Source of the DNA: Macrostomum lignano
Lineage: Eukaryota
Reading direction: 5' to 3'
NCBI GenBank assembly: GCA_002269645.1
Contig: NIVC01000291.1
Location: 1 to 64,000 of the forward strand
DNA: 64,000 nucleotides
Every line of letters begins with the position of its first letter. Position 1 is the first letter of the stretch. The notes under the pieces were generated by a model that was given only the letters and a program-made list of their open reading frames with translations, did not search any database and had not been told where the DNA came from. This document shows, one piece after another, positions 1 through 64,000 of this stretch. Both the position numbers and the translations under genes were made by a program.

Positions 1-260
1 AGCATTTCCCCTGGGATTTACTCCCAGCCTGCTGGGTAATCAGCAGGCCCTATCCGGCGCCGCGTCTTTGTCGCGGGGGGAGGCAACGCCCGTCTTCTCT
101 CGGGCGGCGAAGAGCGCGGGAATCGGTCACCGCTCCTGGCTCAGGGCGGTGGATGTGGCTCGGTCCGGCCCTCTGTGCTCAGCCTTTGTTCGCTGGCTCT
201 GTCAGCGGTAGGGGTTTGGTACCTGGTCCGGTTATTTCGAGCTCGGTCCGCAGTCAACAA

Positions 261-373
261 AACAGCAACAGCAGCAGCAACAGCAACAGCAGGAGCAGGA
301 GCAGCAGCAACAGCAGAGAAGCCAAGCAGCAACAGCAGCAAAGCAGAAGAAATAGCAGCAGCAGCAGCAGCAG
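261..373 (+). repeat. Imperfect (CAG/CAA)n trinucleotide microsatellite
   Basis: Run of CAG/CAA/GAG triplets (acagcaacagcagcagcaacagc...gcagcagcagcagaa). Confidence 0.85.
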
Positions 374-469
374 AATAACTTATAACTTATGCAACTTATG
401 CAAATATATTTTGAAATTTGAAATTTGCTGAACAGAGTGTGCTTTCTGACCTTTCTCCTTTGAATTAGT

Positions 470-864
470 AGAGCAGACATAATCAATTTCTCTATTATTA
501 TTAAAGTTAACAATATGGTTACGCAATATAAATTGAGTACTGTGCTATGCTTTCACACTCAACGCTGTGACGCAATTCAATTGAGTGTCTTGTGTATTGT
601 GATGCAATCTATTTTAGAATCAGAATTCAACCAGTCAGTTTTTCTGCTAGCATTCTTACAATGCATTTCGATGCTTGACCTTTGCAAAAAGCATGTTTTT
701 CGAATATTTAATCCCTTTAGCATCGAGCAATTTCTTAGCCACGATGCATGTACCGTCACGGAAAAATTTCTGATCGATTGGTGCAAGTTCGAAGAAATCG
801 GTTGAGCCGTTTTTGCTAAAATCGATCACACACACACACACACACACACACATACCGACAGACC
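470..864 (-). mobile_element. Fragment of family-A non-autonomous Helitron (5' region only)
   Basis: Closely matches 6020-6460, including the (CA)n tract and cataccgacagacca. It stops about 15 nt short of the 5'-TCC terminus and has no 3' end. Confidence 0.75.
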
Positions 865-1164
865 ACTGTAGCCCAGTGTAGTGTAGCACAGCCATTGGCG
901 GAAATAATAGAACAAAGCAATCTAGTGCGGCCCCTTGGGGGCGCCCAATAAGAACGAAGCAAAAATAGTTTATGGAAATCAATGAAAAAGCACATTTTCG
1001 TAAAAACCAAGTCCTTCATCACTTTTAAAATTCACCTTATTCATTTAAAATTGTCATGGACAATAATATTTGCTATGAATCTCTTTTTTTCTAAAATTAA
1101 CAAACAGACAAGAAAATATAGCTTTCACAAAGATCACAGTCATTACCCCTAAATGAAAATATTC

Positions 1165-1840
1165 CCAAGACAGCAAGCATCCCCCAGTAGCAAGCACCCG
1201 CCTCAAAAGTAAACAACCGCAGATAGCAAGCATCCACCCAGATAGCAAGCATCCACCCAGATAGCAAGCATCTGCAGATAGCAAGCATCTGCAGATAGCA
1301 AGCATCTTGCAGATAGCAAGCATCTTGCAGATAGCAAGCATCCCCCAAATAGAAGCATCCCCGGATAAAAGCATCCACCCAGATAGCAAGCATCCCCCAA
1401 ATAATGTAGAAGCATCCTTCCAGATAGCAAGCATCCCCCAAATAATGTAGAAGCATCCTTCCAGATAGCAAGCATCCCCAAATAATGTAGAAGCATCCTT
1501 CCAGATAGCAAGCATCCCCCAAATAATGTAGAAGTATCCTTCCAGATAGCAAGCATCCCCCAATAATGTAGAAGCATCCTTCAAGATAGCAAGCATCCCC
1601 AAATATTGTAGAAGCATCCACCCAGATAGCAAGCATCCCCCAAATAATGTAGAAGCATCCTTCCAGATAGCAAGCATCCCCCAAATAATGTAGAAGCATC
1701 CTTCCAGATAGCAAGCATCCCAAAATAATGTAGAAGCATCCTTCCAGATAGCAAGCATCCCCCAAATAATGTAGAAGCATCCTTCCAGATAGCAAGCATC
1801 CTGCACATAGCAAGAATCCCTAAATAGCAAGCATCCCTGG
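1165..1840. repeat. Minisatellite, 17-19-bp unit AGATAGCAAGCATCCCCC, expanded to a ~41-bp composite unit
   Basis: Direct reading of tandem units. It generates spurious periodic ORFs (DACYL/MLAIW). Confidence 0.95.
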
Positions 1841-1874
1841 ATAGAAATAATCCTATACATGTAGCCAAGCGTAT

Positions 1875-4800
1875 CAAGCGCAGTAATCCTTGGCTATGGA
1901 GTGAAGTAATCCTTGGTTTATTAAGACCAATAATCTTTGACTTATCGAGTGCAGTAATCCTTGGTTTATTAATAGTAATAATCCTTGGCTTCTCGAGTGC
2001 AGTAATCCTTGGTTTTCCAAGTGCAGTAATCCTTGGTTTATTAAGAGCAATAATCCTTGGTTATCGAGTGCATTAATCCTTGGTTTATTAATAGCAATAA
2101 TCCTTGGCTTCTCGAGTGCAGTAATCCTTGGTTTGCCAAGAGCAATAGTCCTTGGTTTATCGAGTGCAGTAATCCTTAGTTTATTAATAGCAATAATCCT
2201 TGATTAATCAAGTGCAATAATCCTTGGCTTATCGAGTGCAGTAATCCTTAGTTTATTAATAGCAATAATCCTTGGCTTATCGAGTGCAGTAATCCTAGGT
2301 TTATTAATAGCAGTAATCCTTGATTAATCAAATGCAGTAATCCTTGGTTTGCCAAGAGCAATAGTCCTTGGTTTATCGAGAGCAGTAATCCTTACTTTAT
2401 TAATAGCAATAGTCCTTGGCTTATCGAGTGCAGTAATCCTTAGTTTATTAATAGCAGTAATCCTTGATTAATCAAGTGCAGTAATCCTTGGTTTATTAAT
2501 AGCAATAATCCTTGGCTTATCGAGTGCAGTAATCCTTGGTTTTCCAAGTGCAGTAATCCTTGGTTATTAATAGCAGTAATCCTTGATTAATCAAATGCAG
2601 CAATCCTTGGTTTGCCAAGAGCAATAGTCCTTGGTTTATCGAGAGCAGTAATCCTTAGTTTATTAAGAGCAATAATCCTTGGCTTATCGAGTGCAGTAAT
2701 CCTTGGTTTATTAATAGCAATAATCCTTGGCTTCTCGAGTGCAGTAATCCTTGTTTTCCAAGTGCAGTAATCCTTGGTTTATTAAGAGCAATAATCCTTG
2801 GCTTCTCGAGTGCAGTAATCCTTGGTTTTCCAAGTGCAGTAATCCTTGGTTTATTAAGAGCAATAATCCTTGGCTTATCGAGTGCAGTAATCCTTGGTTT
2901 GCCAAGAGCAATAGTCCTTGGTTTATCGAGTGCAGTAATCCTTAGTTTATTAATAGCAATAATCCTTGATTAATCAAGTGCAATAATCCTTGGCTTATCA
3001 AGTGCAGTAATCCTTGGTTTATTAATAGCAATAATCCTTGGCTTCTCGAGTGCAGTAATCCTTGGTTTTCCAAGTGCAGTAATCCTTGGTTTATTAAGAG
3101 CAATAATCCTTGGCTTCTCGAGTGCAGTAATCCTTGGTTTTCCAAGTGCAGTAATCCTTGGTTTATTAAGAGCAATAATCCTTGGCTTATCGAGTGCAGT
3201 AATCCTTGGTTTGCCAAGAGCAATAGTACTTGGTTTATCGAGTGCAGTAATCCTTAGTTTATTAATAGCAATAATCCTTGATTAATCAAGTGCAATAATC
3301 CTTGGCTTATCGAGTGCAGTAATCCTTGGTTTTCCAAGTGCAGTAATCCTTGGTTTATTAATAGCAGTAATCCTTGATTAATCAAATGCAGCAATCCTTG
3401 GTTTGCCAAGAGCAATAGTCCTTGGTTTATCGAGAGCAGTAATCCTTAGTTTATTAAGAGCAATAATCCTTGGCTTATCGAGTGCAGTAATCCTTGGTTT
3501 ATTAATAGCAATAATCCTTGGCTTCTCGAGTGCAGTAATCCTTGGTTTTCCAAGTGCAGTAATCCTTGGTTTATTAAGAGCAATAATCCTTGGCTTCTCG
3601 AGTGCAGTAATCCTTGGTTTTCCAAGTGCAGTAATCCTTGGTTTATTAAGAGCAATAATCCTTGGCTTATCGAGTGCAGTAATCCTTGGTTTGCAAGAGC
3701 AATAGTCCTTGTTTATCGAGTGCAGTAATCCTTAGTTTATTAATAGCAATAATCCTTGATTAATCAAGTGCAATAATCCTTGGCTTATCAAGTGCAGTAA
3801 TCCTTGGTTTATTAATAGCAATAATCCTTGGCTTCTCGAGTGCAGTAATCCTTGGTTTTCCAAGTGCAGTAATCCTTGGTTTATTAAGAGCAATAATCCT
3901 TGGCTTCTCGAGTGCAGTAATCCTTGGTTTTCCAAGTGCAGTAATCCTTGGTTTATTAAGAGCAATAATCCTTGGCTTATCGAGTGCAGTAATCCTTGGT
4001 TTGCCAAGAGCAATAGTACTTGGTTTATCGAGTGCAGTAATCCTTAGTTTATTAATAGCAATAATCCTTGATTAATCAAGTGCAATAATCCTTGGCTTAT
4101 CAAGTGCAGTAATCCTTGGTTTATTAATAGCAATAATCCTTGGCTTATCGAGTGCAGTAATCCTAGGTTTATTAATAGCAGTAATCCTTGATTAATCAAA
4201 TGCAGTAATCCTTGGTTTGCCAAGAGCAATAGTCCTTGGTTTATCGAGAGCAGTAATCCTTACTTTATTAATAGCAATAATCCTTGGCTTATCGAGTGCA
4301 GTAATCCTTAGTTTATTAATAGCAGTAATCCTTGATTAATCAAATGCAGTAATCCTTGGTTTATTAAGAGCAATAATCCTTGGCTTATCGAGTGCAGTAA
4401 TCCTTAGTTTATTAATAGCAATAATCCTTGATTAATCAAGTGCAGTAATCCTTGGTTTATTAATAGCAATAATCCTTGGCTTATCGAGTGCAGTAATCCT
4501 TGGTTTTCCAAGTGCAGTAATCCTTGGTTTATTAATAGCAGTAATCCTTGATTAATCAAATGCAGCAATCCTTGGTTTGCCAAGAGCAATAGTCCTTGGT
4601 TTATCGAGAGCAGTAATCCTTAGTTTATTAAGAGCAATAATCCTTGGCTTCTCGAGTGCAGTAATCCTTGGTTTTCCAAGTGCAGTAATCCTTGGTTTAT
4701 TAAGAGCAATAATCCTTGGCTTCTCGAGTGCAGTAATCCTTGGTTTTCCAAGTGCAGTAATCCTTGGTTTATTAAGAGCAATAATCCTTGGCTTATCGAG

Positions 4801-5770
4801 TGCAGTAATCCTTGGTTTGCCAAGAGCAATAGTCCTTGGTTTATCGAGTGCAGTAATCCTTAGTTTATTAATAGCAATAATCCTTGATTAATCAAGTGCA
4901 ATAATCCTTGGCTTATCAAGTGCAGTAATCCTTGGTTTATTAATAGCAATAATCCTTGGCTTCTCGAGTGCAGTAATCCTTGGTTTTCCAAGTGCAGTAA
5001 TCCTTGGTTTATTAAGAGCAATAATCCTTGGCTTCTCGAGTGCAGTAATCCTTGGTTTTCCAAGTGCAGTAATCCTTGGTTTATTAAGAGCAATAATCCT
5101 TGGCTTATCGAGTGCAGTAATCCTTGGTTTGCAAGAGCAATAGTACTTGGTTTATCGAGTGCAGTAATCCTTAGTTTATTAATAGCAATAATCCTTGATT
5201 AATCAAGTGCAATACTCCTTGGCTTATCAAGTGCAGTAATCCTTGGTTTATTAATAGCAATAATCCTTGGCTTATCGAGTGCAGTAATCCTAGGTTTATT
5301 AATAGCAGTAATCCTTGATTAATCAAATGCAGTAATCCTTGGTTTGCCAAGAGCAATAGTCCTTGGTTTATCGAGAGCAGTAATCCTTACTTTATTAATA
5401 GCAATAATCCTTGGCTTATCGAGTGCAGTAATCCTAGGTTTATTAATAGCAGTAATCCTTGATTAATCAAATGCAGTAATCCTTGGTTTGCCAAGAGCAA
5501 TAGTCCTTGGTTTATCGAGAGCAGTAATCCTTACTTTATTAATAGCAATAATCCTTGGCTTATCGAGTGCAGTAATCCTTGGTTTATTAATAGCAATAAT
5601 CCTTGGCTTATCGAGTGCAGTAATCCTTGGTTTATTAAGAGCAATAATTCTTGGCTTATCGAGTGCAGTAATCCTTAGTTTATTAATAGCAATAATCCTT
5701 GATTAATCAAGTGCAGTAATCCTTGGTTTATTAATAGCAATAATCCTTGGCTTATCGAGTGCAGTAATCT
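1875..5770. repeat. 24-bp minisatellite array (~160 units) with higher-order structure
   Basis: Variants include GCAGTAATCCTTGGTTTATTAATA, GCAATAATCCTTGGCTTATCGAGT and GCAGTAATCCTTGGTTTTCCAAGT. The ORF track shows 8-aa periodicity, and identical 93-aa ORFs at 2942 and 3732 show a 790-bp block repeat. Confidence 0.97.
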
Positions 5771-5865
5771 AAGTTTTGTTTTATTAAACGACTAAATGTT
5801 TTATTAAAGAACTAAATATTTAATAAAAGCTTTTAATAAAAATTTTTACACTACTACTTTTAAAC

Positions 5866-5930
5866 TACTTAGATTCGAAACCAGGTCGCTGCATTAGCAG
5901 TCTCGTCTGTTCAGCTTAGGCTAGCTCTCA
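5866..5930 (-). pseudogene. tRNA-derived (SINE-head-like) cassette inside A1
   Basis: Minus strand TAGCCTAAGCTGAACAGACGAGACTGCTAATGCAGCGACCTGGTTTCGAATCT shows an A-box-like motif, a CTGCTAA anticodon-like loop and a B-box-like motif. Confidence 0.5.
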
Positions 5931-6411
5931 TCGAAGTTATCAGTGAATTTGTACCACTTATATAATTCAACACTCACACCAAGTCAGTTAGAGTAAAAAG
6001 TCACACGAAGCAGTTATGACATAATCAATTTCTTAGGCAAGTCATTACCAGTGTCTATGAAAGTTAACAAATGGTAACGTAATATAAATTGGTACTGCGC
6101 TATGCTTTCACACTCAAAGCTGTGACGCAATTCAATTGAGTGTCAAATTCAGCCAGTACACAGACGATAAATAAAGTGTATTGTGATGCAATCTATTTCA
6201 GAATCAGAATTCAACCAGTCAGTTTTTCTGCTAGCATTCTTACAATGCATTTCGATGCTTGACCTTTGCAAAAAAGCATGTTTTTCGAATATTTAATCCC
6301 TTTAGCATCGAGCAATTTCTTAGCCACGATGCATGTACCGTCACGGAAAAATTTCTGATCGAATGGTGCAAGTTCGAAGAAAATCGGTTGAGCCGTTTTT
6401 GCTAAAATCGA

Positions 6412-6451
<40 letters not shown>

Positions 6452-6619
6452 CGACAGACCATTTTTAGTATATGGACTAGCAATCTTCGCCCCCCGTTGG
6501 GGGATATCTGGATAGAATCTCTGTTCTCTACAAGTAACAAAAAGACAGCCAAATAAAGCCTTCACAAAGACAACACAAAAACTGCTCAAATAAAGTGTAA
6601 TGCAAAAAGAAATCATCTC

Positions 6620-7125
6620 AAGACAGCAAGCATCCCCCAGATTGCAAGCATCCCTCAAATAGCAAGCATCCCCAGATAGCAAGCATCCCCCAGATAGCAA
6701 GCATCCCCAGATAGCAAGCGTCCCCAGATAGCAAGCATCCCCCAGATAGCAAGCATTCCCCAGATAGCAAGCATCCCCAAATAGCAAGCATCCCCAAATA
6801 GCAAGCATCCCCCAGATAGCAAGCATCCCCCAGATAGCAAGCATCCCCCAGATAGCAAGCATCCCCCAAATAGCAAGCATCCCCCAGATAGCAAGCATCC
6901 CCAAATAGCAAGCATCCCCCAGATAGGAAGCATCCCCCTCCCAGATAGCAAACATCCCCCAGATAGCAAGCATCCCCCAGATAGCAAGCATCCCCCAAAT
7001 AGCAAGCATCCCCCAGATAGCAAGCATCCCCAAATAGCAAGCATCCCCCAGATAGGAAGCATCCCCCCTCCCAGATAGCAAGCATCCCCCAGATAGCAAG
7101 CATCCCCAAATAGTAAGCATCCACC
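6620..7125. repeat. 17-18-bp minisatellite ATAGCAAGCATCCCCCAG
   Basis: Same unit as 1165-1840, about 28 copies. Confidence 0.95.
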
Positions 7126-7179
7126 AGACAATAAGTAGCTAGTGCAACAATTTCCTTAGCTCTATAGTGGCTCCTTAAA

Positions 7180-7760
7180 AATTGACATGACGCTTACTTT
7201 TACGTTTGAAATTGTTTCTTATGTTTGACATGGTGGCTCTTTAATGTTCGACATGGTGTCTCTTTAATGTTTGACATGGTGGTCCTTTTATGTTTGACAT
7301 GGTGGCTCTTTAATTTTTGACATGGTGGCTCCTTTATGTTTGGCATGATGGCCCTTTAATGTTCTACATGGTAGCTCTTTTATTTTCGACATGGTGGCAC
7401 TTTAATGTTTGGCATGATGGCTCTTTGATGTTGGACATGGTGGTCCTTTTATGTTTGACGTGATGGCTCTTTAATGTTTGACCTGGTGGCACCTTAATGT
7501 CTGTAATGATGGCTCTTTAATGTTTGAAATGGTGGCTCTTTAATATTTGACATGGTGGCTCTTTAATGTTTGACATGGTGGCTCTTTAATGTTCGACATG
7601 GTGGCTCTTTAATGTTCGACATGGTGGCTTTTTAATGTTCGACATGGTGGCTCTTAAATGTTAGACATGGTGGCTCTTTAATGTTCGACATGGTGGCTCT
7701 TTAATGGTCGACATGGTGGCTCTTTACTGGTCGACATGGTGGCTCTTTAATGTTTGACAT
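7180..7760. repeat. 23-bp minisatellite GACATGGTGGCTCTTTAATGTTY
   Basis: About 25 tandem imperfect units. Confidence 0.92.
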
Positions 7761-7805
7761 TGTGCTTTTTTGTGTTTAGCATTTTGTGTTTTAAGGTTTT
7801 TGAAT

Positions 7806-7889
7806 AAAAAAATCTTTTTGCACTACTAAGATTCGAACCCAGATCGCTGCATTAGCAGTCCAGTCTGTTCGCATCTATGCTATCTCTTT
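7806..7889 (-). pseudogene. tRNA-derived cassette (Ser-GCT-like anticodon arm) with A box, B box and T7 terminator, inside A2
   Basis: Minus strand TAGCATAGATG (A box), CTGGA-CTGCTAA-TGCAG (anticodon arm, 4/5 pairs), CTGGG-TTCGAAT-CTTAG (T arm), then T7 at 7812-7806. There is no paired acceptor stem and no long variable arm, so it is not a functional tRNA. Confidence 0.6.
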
Positions 7890-8631
7890 TCAATTGGAGA
7901 TCATGAATTGTGGCCCTTATAATTAAATTCTTATAGCAAATCGGTTAGAGTAAAAAGTAATGACATAATCAATTTCTCAGTCAGCCAGTATCAGTGTCAA
8001 TTCAAGTTAGCAATATTGTTACGCAATTTAAATCAAGTTTTGTGTGCATTTGTTCGGCACTGTTTTCAACTGGTTGTGATGTAATCTTTATCACAATTGG
8101 AATTCAGTCAGTCAGTTTTTTCTCTAGCATTCTTACAATGCATTTCAGGTCGAAAGAGCTGCTTGACCTTTGCAAAAAAGCATGTTTTTCGAATATTTAA
8201 TCCCTTTAATATTGAGCAATTTCTTAGCCAGGATGCATGTACCGTGCCAGGAAATTTCTGATCAAATGGTGCAAGTTTGAAGAAAATCGGTTGAGCCAAT
8301 TTTTCTGAAATCTATCGCATACCGACAGACAACTCATTTTTAGTATATTGGACTAGCAATCTACGCCCCCCGTTGGGGAGCCAAAGAAATGCAATACACG
8401 TATTTTTAATAAGCTACATGTAGCCTTGAAATCTTAAAAAATCTCCTGTCAAAATTCTAACCCTAACCAAAACCCTAAATTCAATATTTTGTCCATGAGT
8501 TTTTGCATGATCGATGCTTCTATGATTTTTGGCATGACGCTTCCATTGTTTTTGCATGACGCTTCCATTATTTTTGCATGATGCTTCCATGATAAACATT
8601 TTTAATAAGCTAAATGAGTTAAGTTATAAGC

Positions 8632-9056
8632 TACCCTAACCCTAACCCTAACCCGAATCTTAACGCAATAACCCTGAACCTAACCCTAAACCTAAACCCT
8701 AATACCAACCCTAACACTAACCCTACAGCCTGACATCTGCATAAGTTTGTGAAGAGCTAGTAGTATTTTTTAGCTTAGTATCTTAGCGTTAGGGAGCCAA
8801 AAATACAGTACAAGTTTTGTAATAAACTACATGTAGCATCTCTTTGCAATTTACCTCAGAAGTCCCTTGTAAGCCTTGAAATGTCAGTAATTCCCCCCAC
8901 AAGCTTTAACAAATCAACTCCCCCCTTGACATCTCAGCGATGCCCCAAATAAGCCTTGAAGTCTAAAAAAATCTGTCAACCTTCTTACCCTAACCCTAGC
9001 CTAACCCTAACCCTAACCCTAGCCTAACCCTAACCCTAACACTAACCTAACCCTAA
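8632..9056. repeat. Two degenerate interstitial telomeric (CCCTAA)n tracts in A3
   Basis: 8632-8725 and 8988-9056 read ccctaaccctaaccctaa with variants. Confidence 0.85.
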
Positions 9057-9879
9057 AGCATTGAAATTTCAGTAATTCTGAGTCATTATAGCACTACTAC
9101 AGCGTTATAGCGATTCCCTCGTAGGGATTCCCAAATGAATCTCTTCGCTTCGACATGAAGCTTCTTTTATTTTTTACATTATGCTTTTTCTATCAGTGAG
9201 CCCTGAGGAGCCAACAAAAAATGTAATAAAAAGTTTTCATTAAACTACATGTAGCTTCTGACTTTAGCCTTGAAATCTCATTTATACCCCGTGAGCCTTC
9301 ACATCTCAGCTATTCCCCCCGTAAGCCTTGACATGTCAGCGATGCCCCCATAAATCTTGAAATCTAAAAAAATCCCCTGTTAACCTTGAAACCCGATAAA
9401 ATATAACCCTCAACCCACACCTGACCTAAACCTAACTTTAACCCAACCTAAAGCCTTGAAATCTCAGCAATTCTTCTCCCCTAAGCCTTGACATTTTAGT
9501 GTTTCCTTCTTTAAGAATCACAGCACTATAACGATTTCCACCAAGCTTTGACATTGTAGCAATTCCCAAATGAATCTTTTAACTTCGACATGACTTTTCT
9601 TATATGTATACATAGTGCTACTTTTATTTTTTACATGACTCTGCTTCTATCAGCGCCCCCCCTGTGGCGAGCCAACAATGAATGTAATAAAAATTGAGTA
9701 AAGTACATGAACTTTGAAGTAGCTTCTGACTTTTGCTTTGACATCTCAGAAACCCCCCCCCACCTGTAATATCAGTTATTCTCTGTGAGCCTTGACGTCT
9801 CAGTAATTCTCCCCAGCACAGCACTGTACTATAGCTTCATTTAATTTTTATATGACACCTTTAATGTCTGACATGGCGC

Positions 9880-12800
9880 TTCTTTTGATTTTTACATGAC
9901 GCTTCTTTTTTTCTTCCATTATTCTTCTTAATTTTTTAAATGACACTTTCATTAGTTTTTATATGAGGCTTCTATGATTGTTTGCATGACGCTTCTATGA
10001 TTTTACCATGACGCTTCTATTATTGTTTGCATGACGCTTCTATGATTTTTACATGACGCAACTATGATTTTTTAAATGACGCTTTTATGATTTTTTACAT
10101 GACGCTTTTATGATTTTTTACATGACGCTTCTATGCTTGTTTACATGACGCTTCTATGCTTGTTTACATGACGCTTCTATGATTGTTTACATGACGCTTC
10201 TATGATTGTTTACATGACTCTTCTATGATTGTTTACATGAAGCTTCTATGATTGTTTACATGACGCTTCTATGATTTTTTACATGACGCTTCTATGATTG
10301 TTTACATGACGCTTCTATGATTGTTTACATGACGCTTCTATGGTTTCTTTATGACGCTTCTATGATTGTTTACATGACGCTTCTATGATTGTTTACATGA
10401 CGCTTCTTTGATTTTTACATGACGCTTCTATGCTTGTTTACATGACGCTTCTTTGATTTTTTTACATGACGCTTTTATGATTGTTTACATGACGCTTCTA
10501 TGATTGTTTACATGACGCTTCTTTGATTTTTACATGACGCTTCTATGCTTGTTTACATGACGCTTCTTTGATTTTTTTACATGACGCTTCTATGATTTTT
10601 ACATGACGCTTCTATGATTGTTTACATGACGCTTCTATGATTTTTTACATGACGCTTTTATGCTTTTTTTACATGACGCTTCTATGATTTTTTCATGACG
10701 CTTCTATGATTGTTTACATGACGCTTTATGCTTTTTTACATGACGCTTCTATGATTGTTTACATGACGCTTCTATGATTGTTTACATGACGCTTCTATGA
10801 TTTTTTACATGACGCTTCTATGATTTTTACATGACGCTTCTATGATTTTTACATGACGCTTCTATGATTTTTTCATGACGCTTCTATGATTTTTACATGA
10901 CGCTTCTATGATTGTTTACATGACGCTTCTATGATTTTTACATGACGCTTCTATGATTTTTACATGACGCTTCTATGATTTTTTCATGACGCTTCTATGA
11001 TTTTTACATGACGCTTCTATGATTGTTTACATGACGCTTCTATGATTTTTACATGACGCTTCTATGATTTTTACATGACGCTTCTATGATTTTTACATGA
11101 CGCTTTTATGATTTTTTACATGACGCTTCTACGATTTTGGCAGGACGATTCTATGATTTTACATGACGCTTCTATGATTTTTTACATGACGCTTCTATGA
11201 TTGTTTCATGACGCTTCTATGATTTTTACATGATGCTTCTACGATTTCTGCAGGACGCTTCTATGATTTTTACATGACGCTTCCATGATTTTTTACATGA
11301 CACTTCTATGATTTTTTGCATGACGCTTCCATGATTTTTTCATGACGCTTCTGTGATTGTTTATATGACGCTTCTATGCTTTTTATATGACGCTTCTATG
11401 ATTGTTTACATGACGCTTCTATGCTTTTTATATGACGATTCTATGATTTTTACATGACGCTTCTATGATTGTTTACGTGACGTTTCTATGATTTTTTCAT
11501 GACGCTCCTATGTTTTTTTCATGACGCTTCTATGATTTTTTCATGACGCTTCTATGATTTTTACATGACGCTACTATGATTTTTACATGACGCTTCCATG
11601 ATTTTTTACATGACGCTTCTATGCTTTTTACATGACGCTTCTATGATTATTTCATGACGCTTCTACGATATCTGCAGGACGCTTCTATGATTGTTTACAT
11701 GACGCTTCTATGATTTTTACATGACGCTTCTATGATTTTTTCATGACGCTCCTATGTTTTTTTCATGACGCTTCTATGATTTTTTCATGACGCTTCTATG
11801 ATTTTTTACATGACGCTTCTATGATTTTTTACATGACGCTTCCATGATTTTTTACATGACACTTCTATGATTTTTTCATGACGCTTCTATGATTTTTACA
11901 TGACGCTTCCATGATTTTTTACATGACACTTCTATGATTTTTTGCATGACGCTTCCCTGATTTTTTACATGACGCTTCTATGATTTTTTACATGACGCTT
12001 CTATGATTGTTTACATGACGCTTCTATGATTTTTTACATGACGCTTCTATGATTGTTTACATGACGCTTCTATGATTTTTTACATGACGCTTCTATGATA
12101 TTTTCATGACGCTTCTATGATTTTTTACATGACGCTTCTATGATACTTTCATGACGCTTCCACGATTTTTTACATGACGCTTCTATGATTTTTACATGAT
12201 GCTTCTACGATTTCTGCAGGACGCTTCTATGATTTTTTACATGACGCTTCTATGATTTTTTACATGACGCTTCTATGATTTTTACATGATGCTTCTACGA
12301 TTTCTGCAGGACGCTTCTATGATTTTTCATGACGCTCTATGATTTTTTCATGACGCTTCCATGATTTTTTACATGACGCTTCTATGATTGTTTACATGAA
12401 GCTTCTATGATTGTTTACATGACGCTTCTATGATTTTTTACATGACGCTTCTATGATTGTTTACATGACGCTTCTATGATTGTTTACATGACGCTTCTAT
12501 GGTTTCTTTATGACGCTTCTATGATTGTTTACATGACGCTTCTATGATTGTTTACATGACGCTTCTTTGATTTTTACATGACGCTTCTATGCTTGTTTAC
12601 ATGACGCTTCTTTGATTTTTTTACATGACGCTTTTATGATTGTTTACATGACGCTTCTATGATTGTTTACATGACGCTTCTTTGATTTTTACATGACGCT
12701 TCTATGCTTGTTTACATGACGCTTCTTTGATTTTTTTACATGACGCTTCTATGATTTTTACATGACGCTTCTATGATTGTTTACATGACGCTTCTATGAT

Positions 12801-15800
12801 TTTTTACATGACGCTTTTATGCTTTTTTTACATGACGCTTCTATGATTTTTTCATGACGCTTCTGTGATTGTTTATATGACGCTTCTATGCTTTTTATAT
12901 GACGCTTCTATGATTGTTTACATGACGCTTCTATGCTTTTTATATGACGATTCTATGATTTTTACATGACGCTTCTATGATTGTTTACGTGACGTTTCTA
13001 TGATTTTTTCATGACGCTCTATGTTTTTTTCATGACGCTTCTATGATTTTTTCATGACGCTTCTATGATTTTTACATGACGCTACTATGATTTTTACATG
13101 ACGCTTCCATGATTTTTTACATGACGCTTCTATGCTTTTTACATGACGCTTCTATGATTATTTCATGACGCTTCTACGATATCTGCAGGACGCTTCTATG
13201 ATTGTTTACATGACGCTTCTATGATTTTTACATGACGCTTCTATGATTTTTTCATGACGCTCCTATGTTTTTTTCATGACGCTTCTATGATTTTTTCATG
13301 ACGCTTCTATGATTTTTTACATGACGCTTCTATGATTTTTTACATGACGCTTCCATGATTTTTTACATGACACTTCTATGATTTTTTTATGACGCTTCTA
13401 TGATTTTTACATGACGCTTCCATGATTTTTTACATGACACTTCTATGATTTTTTGCATGACGCTTCCCTGATTTTTTACATGACGCTTCTATGATTTTTT
13501 ACATGACGCTTCTATGATTGTTTACATGACGCTTCTATGATTTTTTACATGACGCTTCTATGATTGTTTACATGACGCTTCTATGATTTTTTACATGACG
13601 CTTCTATGATTTTTCATGACGCTTCTATGATTTTTTACATGACGCTTCTATGATACTTTCATGACGCTTCCACGATTTTTTACATGACGCTTCTATGATT
13701 TTTACATGATGCTTCTACGATTTCTGCAGGACGCTTCTATGATTTTTTACATGACGCTTCTATGATTTTTTACATGACGCTTCTATGATTTTTACATGAT
13801 GCTTCTACGATTTCTGCAGGACGCTTCTATGATTTTTTCATGACGCTCTATGATTTTTTCATGACGCTTCCATGATTTTTTACATGACGCTTCTATGATT
13901 GTTTACATGAAGCTTCTATGATTGTTTACATGACGCTTCTATGATTTTTTACATGACGCTTCTATGATTGTTTACATGACGCTTCTATGATTGTTTACAT
14001 GACGCTTCTATGGTTTTTTATGACGCTTCTATGATTGTTTACATGACGCTTCTATGATTGTTTACATGACGCTTCTTTGATTTTTACATGACGCTTCTAT
14101 GCTTGTTTACATGACGCTTCTTTGATTTTTTTACATGACGCTTTTATGATTGTTTACATGACGCTTCTATGATTGTTTACATGACGCTTCTTTGATTTTT
14201 ACATGACGCTTCTATGCTTGTTTACATGACGCTTCTTTGATTTTTTTACATGACGCTTCTATGATTTTTACATGACGCTTCTATGATTGTTTACATGACG
14301 CTTCTATGATTTTTTACATGACGCTTTTATGCTTTTTTTACATGACGCTTCTATGATTTTTTCATGACGCTTCTATGATTGTTTACATGACGCTTTTATG
14401 CTTTTTTTACATGACGCTTCTATGATTGTTTACATGACGCTTCTATGATTGTTTACATGACGCTTCTATGATTTTTTACATGACGCTTCTATGATTTTTA
14501 CATGACGCTTCTATGATTTTTACATGACGCTTCTATGATTTTTTCATGACGCTTCTATGATTTTTACATGACGCTTCTATGATTGTTTACATGACGCTTC
14601 TATGATTTTTACATGACGCTTCTATGATTTTTACATGACGCTTCTATGATTTTTACATGACGCTTTTATGATTTTTTACATGACGCTTCTACGATTTTGG
14701 CAGGACGATTCTATGATTTTACATGACGCTTCTATGATTTTTTACATGACGCTTCTATGATTGTTTCATGACGCTTCTATGATTTTTACATGATGCTTCT
14801 ACGATTTCTGCAGGACGCTTCTATGATTTTTACATGACGCTTCCATGATTTTTTACATGACACTTCTATGATTTTTTGCATGACGCTTCCATGATTTTTT
14901 CATGACGCTTCTGTGATTGTTTATATGACGCTTCTATGCTTTTTATATGACGCTTCTATGATTGTTTACATGACGCTTCTATGCTTTTTATATGACGATT
15001 CTATGATTTTTACATGACGCTTCTATGATTGTTTACGTGACGTTTCTATGATTTTTTCATGACGCTCCTATGTTTTTTTCATGACGCTTCTATGATTTTT
15101 TCATGACGCTTCTATGATTTTTACATGACGCTACTATGATTTTTACATGACGCTTCCATGATTTTTTACATGACGCTTCTATGCTTTTTACATGACGCTT
15201 CTATGATTATTTCATGACGCTTCTACGATATCTGCAGGACGCTTCTATGATTGTTTACATGACGCTTCTATGATTTTTACATGACGCTTCTATGATTTTT
15301 ACATGACGCTTTTATGATTTTTTACATGACGCTTCTACGATTTTGGCAGGACGATTCTATGATTTTACATGACGCTTCTATGATTTTTTACATGACGCTT
15401 CTATGATTGTTTCATGACGCTTCTATGATTTTTACATGATGCTTCTACGATTTCTGCAGGACGCTTCTATGATTTTTACATGACGCTTCCATGATTTTTT
15501 ACATGACACTTCTATGATTTTTTGCATGACGCTTCCATGATTTTTTCATGACGCTTCTGTGATTGTTTATATGACGCTTCTATGCTTTTTATATGACGCT
15601 TCTATGATTGTTTACATGACGCTTCTATGCTTTTTATATGACGATTCTATGATTTTTACATGACGCTTCTATGATTGTTTACGTGACGTTTCTATGATTT
15701 TTTCATGACGCTCCTATGTTTTTTTCATGACGCTTCTATGATTTTTTCATGACGCTTCTATGATTTTTACATGACGCTACTATGATTTTTACATGACGCT

Positions 15801-16600
15801 TCCATGATTTTTTACATGACGCTTCTATGCTTTTTACATGACGCTTCTATGATTATTTCATGACGCTTCTACGATATCTGCAGGACGCTTCTATGATTGT
15901 TTACATGACGCTTCTATGATTTTTACATGACGCTTCTATGATTTTTTCATGACGCTCCTATGTTTTTTTCATGACGCTTCTATGATTTTTTCATGACGCT
16001 TCTATGATTTTTTACATGACGCTTCTATGATTTTTTACATGACGCTTCCATGATTTTTTACATGACACTTCTATGATTTTTTCATGACGCTTCTATGATT
16101 TTTACATGACGCTTCCATGATTTTTTACATGACACTTCTATGATTTTTTGCATGACGCTTCCCTGATTTTTTACATGACGCTTCTATGATTTTTTACATG
16201 ACGCTTCTATGATTGTTTACATGACGCTTCTATGATTTTTTACATGACGCTTCTATGATTGTTTACATGACGCTTCTATGATTTTTTACATGACGCTTCT
16301 ATGATATTTTCATGACGCTTCTATGATTTTTTACATGACGCTTCTATGATACTTTCATGACGCTTCCACGATTTTTTACATGACGCTTCTATGATTTTTA
16401 CATGATGCTTCTACGATTTCTGCAGGACGCTTCTATGATTTTTTACATGACGCTTCTATGATTTTTACATGATGCTTCTACGATTTCTGCAGGACGCTTC
16501 TATGATTTTTTCATGACGCTCCTATGATTTTTTCATGACGCTTCCATGATTTTTTACATGACGCTTCTATGATTTTTTACATGACGCTTCTATGATTTTT
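9880..16600. repeat. 22-23-bp minisatellite CATGACGCTTCTATGATT(G/T)TTTA, ~6.7 kb
   Basis: About 290 units. Rare variant units recur at offsets of 1511 bp and 646 bp. Confidence 0.98.
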
Positions 16601-16633
16601 TAGTTTTCTTCTTGGTGTTAAAAAGCTTTAATT

Positions 16634-16714
16634 AAAAAAATTCCACTCTCTCAAAATTTGAACCATCGTCCCTGCATTTAGCAGTCAGTCTGTTTACCTC
16701 TAGGCTAGCTCTCA
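16634..16714 (-). pseudogene. tRNA-derived cassette inside A3
   Basis: Minus strand TAGCCTAGAGGT...GACTGCTAAATGCAG...GGTTCAAAT followed by a T-run. It lies at the same position in the element as in A1 and A2. Confidence 0.5.
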
Positions 16715-17194
16715 TCGTTTTGATAACATGAATTTTAGCACTTATAATTATAAGTTTCAAAACTCCAAGCATGGAGTAAATCACACGAGGCAGTTATGAC
16801 ATAATCAATTTCTCAGTCAGTCAGTATCAGTTAACAATATGGTTACGCAATTTAAATCAAGTCTGGTGCTACGCTTCCACACTGCATTTTCAATTCAAGT
16901 CGGAGTTACAATTCAGTTATGATGCAATCTATTTCAGAATCAGAATTCAACCAGTCAGTTTTTTTCTCTAGCATTCTTACAATGCATTTCAAGTCGAAAA
17001 GTTTGCTTGACCTTTGCAAAAAAGCATGTTTTTCGAATATTTAATCGCTTTAACATGGAGCAATTTCTTAGCCAAGATGCATGTACCGTCACGGGAAAAT
17101 TTCTGATCAAACAGTGCAAGTCTCATGAAAATCGGTTAAGCCATTTTTTCTCTAATCGATTACAAGCAAGCAAGATTTTCATTTTTAGTATAAA

Positions 17195-20100
17195 CGAGGC
17201 CAACTCCTCCTTCGGAGAAGAAAGGGGAAGAACTCCAATCAGCGGAATTCCATTCCCTGAACTCCATCAGCGGAATCCCATTTTCCAACACCTCTCCGCG
17301 CAACAGAAATCGTCTCCGTGAAACTGAACACTATCGAAATCCTCTCCGTGAAACTGAACACCATCGAAATATTCTACGCGAAATAGAAATCCTCTCCGTG
17401 AAACTGGACTAAATCGAAATTTCTACGTCAAACAGCCCAGCTCTTAGAATTCATTGGTTAAGGTTAGGGTTAGGGTTAGAGCTACACACAGCTGCGTGTT
17501 GAAAGACGCCGTAAAAACATTGAACCAATTAAATTGCGCAACTTATTTCTCAGGCAGTCAGTATCAGCCTCAGTTAAAGTTAACAAAAAGATTGCGCAAT
17601 CTAAATCAACCCTCAAATACACAGCAACCGACTCCCCTTCCAATACGCAGTGCAGCTAGAAATTGAACCCCCCCCCTCACCAACTATTGGGGGGTCGGTC
17701 GAACCCCCATTGAACTCCAAAATGAGAACAATCTTTGCAGAAAGCTAAAAGTATGAAAATCTTTTCTTGAATGCTGTGAATTTAATTTTCATATTTAAAG
17801 CAAAAAACTTATATCCCCGAACTTATCGCAGCAAGATCTTTCCAGCAATATAAGTTTCTCCTCTCTAAGTTCAAAACTCGAGCAACAGTTAGTGTTTGAA
17901 ACTTTCTGATTTTAAGCATTGAAATATCGAGTGTACGTTCACTGCCTGCTAAAGATGCTCGCAAGTTTATGCATTTAAATGCACTGAATTTCACTGTGCA
18001 AAAAATACACAGGGCTTCCTGTTAAAAAACAGAACACAAATAGTTGCGCAATTGTCTATAAAGTGAGCCAGTGAGCCAGGGTCCAATTGTACACACGCCG
18101 CCAATAAGAACGCGCCCATTCCCCCACAGGAGAGAAAATGCACTGGCGACATAGGAAAAAGTTGTGGCGTAATCACTCAAAATTTATGCCAATTTTCAGC
18201 TCCGAGCAGAAAGAGGGGACAATTAAGATTATCAAAGGTCAAGACCGCCGTTTTCTGCTTTTTTAGGGATCTTAAAAATTGAAAATGAAAGATTAAAATA
18301 GCCTAAAGCCATCCTCGGAAAATTTTCAGTTTTCCAATATAAGTTTCAACGCTGAGTTGCAAGTATTCTAGGAGGAGTTATCGAACTGACATACATACAG
18401 ACAAACAACGCACCACTTTTAGTATTAACGAGTGGAACTCCTCCTTCGGAGGAGAAAGGGGAAGAACTCCCATCACCGGAATTCTATTCCCTGAAATATC
18501 CATCAACTGAAATTCCATGTCTTTAACCCTATCTTCCAAATCGTCTCCAAATTCTTTACAAAATCTTTCAAAGACCATAGCTCAAAGACTCTCAAGTCTC
18601 TCATATCTCCTCTCTCCTCTCTTTCATCTCATCTCTACCCCTGTTCCCTTATTTATCTCTTCTCCCTCGTCTTTCGTCTGTACCTTCTCCTGTCTTCTGT
18701 CTCCTCTCTTCACTCTTATCTCTCCCTCTTCTCTCCTCTCTCATATGTCATCTCTACTCACTTATCTATCGTCTCTCTTAACCCTCTCTCTCTCTTCTCT
18801 TTTCTCTTCTCTCTGCTCTCATTTCTCATATTTCATATACGCTCTGACACTACTTTCTTGTCTCCCATCTTTCTTCCTCCTTTTCACTATCCCCTGTCTC
18901 TTCTCTTCTCTCTTTTCTATTCTCTCCATTCTCTCTTTTCTCCTTTCCTTGCTCCTTTCATCTCTCTCCTCTCTCCTCACTCTCTTCTCCTTTCGCTTCT
19001 CTCTCCTCTCTCTCCTCTCATCTTTACTACCTTATTTATATCTTCTCCCTAGTCTTTCGTCTGTACTCTCTCCTGTCTCCTCTCTCCCCTCCTCTCTCAT
19101 CCCTCATCTCCTCATCTCCTCATCTCACTCTTTCTTTCTCCTCTACTCTCCCCTCTCTTCTATTGCCTCTGTACGCTCTTATCCCTCATCTATTCTCTCT
19201 CCTATCATCTCCAATCGGTCATGTCTAATCTCTCCACTCAATTTTACTCTGTTTTCTATCATCTCTTCTCTCTTCTCTTTTCAGTCTTCTCTTTACTCTC
19301 TTCTCTGACTGATTGAAGATGCCAAATCCATCAAAATCCTCTCCGCGAAGCAAAAATCCTGTCTGTGCAACTAAAAACCATCGAAATCCTCTCAGTGAAA
19401 CTGGACTCCTTCGAAATCCTCTCCTTGAAACCTGAATCCATCAAAATTGTTTCCATAAAACAGAAATCAATCATAAATTATCTCAGCGAAACAGAAAGCC
19501 TCTCCGTGAAGCTGAACATGATCGAAATCCTCTCCGTGAAACTGAACACCATGGAAATCCTTTCGTGAAACTGAACATCATCGAAATCCTCTCCACGAAA
19601 CAGAAATCTTCTCCGTCAGAATTTAAACATTGAAATCGTCTCCGCTAAACTTGACTTAATCGAATTTTTTCCGTCAAACAACTCAACTCGCCAGATTCAT
19701 TAGGGTTAGGGTTAGGGTTAGGGTTAGAACTACGCACAGCTTCGTGTTAAAAGGCACAGATAAAAATATTGAACTAATTGAATCAATTCATTGCGCAACC
19801 GATTTCACAGTCAGTCAGTATCAGCCTCAGGTAAAGTTAACAAAAGATTGCGCAATCTAAATCAACCCTCCAATCCACAGCTGTAGTGAGAAGTTGAACC
19901 CTCCCCCCAACTTTATCTATTACGTCTTGCAAAACTGAGTACAATATTTGCAAAAAGTTAAAAGTATGGAAATAGTTTTCCAAATGCTGTGCTTTTTCTT
20001 TTCATAGTTAAAGCAAACAACTTATATCCCCGAACTCAGCGTTGCAAGATCTTGCCAGCAATATAAGTTTCTCCTCTCAAAGTTTAAAACTCGAGGAACA

Positions 20101-23100
20101 GTTAGCGTTTGAAACTGTCTGATTTATAGCATTGAAGTATCGAGTGTACGTTCACTGCCTGCTTGCAAGTTGATGCATTGAATTTCAATGTCCAACAAAT
20201 ACACAGGACTGCCCATTGATAGGCAGGAAAACTTATCAGTAGCCATATCATTGCGCAATTATCTATAAAGTCAGCCAGTGAGCCAGGGTCCAATTGTACA
20301 CACGCCGCCAATGAGAACGCGCCCATTCCCCCACAGGAGAGAAAATGCACTGGCGACATAGGAAAAAGTTGTGGCGTAATCACTCAAAATTTATGCCAAT
20401 TTTCAGCTCCGAGCAGAAAGAGGGACAATTAAGATTATCAAAGGTCAAGACCGCCGTTTTCTGCTTTTTTAGGGATCTTAAAAATTGAAAATGAAAGATT
20501 AAAATAGCCTAAAGCCATCCTCGGAAAATTTGCAGTTTTCCCATATAAGTTTCAACGCTGAGTTGCAAGTATTCTAGGAGGAGTTATCGAACTGACATAC
20601 AGACAGACAAACAACGCGTCAACTTTAGTATATACGAGGCCAACTCCTCCTTCGGAGAAGAAAGGGGAAGAACTCCAATCAGCGGAATTCCATTCCCTGA
20701 ACTCCATCAGCGGAATCCCATTTTCCAACACCTCTCCGCGCAACAGAAATCGTCTCCGTGAAACTGAACACTATCGAAATCCTCTCCGTGAAACTGAACA
20801 CCATCGAAATATTCTCCGCGAAATAGAAATCCTCTCCGTGAAACTGGACTAAATCGAAATTTCTACGTCAAACAGCCTAGCTCTCAGAATTCATTGGTTA
20901 GGGTTAGGGTTAGGGTTAGAGCTACACACAGCTGCGTGTTGAAAGGCGCCGTAAAAACATTGAACCAATTAAATTGCGCAACTTATTTCTCAGGCAGTCA
21001 GTATCAGCCTCAGTTAAAGTTAACACAAAGATTGCGCAATCTAAATCAACCCTCCAATACACAGCAACCGACCCCCCTTCCAATACGCAGTGCAGCTAGA
21101 AATTGAACCCCCCCCCACCAACTATTGGGGGGTCGGTCGAACCCCCATTGAACTCCAAAATGAGAACAATCTTTGCAGAAAGCTAAAAGTATGAAAATCT
21201 TTTCTTGAAAGCTGTGAATTTAATTTTCATATTTAAAGCAAAAAACTTATATCCCCGAACTCAGCGCTGCAAGCTCTTTCCAGCAATAAAAGTCTCGTCT
21301 CTCAAAGTTCAAAAATCGAGCAACAGTTAGCGTTTGAAACTTTCTGATTTTAAGCATTGAAATATCGAGTGTACCTTCACTGCCTGCTAAAGATGCTCGC
21401 GAGTTTATGCATTAAAATGCACTGAATTTCACTGTGCAAAAAATACACAGGGCTTCCTGTTAAAAAACAGAACACAAATAGTTGCGCAATTGTCTATAAA
21501 GTCAGCCAGTGAGCCAGGGTCCGATTGTACACACGCCGCCAATGAGAACGCGCCCATTCCCCCACAGGAGAGAAAATGCACTGGCGACATAGGAAAAAGT
21601 TGTGGCGTAATCACTCAAAATTTATGCCAATTTTCAGCTCCGAGCAGAAAAAGTGTCCAGAGAAGGTTAGGAAATCAGATTTCTGCTTTTTTAGGGATCT
21701 TAAAATTAAAAAATGAAAGATTAAAACAGCCTAAAGCCGATTCCGGAAAATTTGCAGTATTCCCATATAAGTTTCAACGCTGAGTTGCACGTAGTCTAGG
21801 AGGAGATATCCTACAAACAAACAGACAAACAAACAAACAAACAACGCACCAACTTTAGTATTAAGACGAGGCCAACTCCTCCTTCGGAGAAGAAAGGGGA
21901 AGAACTCCAATCAGTGGAATTCTATTCCCTGAACTCCATCAGCGGAATCCCATTTTCCAACACCTCTCCGCGCAACAGAAATCGTCTCCGTGAAACTGAA
22001 CACTATCGAAATCCTCTCCGTGAAACTGGACTAAATCGAAATTTCTACGTCAAATAGCCCAGCTCTCAGAATTCATTGGTTAGGGTTAGGGTTAGGGTTG
22101 ACAGCTGCGTGTTGAAAGGCGCCGTAAAAACATTGAACCAATTAAATTGCGCAACTTATTTCTCAGGCAGTCAGTATCAGCCTCAGTTAAAGTTAACAAA
22201 AAGATTGCGCAATCTAAATCAACCCTCAAATACACAGCAACCGACCCCCCTTCCAATACGCAGTGCAGCTAGAAATTGAACTCCCCCCACCAACTATTGG
22301 GGGTCGGTCGAACCCCCATTGAACTCCAAAATGAGCACAATCTTTGCAGAAAGCTAAAAGTATGAAAATCTTTTCTTGAATGCTGTGAATTTAATTTTCA
22401 TATTTAAAGCAAAAAACTTATATCCCCGAACTCATTGCAGCAAGATCTTTCCAGCAATATAAGTCTCTCCTCTCTAAGTTCAAAACTCGAGCAACAGTTA
22501 GTGTTTGAAACTTTCTGATTTTAAGCATTGAAATATCGAGTGTACGTTCACTGCCTGCTAAAGATGCTCGCAAGTTTATGCATTAAAATGCACTGAATTT
22601 CACTGTGCAAAAAATACACAGGGCTTCCTGTTAAAAAACAGAACACAAATAGTTGCGCAATTGTCTATAAAGTCAGTCAGTGAGCCAGGGTTCAAGTGTA
22701 CACACGCAGCCACTGAGAACGCGACCATCCCCCCACTTGAGAGAAAATACACTGCCAAGATAGAAAAATTTTATGGCGCAATCACTAAAATTGATGCAAA
22801 TTTTCAGCTCCAAGCAGAAAGAGGGGACAATTAAGATTATCAAAGGTCAAGACCGCCATTTTCTGCTTTTTTAGGGATCTTAAAAATTGAAAATGAAAGA
22901 TTAAAATAGCCTAAAGCCATCCTCGGAAAATTTGCAGTTTTCCCATATAAGTTTCAACGCTGACTTGCAAGTATTCTAGGAGGAGTTATCCAACAAACAC
23001 ACACACACACAGACAAACAACGCACCAGTTTTAGTATTAACGAGGCCAACTCCTCCTTCGGAGAAGAAAGGGGAAGAACTCCAATCAGCGGAATTCCATT

Positions 23101-26100
23101 CCCTGAACTCCATAAGCGGAATCCCATTTTCCAACACCTCTCCGCGCAACAGAAATCGTCTCCGTGAAACTGAACACTATCGAAATCCTCTCCGTGAAAC
23201 TGAACACCATCGAAATATTCTCCGCGAAATAGAAATCCTCTCCGTGAAACTGGACTAAATCGAAATTTCTACGTCAAATAGCCCAGCTCTCAGAATTCAT
23301 TGGTTAGGGTTAGGGTTAGGGTTGACAGCTGCGTGTTGAAAGGCGCCGTAAAAACATTGAACCAATTAAATTGCGCAACTTATTTCTCAGGCAGTCAGTA
23401 TCAGCCTCAGTTAAAGTTAACAAAAAGATTGCGCAATCTAAATCAACCCTCAAATACACAGCAACCGACCCCCCTTCCAATACGCAGTGCAGCTAGAAAT
23501 TGAACTCCCCCCACCAACTATTGGGGGGTCGGTCGAACCCCCATTGAACTCCAAAATGAGCACAATCTTTGCAGAAAGCTAAAAGTATGAAAATCTTTTC
23601 TTGAATGCTGTGAATTTAATTTTCATATTTAAAGCAAAAAACTTATATCCCCGAACTCATTGCAGCAAGATCTTTCCAGCAATATAAGTCTCTCCTCTCT
23701 AAGTTCAAAACTCGAGCAACAGTTAGTGTTTGAAACTTTCTGATTTTAAGCATTGAAATATCGAGTGTACGTTCACTGCCTGCTAAAGATGCTCGCAAGT
23801 TTATGCATTAAAATGCACTGAATTTCACTGTGCAAAAAATACACAGGGCTTCCTGTTAAAAAACAGAACACAAATAGTTGCGCAATTGTCTATAAAGTCA
23901 GTCAGTGAGCCAGGGTTCAAGTGTACACACGCAGCCACTGAGAACGCGACCATCCCCCCACTTGAGAGAAAATACACTGCCAAGATAGAAAAATTTTATG
24001 GCGCAATCACTAAAATTGATGCAAATTTTCAGCTCCAAGCAGAAAGAGGGGACAATTAAGATTATCAAAGGTCAAGACCGCCATTTTCTGCTTTTTTAGG
24101 GATCTTAAAAATTGAAAATGAAAGATTAAAATAGCCTAAAGCCATCCTCGGAAAATTTGCAGTTTTCCCATATAAGTTTCAACGCTGACTTGCAAGTATT
24201 CTAGGAGGAGTTATCCAACAAACACACACACACACAGACAAACAACGCACCAACTTTAGTATTAAGAGAGACGAAATAGAAATCCTCTCCGTGAAACTGG
24301 ACTAAATCGAAATTTCTACGTCAAACAGCCCAGCTCTCAGAATTCATTGGTTAGGGTTAGGGTTAGGGTTAGAGCTACACACAGCTGCGTGTTGAAAGGC
24401 GCCGTAAAAACATTGAACCAATTAAATTACGCAACTTATTTCTCAGGCAGTCAGTATCAGCCTCAGTTAAAGTTAACAAAAAGATTGCGCAATCTAAATC
24501 AACCCTCAAATACACAGCAACCGACCCCCCTTCCAATACGCAGTGCAGCTAGAAATTGAACTCCCCCCCACCAACTATTGGGGGTCGGTCGAACCCCCAT
24601 TAAACTCCAAAATGAGCACAATCTTTGCAGAAAGCTAAAAGTATGAAAATCTTTTCTTGAATGCTGTGAATTTAATTTTCATATTTAAAGCAAAAAACTT
24701 ATATCCCCGAACTCATTGCAGCAAGATCTTTCCAGCAATATAAGTCTCTCCTCTCTAAGTTCAAAACTCGAGCAACAGTTAGTGTTTGAAACTTTCTGAT
24801 TTTAAGCATTGAAATATCGAGTGTACGTTCACTGCCTGCTAAAGATGCTCGCAAGTTTATGCATTAAAATGCACTGAATTTCACTGTGCAAAAAATACAC
24901 AGGGCTTCCTGTTAAAAAACATAACACAAATAGTTGCGCAATTGTCTATAAAGTCAGTCAGTGAGCCAGGGTTCAAGTGTACACACGCAGCCACTGAGAA
25001 CGCGACCATCCCCCACTTGAGAGAAAATACACTGCCAAGATAGAAAAATTTTATGGCGCAATCACTAAAATTGATGCAAATTTTCAGCTCCAAGCAGAAA
25101 GAGGGGACAATTAAGATTATCAAAGGTCAAGACCGCCATTTTCTGCTTTTTTAGGGATCTTAAAAATTGAAAATGAAAGATTAAAATAGCCTAAAGCCAT
25201 CCTCGGAAAATTTGCAGTTTTCCCACATAAGTTTCAACGCTGACTTGCAAGTATTCTAGGAGGAGTTATCCAACAAACACACACACACACAGACAAACAA
25301 CGCACCAGTTTTAGTATTAAGACGAGGCCAACTCCTCCTTCGGAGAAGAAAGGGGAAGAACTCCAATCAGCGGAATTCCATTCCCTGAACTCCATCAGCG
25401 GAATCCCATTTTCCAACACCTCTCCGCGCAACAGAAATCGTCTCCGTGAAACTGAACACTATCGAAATCCTCTCCGTGAAACTGGACTAAATCGAAATTT
25501 CTACGTCAAATAGCCCAGCTCTCAGAATTCATTGGTTAGGGTTAGGGTTAGGGTTGACAGCTGCGTGTTGAAAGGCGCCGTAAAAACATTGAACCAATTA
25601 AATTGCGCAACTTATTTCTCAGGCAGTCAGTATCAGCCTCAGTTAAAGTTAACAAAAAGATTGCGCAATCTAAATCAACCCTCAAATACACAGCAACCGA
25701 CCCCCTTCCAATACGCAGTGCAGCTAGAAATTGAACTCCCCCCCACCAACTATTGGGGGTCGGTCGAACCCCCATTGAACTCCAAAATGAGCACAATCTT
25801 TGCAGAAAGCTAAAAGTATGAAAATCTTTTCTTGAATGCTGTGAATTTAATTTTCATATTTAAAGCAAAAAACTTATATCCCCGAACTCATTGCAGCAAG
25901 ATCTTTCCAGCAATATAAGTCTCTCCTCTCTAAGTTCAAAACTCGAGCAACAGTTAGTGTTTGAAACTTTCTGATTTTAAGCATTGAAATATCGAGTGTA
26001 CGTTCACTGCCTGCTAAAGATGCTCGCAAGTTTATGCATTAAAATGCACTGAATTTCACTGTGCAAAAAATACACAGGGCTTCCTGTTAAAAAACAGAAC

Positions 26101-28847
26101 ACAAATAGTTGCGCAATTGTCTATAAAGTCAGTCAGTGAGCCAGGGTTCAAGTGTACACACGCAGCCACTGAGAACGCGACCATCCCCCCACTTGAGAGA
26201 AAATACACTGCCAAGATAGAAAAATTTTATGGCGCAATCACTAAAATTGATGCAAATTTTCAGCTCCAAGCAGAAAGAGGGGACAATTAAGATTATCAAA
26301 GGTCAAGACCGCCATTTTCTGCTTTTTTAGGGATCTTAAAAATTGAAAATGAAAGATTAAAATAGCCTAAAGCCATCCTCGGAAAATTTGCAGTTTTCCC
26401 ATATAAGTTTCAACGCTGACTTGCAAGTATTCTAGGAGGAGTTATCCAACAAACACACACACACACAGACAAACAACGCACCAGTTTTAGTATTAACGAG
26501 GCCAACTCCTCCTTCGGAGAAGAAAGGGGAAGAACTCCAATCAGCGGAATTCCATTCCCTGAACTCCATCAGCGGAATCCCATTTTCCAACACCTCTCCG
26601 CGCAACAGAAATCGTCTCCGTGAAACTGAACACTATCGAAATCCTCTCCGTGAAACTGGACTAAATCGAAATTTCTACGTCAAATAGCCCAGCTCTCAGA
26701 ATTCATTGGTTAGGGTTAGGGTTAGGGTTGACAGCTGCGTGTTGAAAGGCGCCGTAAAAACATTGAACCAATTAAATTGCGCAACTTATTTCTCAGGCAG
26801 TCAGTATCAGCCTCAGTTAAAGTTAACAAAAAGATTGCGCAATCTAAATCAACCCTCAAATACACAGCAACCGACCCCCCTTCCAATACGCAGTGCAGCT
26901 AGAAATTGAACTCCCCCCACCAACTATTGGGGGGTCGGTCGAACCCCCATTGAACTCCAAAATGAGCACAATCTTTGCAGAAAGCTAAAAGTATGAAAAT
27001 CTTTTCTTGAATGCTGTGAATTTAATTTTCATATTTAAAGCAAAAAACTTATATCCCCGAACTCATTGCAGCAAGATCTTTCCAGCAATATAAGTCTCTC
27101 CTCTCTAAGTTCAAAACTCGAGCAACAGTTAGTGTTTGAAACTTTCTGATTTTAAGCATTGAAATATCGAGTGTACGTTCACTGCCTGCTAAAGATGCTC
27201 GCAAGTTTATGCATTAAAATTGACTGAATTTCACTGTGCAAAAAATACACAGGGCTTCCTGTTAAAAAACAGAACACAAATAGTTGCGCAATTGTCTATA
27301 AAGTCAGTCAGTGAGCCAGGGTTCAAGTGTACACACGCAGCCACTGAGAACGCGACCATCCCCCCACTTGAGAGAAAATACACTGCCAAGATAGAAAAAT
27401 TTTATGGCGCAATCACTAAAATTGATGCAAATTTTCAGCTCCAAGCAGAAAGAGGGGACAATTAAGATTATCAAAGGTCAAGACCGCCATTTTCTGCTTT
27501 TTTAGGGATCTTAAAAATTGAAAATGAAAGATTAAAATAGCCTAAAGCCATCCTCGGAAAATTTGCAGTTTTCCCATATAAGTTTCAACGCTGACTTGCA
27601 AGTATTCTAGGAGGAGTTATCCAACAAACACACACACACACAGACAAACAACGCACCAGTTTTAGTATTAACGAGGCCAACTCCTCCTTCGGAGAAGAAA
27701 GGGGAAGAACTCCAATCAGCGGAATTCCATTCCCTGAACTCCATCAGCGGAATCCCATTTTCCAACACCTCTCCGCGCAACAGAAATCGTCTCCGTGAAA
27801 CTGAACACTATCGAAATCCTCTCCGTGAAACTGGACTAAATCGAAATTTCTACGTCAAATAGCCCAGCTCTCAGAATTCATTGGTTAGGGTTAGGGTTAG
27901 GGTTGACAGCTGCGTGTTGAAAGGCGCCGTAAAAACATTGAACCAATTAAATTGCGCAACTTATTTCTCAGGCAGTCAGTATCAGCCTCAGTTAAAGTTA
28001 ACAAAAAGATTGCGCAATCTAAATCAACCCTCAAATACACAGCAACCGACCCCCCTTCCAATACGCAGTGCAGCTAGAAATTGAACTCCCCCCCACCAAC
28101 TATTGGGGGGTCGGTCGAACCCCCATTGAACTCCAAAATGAGCACAATCTTTGCAGAAAGCTAAAAGTATGAAAATCTTTTCTTGAATGCTGTGAATTTA
28201 ATTTTCATATTTAAAGCAAAAAACTTATATCCCCGAACTCATTGCAGCAAGATCTTTCCAGCAATATAAGTCTCTCCTCTCTAAGTTCAAAACTCGAGCA
28301 ACAGTTAGTGTTTGAAACTTTCTGATTTTAAGCATTGAAATATCGAGTGTACGTTCACTGCCTGCTAAAGATGCTCGCAAGTTTATGCATTAAAATGCAC
28401 TGAATTTCACTGTGCAAAAAATACACAGGGCTTCCTGTTAAAAAACAGAACACAAATAGTTGCGCAATTGTCTATAAAGTCAGTCAGTGAGCCAGGGTTC
28501 AAGTGTACACACGCAGCCACTGAGAACGCGACCATCCCCCCACTTGAGAGAAAATACACTGCCAAGATAGAAAAATTTTATGGCGCAATCACTAAAATTG
28601 ATGCAAATTTTCAGCTCCAAGCAGAAAGAGGGGACAATTAAGATTATCAAAGGTCAAGACCGCCATTTTTTGCTTTTTTAGGGATCTTAAAAATTGAAAA
28701 TGAAAGATTAAAATAGCCTAAAGCCATCCTCGGAAAATTTGCAGTTTTCCCATATAAGTTTCAACGCTGACTTGCAAGTATTCTAGGAGGAGTTATCCAA
28801 CAAACACACACACACACAGACAAACAACGCACCAACTTTAGTATTAA
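17195..28847 (-). mobile_element. Tandem head-to-tail array of nine family-B non-autonomous Helitrons
   Basis: Units: 17195-18428, 18429-20634, 20635-21866, 21867-23040, 23041-24267, 24272-25322 (3'-truncated), 25323-26496, 26497-27671, 27672-28847. Each has 5' (TC)TTAATACTAAA plus a short microsatellite. The 3' end has a hairpin CT(T/C)CTCC-GAA-GGAGGAG and ends in CTCG. Each also has ~31-bp subterminal repeats and (GGTTAG)3-4. About 900 bp of the 5' part is homologous to the autonomous element. Confidence 0.9.
18580..19310. repeat. Polypyrimidine (CT-rich) low-complexity tract inside unit B2
   Basis: About 730 bp of almost only C/T on the plus strand. It accounts for most of the extra length of B2. 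Confidence 0.9.
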
Positions 28848-30309
28848 CGAGGCCAACTCCTCCGCTGGAGGAGAAAGGGGAAGAACTCCTATCACCGGAA
28901 TTCCATTAAGTGATCTCCATCAGCTGAATCCCATAACCCAACTCAGTTTCAGTAAAAGTCACACGAAGCAGCTTTGACATTGACATAACTATTTCTCAGG
29001 CAGTCAGTATCAGTCTCAATTAAGTGAACATTATAGTTGCGCAATCTATGTAAATCAACCCTCCAATACACAGCGACCCACCCCCTCCAATGCACCGCGG
29101 CATTTGACCCCCCCACCTCTTGAATTTCACTGCGCAGCTAATACACAGGGCTGCCTTTTGAAAGGCACCGATAATAAAGCTGTAAAATTCAAGTGCTCAC
29201 TGTCAACTGAAATTGATGCAAATCAAACTTTAGGAATATGAGTCAGCGTTAGGGTGCGATTGCAGCTTAAATGTTCTGCTATGGCATTCTCTATTAAGAG
29301 CTTAGAGTTCACAGTCAGTCTAAAATTGTGATAATCTAAAGTCTGTGATAGACCGCCACTTTGCGCAAATCATTAATTGAATGAATCACTCTGTAACAGC
29401 TGGTTGGCTACTCATTCTCTGCCAATTCATTGTAAGGCAGTTAAATGTGCGAAAAACTGATTGGCTGCCCGTCAGCTATAGCAGTCATGCAGGACTGTAC
29501 ATCTTAGTGAGAATGGTGGAAAAAGTACCAAAACTACTTTGTATAGCTGCACTGAATTACAACTTCTTGACTTCTTCAAGTACTTATGTTGCTGCGTTCC
29601 TTTCACAGCTAGCTGAATACCCCTACTCGAATTCCTTCACCTCTGTTGAATATAAAAACTAATTCAAAGACATTATTGGGGGGTACGCAGGAAACGATCG
29701 AATAAATGGGATAGTCTCTTTGGCTAAGTACTTGTTAAGTTTAAATTCATGTGAATTTTATGCCTTTCCATTACTTATACATGTTACTAATAGCCTATGA
29801 TTGACAGCCTTGTTTGTATTCTGAATCCTGCGCACCCCGAGTACAGTATGGCATATATTTGTTTTAAGCAATGCATTACAATATAGGGATGCAAGCACAG
29901 GTGGAGAGAAATGGGAAGAGAAAAGGGCAAATAATTATCAAGGTTGTTTTCTAGAGTTGTTTTTTAGACTTGATTGAAAATCTAAATAAGTATTTAGGAG
30001 GCGATCTAAGAGCTACACTGGGAACCTACTTTATAGCATTTGAGCGCGATCATCTTTAACTTAAAAAATAGGATTTAAAATTGAGTGAAAATTATGCAGA
30101 ACGAAATAGAATGTTTAATATAAATAATTACGTATGGATACTTTGTACGTCGAAAATATTCTGAAAAATAAATACAGCAATTGGATCTAAATTGGTAGGA
30201 GCCCGAGCTTTCTTAGAAGCATCCCCTTATACTAAAATATTATATCTGTAATTCATTCAGCAGCTCTGTAAGTGGAACAGTTTTGCCAGTAGTTTATTAT
30301 TCATGTTAC

Positions 30310-31000
30310 AAAATTATCACTCATAATTCGTCACTCTTATAATTCATCACTCTCATGATTTTGATTTTTGACTTTCATAATTTGTCACTCTCATATTTTT
30401 CACTCTTATAACTTGTCACACTCTCAATTCGGCACTCTCATAAGTATTATCGCTCTCAAATTTGTTACTCTCATTATTTGCAAAACTCTTAATTAGGCAC
30501 TCTCATAATTTATCACTCACATAATTTTCAACTCTCAACTTTTCACTCATAATTTGTCACTCTCATAGTTTGTCACTCATAATTTATCAATCTTATAATT
30601 TTTCACTCTGATAATTTGTCACTCCCTCGTCATTTTTCACTCACTCACTCATAAAATTTGTAACTCCCTCATCCTTTTTCACTCAATCACTCTCATAATT
30701 TGGCACTCTCATAAGTATTATCGCTCTCGAATTCGTTACTCTCATAATTTGCCACACTTTGCCACAATTTGTCACTACCTCTCATCATTTTTCACTCACT
30801 TACTCTCATAATTTGGAACTCTTATATGCATTATCGCTCTCAAATTTGTAACTCCCTTTCATACTTTGTCACTCACTCTCATAATTTGTCACTCGCTATC
30901 ATAATTTGTCACTCACTCTCATTATTTGGCACTCACTCTCATTATTTGTCACTCGCTATCATAATTTGCCACTCACTCTTATAATCTGTCACTCAAACCT
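30310..31000. repeat. ~16-20-bp degenerate minisatellite CACTCTCATAATTTGT downstream of the RepHel stop
   Basis: Tandem cactctcataatttgt / cactcactc variants. Confidence 0.85.
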
Positions 31001-31053
31001 ATATATTTCTTTCATCCTGCCTATGATTCAGTTCAGTTCAGTTCAGATAATAG

Positions 31054-34000
31054 TTAGTTCTGCTTGCCGATAAGCTGGCGCAGCACGATGTTCCGCGTCC
31101 GTCCGCCTGGAGCCCGAACTTTGACGCCATCGGCACTCCGCGCACGACTCAGAGCCACGTAGAGCTGGCCATGCTGAAAGCAAGCCGTCGTCAGGTCGAC
31201 GGCGTAGGTGCCCAGCGACTGGCCCTGGCTCTTGTGGATGGTCATGGCGAAGCACGGCCGGATCGGGAACTGCAGACGGCGGAAAACGAACGGAACCTCT
31301 GTCGGACTCGGCTCCTGCGGGATCCGCGGGATGAACACCTGCCGCGAACGGTAGACGCCAGTGGTTACCTCCGCTAGCAGGACGTTGTCACGCAGTTCAC
31401 GCAGCAGCAGCCGAGTCCCGTTGCACAGCAGCGGTGGGTCGAGATTCCGCATCATGACGACCGGCATGCCGACCTTCAGCTCCAGTCGGTGATGCGACAT
31501 ACCGCTGGGGTCCAGCCGGTTCAGCAGCTCCGGCGGAAAATTGGTCGCTGCCGTGTCGTCATTCGGAATCGAGTCGACAGATAAGTAGAGTCGGCTCTCA
31601 CCGGGGAAGAGCGCTAAGCAGGCGGCGTTGGCCTCGTCCACCGTCCTGTTGAGTGGCGCCAGGATGCTCCGCTCCGCGAACATCTGGTCACGCTGCGCAC
31701 TCGGCTCAAAGGACGGGTAAACGTGCCGGATGAGCTGCTCAGTGGTTGTGTCCTCGGGCAGAAGGATCTCGCTAGGCAAGGAGACCATGCCCTCAACGTC
31801 CTCTGGCAGCTCCCCGTTGCCAACCTGACGGTGAAAAAGTGGAATGAAATTTTACAATTTTTTCCTTCAATTCGCATGCTTAATGAGAGCATAGAAACTC
31901 CAGAGATTCTCACCTGCATAAGAAAATCCGCGTAGCTTTGGAGAGCCGAGCCGCCCTCCAGCCGCAGATTCCTTGTGAGCTGGTGCTGCCGGAAGTGCGG
32001 CCACAGCACCGACCGATTCAGGCAGGCTTCGATCGTGTTGGCCTGCGTCCCTCCGGGCACAACAGCAAGCAACTGCCGAAAGTCGCCAGCCAGCACCAGC
32101 AGCGCTCCCCGAACGGCTGCCCACCGTGCAGCAAATCCCGCAGAGTCCGCTCGACGATCTCGAGGTCTTTGCGGTGCGTCATCGGAGCCTCGTCCCACAC
32201 GATGAGGCGGGCGTTCCGCAGAATCTCCGCCAATTTGCTCCGCCTGCCGATGGAGCAGAAGGCGCTGTCCTGCCGTACAGCGCAGACGGGGATCTTGAAC
32301 CTGTAGGCAGGTATCGCGAGGATGGTCAATTGTGATGATAAATAAGGGATGACTTTCTGTGCTTAAAAACTAACAGTTTATAAAAATATTTATGCGGACA
32401 CAAAACTCACATCGAGTGGGCGGTCCGACCTCCGGGTAGAATAGTCGCCGCGATGCCCGATGACGCGACGGCAACAGCGATTTGACGTCTTGCTCGAACC
32501 GACTTCAGCAGAAGTGTGAGCAGGAACGTCTTGCCTGTGCCTCCAGGAGCGTCAATGAAATGCAGCCCGCCGCCACCGGCCGTCAGATTGGACTGCACGG
32601 CCTCGAAGACAGCTCGCTGCTCGTCAGTCAGGGTAGCGACCAGCGCATCCACTTCGGACTGCAGCTCAGCAGCTTCATGGGGCGTCGGCAGGCAGTCAGA
32701 AAGAAGCCGAGTCTGGATATTGAAAAGTGGCTGTCATCAGTTAGCAAATAAAGGTAAAAAAAATTAACAGTCAGTGCATAGAAGTGATTTTATTTACCTG
32801 ATCCGGCTCTGCCAGTGGTTGAGGAAGGCCGTAGGCAGACAGCTCGGATCCGCCCATCCGCTCCAGCCGCTTCTGCAGCGACCGCAGCACTTCGGCCATA
32901 GCAGCCTCGGCGCTCAAGCCCTGGTGCAGCAGGTCGCCAGCCATCTCGCGGGAAAACTCCTCCCAGAGCTTCACGGGGTCGCTTGGATCGCCGTGCGCCA
33001 AAATTGCGGCAAAAAGTCGGCGCAGAGCAGCAGGCATCCGCGTCTGGGCAGCTTCGGACAGACACAGCTGCCAGTGCCTGTCGTCTTCCAGCAGTCCGCG
33101 AGCCTGGCAGGCGGCCTTGAAGGTCGGCAGCAGGACTCCATCGACAGTGCGCAGAGCCTCGAACGAAGTCGGGCCGCGCACATTCACCAGCAGCAGGCGC
33201 AGGTAAAAACAGTCGCCCATCCGTGGACTGACTGTGTAGATGCGGCCGATGTTGCTGGTCGTCAGAACATCGGCTGGCTGATCAGCAGCGACTCGGCCGC
33301 GACCTGCGCGATGCCACTGGTGCGCACTTCTGTCCCAGGTGAAGTGCCGGGGCACCTCCTGGTACAGCAGCCCTCGGGCGATATCGTCATGGCGACAAAG
33401 CTGGGCGGGTAAGAATAAGAACAGGAATTAACAGGAAGGAGGAAAAAGTTGAAAAATTGCACTTTTTCTGCAAAACTCACATCGAAGAAGGCGGTCAAAG
33501 TCGTGGCCTTGGGCGTAGCAGCAACAGCCTGAGCCGTCTCGTCTGTGAAGAAGACCCGCTGCTCGTCCTTAAGATGAACCGCGAGCCTGATCACAGGGGG
33601 GTATCGGCTGTGAACCTCAAAGCCCAGGATGGTGTTGACCGCCTCCATTGGACCGATGAACCTGCCCAGTAGGTATTCGTCGATCTCATCGATCTTGTGT
33701 CGCTTTGCGGAAGTCGCAGCAGCAGCAGCAGCAGTCCCAGTCGACGTGGACGGACCGGCGATCGCCAGTGGTCCTTCAGTGGCCGAATCAGCGCTGGCAT
33801 TCGCAGCAGCCGCCGACTCCTTACGGATCTGGTATGCTGCCATGTCGCTACCCTTGGTGATGTACTTCACCACGTACTTGATGGCCCGAACTGTCGCGCA
33901 GATCTCGACATTCAGGTGACAGCGAAACTCGCGCAGCAGCGCTGGGCAGTACGGCACCACCCAGCGGTTGTCAAAGGTGAACATCACCCTCTGACCGCCA

Positions 34001-36683
34001 TGCAGCTTTGCGAGCTTCGTCACCGTGAAGCCGCCCATCTCGACGGATCTGCGGCAGTAATGCGGGTAGCCATCCTCCTCCACCTTCGTGGCGGCCAGGA
34101 ACTCCCTCGGGTAGCGCTTGCTGCACTTGCCTTTCTCCATGCACGCCGCGGCAGAGTTGAGCTGCTGCCCACAGGGACCGTGCAGCATGTTCTCCGCCAC
34201 CAGCTGATGCAGGTCGGCGTCGGCGACAGGGTCCGGGATCTCCGCGCTGATGACGGCGTCGTACTGATCCGGCTTCAGCTTGTTCGCCAGCCACAGCAGC
34301 GCGTGCACGTGGGGAAGACCTGGTTGTGGATAAAATTTATTGATAATTGATCATCAATAATTTTATTGAAATTTACGAAGTTATGGAGCCAACAGTTAAT
34401 GCTACAGTTTAAAGCTTAAAAGTACACTTGCCTCGCTTCTGGTACTCCAGCGAGCAGACTCGAGCCAGAGTATCTCCAAACAGACTCTTAAGCCTGTTTA
34501 AGAAGGCCTTCTTCTTCAGCTCGAACACCCGGGCGGTGATGTCCGGCCGATCGACGGCAGTCTGCCCTGGAAGCAGCTCGGCCAGAATTTCCGGCCACTT
34601 CGGGTTGCATGTCATCGTCAGAAACAGGTCTGGGCGGCCAAAGGCGTGAACATACGCCATGGCATCCTGCTGACGCTCCAGACGGTACCGTGGACCTCCC
34701 ACGTAGCTGGAAGTAAGAATGACACGCTTCCCGACTTCTTCCGGCCTGCCGTCGTCCTCGTGCAGCGCATCGCGGAGACCCCGAAGACTTTCGGACACCA
34801 GATCCGTTTGGTGCTGCCGGATGTACGTAAGTCGCTCGGACTCGATCTTGGCAGCCTGGTCCACCAGGAACTGCTGGAAGAGCCGGCGACCGTACAGCAG
34901 GCTGTTGAACTGGCCTGGTCGCACCTGGATCAAGTAGGCGTAGTATTTCATCATGGTGATGCCTCGATCCTTCTTGAGCCCAATGTGCCAGCCGTCCTCG
35001 CCGTACGGAAGCAGCAGCACGTACTCCAACGGATCGTAGGAGCGATGGGTCTCAGAGATCTCCTGGAGGCCTGTGGATGCAGTTGGGTAATTTAATTCTA
35101 AACTACAGTTCAAAAGCAACCAAAATGTACACCTGAATAACCCAAAACGTTTATTTTATTATCTAACTTTACAATGCAACCCAAATTTTAAGTCTTTTAA
35201 GACGCTTAAAGTACTTACCACCACCTCTCAGACGCAAAACCACGCTCCGCCATTGCGCCTGAACTACGCCATCAGCATCGCCAAGGTCCGTCAGGATGCC
35301 GACCTCACTGCACTCGGGCAAGTTGAAGCGTCGGACATGCTCCCCAGATGGGCGGGCATCGGGGTTGATGACGACCCTGGCGCTCTGCAGCTGCGGGTCG
35401 CTGCGCAGCAAGTCGACTGCGGACTTCAGGCTGCGCACGTAGCTGTTGCAATCATGCAGAACAGCTTGCAGCTCCTGCAGCAAAGTGTCGTTGAGACCTG
35501 CTGTCCATTGCAGTCTGTTCTGCAGCTCTTGGTCCACAAAGAAGACCTGGCAGAACCTGGCCGCATCCCCTGGGTCCGGCAACAGGCTGCCGATCCGATG
35601 GTGCATCTGACCATGGAGGATGAAGCTGGGGTTCCACCCGGGCTGTTCACGCTGCCTGGAACCAAGCGAGGTCATATGGAGCGCGCCGTTATACTTCCTG
35701 ATGTCCTTCAGGAACTGCGAGCTGAACGGATGCTCGCCAGTCAGCAGCCGCTTCAGAACATCAGGCGGGTCTCGGCGCTGCTCCAGGACGGTCTGTCAGT
35801 GTTAGAAAAAAAACTGAAGTAGCTTTTATGCGGAGACGGGCTGCAGCAAATCATGCAATTGTCGATGACTCCATAGGTGGTCAGAGGCTTGATACAGTAC
35901 AGGAGGCATAAATGAGGCAGCAATTCAAGTAAACTAAAACAATAAATATCAACTCACCTTTCCAGCATGGCAGCAAATGCTAGCTGGCTCGTCCGTCCAG
36001 CGTAGCGCGCTGCAGTGAGGGCATTGGCGGTCCATGCGACCGAGAACATGTGGCTGGTGTGCCAGCTCCAGCAGCCTGTGGTAATGAAATAGAGTATTTT
36101 AATCAGGAATTCTTGAAAATCCAGATCCACATGCAGAAAATTTAATAGTCTCAGATTATGAGCTACCACACATAAGAATAGCAGAATAAAATTTTATATA
36201 GGAACCCTACCTGTCTCGGCGCCACTCTGCCTGTGCGTGTACACGGCGGTCGTGGTCCTCAGCGGACTCAGCCGCGCGATACTGGACCTGGCGCTGCCGC
36301 TGCGCCTCCAGGCGATGCAGATGGACTGCCTCCTCCTCGGCTTCACGGCTTTCGACAGCACGCAGCCGGTCGTGGTCGAGCCGATTCTGGCGTTCCACCT
36401 CGCCTTCAGCATCCCGGCTTTCAGCTAAGCGGAGTCGATTGCACTCAAGGCGATGCTGGCGCTGCACTTCGCCTTCGGCCTCACGGCTTCCGGCTGTGCG
36501 CATTCGATTGGACTCGAGGCGATTCTGGCGCTCCACTTCGCCCTCGGCTCTCTCGGCCCTATGCTGCCGCTCCCGCTCAACGCGCGCTGCACGCTCATCG
36601 GGTGTCTCCGACGCCCTGCGCTTCTTGGCATCCGATGCAGCGCGTGTAGAGCGGGAAAGGCTTCCTCGACCACGTTTTGGCAT
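31054..36683 (-). CDS. Helitron Rep/Helicase (HUH endonuclease + Pif1-family helicase), 9 exons, ~1574 aa, one -1 frameshift
   Basis: Exons (minus): 36683-36211, 36075-35958, 35792-35219, 35070-34432, 34319-33481, 33400-32798, 32730-32411, 32300-31914, 31824-31054; all phases are compatible except for one missing base at 32107-32110. Motifs: 23-aa STPR-like repeats; zinc knuckle CPHC...CCHAGK; Rep motifs PDLFLTMTCNPKW, EYQKRGLPHVH, KYVVKYITKG; helicase motifs DAPGGTGKT, WDEAPM, LAGDFRQ, AMTIHKSQG, QLYVALSR. Confidence 0.93.
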
Positions 36684-37930
36684 TATTATAGTAAGCAAAT
36701 AGGGAATAGCAAATGGGCAAAAAAGCAAAAAGCAAATGACAAAAAAATAAGGAAATAGCTCAATCGGAATATTAGACAAATTCTATTCTGATATCGAAGG
36801 AAATGTAACTGAATTGGAATTTCGCGCTATTAAGTAAGAGTTCAGTGTAAGTAAAGGCCCAGTGTACGTGATTTTAGTCAAAAAAATAACTTGAGCCTCC
36901 ACCCCCCCCCGACTCCTCAAATACTGAAATTACTCCAAATGATAGCTGGCTTAAATGTGCGAACGCAATCCCCCAATTTTATCTGAAAGTTAAAAATAAG
37001 GTTACGCAATCTTAATAAACCCTCCAATACACAGCGACCGACCCCCCTCCAATGCAGAGCGGCAGTAAGAAATTGAACTCCTCAACTTTATCTATTACGT
37101 ATCGCAAAAATGAGTACAATCTTTGCAGAAAGTTAAAAGCATGGTTATCGTTTTCTGAATGCTGTGCTTTAAGTTTTCATTTTTAAAGCAAACAACTTAC
37201 ATCTTTGAAACCAGCGTTGCAAGATCTTTCCAGCAATATAAGTCTCTCCTCTCAAATTTTAAAAGTTGAGGAACACTTTGCGTTTAAAACTTCCCAGTTT
37301 AAAGCATTGAATTTTTGTGCGTACATTCACTGCCTTTTCCACTGAGAGGCTCGCAAGTTTATTCATTGAATTTCACAGTTCAACACAGGGTTTCCTAATG
37401 AAAGGCGCTGATAATAAAACCAATTGAATCTCGACCCAGTAGCCATATCGTTGCGCTTCACACCCACCACCCCACGAAATTCATCAATTAAGCCAAATTG
37501 CAGTTGACTAATATCGATCCGTAGCAATTGCCGGTGAGCCAGGGTCCAATTGTACGCATGCAGCCACTTAGAACGCCCCATCCCCCACTGGAGAGTAAAT
37601 GCACTGGCGACATAGGAAAAAGTTGTGGCGTAATCACTCAAAATTCATGCAAATTTTCAGCTCCGAGCAGAAAGAGGGTACAATTAAGATTATCAAAGGT
37701 CAGAATTGCCGTTTTCTGCTTTTTTAGGGATCTTAAAATGTAAAAATAAAAGATTAAAACAGCCTAAAGCCATCCTCGGAAAATTTGCAGTTTTCCCACA
37801 TAAGTTTCAACGCTGACTTGCAAGTATTCTAGGAGGAGTTATCCAACAAACACACACACACACAGACAAACAACGCACCAGTTTTAGTATTAAGATTAAG
37901 ATTAAGAAGAGAGAGAGAGAGAGAAGAGGA

Positions 37931-38627
37931 CTAGATAATTAGAGCTGGCTGCCAGCATCCAGAATAATTTTTATTGCCCCCACCCTTTAAGTGGGTCCAG
38001 TGAGTTTTCTTATCAGTTGGCTCTGGCGCAATCAATTAAAATTGACTGAGAAGTTTCTCGCTGATAAAATTTGCATTGAAAAAGGCTATTTAAAACAGTT
38101 TTTCGAATATTTAATCCCTTTAGCATTGAAGCAGATACAAGAAATTTTAACCATACAATCCCAGGCTGATTACGAATCTTTTGGCGAAAACGCGATGAAA
38201 ATCGGTGAAGAATTGCAGTCTCTAGAGCGTTATGGACAAACATACAAACAAACCTTAGAGATTTAGTATATTTAGACTAGCTAATTAGAGCTGGCTGCCA
38301 GCAGCCAGAATAATTTTTTTATTGCCCCCCTTTAAGTGGAGCGGAGTGAGTTTTCTTATCAGTTGGCTCTGGCGCAATCAATTTAAAATTGGCAGTGAAG
38401 TTTCTGGCTGATAAAATTTGCATTGAAAAAGGCCATTTAAAACAGTTTTTCGAATATTTAATCCCTTTAGCATTGAAGCAGATACAAGAAATTTTAACCA
38501 TACAATCCCAGGCTGATTACGAATCTTTTGGCGAAAACGCGATCAAAATCGGTGAAGAATTGCAGTCTCTAGAGCGTTATGGACATTCATTCAAACATAC
38601 AAACCTTAGAGATTTAGTATATTTAGA
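37931..38627 (-). mobile_element. Two tandem family-C mini-Helitrons (37931-38276, 38277-38627)
   Basis: 5' TCTAAATATACTAAAT. The 3' end has a perfect hairpin GCTGGC-A-GCCAGC (37956-37944) then CTAG. The junction at 38276/38277 is an exact CTAG|TC join. Confidence 0.9.
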
Positions 38628-38644
38628 AGATAGAAGATAGAAGA

Positions 38645-39279
38645 TTGCAGTCTCTAGAGCGTTATGGACATTCATTCATTCAAGCATACAAACCTTAGAG
38701 ATTTAGTATATTTACTAGCAATCTACGCCCCCCGTTGGGGAGCCAAAGAAATGCAATACACGTTTTTTTTAATAAGCTACATATATATCCTTGAAATCTT
38801 AAAAAATCTCCTGTCAAACCTTGTAAGCCTTGACATGTCAATAATTCCCCCCCACAAGCTTTAACATATCAACTTCCCCCCTTGACATCTCAGCAATGCC
38901 CCCAATAAGCCTTGGAAATCTAAAAATATCTGTCAACCTTCTAACTCTAACCCTAGCCGAACCCTAACCCTAACCCTAACCCTAACCCTAACCTAACCCT
39001 AAAGCATTGAATTCGCCCATTTAAAACTGTTTTTCGAATATTTAATCCCTTTAGCATTGAAGCAGATACAAGAAATTTTAACCATACAATCCCAGGCTGA
39101 TTACGAATCTTTTGGCGAAAACGCGATCAAAATCGGTGAAGAATTGCAGTCTCTAGAGCGTTATGGACAAACATACAAACAAACCTTAGAGATTTAGTAT
39201 ATTTAGATAGACTAGAGCGTTATGGACAAACATACAAACAAACCTTAGAGATTTAGTATATTTAGATTAGAAGGAAGGA
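38645..39279 (-). mobile_element. Cluster of 3'-truncated family-C 5' fragments interleaved with an A3-like 3' end
   Basis: C 5'-end fragments at 38645-38714, 39012-39207 and 39212-39266. The A3-like 3' end (CTAG at 38715 plus hairpin) runs 38715-39010 and includes a (CCCTAA)n tract at 38946-39001. Confidence 0.75.
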
Positions 39280-42200
39280 TCTTATTTATACCCCCGTGAG
39301 CCTTGACATGTCAGCTATTCCCCCCGTAAGCCTTGACATGTCAGCAATGGCCCCCATAAACATTGAAATCTAAAAAATCCCCTGTTAACCTTGAAACCCG
39401 ATAAAATATAACCCTCAACCCACACCTGACCTAAACCTAACTTTAACCCAACCTAAAGCCTTGAAATCTCAGCAATTCTTCTCCCCTAAGCCTTGACATT
39501 TTAGTGATTCATTCTTTAAGAATCACAGCACTATAACGATTTCCACCAAGCTTTGACATCGTAGCAATTCCCAAATGAATCTTTTAACTTCGACATGACT
39601 TTTCTTTTATGTATACATAGTGCTACTTTTATTTTTTACATGACTTTTCTTCTATCAGCGCCCCCCCGTGACATGAACTTTGAAGTAGCTTCTGACTTTT
39701 GCTTTGACATCTCAGAAACCCCCCCCCCCCGTAATCTCAGTTATTCTCTGAGAGCCTTTACGTCTCAGTTTTTCTCCCCAGCACAGCACTATAGTTGCAT
39801 TTAATTTTTACATGAACCCTTCATGTCTGACATGACGTTTCTTTTATTCTACCGTGACGCTTCTTAATTTTTTAAATGACACTTTCATTAGTTTTTAAAT
39901 GAGGCTTCTATGATTTTTTCTTGACGCTTCTATGATTTTTACATGACGCTTCTATGATTATTTACATGACGCTTCTATGATTGTTTACATGACGCTTCTA
40001 TGATTTTTTACATGACGCTTCTATGATTTTTACACGACGCTTCTATGATTGTTTACATGTCGCTTCTATGATTGTTTACATGACGCTTCTATGATTTTTT
40101 ACATGACGCTTCTATGATTTTTTAAATGACGCTTCGATGTTTTTATATGACGCTTCTATGATTTTTTACATGGCGCTTCTATGATTGTTTACATGACGCT
40201 TCTATGATTGTTTACATGACGCTTCTATGATTCAATACATGACGCTTCTATGATTGTTTACATGTCGCTTCTATGATTGTTTACATGACGCTTCTATGAT
40301 TTTTTACATGACGCTTCTATGATTTTTTAAATGACGCTTCGATGTTTTTATATGACGCTTCTATGATTTTTTACATGGCGCTTCTATGATTGTTTACATG
40401 ACGCTTCTATGATTGTTTACATGACGCTTCTATGATTCAATACATGACGCTTCTATGATTGTTTACATGTCGCTTCTATGATTGTTTACATGACGCTTCT
40501 ATGATTTTTTACATGACGCTTCTATGATTTTTTAAATGACGCTTCGATGTTTTTATATGACGCTTCCATGATTTTTTACATGGCGCTTCTATGATTGTTT
40601 ACATGACGCTTCTATGATTGTTTACATGACGCTTCTATGATTCAATACATGACGCTTCTATGATTGTTTACCTGACGCTTCTATGATTGTTTACATGACG
40701 CTTCTATGATTTTTTACATGACGCTTCTATGATTGTTTACATGACGCTTCTATGATTTTTTACATGACGCTTCTATGATTTTTTAAATGACGCTTCGATG
40801 TTTTTATATGACGCTTCTATGATTTTTTACATGGCGCTTCTATGATTGTTTACATGACGCTTCTATGATTGTTTACATGACGCTTCTATGATTCAATACA
40901 TGACGCTTCTATGATTGTTTACATGTCGCTTCTATGATTGTTTACATGACGCTTCTATGATTTTTTACATGACGCTTCTATGATTTTTTAAATGACGCTT
41001 CTACGATTTTTATATGACGCTTCTATGATTTTTTAAATGACGCTTCTATGATTGTTTACATGACGCTTCTATGATTGTTTGCATGACGCTTCTATGATTT
41101 TTTAATGACGCTTCTATGATTTTTTAAATGACGCTTCTATGATTGTTTACATGACGCTTCTACGATTTTTATATGACGCTTCTATGATTTTTTAAATGAC
41201 GCTTCTATGATTGTTTACATGACGCTTCTATGATTGTTTACATGACGCTTCTATGATTGTTTACATGACGCTTCTACGATTGTTTACATGACGCTTCTAT
41301 GATTGTTTACATGACGCTTCTAAGATTTTTTACATGACGCTTCTACGATTTTTTACATGACGCTTCTATGATTTTTTAATGACGCTTCTATGATTTTTTA
41401 AATGACGCTTCTATGATTGTTTACATGACGCTTCTACGATTTTTATATGACGCTTCTATGATTTTTTAAATGACGCTTCTATGATTGTTTACATGACGCT
41501 TCTATGATTGTTTGCATGACGCTTCTATGATTTTTTAATGACGCTTCTATGATTTTTTAAATGACGCTTCTATGATTGTTTACATGACGCTTCTACGATT
41601 TTTATATGACGCTTCTATGATTTTTTAAATGACGCTTCTATGATTGTTTACATGACGCTTCTATGATTGTTTACATGACGCTTCTATGATTGTTTACATG
41701 ACGCTTCTATGATTGTTTACATGACGCTTCTATGATTGTTTACATGACGCTTCTAAGATTTTTTACATGACGCTTCTACGATTTTTTACATGACGCTTCT
41801 ACGATTTTTTACATGACGTTTCTATGATTTTTTAATGACGCTTCTATGATTTTTTAAATGACGCTTCTATGATTGTTTACATGACGCTTCTACGATTTTT
41901 ATATGACGCTTCTATGATTTTTTAAATGACGCTTCTATGATTGTTTACATGACGCTTCTATGATTGTTTACATGACGCTTCTATGATTGTTTACATGACG
42001 CTTCTATGATTGTTTACATGACGCTTCTATGATTGTTTACATGACGCTTCTACGATTTTTTACATGACGCTTCTATGATTTTTTAATGACGCTTCTATGA
42101 TTTTACATGACGCAATTCTTTTTGAAAAGTCTTTTAGTTTTCCTGACGTTGAAAAGCTTTAATTAAAAAAATTATACTCTATGAAAATTCGAACCATCGT

Positions 42201-42655
42201 CGCTGCATTTGGCAGTTCAGTTTGTTCACCTCTAGGCTAGCTCTCATCGTTTTGATAACATGAAATTTTGCACTTAAATAATTCAACACTTTAAAATCCA
42301 AGCATAGAGTAAATCACACGAAGCAGTTATGACATAATCAGTTTCTCAGTCAGTCAGTATCAGTTAACAATTATGGTTACGCAATTTAAATCAAGTCTGG
42401 TGCTACGCTTCCACACTGCATTTTCAATTCAAGTCAGAGTTACAATTCAGTTATGATGCAATCTATTTCAGAGTCAGAATTCAACCAGTCAGTTTTTTCT
42501 CTAGCATTCTTACAATGCATTTCAAGTCAAAAAGTTTGCTTGACCTTTGCAAAAAAGCATGTTTTTCGAATATTTAATGCCTTTAGCATCGAGCAATTTC
42601 TTAGCCACGATGCATGTACCGTCACGGGAAAATTTCTGATCGAACAGTGCTAGTT
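38715..42655 (-). mobile_element. Second A3-like non-autonomous Helitron (interrupted, 5'-truncated)
   Basis: Collinear with 8353-17110 apart from deletions and the family-C fragments. It contains the same minisatellite and a tRNA-like cassette (42165-42246), and stops about 90 nt before the 5' terminus. Confidence 0.8.
39890..42112. repeat. 23-bp CATGACGCTTCTATGATT minisatellite, second array (~2.2 kb)
   Basis: Same core as 9880-16600 but with different diagnostic variants (ATTCAATA, TGTCGC, TGGCGC, TTCGATG) and a 205-bp higher-order repeat. Confidence 0.97.
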
Positions 42656-42663
42656 CCCAGTGA

Positions 42664-42812
42664 GCTCCGCGAAACCCACAAACCCAAGGACACGCGCAAA
42701 GCGCGTGTCCTTGGGTTTGTGGGGTGAGCGGAGCGAACGCGCGAGGCACAAAGTGCCGAGCATGAGGAACAAACAGCCAGCCAATGCGAAGCGCATTGGG
42801 TGGTCTGGCTTG
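42664..42812. other. Cluster of three GC-rich hairpins
   Basis: Perfect 23-bp stem at 42675-42697/42701-42723 with an AAA loop, extended by GCTCCGC/GCGGAGC. Also GGCAC-AAA-GTGCC and CCAATGCG-AAG-CGCATTGG. Confidence 0.85.
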
Positions 42813-44980
42813 TGACGAATATAATAATATGAGACGTGTGCATCGAAAAAATGACAAGAAAAATCTCACAAAAACTGCTGTAACTTCAAAACTACAAGTG
42901 CGAATTTCACAAGTGAGGTGTCATTTTAAAGAGAAGAATCTGATCTATTTAACGAGTATAGTTTTGTATGGATTCACTGCGGAGAAAAGGAACAGGCTTC
43001 AGTTGAAATGTTTGTCTTAAGATTATGTCTTTACAAAAGTGCATTTCCTCATGCACATTAAAACTCGAGCTAAAAATGTTCGAGGGTTATAGGTGCGCCT
43101 TACTAAGATGCATAACATTATTGGGTTGTTTTTTTTCAATTGTATCAAAAAGTTGGCACTTTGGTTGCAAAAAATGCAAAAATTGAAAATGTACTTTTAC
43201 AGTTTTTTGCATTTTTTTCTATACTGCTAATAGTTAAGCATACATACTATGCACCAATTGATGCGCAATTCAAAGATACACAAGTGTGGAAGTTTTCAAT
43301 TCTTAAACATTTGAAATCAGAAAGTTATCGACGAAAGACTAAAAATCATGATCTCAAACTGATTTGAGGAAAAGTGCTCATTATAATTTTTGGAATATGG
43401 AAGAAACAATTCAACGCCGTCATCTAATTCCAAACTAACTGTACTTTAAGGTACTGCGATGATTTTTTTATTGAAAGAGCGAAACCTGTTTAAATATTTG
43501 AAAAAATGGAAAAAAGTACCTTTTTTCATAGAAATACACTCTTTTGACTGCTTAATCCGATTTCCAACAACAAAATAGTTGCTTTCCTGCTGGTGCAAAC
43601 CGTTATTAGGGTGAATTTTCAAAATTGCATACTGTGCCAAAAGTAAACTGAAGCTTAATATTTATAAACATTAGAAACGGGACCACTAATGGGTATTTTA
43701 CTTTGGTTACTTACTATGGACTAAACTGGCACTGGCAGAGACAGATTTGAGAGAAACTAATTGCTCCATTGTATTTGTATTTGGCTCCAGCGTTACAAAT
43801 TACAATAGCTATTTCGGGGTCTAACCGGCTAAGTTATCAAAAAAGCTAGATACCAATCACCAGTTTCATCATCAGCTATACCTACCACGATTTTATAGTC
43901 ACATGCAACAGTAATACCCTCCTTTAAAAGTTTTCAATATCTAAAATGATGTGTTAAATTTTATAAAATTTCATAAACAGTGAAATTTTAGCTGTTTACG
44001 TGCTGGTGGTTTGAACGTAGCTACTTTGTGCGAAAATACACTGTCATTAATACCGTACCTATTATTGTATTTATTGTATTGAAAGTTGATGTGTAAATTG
44101 TACTTTTCTATTTTTTTGTCATTCGTTATCGCACTCGGGCCGGCCTGCCTGCCTTGTGGGGTGTGGTGGCCTTGGCCACTTTCTCCCCCTTCTGCTAGGA
44201 TCCAAAGCAAGCTTTCAAGTGTACATTTAATATTATCGATCGATTATTTAAAACAAGCCTCTAGTGGCTGGTGTTGAGAGTGAGTGGCCTTGAGTGTACG
44301 CGAAAGCAAGAGGAAGCCCATGGGCGGACTATATGAACCTTCCTTTAGTGGAAAGTTGGGCCTTGTGCATTGGATAGTGTACGCTACACAAGACAGAAGG
44401 TAAAGAAAAAGAGAACGACAGGCTAGCCAATAGCGATAGCATGTGCTTCTTTCTCTCCAGTCCACTATGGTAGGGGGGGAGGGGGGTGTCAGACGGCCCA
44501 ACTCTAACCCCCATACCCAAAACAGCGTACATGTAGAATAAGAAGGGATTGGGTCCAGATAAGTCTTCCCAAATGTACATGTATGTACAAAGACAAACAC
44601 AGACAAGAAAAATGGCTCTAAAAACCATTGTTATTGTTACACTGTGTGTCTATTTTTATTAACTTGACTTTGACTTGTCTTTACTCTAGCATGGTCAAGG
44701 ATAATTACTGTTACTTCATACCTAATTTACAATTAATTGCATAAGATTAAGAAGGAATAATACAATCGAGGTCGAACCCATGATCACTTGACCCACCCAC
44801 CCATGATCACTTCTGATTCTGACCTACATGTATCTACTATATCCTGCCAGTTTCTCCAGTTTTATGGGTCTTGGTGTCGGTGATTCGAGCAATTCCATTA
44901 CATTTTATCGGTGCAGTGCGTCTATTAATGCTTAGCTACTTGTATATGTGTTGCAGAACTTATGCTCGTAGTTTCCCTTC

Positions 44981-45763
44981 TAGGGATGTTGACCCCGGGA
45001 GTGCTCCCCGGGGAGCTTGTCGGGGAATACTCTCCGGGGAATTTAACCGGGGACCCTGGGGAGAAAAAATATGAAAAAATGCATTTGTAACTTAATTTTT
45101 GCCATTAAAATAAGAAACTGATTCACAGAAAGCTGATTGAAACTCTGTCTATGCTCTTTTACCGCATAATTGCTTATTTCAATGCATTACATGTATAATT
45201 TGAAACACAACACACGTTTGATTGTTTTTTCACTAATAAGTCATTCAATCAAGCAAATTGCACGTAGAAAAGAAACCCGTCAGGAAAAAGAAGCCTTACT
45301 GACTAGTGACTGCTGTGCTGGTCTGCGTTGACGGCTTGACGCAGGCGCAGCGCTGCGTCATGCGTCAGGCACTGACGCATAGGGGGGTGTCATACATATA
45401 CTCCCTATTAGACAAGGACAAAATGGTGATTTACATATATATGCAAGAAATAAAATTCCGATTATAAAAACAGTCTCATTCATTAATTATCCTCTCACGA
45501 GCGTAGCTGTTTAGCATGCATTCCAACAAATGCACTTTTCCGATAAAGGTGCGCGCACGATTTCGTGATGCCACATTGTCAAATACAGTTTAAAAAAACA
45601 TTGTTTAAAATTTTTACCCCTGCGCCTTGAACATGTAGTACAAAGCTTAAATCAAAGTTTAAAAAATTCCACTTACAATTTAAGTGATCCGCCGTTTTTA
45701 CTTATTTTTTCTTTTCACCGGGGTCCCCGATAAGATAATTCCCTGGGGAATCGACATCCCTAA
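44981..45763. mobile_element. hAT-like non-autonomous element (MITE)
   Basis: TIRs TAGGGATGTTGA.../...TCGACATCCCTA. An 8-bp direct repeat TTCCCTTC lies at 44973-44980 and 45764-45771 (one extra A on the right). There are imperfect subterminal inverted repeats and central TGACGCA palindromes. Confidence 0.7.
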
Positions 45764-45920
45764 TTCCCTTCCTATAAATCATTTGACGTTAGAGACATTT
45801 TACAACTCTCGCCCTACTTTATCTATTAGGCTAACTTTATGTATGACACGACGCAAAATATTAGGAGCATCAGCGTTAATAATGCCTTGAAAGTCTTTAA
45901 ATAATCGATACAACACTTGA

Positions 45921-46178
45921 CTAGGTATTATAAAATTCCAACCCCAAAGCTCACTGGGGCGAAAAGACTTTGTCTTCATTAACTAGTTCGAACAAAATCG
46001 GTCCAGCCATTTTTTCTCTAATCTATCACATATATATATATATATAGACATCACATTTTTAGTATATAGGATTTTGGCGAAAACGCGATCAAAATCGGTG
46101 AAGAATTGCAATCTCTAGAGCGTTATGGACATTCATTCATTCAAGCATACAAACCTTAGAGATTTAGTATATTTAGAT
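45921..46178 (-). mobile_element. Possible 151-bp A-type mini-Helitron (45921-46071) abutted by a family-C 5' fragment (46072-46178)
   Basis: 5' TCCTATATACTAAAAATG at 46071. CTAG|T at 45921 with a CCCCA/TGGGG stem nearby. The C fragment ends at the TCTAAATATAC 5' terminus. Confidence 0.55.
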
Positions 46179-46359
46179 TTATGTCATTAATTTTTTAAGA
46201 CATCTGGCATAAACTATTGAGTTTTATTCTAGCAACTTATCAATTTTCAGATAAACTTCAAATAAATTTAAGTTTAGTAAGATTTAGATATATAGATTTG
46301 TAGTCAAGTCAAAGTATTTATCCTACAGATACCAATGCAAATGCAATTAGAGATATATA

Positions 46360-47196
46360 AAGGGTGTCCCAAAAGTTCCTAGAATGTTTGTTTACTTTAG
46401 TTCCTCATTACCTTGATCAATTTTTATATTTTATATGTCAAACTAAAGATAATTTTTCAACAAAAATATTGTTATTTAAACTTAGGCCTACTTTTTATCT
46501 GGTTTCAATTAAAATATATATTAGGAAATGTGAAGGAAAGTCAGTACTAGTGTTACACAATGTTGAAATGTCTATAGTAGGCCTTTTATCCTTTGTCCAT
46601 TATCAATTTTTTTTGCAAAAATTAACTTCAAATTTGTCAGCAAGATCTAAAAATGTCTATAGATGAAAATTGACCTTACTGAGTCTCAAGGCTATGGAGA
46701 GAACTCTTCAAATCTTTAGCCAATAGTAGCACAACTAGAAATTTGTTGAAAAGGGCAGATTCTATAAGGTAAAAACCCCAAAAGGGAGTGGAGAGTGTAG
46801 CTCTGTTATTTGACAAAAATTTGCTTAGTCCCCCCTTTTATTTTTTCTGATCTCTGCCTAAGGGAGGGGGCAACTGCCTTCTTTTACCCCTAGTTGCACT
46901 AATCAGCAATTTTACTGGTTTCATCCATAGATATTTCCAAATCTTGCTAACAAATTCAACATTTATTTTTGCAAAAAATATGATGGAAAATAGACACCAG
47001 ACATTCAAGGTTGTGTAACATTAGTACTAATCTTCCTTCACAATTCCAAATGTAACTCTTAACTGAAACCAAATAGAAAAAGAAATTCAAATAACAATTT
47101 TTTGTTTAAAATTATATTTAGTTTAAAACAAAACAAAAACTAGTCAAGGTACTAAGGATCTAAAGCAAACATTCTAGAAACTTTTGGGACACCCCT
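46360..47196. mobile_element. Tc1/mariner-like foldback MITE
   Basis: TIRs AGGGTGTCCCAAAAGTT(C/T)CTAGAATGTTTG at both ends, with imperfect inverted symmetry extending about 300 bp inward. A TA TSD is not clearly preserved. Confidence 0.75.
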
Positions 47197-47482
47197 GGCC
47201 CTCATTTAATTGTTTTATAAAGAAAAAAATGTTTATAAAATTATAAAATGTAAAATTGATTAACTTAGTACTTGTGCACAACTTCATAATTTGTTTGCTG
47301 CTCTTTAATAGCTTTAATTTGTCAACCATTGAAGCAGAGAGTCTACCTCCTGCCCAGAGGGCTAGAAAATTAAATTTGAGATTGGTATTGCATTCATAAG
47401 CTAAACTAGAGTCTAGACAGTTGAGTTAAGGATTATTGCTAACCAAGTTTTTTATTCTCTACTCTGACACCCCAACTCATGC

Positions 47483-50400
47483 ATGCGCCTGACGCAATTC
47501 CTTCTGAGTGGCGCTGCCAGCGGTGGCAGCAGCCTGGCGCGCCTGCGCAACTTCGGCATTGTGGCCCACATCGATGCTGGCAAGACGACCACCACAGAGA
47601 GAATCCTGAATGCAGCTGGGGCCATCCAAGCTGTTGGCAGCGTCGACCGCGGCGACACCGTTACCGACTATCTCACACAGGAGAGGCAGCGCGGCATCAC
47701 CATCGTGTCAGCGGCCGTCGCATTCAAGTGGAAGGGCCACCAACTCACCCTCATTGACACCCCCGGCCACGTGGACTTCGCGTTCGAGGTTGAGCGAGCT
47801 CTGTGCGCCCTAGGTAAGTTGAGCTCTCTGACTCAGCTAATTTTTGGTTGCCAGGAAGATAGCATTAAGTAGGTAGGGGTTCAAAACATGCAAGTTTGAT
47901 GAGGATAAGGAGCAGATGCGGGCTCAGGTGGGGTTTGCAGGGAGCAGATGCGGGCTCAGGTGGGGTTTGCAGGGAGCAGATGCGGGCTCAGGTGGGGTTT
48001 GCAGGGAGCAGATGCGTGCTCAGGTGGGGTTTGCAGATAGCAGATGCGGGCTCAGGTGGGGTTTGCAGGGAGCAGATGCGGGCTCAGGTGGGGTTTGCAG
48101 ATAGCAGATGCGGGCTCAGGTGGGGTTTGCAGGGAGCAGATCCGGGCTCAGGTGGGGTTTGCAGGGAGCAGATGCGGGCTCAGGTGAGGTTCGAAGAGTC
48201 ACAAAAAGCTTGATGACTTGCCCCCCAGATGGCGTCGCGGTAGTGCTGGACGCCACCCGAGGCGTGCAGGCGCAGACAGTGTCTGTGGTTCGCCGGGCCC
48301 GCCGCCTCGGCCTTCCCGCCCTGGTGTTCCTCAACAAGCTGGACCTGCTGCCACCCGCCCGCCAGCTGCCCGCCGTCCGCGCCTGCCTCCGCGCCGTGGC
48401 CACCCAGCTGGGACTCGCGCCCGCCCTCATCAACCGGCCGCCCGCGTCCGGGGGCCTCGACAGGCTGCTGCCGCTGCTGGTGGACAGTCAGGATGCGTGA
48501 GTGGCGTCTCTTGCACCTCCGCTACCCTCCCAGATCCTCAGCTGCTGGGCCAGCCTCCCACATCCTCAGCTGCTGGGCCAGCCTCCCAGATCCTCAGTTG
48601 CTTTGCCGCCCTCCCCCAGGGCTGCTGAGCGACCTTCATAATTTTAATCTCCCAACCGCTCGCAGCGCCACCGCTGACTCTGAACTCGCTGACGACCGTC
48701 GCCGCCTTCTGGAGGCGGTCGTCGAGACTGACGACGACTTGGCTGACAAATTTCTGTCCGACTCGCTTGGCGGCAGCATCTCCATGGCAACGGATGTGCT
48801 GCCGGCCCTGGCGCGGGCCACTCGGCGCCTCAGCTTGACGCCAACTCTGTGCGGTTCCGCCAAGCTGGGCGCCGGCATCCCGGAGCTGCTGGACGCCGTG
48901 CTGCAGTTCCTTCCACCGCCTGAGGCGCCTGCTGAGGCGCGCCAAAAGCAGCGACTTGAGGCGCTGGCCTTCAAAACTATTAAAGACCCGGGAAGGGGGC
49001 CGCTAACCTTCTTTCGGTGAGGCCTTTTTGAGTATTTGTGGCTCAGAATTAGTTAATGAGATAACAATGGAAATCATGAGGAAGGAATGGGATGAGAATG
49101 GGAATCAGGAGTAGGGGAAGGGATGAGAATGGGGATCGGAAGGGGGAGATGAGAATGGGGATCGGAAGGGGGAGATGAGAATGGGGATCGGAAGGGGATG
49201 GGAGAAGAATGGGGATAATAGAAAGGAGATGGGATGAGAATGGGGATAATAGAAAGGAGATGGGATGAGAATGTGGATCAGGAGGGGGGATGTGATAAAT
49301 ATGGGGATCAGAAGGAGGGGATGAGAAGGGGGATCAGAAGCCCGAGGGGATGGGATGAGAATGGGGATCAGAAGGGGAGGGGATGAGAATGGGGATCAGA
49401 AGTCCGAGGGGATGGGATGAAAATTCGGATCAGAAGGAGGGAATGGGATGAGGATGGAGATCAGTAGGGGGTGGGAGGAGAATGGGGATGATAAAAAGGA
49501 GAATGGGGATGCTAAAAAGGAGATTAAATGTGAATGGGGATCAGACAAGATGGAATGAGAAGGGTATGGGAATGAAAGATTAAGGGAATTAGGGATTTAA
49601 GGAATTAAAGGAGATTAGAGCAGGGAGGTCATGAGCGGAACTGTTATGTGACCTGTCACTGGCCATGAGCTCAGGCCCAGTTCCCGCCAACCCAGCATTT
49701 TCTCAGGCCGGCTGCAGCCCAAGTCCAGCCTGTTTGTCAGGAGCGGCTCCGGCGCCCAGGCGGCGGCGAATTCGCCGCACAGGTGCGCCCGCGTCTACCG
49801 GCCCTTTGCCGACGAGTTCACCGAGCTGCCGGACGGCGCCGGGCCCGGACAGATTGCGGCCGTCTCGTTCGGACAGTTGGCCGGCTCCGCGGCCGGGGCC
49901 GTCGTCACTGGGGATGTTGTGAGCGACAGGCCGGCCGGGCTAGCGGATGGTGAGGCGGTCTGGCGGAGGGCGAGGCGGTCTGGCGGAGGGTGAGGCGGTC
50001 TGGCGGAGGGTGAGGCGGTCTGGCGTAGGGTGAGGCGGTCTGGCGTAGGGTGACGCGGTCTGGCGTAGAGTGAGACGGTCTGGCGGAGAGTGAGGCGGTC
50101 TGGCGTAGGGTGAGGCGGTCTGGCGGAGAGTGAGGCGGTCTGGCGTAGGGTGACGCGGTCTGGCGGAGGGTGAGGCGGTCTGGCGTAGGGTGAGGCGTTC
50201 TTTCGGTGGGTGAGGCGGTCTGGTAGAGGGCGGAGGAGACTGGTTCGTGGAGGGTGACGCGGATTTGCAGAGGGTGAGACGGGTTCGTGGAGGGTGACGC
50301 GGATTTGCAGAGGGTGAGACGGGTTCGGAGACGGAGGGAGGGGCCCAAAGTATCCAGCTGTAATCCCTGAATCAGCAGGCTCCATAGCAACTGGTTTTCA

Positions 50401-52796
50401 ATCCAGACCCGGGGACAGACGCTGATGTCGCAGCCGACGCTGCTGGTCGCCGCCGCCGCTTGCCGCTGCTGCGCCCGCCGGACCCCGTGGTGTTCGCATC
50501 CGTGGAGGCCGAGTCGCCGGCCTGGGCGAAGCCGCTGGACGAGGCGCTGACCGGCCTGGCGCTGGAGGACCCCGGGCTGAGGCTGCGCACTGACGAGGAG
50601 ACGGGCCAGACTGTGCTGTGCGGCCTCGGAGAGCTGCACCTGCAGGTTCGGGTTCCGCTGAAGGACATCATAGCAACCTGAAGGTTTCCAACCTGAGGAA
50701 GGTTTCCAACCTGAGGAAGGTTTCCAACCTGAGGAAGGTTTCCAACCTGAGGAAGGTTTCCAACCTGAGGAAGGTTTCCAACCTGAGGAAGGTTTCCAAC
50801 CTGAGGAAGGTTTCCAACCTGAGGAAGGTTTCCAACCTGAGGAAGGTTTCCAACCTGAGGAAGGTTTCCAACCTGAGGAAGGTTTCCAACCTGAGGAAGG
50901 TTTCCAACCTGAGGAAGGTTTCCAACCTGAGGAAGGTTTCCAACCTGAGGAAGGTTTCCAACCTGAGGAAGGTTTCCAACCTGAGGAAGGTTTCCAACCT
51001 GAGGAAGGTTTCCAACCTGAGGAAGGTTTCCAACCTGAGGAAGGTTTCCAACCTGAGGAAAATTTCCAACCTAAAGGTCCAACCATTCAATCTTCCCATC
51101 TCAACCTAATGGATCCCATATCAACCTAAACGATCCCATTTCAAACAAAAAATTCCAATTTAACCTCCTAAAGGTTCTCCATCCCATCTCAACTTAAGTT
51201 TGCCTAAGTCTGAGAGTTTCCAGGCTGAAGGTTCCCAGCATCCGATCTCCATCAACTTCGCAGGTAGCGGGTCAGCGACTTCGAGAGCAGCTGGGACCGA
51301 ACGCTTTCCGCCTCGGCCCCGTGACCGTCTCCTACAGGGAGCGCCTGGTTGCCATGGCAACCATTGACAGCTACACGCTACGCACCGAGTCGCACGGCGC
51401 CCCAGTTGAGGTGACGGTGTCGCTGGAGCTGCTGCCGCGGCTGCCAGCAGACGAGGCGGACTCGGCGGCCGAGGCCAACTCCGAGACGGAGGTCGTCTTT
51501 GTGAACAGCGAGGCGCAGAACTGGGGCCAGCTTCCGCCACAGGCGCTTCGGGCTGTTCGCGAGGGCCTCGCCAAAGGACTGCGCGCCGGGCCGCTGGTCC
51601 GCGGCCAGGTCACCAACTGCAGCGTCCGGCTACTGCGGCTGGCGGTCGTCAGGGCCGGGCAGGAGGGGGTGCCGCCGGCCAAGTTCTTGCAACAGGTTGG
51701 CGCTCTGGTGGCTGCTGGGTCTAAGTGTGGATGGCGTGGGTTCCATTGTACATGAGGCAGTAAGACTTCCGATCCTGGGGGATACTCCAGGGTCTCTTGA
51801 TTAGGTCAGACTTCAGGCCTCATGATTGGGTCAGACTTCAGGCCTCATGATTGGGTCAGATTTCAGGCCTCATGATTGTGTCAGATTTCAGGCCTCATGA
51901 TTGGGTCAGACTTCAGGCCTTATGATTAGGTCAGACTTCAGACCTCATGATTGGGCCAGACTTCAGACCTCCTTTTGTGGTTAGACTTCAGGACCTCATG
52001 ATTGGCTGAGACTTCAGGCCTCATGATTGGCTGAGACTTCAGGCCTCATGATTGTGTCAGATTTCAGGCCTCATGATTGGGTCAGATTTCAGGCCTCATG
52101 ATTGGGTCAGATTTCAGGCCTCATGATTGGGTCAGATTTCAGGCCTCATGATTGTGTCAGATTTCAGGCCTCATGATTGTGTCAGACTTTAGGCCTCATG
52201 ATTGGGTCAGATTTCAGGCCTCATGATTGGGTCAGACTTCAGACCTCCTTTTGTGGTGAGACTTCAGGACCTCATGATTGGCTGAGACTTCAGTCTTATG
52301 ATTGGGGTAAGATTTCAGGACTTTTTTATAGGGTGAGAATTCAGGTGATGGGGTGAGACTTCAGGTGATCTAGTGAGACCTCATGAAAGCTTAAACTTCC
52401 ATTATCTCCCCGCCCATCCACCAGGTGACGTCAGCGATTTACTCGGCTGTCCGGCACCGGCTGTCCGCCGACTGCATGCAACTCACCGAGCCGCTGATGC
52501 GACTTCGCGTCGACCTCGCCGAAACCTCGGCGCCGCCGGCTGCCTTCGACGCCCTGCTGACGGAGCTGGCGCGCCGGCACTGCAGCGTCGAGCGGGTCGA
52601 CCGCGGCTGCTCCGGCGGCGGCTTCGATGACATCACAGTGCTGGAGGCCTGCGGTTCCGTGGCTCAGCTGGCCGGTCTGCCCTCAGCTGTCCGGTCGGCC
52701 ACTTCCGGCCACGCCGACCTGCACCTGCAGCTGCACGGCTACCGGGCCGTGTCCGACCAGCAGCAGGCGGTGCGCCGGATTCGATTTGGGGCCTGA
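47483..52796 (+). CDS. GFM2: Mitochondrial elongation factor G2 / ribosome-releasing factor 2, 7 exons, ~780 aa
   Basis: Exons: 47483-47813, 48229-48496, ~48570-49016 (acceptor uncertain), 49696-49949, 50407-50645, 51264-51695, 52425-52796. Motifs: [58 protein letters not shown]. Short Arg-rich, non-acidic N-terminal presequence. The GDTVTD/SAAV..WKG pattern matches EF-G2mt rather than EF-G1mt (recalled from memory). AATAAA at 53422. Confidence 0.88.
47908..48190. repeat. 32-bp minisatellite, GFM2 intron 1
   Basis: GCAGGGAGCAGATGCGGGCTCAGGTGGGGTTT, about 9 copies. Confidence 0.95.
48520..48620. repeat. ~28-bp repeat spanning GFM2 intron 2 and the exon 3 boundary
   Basis: CCTCCCAGATCCTCAGCTGCTGGGCCAG, about 3 copies. 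Confidence 0.8.
49080..49620. repeat. Degenerate purine-rich minisatellite, GFM2 intron 3
   Basis: GGATGAGAATGGGGATCAGAAGG units of about 22-30 bp. Confidence 0.85.
49949..50335. repeat. 20-bp minisatellite, GFM2 intron 4
   Basis: GGTGAGGCGGTCTGGCGGAG units starting exactly at the splice donor. Confidence 0.93.
50681..51075. repeat. Perfect 18-bp minisatellite, GFM2 intron 5
   Basis: AAGGTTTCCAACCTGAGG, about 21 identical copies. Confidence 0.98.
51800..52375. repeat. 25-bp minisatellite, GFM2 intron 6
   Basis: GTCAGATTTCAGGCCTCATGATTGG units. Confidence 0.95.
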
Positions 52797-52819
52797 GCTG
52801 CTGCTGACTGGCCTGGACT

Positions 52820-53175
52820 GACCTTTATTGACCTGATGGGTCAGGGATAACCCAGATTGACCTTTATTGACCTGACGGGTCAGGGATAACCCAGATTGAC
52901 CTTTATTGATTTGATGGGTTTGGGATTACCCAGATTGATCTTTATTGACCTGATGGATCAGGGATAACCTAGATAGGCCTTTAATGACCTGATGAGTCTG
53001 GGATAATCCAGATTAACCTTTATTGACCTAATGGGTCTGGAATAATCCAGATTAACCTTTATTGACCTGATGGAGTTTGGAGGACCTGGATTGATCTTTA
53101 TTGACCTGATGGGTCAAGGATAACCCAGATGGATCTTTATTGTCCTGACGTGCCTGGTATAACCTGGATTGACCT
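52820..53175. repeat. 39-bp minisatellite downstream of the GFM2 stop
   Basis: GACCTTTATTGACCTGATGGGTCAGGGATAACCCAGATT, about 9 copies. Confidence 0.9.
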
Positions 53176-54449
53176 ACCATACTTCTGTCCAACAAAGGAA
53201 GCAACACGCTGATTCGTGCCTCCACTAAATACCTGTATGTGCAGCTTGGAAAAGCACATTTGAAAATCAACTGAAAACCATCATATTTCAGAATTGTATT
53301 TGGCTAAGCGCTGATTGGTTAATTGTTGCTCATAATGCATTGTTAGTTTTTGTTAACTAAATCACTTGCACAGGCCAGTAACTGGGGCTGGCGCCAATTG
53401 CATTTACAATCCTCTGTTAAGAATAAAATTAATTGCATAGCCATTTGTTAGAGTCGGATAATACTTTATGTCACCGCAGGGTAATTCTTTACTGGCCTTC
53501 CTCATCACCGCAGGCAGTGCTCATATTCCAGTTGTTCCCGTCTTATCAGTGTCTTAATTAAAGTACAAATTTTGGTCCGTCGAATTGCTGCGCAGGCCTC
53601 AAAAGTGTCTTTAAACTGAAGTCCGGCTTCAGAGAAAAGTTCATTGAGTAGCTGCAGGATCTCCAGTCCGCCGCCCGCCGAAGCCAGCCGTGAGCCGTGA
53701 GCCGAAAACGAGCTGGCAGATGACGTTGCATGCTCATCAGAGTTGAGAAGAATGTACGTACTTTTGTCTGCCTTGGCCATGCACTCGTATATATTGGACA
53801 TGCATATAGGATTAACACAATGAAGACACCAGGACAAAATCAAATTAAACAGCATTTTGCCCATGAAACTAAGGCCAACTTGATTTTAGTAGTAGTATGT
53901 AGTCAATGTTCGCGATCTATATATGCTTCAAGTTCACATTTACATTCCGCTTATTAAAACAAAGCGAATCAGTAAATATATTTGTTAGATGATTAAGTAA
54001 AGTAAAGAGATACTTTCTAGCTGAAAATCTACTTTTAATAAAATTGAATGAAAATAAAATATTATACGCATTGTTGCATTTGGTTTTGAAAATACGACGT
54101 ATAATTATTATTTCTCAAAACCTCGGGAGATGGGAATGATGAGAATATAATATCGTTGAAAGTTATATGACTAGTAAAATCAAGCATTTGTTTCGCAGCA
54201 AAAGTACTGAGGAGTGTGGGGAGCTCCCCTATAAAATTTTTTTGTTTGATGCATATGATCAGAATGGGCTAGGCCTATGATTAATGAAGCAAGCTGTAGA
54301 CTGTAGTATAATAAATAAAATATTTCATAAACATAGAATAGCTTATGCCTGATTTAAATTAAAAATTAAAATATGGGATTAAAATATAAACGAAATTGAG
54401 TCTAAGAATTAAAATATTTAAATAATTAAATTAGTCTGTTTACTATAAA

Positions 54450-54635
54450 TGATTAAACATGCCTTTTTAGTTTTGAGAGAACTAGGCTATTAGTATAAAT
54501 TATGTCATGACTCATGAGGGTCCAATTGTCTAAATGCTTAATCTGGCAATGGATTTATTTATCAATCAATAAATTTATCAATTAATTTATGAGCTAGTTC
54601 TCAGAACTAGCTCCCTAAAAGGCATGCTTAATCTC
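54450..54635. repeat. Degenerate inverted-repeat (MITE-like) remnant
   Basis: GATTAAACATGCCTTTT/AAAAGGCATGCTTAATC arms and a perfect hairpin GAGCTAGTTC-TCA-GAACTAGCTC at 54591-54613. Confidence 0.5.
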
Positions 54636-57602
54636 TTTTGAAACTTAAACAAAAATATTTTATAGAATGTTATTGAATTTTATAAAATAAATTCCTAGAG
54701 AATACAAATAATGCCTAAAAAATCTTTGACTTTAGGCCTATATATCTATATTTTATATTATTATTAATATTATTACAATAATTAATATCAATTTGTATGT
54801 ATAGGCATTTATGGTAAAAATGTTTTCATTAGGCCCCTAGCCTAGGCTTATGCTAGGGGGTCCAGTGAGAAATTTTTTTTTTCAAAATCCAAATTTTAAT
54901 CAAGCCATATTGTAGCCCTGGGTATTATTAGTGAAATGACACTAGACTTTTAAAAATTGATCAAGTAATAAAAAAGTTATGAAGTTTTTCTTTTAAAAAA
55001 TGGTGTTTTTTTCCTATCTCAAATACACTAAAAACTGTGCCATTTTTGGGCTAAAAAGCATGTTTTTTGCAGTAAAATGTCTGTAACTTTTTTATTTCAT
55101 AACCGATTTTAGTGTTTTAGGTGTTACTTTGTAGATTTTTGTTACCATAACATTTTATAATATTTTTGTACATATATACTGTTCTATATATGTAGATATC
55201 TGGGGATTAAGACAAAAAAAAAGATTTTTTTTCTAGAGTACTATTTTTTGGCTTTATCACAGTATACTTTCTATTAACCTTAATTTATATTACTTTCATG
55301 TCAATGAAATACTTGTATACTATAATTAATAATATTTTTACTTTCTACTATAAGTAGTATGCAAATAGTTGACCATTATTTCCACGAACATGGGTCTTCC
55401 AAAGTACCACTCCAGATGTTTAAAAATTGATGTAGCTCCTGTCAATCGTAATCATCTATCTTCATGCTGAAGTCATTCAAAAGCTTTTTGTAGTCTATCT
55501 GACAAATGTAATGAATAAATGCTTTACTAAATAATGTTACTAAATCATGTACTTTCATGTTTGAAAAGGCCATGCCCGAATTCAGCAATTGAATCTACCT
55601 TTACAGTTTACCTGCATCATTTGATTCATTTACTTGTTCACTGTGTCCACTTTTCAGCACAATAGCTTTTCGTGGTAATCCAGTCAATTTGTCTGCTACC
55701 AATTCATCTGCAGTCAACTCGTCAGCAAATATCTGAATGAGCATTTTGTCTGCTATGCTGGCCTTCTCATTGTACTATGAGTCTACTACAGTACTACAAC
55801 TGTAGCTACTACAGTCAAGCCAGTCAGGCATGATCGAGACAATGTTACAGGGTGGGTTTCAGGGCTTTGACATGAATGTATAGGTCGCATCATTGGCAGT
55901 GTCCAGGGTGTCGGCTGCATTAGCCAGCAGGCAGTCAAGAAAATGCGAGTGTGTGCCTTTTGTCTCCAGTATTACAGTGCCTACAGTGTCAGCAGCATCT
56001 GCACTAGCTATGGGCGGTACGAATCGGCTTGGATGACATGGCCTGGCAGCTAGAGACTAGAGTTGCCAACTGCGCAACAGTTTGCTGGGACAGGACACCA
56101 GTTTGGTGATAGAGTGTTGCATTGGTGACTTGCTCGTAGCCAATTTAACAATCTTAAGGGCAATACACAGTGTGATTAAATTGTGTATGTATATGTACAT
56201 GTATGAGAGTATGACAATCGATTTGTCTGCTCCCGTTTTCATCCCCATCCACTTTATCTGCAAGTACCTAAATTGACTGAGAACCTCTTTAGTCAGCTCA
56301 GCTTTTACTCAGCTGGTACATTTTAGTGCTTTAATATTTTTAATTAGCTTGGCAGAATGCCTTAGTCTGCCTGCAGACACTGAACTAGACGTACTTTGTA
56401 ACCTGTGGGAGGCAGTAACAAAAGTGAAGTAGAAGGTGCAAGACCTGTAGAGGTCGAAGATGCGCGAGGAAGCTGCTGGCCAGGCACTTGTCTTTCCTGT
56501 AGTGGTCCCAGCTGCAACTGTGCCAGAGTTGACTTCCAGCACATCAGTTTGCCAGCCTAGGCCTCCTATTAATATTAATGATATTATAACCTCACTCTCA
56601 TCTTAAATAGGCGCTATATATATATTAGAAAATTCTAGCATACAATGGACCTAAAAATGGTTAAATATTAGATGATTTGCCAAAAAACTTTTCCAAAAGT
56701 TGATTTGCTAAAAACCTAATTAGAAAATGTATATCTACCCAATATATATTAAGCTATATATTACTATTATTAGTAGCTTAATAATATATTAGTAATGTAA
56801 CAAGGGTGTTTTTATACGATATAAAATCCCACTGGTTAGCTACTAGCTGTAACAGGTGTGGTTGCTCTCATTGAAATTATCCTATTGCTGCAACTAGCTA
56901 TTGTAGGGCTACTTTTCTAATTCCTAAAGCTGCCACCAAAGTTGTAACAGGGGTTACTTCTAGTGTTACCAAATATGTACTACTTTCTTACTACTTGATT
57001 TTATTGGTTGTTTCTTGTACTTGTATATTTACTGGTAGCATATGTATTTTTACTAGTAGCATCTGTACTTTTTAGCCTAAGTGGTCTAATGGCATTGTCT
57101 ATCCTATTCCTATATTCCTATTTCAAGATACTAGAATAATTTCAAACTTGAAGCAAGCAGTGGACAATTTGGTTTCCTTCTGATTCTGCTCGTGTATTTA
57201 TACCCCTTTCTCAGTTCGATTTTAAACAAATAAAATTTTATAATATTTATAATATTTTCAATATTATTGATATTATACTCATTAAAAGAAAAATAGCCTA
57301 GTTTCAAATACAATACTTTCTAAGAAAATAAGTGATGCTAAATAAGGCCTATCTCAGTAATAATATTTTAAGGACCTAGTGCTATTAAGTATTATGTATA
57401 TCTTAGTGCTATAATATTATCTTACTGTTTATACTTAGTTTTTCTAAGGGGGCCTATATGTCTAATAGTATCTAAGATAGAATTTCTATGCAAAATCCTA
57501 GACATGTTCTAGCCTATATGTACTAACAAAAACTTGCATACATTTTATATAAAACTTTATTGATCTATCTTTAGGAGATAGATCACTGATAGTAATAGGC
57601 TT

Positions 57603-58100
57603 GATAAGGATAGATCTCTAATGGATCAGGTTCTATATAAATATGCAACCCCTCTCCCTTAAATTATATTAACCATATAATTTACTTTTTTGAGTTTTTG
57701 ACCAAAAATGTAACTTGTCTATGAATAAAATATAGGCCTAAGCAAAAATTAATGTAATTTTTAAGTAAATAGAATAACTGATTGTTTTATTAAGGCTAAA
57801 TGCTTCAATATCTAATTAAAGTTCTATGTCTATATTTTTAAGTAGGCATTTTTGCAACTTACCTTGGCTAAGCCTCTTATTAGCTAGTCAGATTCACCAA
57901 GTTAGCTGGGTGTTATACATATATGAATATGAGGATCTAAATCTTCAATAGATCAAACTAGCAACTGTTTAAACAAAAAAGTTTGGTAAATGTTAGATTA
58001 GTCTTTTTTGTTAATAGCTATTAGCAATAAATAAATTGCATTTTTTCTAGTCTGATTATTAAAGATTTAGATCCTGATCTATTGGAGATCTATCCTTATC
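57603..58100. repeat. Degenerate foldback element
   Basis: 28-bp inverted repeat (2 mismatches) at 57603-57630 and 58073-58100, with a nested inner inverted repeat at ~57935-58075. Confidence 0.5.
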
Positions 58101-60118
58101 TATCAATTATCTATAAATAAAATGTGAAAATAAAAAATTATTTAGTGTCATGAACTAAAAGATTATTGGTTTATTAATATATGCATAGGTTTTTTCTGCT
58201 TTTATACCTTATAATTACAATAAACTGTTTATAGCTGCTTATACAAATTTCATTTGTTTGCATTGATTTATTAAAAAAATATTAAAAATCTCATTAAAAA
58301 ACTTTCAAAATCTCACTGGTATCCTTCCTAAGATGCTTAGTGCTTATAATACTATAATACATTGACTTATTTGACAAATTAAGTTATAAAAATGCTGTGT
58401 ATAGCATGCAATAGGAAGCCTTTTTGGAGATTACACATGTATATCAGTATATGTATAGGATGTTGGAGCCAAATTGAGACTTATTTGCAAAAATGGAAAA
58501 GGCAATATATTTGATATATATTGAAATATTTTAAAATATATATATTTGTTCTTCTGGTCTCTCACTTCTATGGCTCTAGGTTTACTTCAAATATCAATGC
58601 GAGAGCCAAATAACTGAGGTGGTAGATTCAACTGACTTTTCCTGATAATGCAAACACTTGATGGTAACTTACAGACCATTGTATTTGATGGTCACAATCT
58701 TGAGAGTTATCTTACAAAATATAATGTCTAAAATGGAATTCCAAATAAGAAGCTCGTTCAATTCAAGTTATAAGGGGCTCCTAATTATATGGGTGAACTG
58801 AAGGTTCAATCTTTTGTAGAATGTAGGTTGCCTGTTGGTTTAGTTTAGTGAGTCAATTTATCAGTTTTAGTATTTGGGTTAAGACCCTAATTGTAACAAT
58901 CAAAAGTAGTCAAAGGATCGAGGTAGGCTAGAATGGCTAGAAGGGAGAAGAGAGGGTGGAAGAGAGGCAAGCTTCTTGCTTGGTTAACATGAGCTTTTAT
59001 AGTACTTTTCAGTCTTGATCACATTGGATGGTACATAACTGTTTTTCATTGGTTGAGGCTGGGGTAGTGTCCTCAGCTTTTGCTAGTTATAGTGCATTCA
59101 TTGGTTAAAATACATTCAATCTAGATGGGAACTTTCTAGAGCCAAAATGTGTCACTTCAATATAAGTGGTAGCCAAAAGCTATCTTATTAGGCAAGTCTA
59201 TGAGGAGACCATGTCATTTTATATATCTATTTCTAGATATTATTAGCCTTAAGATGTGGCTAGAATTATTGACATGCATCTACAACCTAATCTTATAATT
59301 AATCTGCCATCTCCTTGGTGACAGACTATAGAGGCTGTTCTGGAGCTGCCACTGTCTCGTGGTATTTCTTGTACTTTAATTTGCAATAGTTACATGTATG
59401 CTCAATTAGGCTAACATATTTATCTTGTTCGTATGTACATTCACCCAAATTTATTGATTGCCCCACCCCATATTGCACTCAATCATATTGTACACTCATT
59501 CACTTTTAAATATCGACCTAAAGTATCTCGCTCAAAATATACTCTTTTTGTTTTCATAGCTTATAGCTAAGTGTCTCAATTTCCATATAGTTATTCTAAC
59601 AACCGGAGGCTTTTTGGCATAAAACATTTAAGTGTCTGGTTTTTTGGTCTGCAGCTCAAATGTATCCCAAATATATAGTTTAGAAGGTTTGCATCTAGAC
59701 TAGAAGGGACCAAATCTCCTTTGGCCAGAGCATATTTAGTTTTGCCACTATCCAATTTAGCTAATTGAAAGACATGGTCTTTTTGTTGCTATTTGATCAG
59801 TCCATGGCTTTACTACATCTCAAAGGACCTCCATGTACACCTTGTTCACATTCTGTGTGAAACATCTCTTGAGGTCTTTCAACAAATGCAGGTGCTCTTA
59901 AGAAGTCTGGCACTTATTTCTAGTGCTTCCTATAAGAACTCCTCTACTCCCTTTCTTCTTTAACTATGTGACAACATTGGTATACTATTGAGCTAGGTAA
60001 CCATATCACCTGAATGATCTTTGCAAGGCAGTTCCTGGTGTGGAGTAGGAATAAAATGTGAATAAGTTTTGGTTTGTCTTAATTTGGCTCTAATACCCTA
60101 TATGAGTATGGCACTAGT

Positions 60119-60285
60119 CATGCTTGGGCGCAACCTTGGGATTCACTTGGCCGTTTCTATTGGCAACACACACATGTAAGTCGCTATGGACGGAATAGTA
60201 TTCACGTGACTGTTCTCAGCCAATAGCAACTTACATGTATGTGTTGCCAATAGAAACGGCCAGGTGATTCCCAAGGTTGCGCATG
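60119..60285. mobile_element. 167-bp MITE with ~62-bp TIRs and a 12-bp target-site duplication
   Basis: The arms GCGCAACCTTGGGA(T/A)TCAC(T/C)TGGCCGTTTCTATTGGCAACACA... are near-perfect inverted repeats. Direct repeat TATGGCACTAGT at 60107-60118 and 60286-60297. Confidence 0.85.
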
Positions 60286-60939
60286 TATGGCACTAGTGCT
60301 AGCCATTATTGAGATTAGAGGTTCATGACACCAAGACTGAGTCCTAATATAATTGAATATTACCTCTTAGAATTACACTTGCGCTTCCTGTTATATGGAC
60401 TATTCCTTTTTATTTTCTTAGTAATTCTCTTTGAACTATTTATTTATAATTCTTAATAAATCCATTTTAAATGAAGAAAATATATTTGTTATGAACTGAA
60501 AGTATTTTTTGCACAGAAATAGTGTTCTATTTTTAAAAAAGGTTTTATTTTTGTTATAAATGTGTCCTAACATAACCCTATATATTCAATATAATAGCAA
60601 ATAACCAAACACAAGAACAACTCCAACTTAAAGATAGGTCTGCTCAAAAGACCCTAATACAAGGTTCATAGTAGCATGTAGTCTTACAAAATGTTATTTG
60701 CATAATTTCAAATTAGCAAATTAATAGTTATAGCTTACCAGACTATAGCTTAGAGGGGTTAATAGCTTGCATAACAAAAATTGTAGCATAAGCATCACAT
60801 CTCCATGGTTTTAAGTTTTATAGGGAATTTTATGTATGATAACTTTTAATACATATTGTTTGTTTACCATTGCCGTAGCTAACACTGTTTTCATTGTGCT
60901 AGCAACATTTTCTTGTATGTATTTTCTTAATAACAAAGA

Positions 60940-60958
60940 ACTACATTGACTCTTGCAG
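60940..60958 (+). promoter_or_regulatory. 3' splice acceptor directly before Rap2 codon 2 (candidate trans-splice site)
   Basis: TACATTGACTCTTGCAG|AAG GAG TAC; there is no in-frame ATG adjacent. Confidence 0.7.
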
Positions 60959-62272
60959 AAGGAGTACAAAGTTGTTGTCCTGGGCAGCGGAGGCGTGGGC
61001 AAGAGCGCCCTAACTGTGAAGTTTGTGTCCGGAAATTTTGTGGAGAAATATGATCCTACGATTGAGGACTTCTACAAAAAGCATATCCGGTGAGTGAGTG
61101 GGTTTTATGACATTGTGAGACTGATGAAAAAGTCAAATTTATTTCAATACTGAGCACTTCAAGGTGACTCTGAGCAGTGTTCTGGGGGGGGGGGCTTCAA
61201 ACTGAAGGCAGCAGGATTCTAAGGGCAAGGTAGAGACGGGACTCCAAGGATTGGCAGCGTGACTCCAAAAATCTGGCAGCGTGACTCCAAAAATCTGGCA
61301 GCGTGACTCCAAAAATCTGGCAGCGGGACTTCAAGAGTCAGATAGCGGAACTCCAATGGCTTGGCAGCGGGACTCCAAGAGGAAGACAGTGGGACTCCGA
61401 GCAAGGCAGTGGGACTCCAAGGGCTTGGCAGTTGGACTCTTAAGACCAAGACAGTGGGATTCCGAGCAAGGCAGTGAGACTCCAAGAGCAAGGCAGTGAG
61501 ACTCCAAGAGCAAGGCAGTGAGACTCCAAGAGCAAGGCAGTGAGACTCCAAGAGCAAGGCAGTGAGACTCCAAGAGCAAGGCAGTGAGACTCCAAGAGCA
61601 AGGCAGTGAGACTCCAAGAGCAAGGCAGTGAGACTCCAAGAGCAAGGCAGTGAGACTCCAAGAGCAAGGCAGTGAGACTCCAAGAGCAAGGCAGTGAGAC
61701 TCCAAGAGCAAGGCAGTGAGACTCCGAGAGCAAGGCAGTGAGACTCCGAGAGCAAGGCAGTGGGACTCCGAGCAAGGCAGTGGGACTCCGAGCAAGGGTC
61801 CCTCAGCTGCAGACCCTCTGAATCAGTGCTCGGCTGCAACGCGGCCCTCCCCACCTCGGCCAGGGTGGACCAGCAGCCCGCGGTGCTGGAGATTCTGGAC
61901 ACGGCTGGCACCGAGCAGTTCACCTCCATGCGCGACCTGTACATCAAGAACGGCCAGGGCTTCGTGGTGCTGTTCAGCGTCACCTCCATGCAGACCTTCC
62001 GCGACATCCAGCAGCTGCGTGAGCAGATCTCCCGGGTGAAGAACCAGCCCCGCTGCCCCATCGTGCTGGTTGGCAACAAGGCCGATCTGGCCGAGCTCCG
62101 CCAGGTATCTGGGCAGGACGCCCTTGCGCTGGCCGAGCAGTGGGGCTGTGCCTACCTGGAGACCTCGGCCAAGACCGGCCACAATGTTGAAGAAGTCTTC
62201 CTCGAGGTTGTCAACGAGATGACGGCCGCTGCCACCAAGCCGCCTTCGCGCGGCTGCTGTCGCCTGATGTGA
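60959..62272 (+). CDS. RAP2: Rap2-like Ras-family small GTPase (initiator Met not in these exons), 179 aa + Met
   Basis: Exons 60959-61089 and 61864-62272 (GT-AG, phase 2). Sequence [16 protein letters not shown], effector YDPTIEDFY (Rap2-type FY), DTAGTEQ (Rap Thr61), NKAD, ETSAK, C-terminal CCRLM CaaX. Confidence 0.92.
61240..61800. repeat. 22-bp minisatellite, Rap2 intron
   Basis: GCAGTGAGACTCCAAGAGCAAG and related GACTCCAAAAATCTGGCAGCGT units. Confidence 0.95.
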
Positions 62273-62580
62273 CTGCCTGGCGTGACCGGCTCTGCATGAC
62301 CATCTTTGTGTATGACTGGCTCTGCATGACCATCTTTGTGTATGACTGGCTCTGCATGACCATATTTGTGTATGACTGGCTCTGCATGACCATTTTTGTG
62401 TATGACTGGCTCTGCATGACCATCTTTGTGTATTACTGGCTCTGCATGACCATCTTTGTGTATGACTGCTTCTGCATGACCATCTTTGTGTATGACTGGC
62501 TCTGCATGACCATCTTTGTGTATGACTGGCTCTGCATGACATCTTTGTGTATGACTGGCTCTGCATGATCATCTTTGTAT
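62270..62580. repeat. 30-bp minisatellite beginning at the Rap2 stop codon
   Basis: ATGACTGGCTCTGCATGACCATCTTTGTGT, about 10 copies. Confidence 0.95.
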
Positions 62581-63167
62581 TACTGCTGTTTTACGTACAT
62601 ACGCATGTAATGACCAGCTCTATAAGTCTATGCATATATGACTATTTATATGACAGGTCCGAATAATCCTGGTTCCGGCTTTATGATTATCGTGTGTGAT
62701 AATCCCCGGCACTGGTAAACTATTCCAGCACAACCTGCTGTCTTGTCTGGAGCTTTCAGAACTTATTTTGCTGCTTTAGTAGCGGAATGTTTTTCTTTTA
62801 TCATTTGGCTAATGGCCAGATTTGTACACAGTCCCAAAATGGATGTCTGTTTCCACTCGCTCTATTGCCAAGTATTGCTCCCAGCCCAAGAATAGCATAT
62901 TTTACTGATATTTAAATATTTTTCCTTGCCTATCGCGTACTCCTACTTATTAGTAGCCTGTAAAGAAATTGCCGCTGCCTTTTTGCTGTGATTGTCCACC
63001 TATTCCAGAGGACCAAACAAAAACACTGGATGCATGTAGTTTCTAAGGTGCTGAAGTGCAGGCTGTTGCCACTTTCATGATCACATGACTTCAATTTTTA
63101 TACTGGCCGTTTTGCTCCAGTATGCTGCTTCCCTCTTCCACCGTTTTGTACCAAGCCCCAGTCCTGG

Positions 63168-63365
63168 ACACTGATCATAAGTCCCAGTACACTGATCCCA
63201 AGTCCCAGTACACTGATCCCAAGTCCCAGTACACTGATCATAAGTCCCAGTACACTGATCATAAGTCCCAGTACACTGATCATAAGTCCCAGTACACTAA
63301 TCATAAGTCCCAATACACTGATCATAAGTCCCAGTACACTAATCATAAGTCCCAGGATCCCAAGT
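63168..63365. repeat. 21-bp minisatellite
   Basis: CTGATCATAAGTCCCAGTACA, about 9 copies. Confidence 0.93.
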
Positions 63366-64000
63366 ACCAGCAGGAGTCCCCCAGCCCTGAGTAGCAAGTC
63401 CCAGCATGAGCTCAAAGTCCCAGTCCTGACCAGCCACCACTCATTCCCCAGCGAGGTGCGCACAAGCAGAGCTCAATATTTTTAAATTCCGCATTCCGTG
63501 ACAAGTTCGCCTGTCCAAATACAAACATAACCTATTCTGCACAGCAATTTACAAGGAGCACCGGCGCTAACTATTAAATTAATGCTGTTTGTTACATATC
63601 AAACATTCTTCATGTCCTGGTCTTAACATATTTCAAGTAGATATGAATATATCTAGTAAGTTAAAGTTACTGTAAGTGAAATTGCAAGGTTTTTTCTGTA
63701 AAAGTAGTTTAATATATAATATTTGTGAACAGTGCAAATAAATTCATTTATATTTGGCAAGCATGTAAAAAGTCCAATTAGACATTTTTCTCAATATAGG
63801 ATTCAGATTTGCGAATAGAGTATGAAAAAAAAGAAATGATAAGCAAAAATAACAGAGCACTGCATTGCAAATCTAAGCTTTAAGGCCGAGGCCTGCCGAG
63901 ACCGAGCCAATGCACGGTGAAAAAAAATGATTGTCTAATCATCGACGAAAACAAAAATGTTAATGTGGTAGTGAGGTGCTAATATGCGTATTGGGGCGTC

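Follow-up and report, generated by a model that had tools for sequence, protein, structure and literature searches.

The start codon of a Rap2-like GTPase gene in Macrostomum lignano is very likely supplied by the spliced leader

Flatworm spliced leaders (SLs) can end in AUG, and this 3'-terminal triplet can act as the initiator methionine of the mRNAs that receive the leader. The case was made by Cheng et al. (2006, J Biol Chem 281:733), whose work we take as it is cited in PMC9851317, PMC12582326, and PMC3510090. In Schistosoma mansoni, the SL AUG is in frame in 28% of trans-spliced transcripts and is required by more than 40 cDNAs (PMC9851317). In Echinococcus, several cDNAs require the SL AUG for their conserved N-termini, and this usage is conserved across orthologues (PMC3510090). 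The slORFs of nematodes, Oikopleura, and trypanosomes (PMC9851317) also obtain an initiation codon from the leader. Macrostomum lignano has a single 35-nt SL, CGGTCTCTTACTGCGAAGACTCAATTTATTGCATG, which ends in ATG (...TTGCATG) and is followed by GTAAG in the SL gene; 30 to 39% of the genes are trans-spliced (PMC8629364, PMC5730564). The motif most enriched at the trans-splice acceptors of this species is [T/C]TNCAG, seen at only 44% of the sites in the motif survey (PMC8629364). Another Macrostomum genome paper noted that the SL probably includes the final ATG as a translation start codon (PMC10468722).

Here we describe a Rap2-like gene of M. lignano whose mRNA is very likely SL trans-spliced, with the SL AUG as its start codon. 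The arrangement resembles that in S. mansoni and S. japonicum, where the leader has a terminal AUG, the first conserved codon follows the acceptor directly and in frame, and the genome provides no start codon, leaving the SL Met as the sole means of completing the conserved N-terminus. However, Schistosoma is a parasite in which AUG use has been shown experimentally, whereas M. lignano is a free-living macrostomorph, the gene is a different one, and we infer AUG use. As in the SL cDNAs of Echinococcus granulosus, the SL AUG would be needed for the N-terminus to match conserved orthologues; there the evidence consists of full-length SL cDNAs, whereas for Rap2 it comes from the genome sequence, the annotation, and traces of RNA-seq polishing in the assembly. 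The slORFs mostly start at a near-cognate NUG inside the leader and often open new or alternative frames, in contrast to the canonical terminal AUG and the main conserved frame that Rap2 would use. The mechanism itself has been established since 2006, and Rap2 is a new example: our literature search found no paper that names Rap2 as a user of the SL AUG, and the paper texts and supplements that we searched held no mention of Mlig009228, Mlig023605, or Mlig011062.

The gene is GenBank BOX15_Mlig009228g1, located at 60959-62272 on contig NIVC01000291.1 of assembly GCA_002269645.1 (Mlig_3_7). It lies near the end of the window, by which we mean the whole stretch of DNA analysed, the first 64,000 nucleotides of the contig. 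The features that matter for the argument are as follows.

47478-47485, plus strand: start of an EF-G2 / ribosome-releasing-factor-2-like gene (gene 47486-52796), reading caTGCATG and then CGC
60947-60949, plus strand: in-frame TGA stop three codons 5' of the first coding codon, closing the genomic frame
60953-60958, plus strand: candidate trans-splice acceptor TTGCAG, supported by its motif fit, the annotated start at the next base, and SL bases in sister copies
60959-61089, plus strand: coding exon 1, codons 2-45, ending in KKHI and the first two bases of R45; holds the P-loop and switch I
61090-61863, plus strand: cis intron, GTGAGT...CCAG, with 22/44-bp minisatellites within it (61237-61797)
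61864-62272, plus strand: coding exon 2, opening with the third base of codon 45 and closing with the TGA stop (62270-62272); holds SAK and the CaaX box CRLM
62283-62578, plus strand: 30-bp tandem repeat, 9.9 copies, directly 3' of the Rap2 stop, presumed 3' UTR

A first-pass annotation, made without knowledge of the source of the DNA, had pointed to a TTGCAG followed by AAG GAG TAC AAA with no adjacent ATG, and had proposed a platyhelminth source; the DNA is indeed from M. lignano, and the arrangement is present at 60953-60970. The plus strand at 60940-60970 reads actacattgactcttgcAG followed by AAG GAG TAC AAA GTT, and over a longer span it reads acattgactcttgcAG followed by AAG GAG TAC AAA GTT GTT GTC CTG GGC AGC GGA GGC GTG GGC AAG AGC. 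The acceptor AG occupies 60957-60958, and the exon begins at 60959. Upstream of this point, the in-frame codons are CAG, TTG, and CTC, then the TGA at 60947-60949; there is no ATG. The hexamer TTGCAG matches the species motif [T/C]TNCAG, which the window contains at only 294 of its 128,000 strand positions. At this frequency, a motif ending exactly at the boundary between codons 1 and 2 of a conserved protein would be a coincidence of about 0.2%.

The open frame encodes a Rap2-like GTPase. Exons 60959-61089 and 61864-62272 (the exon 1 donor is CG + GTGAGT) join to 540 nt, and their translation is identical to GenBank PAA86187.1, which is annotated as 5'-partial and starts at K exactly at the acceptor (60959). 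With the SL methionine added, the protein has 180 residues and ends in ...GCCRLM-stop, a CaaX box and predicted prenylation site. Pfam Ras (PF00071) is matched over residues 5-164 with 188.8 bits (Met added), and the G1-G5 motifs, including SAK, are all found. The best match to a solved structure is human RAP2A (1KAO; E=1.4e-70), aligned without gaps over residues 1-165, and the score of 239.6 bits for RAP2A exceeds the 217.8 bits for Rap1. The alignment to RAP2A and RAP1B (YDPTIEDFY, DTAGTEQF) shows the Rap2-type Phe39 (Ser39 in Rap1) and Thr61. The protein shares with human RAP2A (PDB 1KAO/2RAP/3RAP) the P-loop GSGGVGKS, Phe39, Thr61 in DTAGTEQF, NKxD, SAK, and a CaaX box; it differs in its C-terminus, CCRLM, and in that its start codon is absent from the gene. 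The top match in the protein collection is BOX15_Mlig023605g1, partial, also from M. lignano, with 99% identity. The closest named animal relatives are Rap-2a and Rap-2c proteins with 63-69% identity, those of molluscs reaching 66-69%, and the mollusc orthologues begin with MKEYK.

The earlier claim that exactly one codon is missing, in phase 0, agrees with this alignment: once the methionine is added, it pairs with Met1 of RAP2A and the two proteins run one to one from residue 1 (MKEYK in our query, MREYK in RAP2A). Only the Met codon is absent. The next in-frame Met, and the first in-frame AUG in the genome, is codon 67, past the G1-G3 motifs, so no full-length GTPase can be made without the leader. 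The statement that the gene is untranslatable without a leader thus holds for the full-length GTPase.

One may ask whether this copy is translated into the full protein at all, rather than being a decaying duplicate, or a gene read from a near-cognate start (TTG at 60953) or from Met67. The genome of M. lignano is recently polyploid and rich in redundant copies, and two UniProt models from the older ML2 assembly, P0122 and P0123, start at Met67. Still, we regard this as extremely improbable. The Rap2 frame is intact, dN/dS against the paralog is 0.17, the protein differs from its homeolog by one amino acid, and the acceptor in the window is intact and matches the consensus, while a product started at Met67 would miss G1-G3. 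Judged from its sequence, the gene is under purifying selection. As part of the SL trans-splicing explanation as a whole, the locus is very likely a functional Rap2-like small GTPase gene with its 5' end at 60959.

How the deposited gene models were made bears on what they can tell us. The published GenBank annotation is RNA-seq-based; transcripts were cut at peaks of SL reads, and reading frames were then called with TransDecoder. All five Rap2 copies that we compared, i.e., the window gene (Rap2-A), its homeolog (L001), and three copies of the paralog Rap2-B (L003-L005; 76-77% identity to Rap2-A), are deposited as 5'-partial proteins starting at K, and in each the gene is annotated as starting immediately after the acceptor. 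A transcript extending further upstream would meet the in-frame TGA, which would lead to a call from Met67, as in the older UniProt models P0122 and P0123. The pipeline allowed trimmed SL reads to multi-map; therefore the annotated start, like the traces described below, marks the junction for the gene family and not necessarily for the copy in the window. We infer that the window copy itself is trans-spliced.

The sister copies carry a further trace of the leader. The three nucleotides before AAG differ among the Rap2 copies as follows.

Window copy (Rap2-A): CAG
L004 (Rap2-B): CAG
L001 (Rap2-A homeolog): CTG
L003 (Rap2-B): CTG
L005 (Rap2-B): ATG

All of the changes run toward the ...CATG of the leader. 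The flanks of L003 and L005 are identical at 112 of 112 bases upstream and 110 of 110 downstream. Counting two neighbouring genes along with Rap2, bases of the SL end (CTG, ATG, or GCATG) replace CAG in six of nine copies. Mlig_3_7 was polished by Pilon with RNA-seq reads, and end-to-end STAR alignment has been used in M. lignano transcriptome work. Under such alignment, reads that start with a few leader bases would be made to run through the acceptor, where they could override the DNA sequence during polishing. The same PacBio reads underlie the older ML2 assembly, for which we know of no RNA-seq polishing step. An ML2-derived Rap2 paralog protein reads CSFQ + KEYK (ttc CAG), for the haplotype that is shown as CTG/ATG in Mlig_3_7, and for two imprinted genes, the Rap2 paralog and the EF-G2-like gene, ML2 still reads CAG. 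The imprint may be regarded as an accidental and indirect RNA trace, according to which the mRNAs of both Rap2 paralogs would read ...GCAUG + AAGGA. We found no paper describing such a polishing imprint of SL bases in our literature search.

It is highly improbable that the variants CTG, ATG, and GCATG are real genomic alleles instead of polishing artefacts. If they were, SL bases would have been written back into the genome, e.g., by repair templated on trans-spliced mRNA. Put another way, very recent duplicates would alternate between having the start codon in the genome and receiving it from the SL, with genomic ATGs in the Rap2-B copy L005 and in both EF-G2 copies. We looked for polishing artefacts at the cis-splice junctions of Rap2 as well. 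Both Rap2-A copies are free of them, and the donors of the paralog are normal; the paralog intron-1 acceptors were covered for some of the copies. None would be expected at cis junctions if reads there were aligned properly, so this check does not discriminate. We also counted k-mers of the SL 3' end (TGCATG and longer) in the M. lignano sequence examined; they are mildly enriched, but we rejected the measure because tandem repeats dominate the counts.

The imprint also bears on where exactly the leader is joined. The start of the exon forms CAGAAG, a NAGNAG-type tandem acceptor with a second AG 3 nt downstream, and if trans-splicing occurred mainly there, the mRNA would read SL-AUG + GAG UAC AAA and the protein would start M-E-Y-K. 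This would preserve the frame, and AAG + GA(G/A) is kept in all five copies. However, the annotation places the 5' ends in front of AAG rather than behind it, the SL imprints replace the three nucleotides before AAG while AAG is changed to ATG in no copy, and orthologues retain a residue between M and E. We therefore consider predominant use of the second AG very unlikely, though a minor M-EYK isoform could arise through it. As far as the sequence can tell, the imprint would set the junction before AAG.

Another way to obtain the start codon is from an upstream exon that ends in ATG and is cis-spliced to the acceptor, and the first-pass annotation had itself suggested ATG + GTAAC at 58661 as a candidate. 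In animals, an intron sometimes separates the start codon from codon 2; eight ATG-GT sites occur in the 8.2-kb stretch that separates the Rap2 acceptor from the upstream gene; and in one gene model from ML2, P0126, an upstream exon is spliced onto this same acceptor of a paralog copy. However, eight sites are no more than expected by chance (9.8 +/- 2.8 in shuffles), and none of them has the GT[AG]AG donor of the species. The suggested site at 58661 does not stand up: besides its donor, it lies inside a 638-bp insertion (58522-59159) that is missing in the homeolog. The three paralog copies have no ATG-GT within 3 kb upstream, no such exon appears in the RNA-seq-based model of any of the five copies, and the paralogs share no conserved sequence upstream except for a mobile element. 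Altogether, a cis-spliced donor of the start codon is highly improbable, and an SL-donated AUG remains the preferred reading.

The upstream region has a history of its own. The gap between the EF-G2-like gene and Rap2, which lie on the same strand and might belong to one operon, shrinks to 4.9 kb in the homeolog, and two stretches in it, 54845-57674 and 58522-59159, are absent from the homeologous contig and are probably recent insertions. A palindromic element of about 170 bp is found at 60118-60289, with arms GGCCGTTTCTATTGGCAACACACA at 60149-60172 (plus) and 60238-60261 (minus) and with 9-bp direct repeats on its flanks. Each Rap2 paralog copy is preceded, at a distance of 345-515 bp, by a single element 88-92% identical to the one in the window; another, inverted and differently placed, is present in the homeolog. 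We had considered this block (about 170 bp, 91% between paralogs) as a conserved 5' exon or promoter but rejected the idea: the copies are bordered by different 9-bp direct repeats and differ in site and orientation, which identifies the block as a mobile element. At least three independent insertions of the palindrome lie in the 1 kb preceding Rap2 genes, and the roughly 170 kb examined contain no further copy. The element looks like a MITE that prefers Rap2 promoter regions.

Repeats are also common elsewhere in the window. Minisatellites lie around and inside genes (50674-51126, 52819-53175, 61237-61797, 62283-62578, and 63168-63355), including a 39-bp unit repeated 9 times just 3' of the EF-G2 stop, 22/44-bp units repeated 20 times in the Rap2 intron, a 30-bp unit repeated 10 times just 3' of the Rap2 stop, and a separate 21-bp unit repeated 9 times. 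An 18-bp repeat in an EF-G2 intron gives rise to long spurious open reading frames on both strands (EGFQPE repeats on the plus strand). Identical motif hits at regular spacing, such as TTGCAG about every 1,175 bp from 21173 to 28151, together with a constant skew in base composition, suggest that about 20500-29300 and about 10000-17000 are long-period tandem arrays, with periods beyond the 500-bp limit of the tandem-repeat tool. A Helitron-like transposon occupies 31054-36779 on the minus strand (GC 55-58%), with its coding region split into several open frames; Helitron_like_N matches at 34409-35119 with 178.8 bits, and the C-terminus of a Pif1-type helicase lies at 31054-31788. At gathering thresholds, Rfam matched nothing in the window, which therefore contains neither an SL RNA gene nor any other known RNA.

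We examined the neighbouring genes for the same imprint. The mitochondrial EF-G2-like gene upstream (BOX15_Mlig017841g1, 747 aa, "partial") starts RLTQFLL, and its homeolog (L006 2993-3000) reads cattgATG and then CGC; both deposited proteins start at R and are flagged partial. Before looking at ML2, we predicted that the true sequence is cattgCAG, which would yield PNSLQ before the R. The M. lignano EF-G2-like protein was retrieved with a full-length approximate query, and the ML2-derived UniProt proteins indeed read PNSLQ + RLTQ, that is, ccc aac tca TTG CAG and then CGC. The ATG at 47483-47485 in the assembly thus appears to be the 3' end of the SL, written in by RNA-seq polishing. The EF-G2-like gene would be a second gene in which the SL AUG stands in frame before codon 2.

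On the minus strand beyond the end of the window lies a TauD/GBBH-like gene (L002 18491-18500, about 69449-69458 of the contig). The copy here has an intact acceptor, gattttgcAG + CC (TTGCAG), and the homeolog (L001 17403-17412) reads gatttGCATG + CC (TTGCATG); the flanks of this site are identical between the two contigs at 110 of 110 bases on each side. In this gene the SL AUG does not match the coding frame (ATG CCC GCC GCT CCC ACC CGC TGA), so the "partial" coding sequence is an artefact of the open frame; translation probably begins at a Met further downstream. A 5'-partial annotation alone is thus no proof that the SL AUG is used.

For Rap2, we propose the following course of events. The pre-mRNA would start at an upstream (unmapped) promoter, and the spliceosome would join the 35-nt leader (...AAUUUAUUGCAUG, donor GUAAG) to TTGCAG at 60958/60959, so that the leader's 3' part, ...CAATTTATTGCATG, would abut 60959 and the upstream outron would be discarded. 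The expected mRNA junction is ...TTGCATG joined to AAGGAGTAC. The last three bases of the leader, AUG, would stand directly before AAG GAG UAC AAA as the initiator codon of the 180-residue protein, and ribosomes would start there. From the DNA alone, the first-pass annotation had expected a flatworm leader ending in ...GCATG, and the published M. lignano SL does end in ...TTGCATG. Its central suggestion, that the gene is SL trans-spliced, gains strong support from this leader, from the annotated 5' end at 60959, and from the SL bases in the sister copies, and is very probably correct. An exact look-up of six full-length forms of the expected SL-Met products (M-KEYK/M-EYK) in a collection of 15 billion proteins returned none.

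These results have consequences for the Mlig_3_7 assembly. RNA-seq polishing appears, from comparison of the sequences, to have overwritten trans-splice acceptors with leader bases in six of the nine gene copies examined, which makes false ATG codons and destroys AG acceptors. This could explain why the acceptor motif is present at only 44% of published trans-splice sites, and the overwriting is possibly of more use to users of the reference genome than the Rap2 case itself.

Use of the SL AUG would explain both the "partial" deposits and the Met67 truncation in UniProt. Rap2 and the mitochondrial EF-G2-like gene 13 kb upstream would join the genes that rely on the AUG of the leader. As cases from a basal, free-living flatworm, they would extend a phenomenon that has been documented mainly in parasites.
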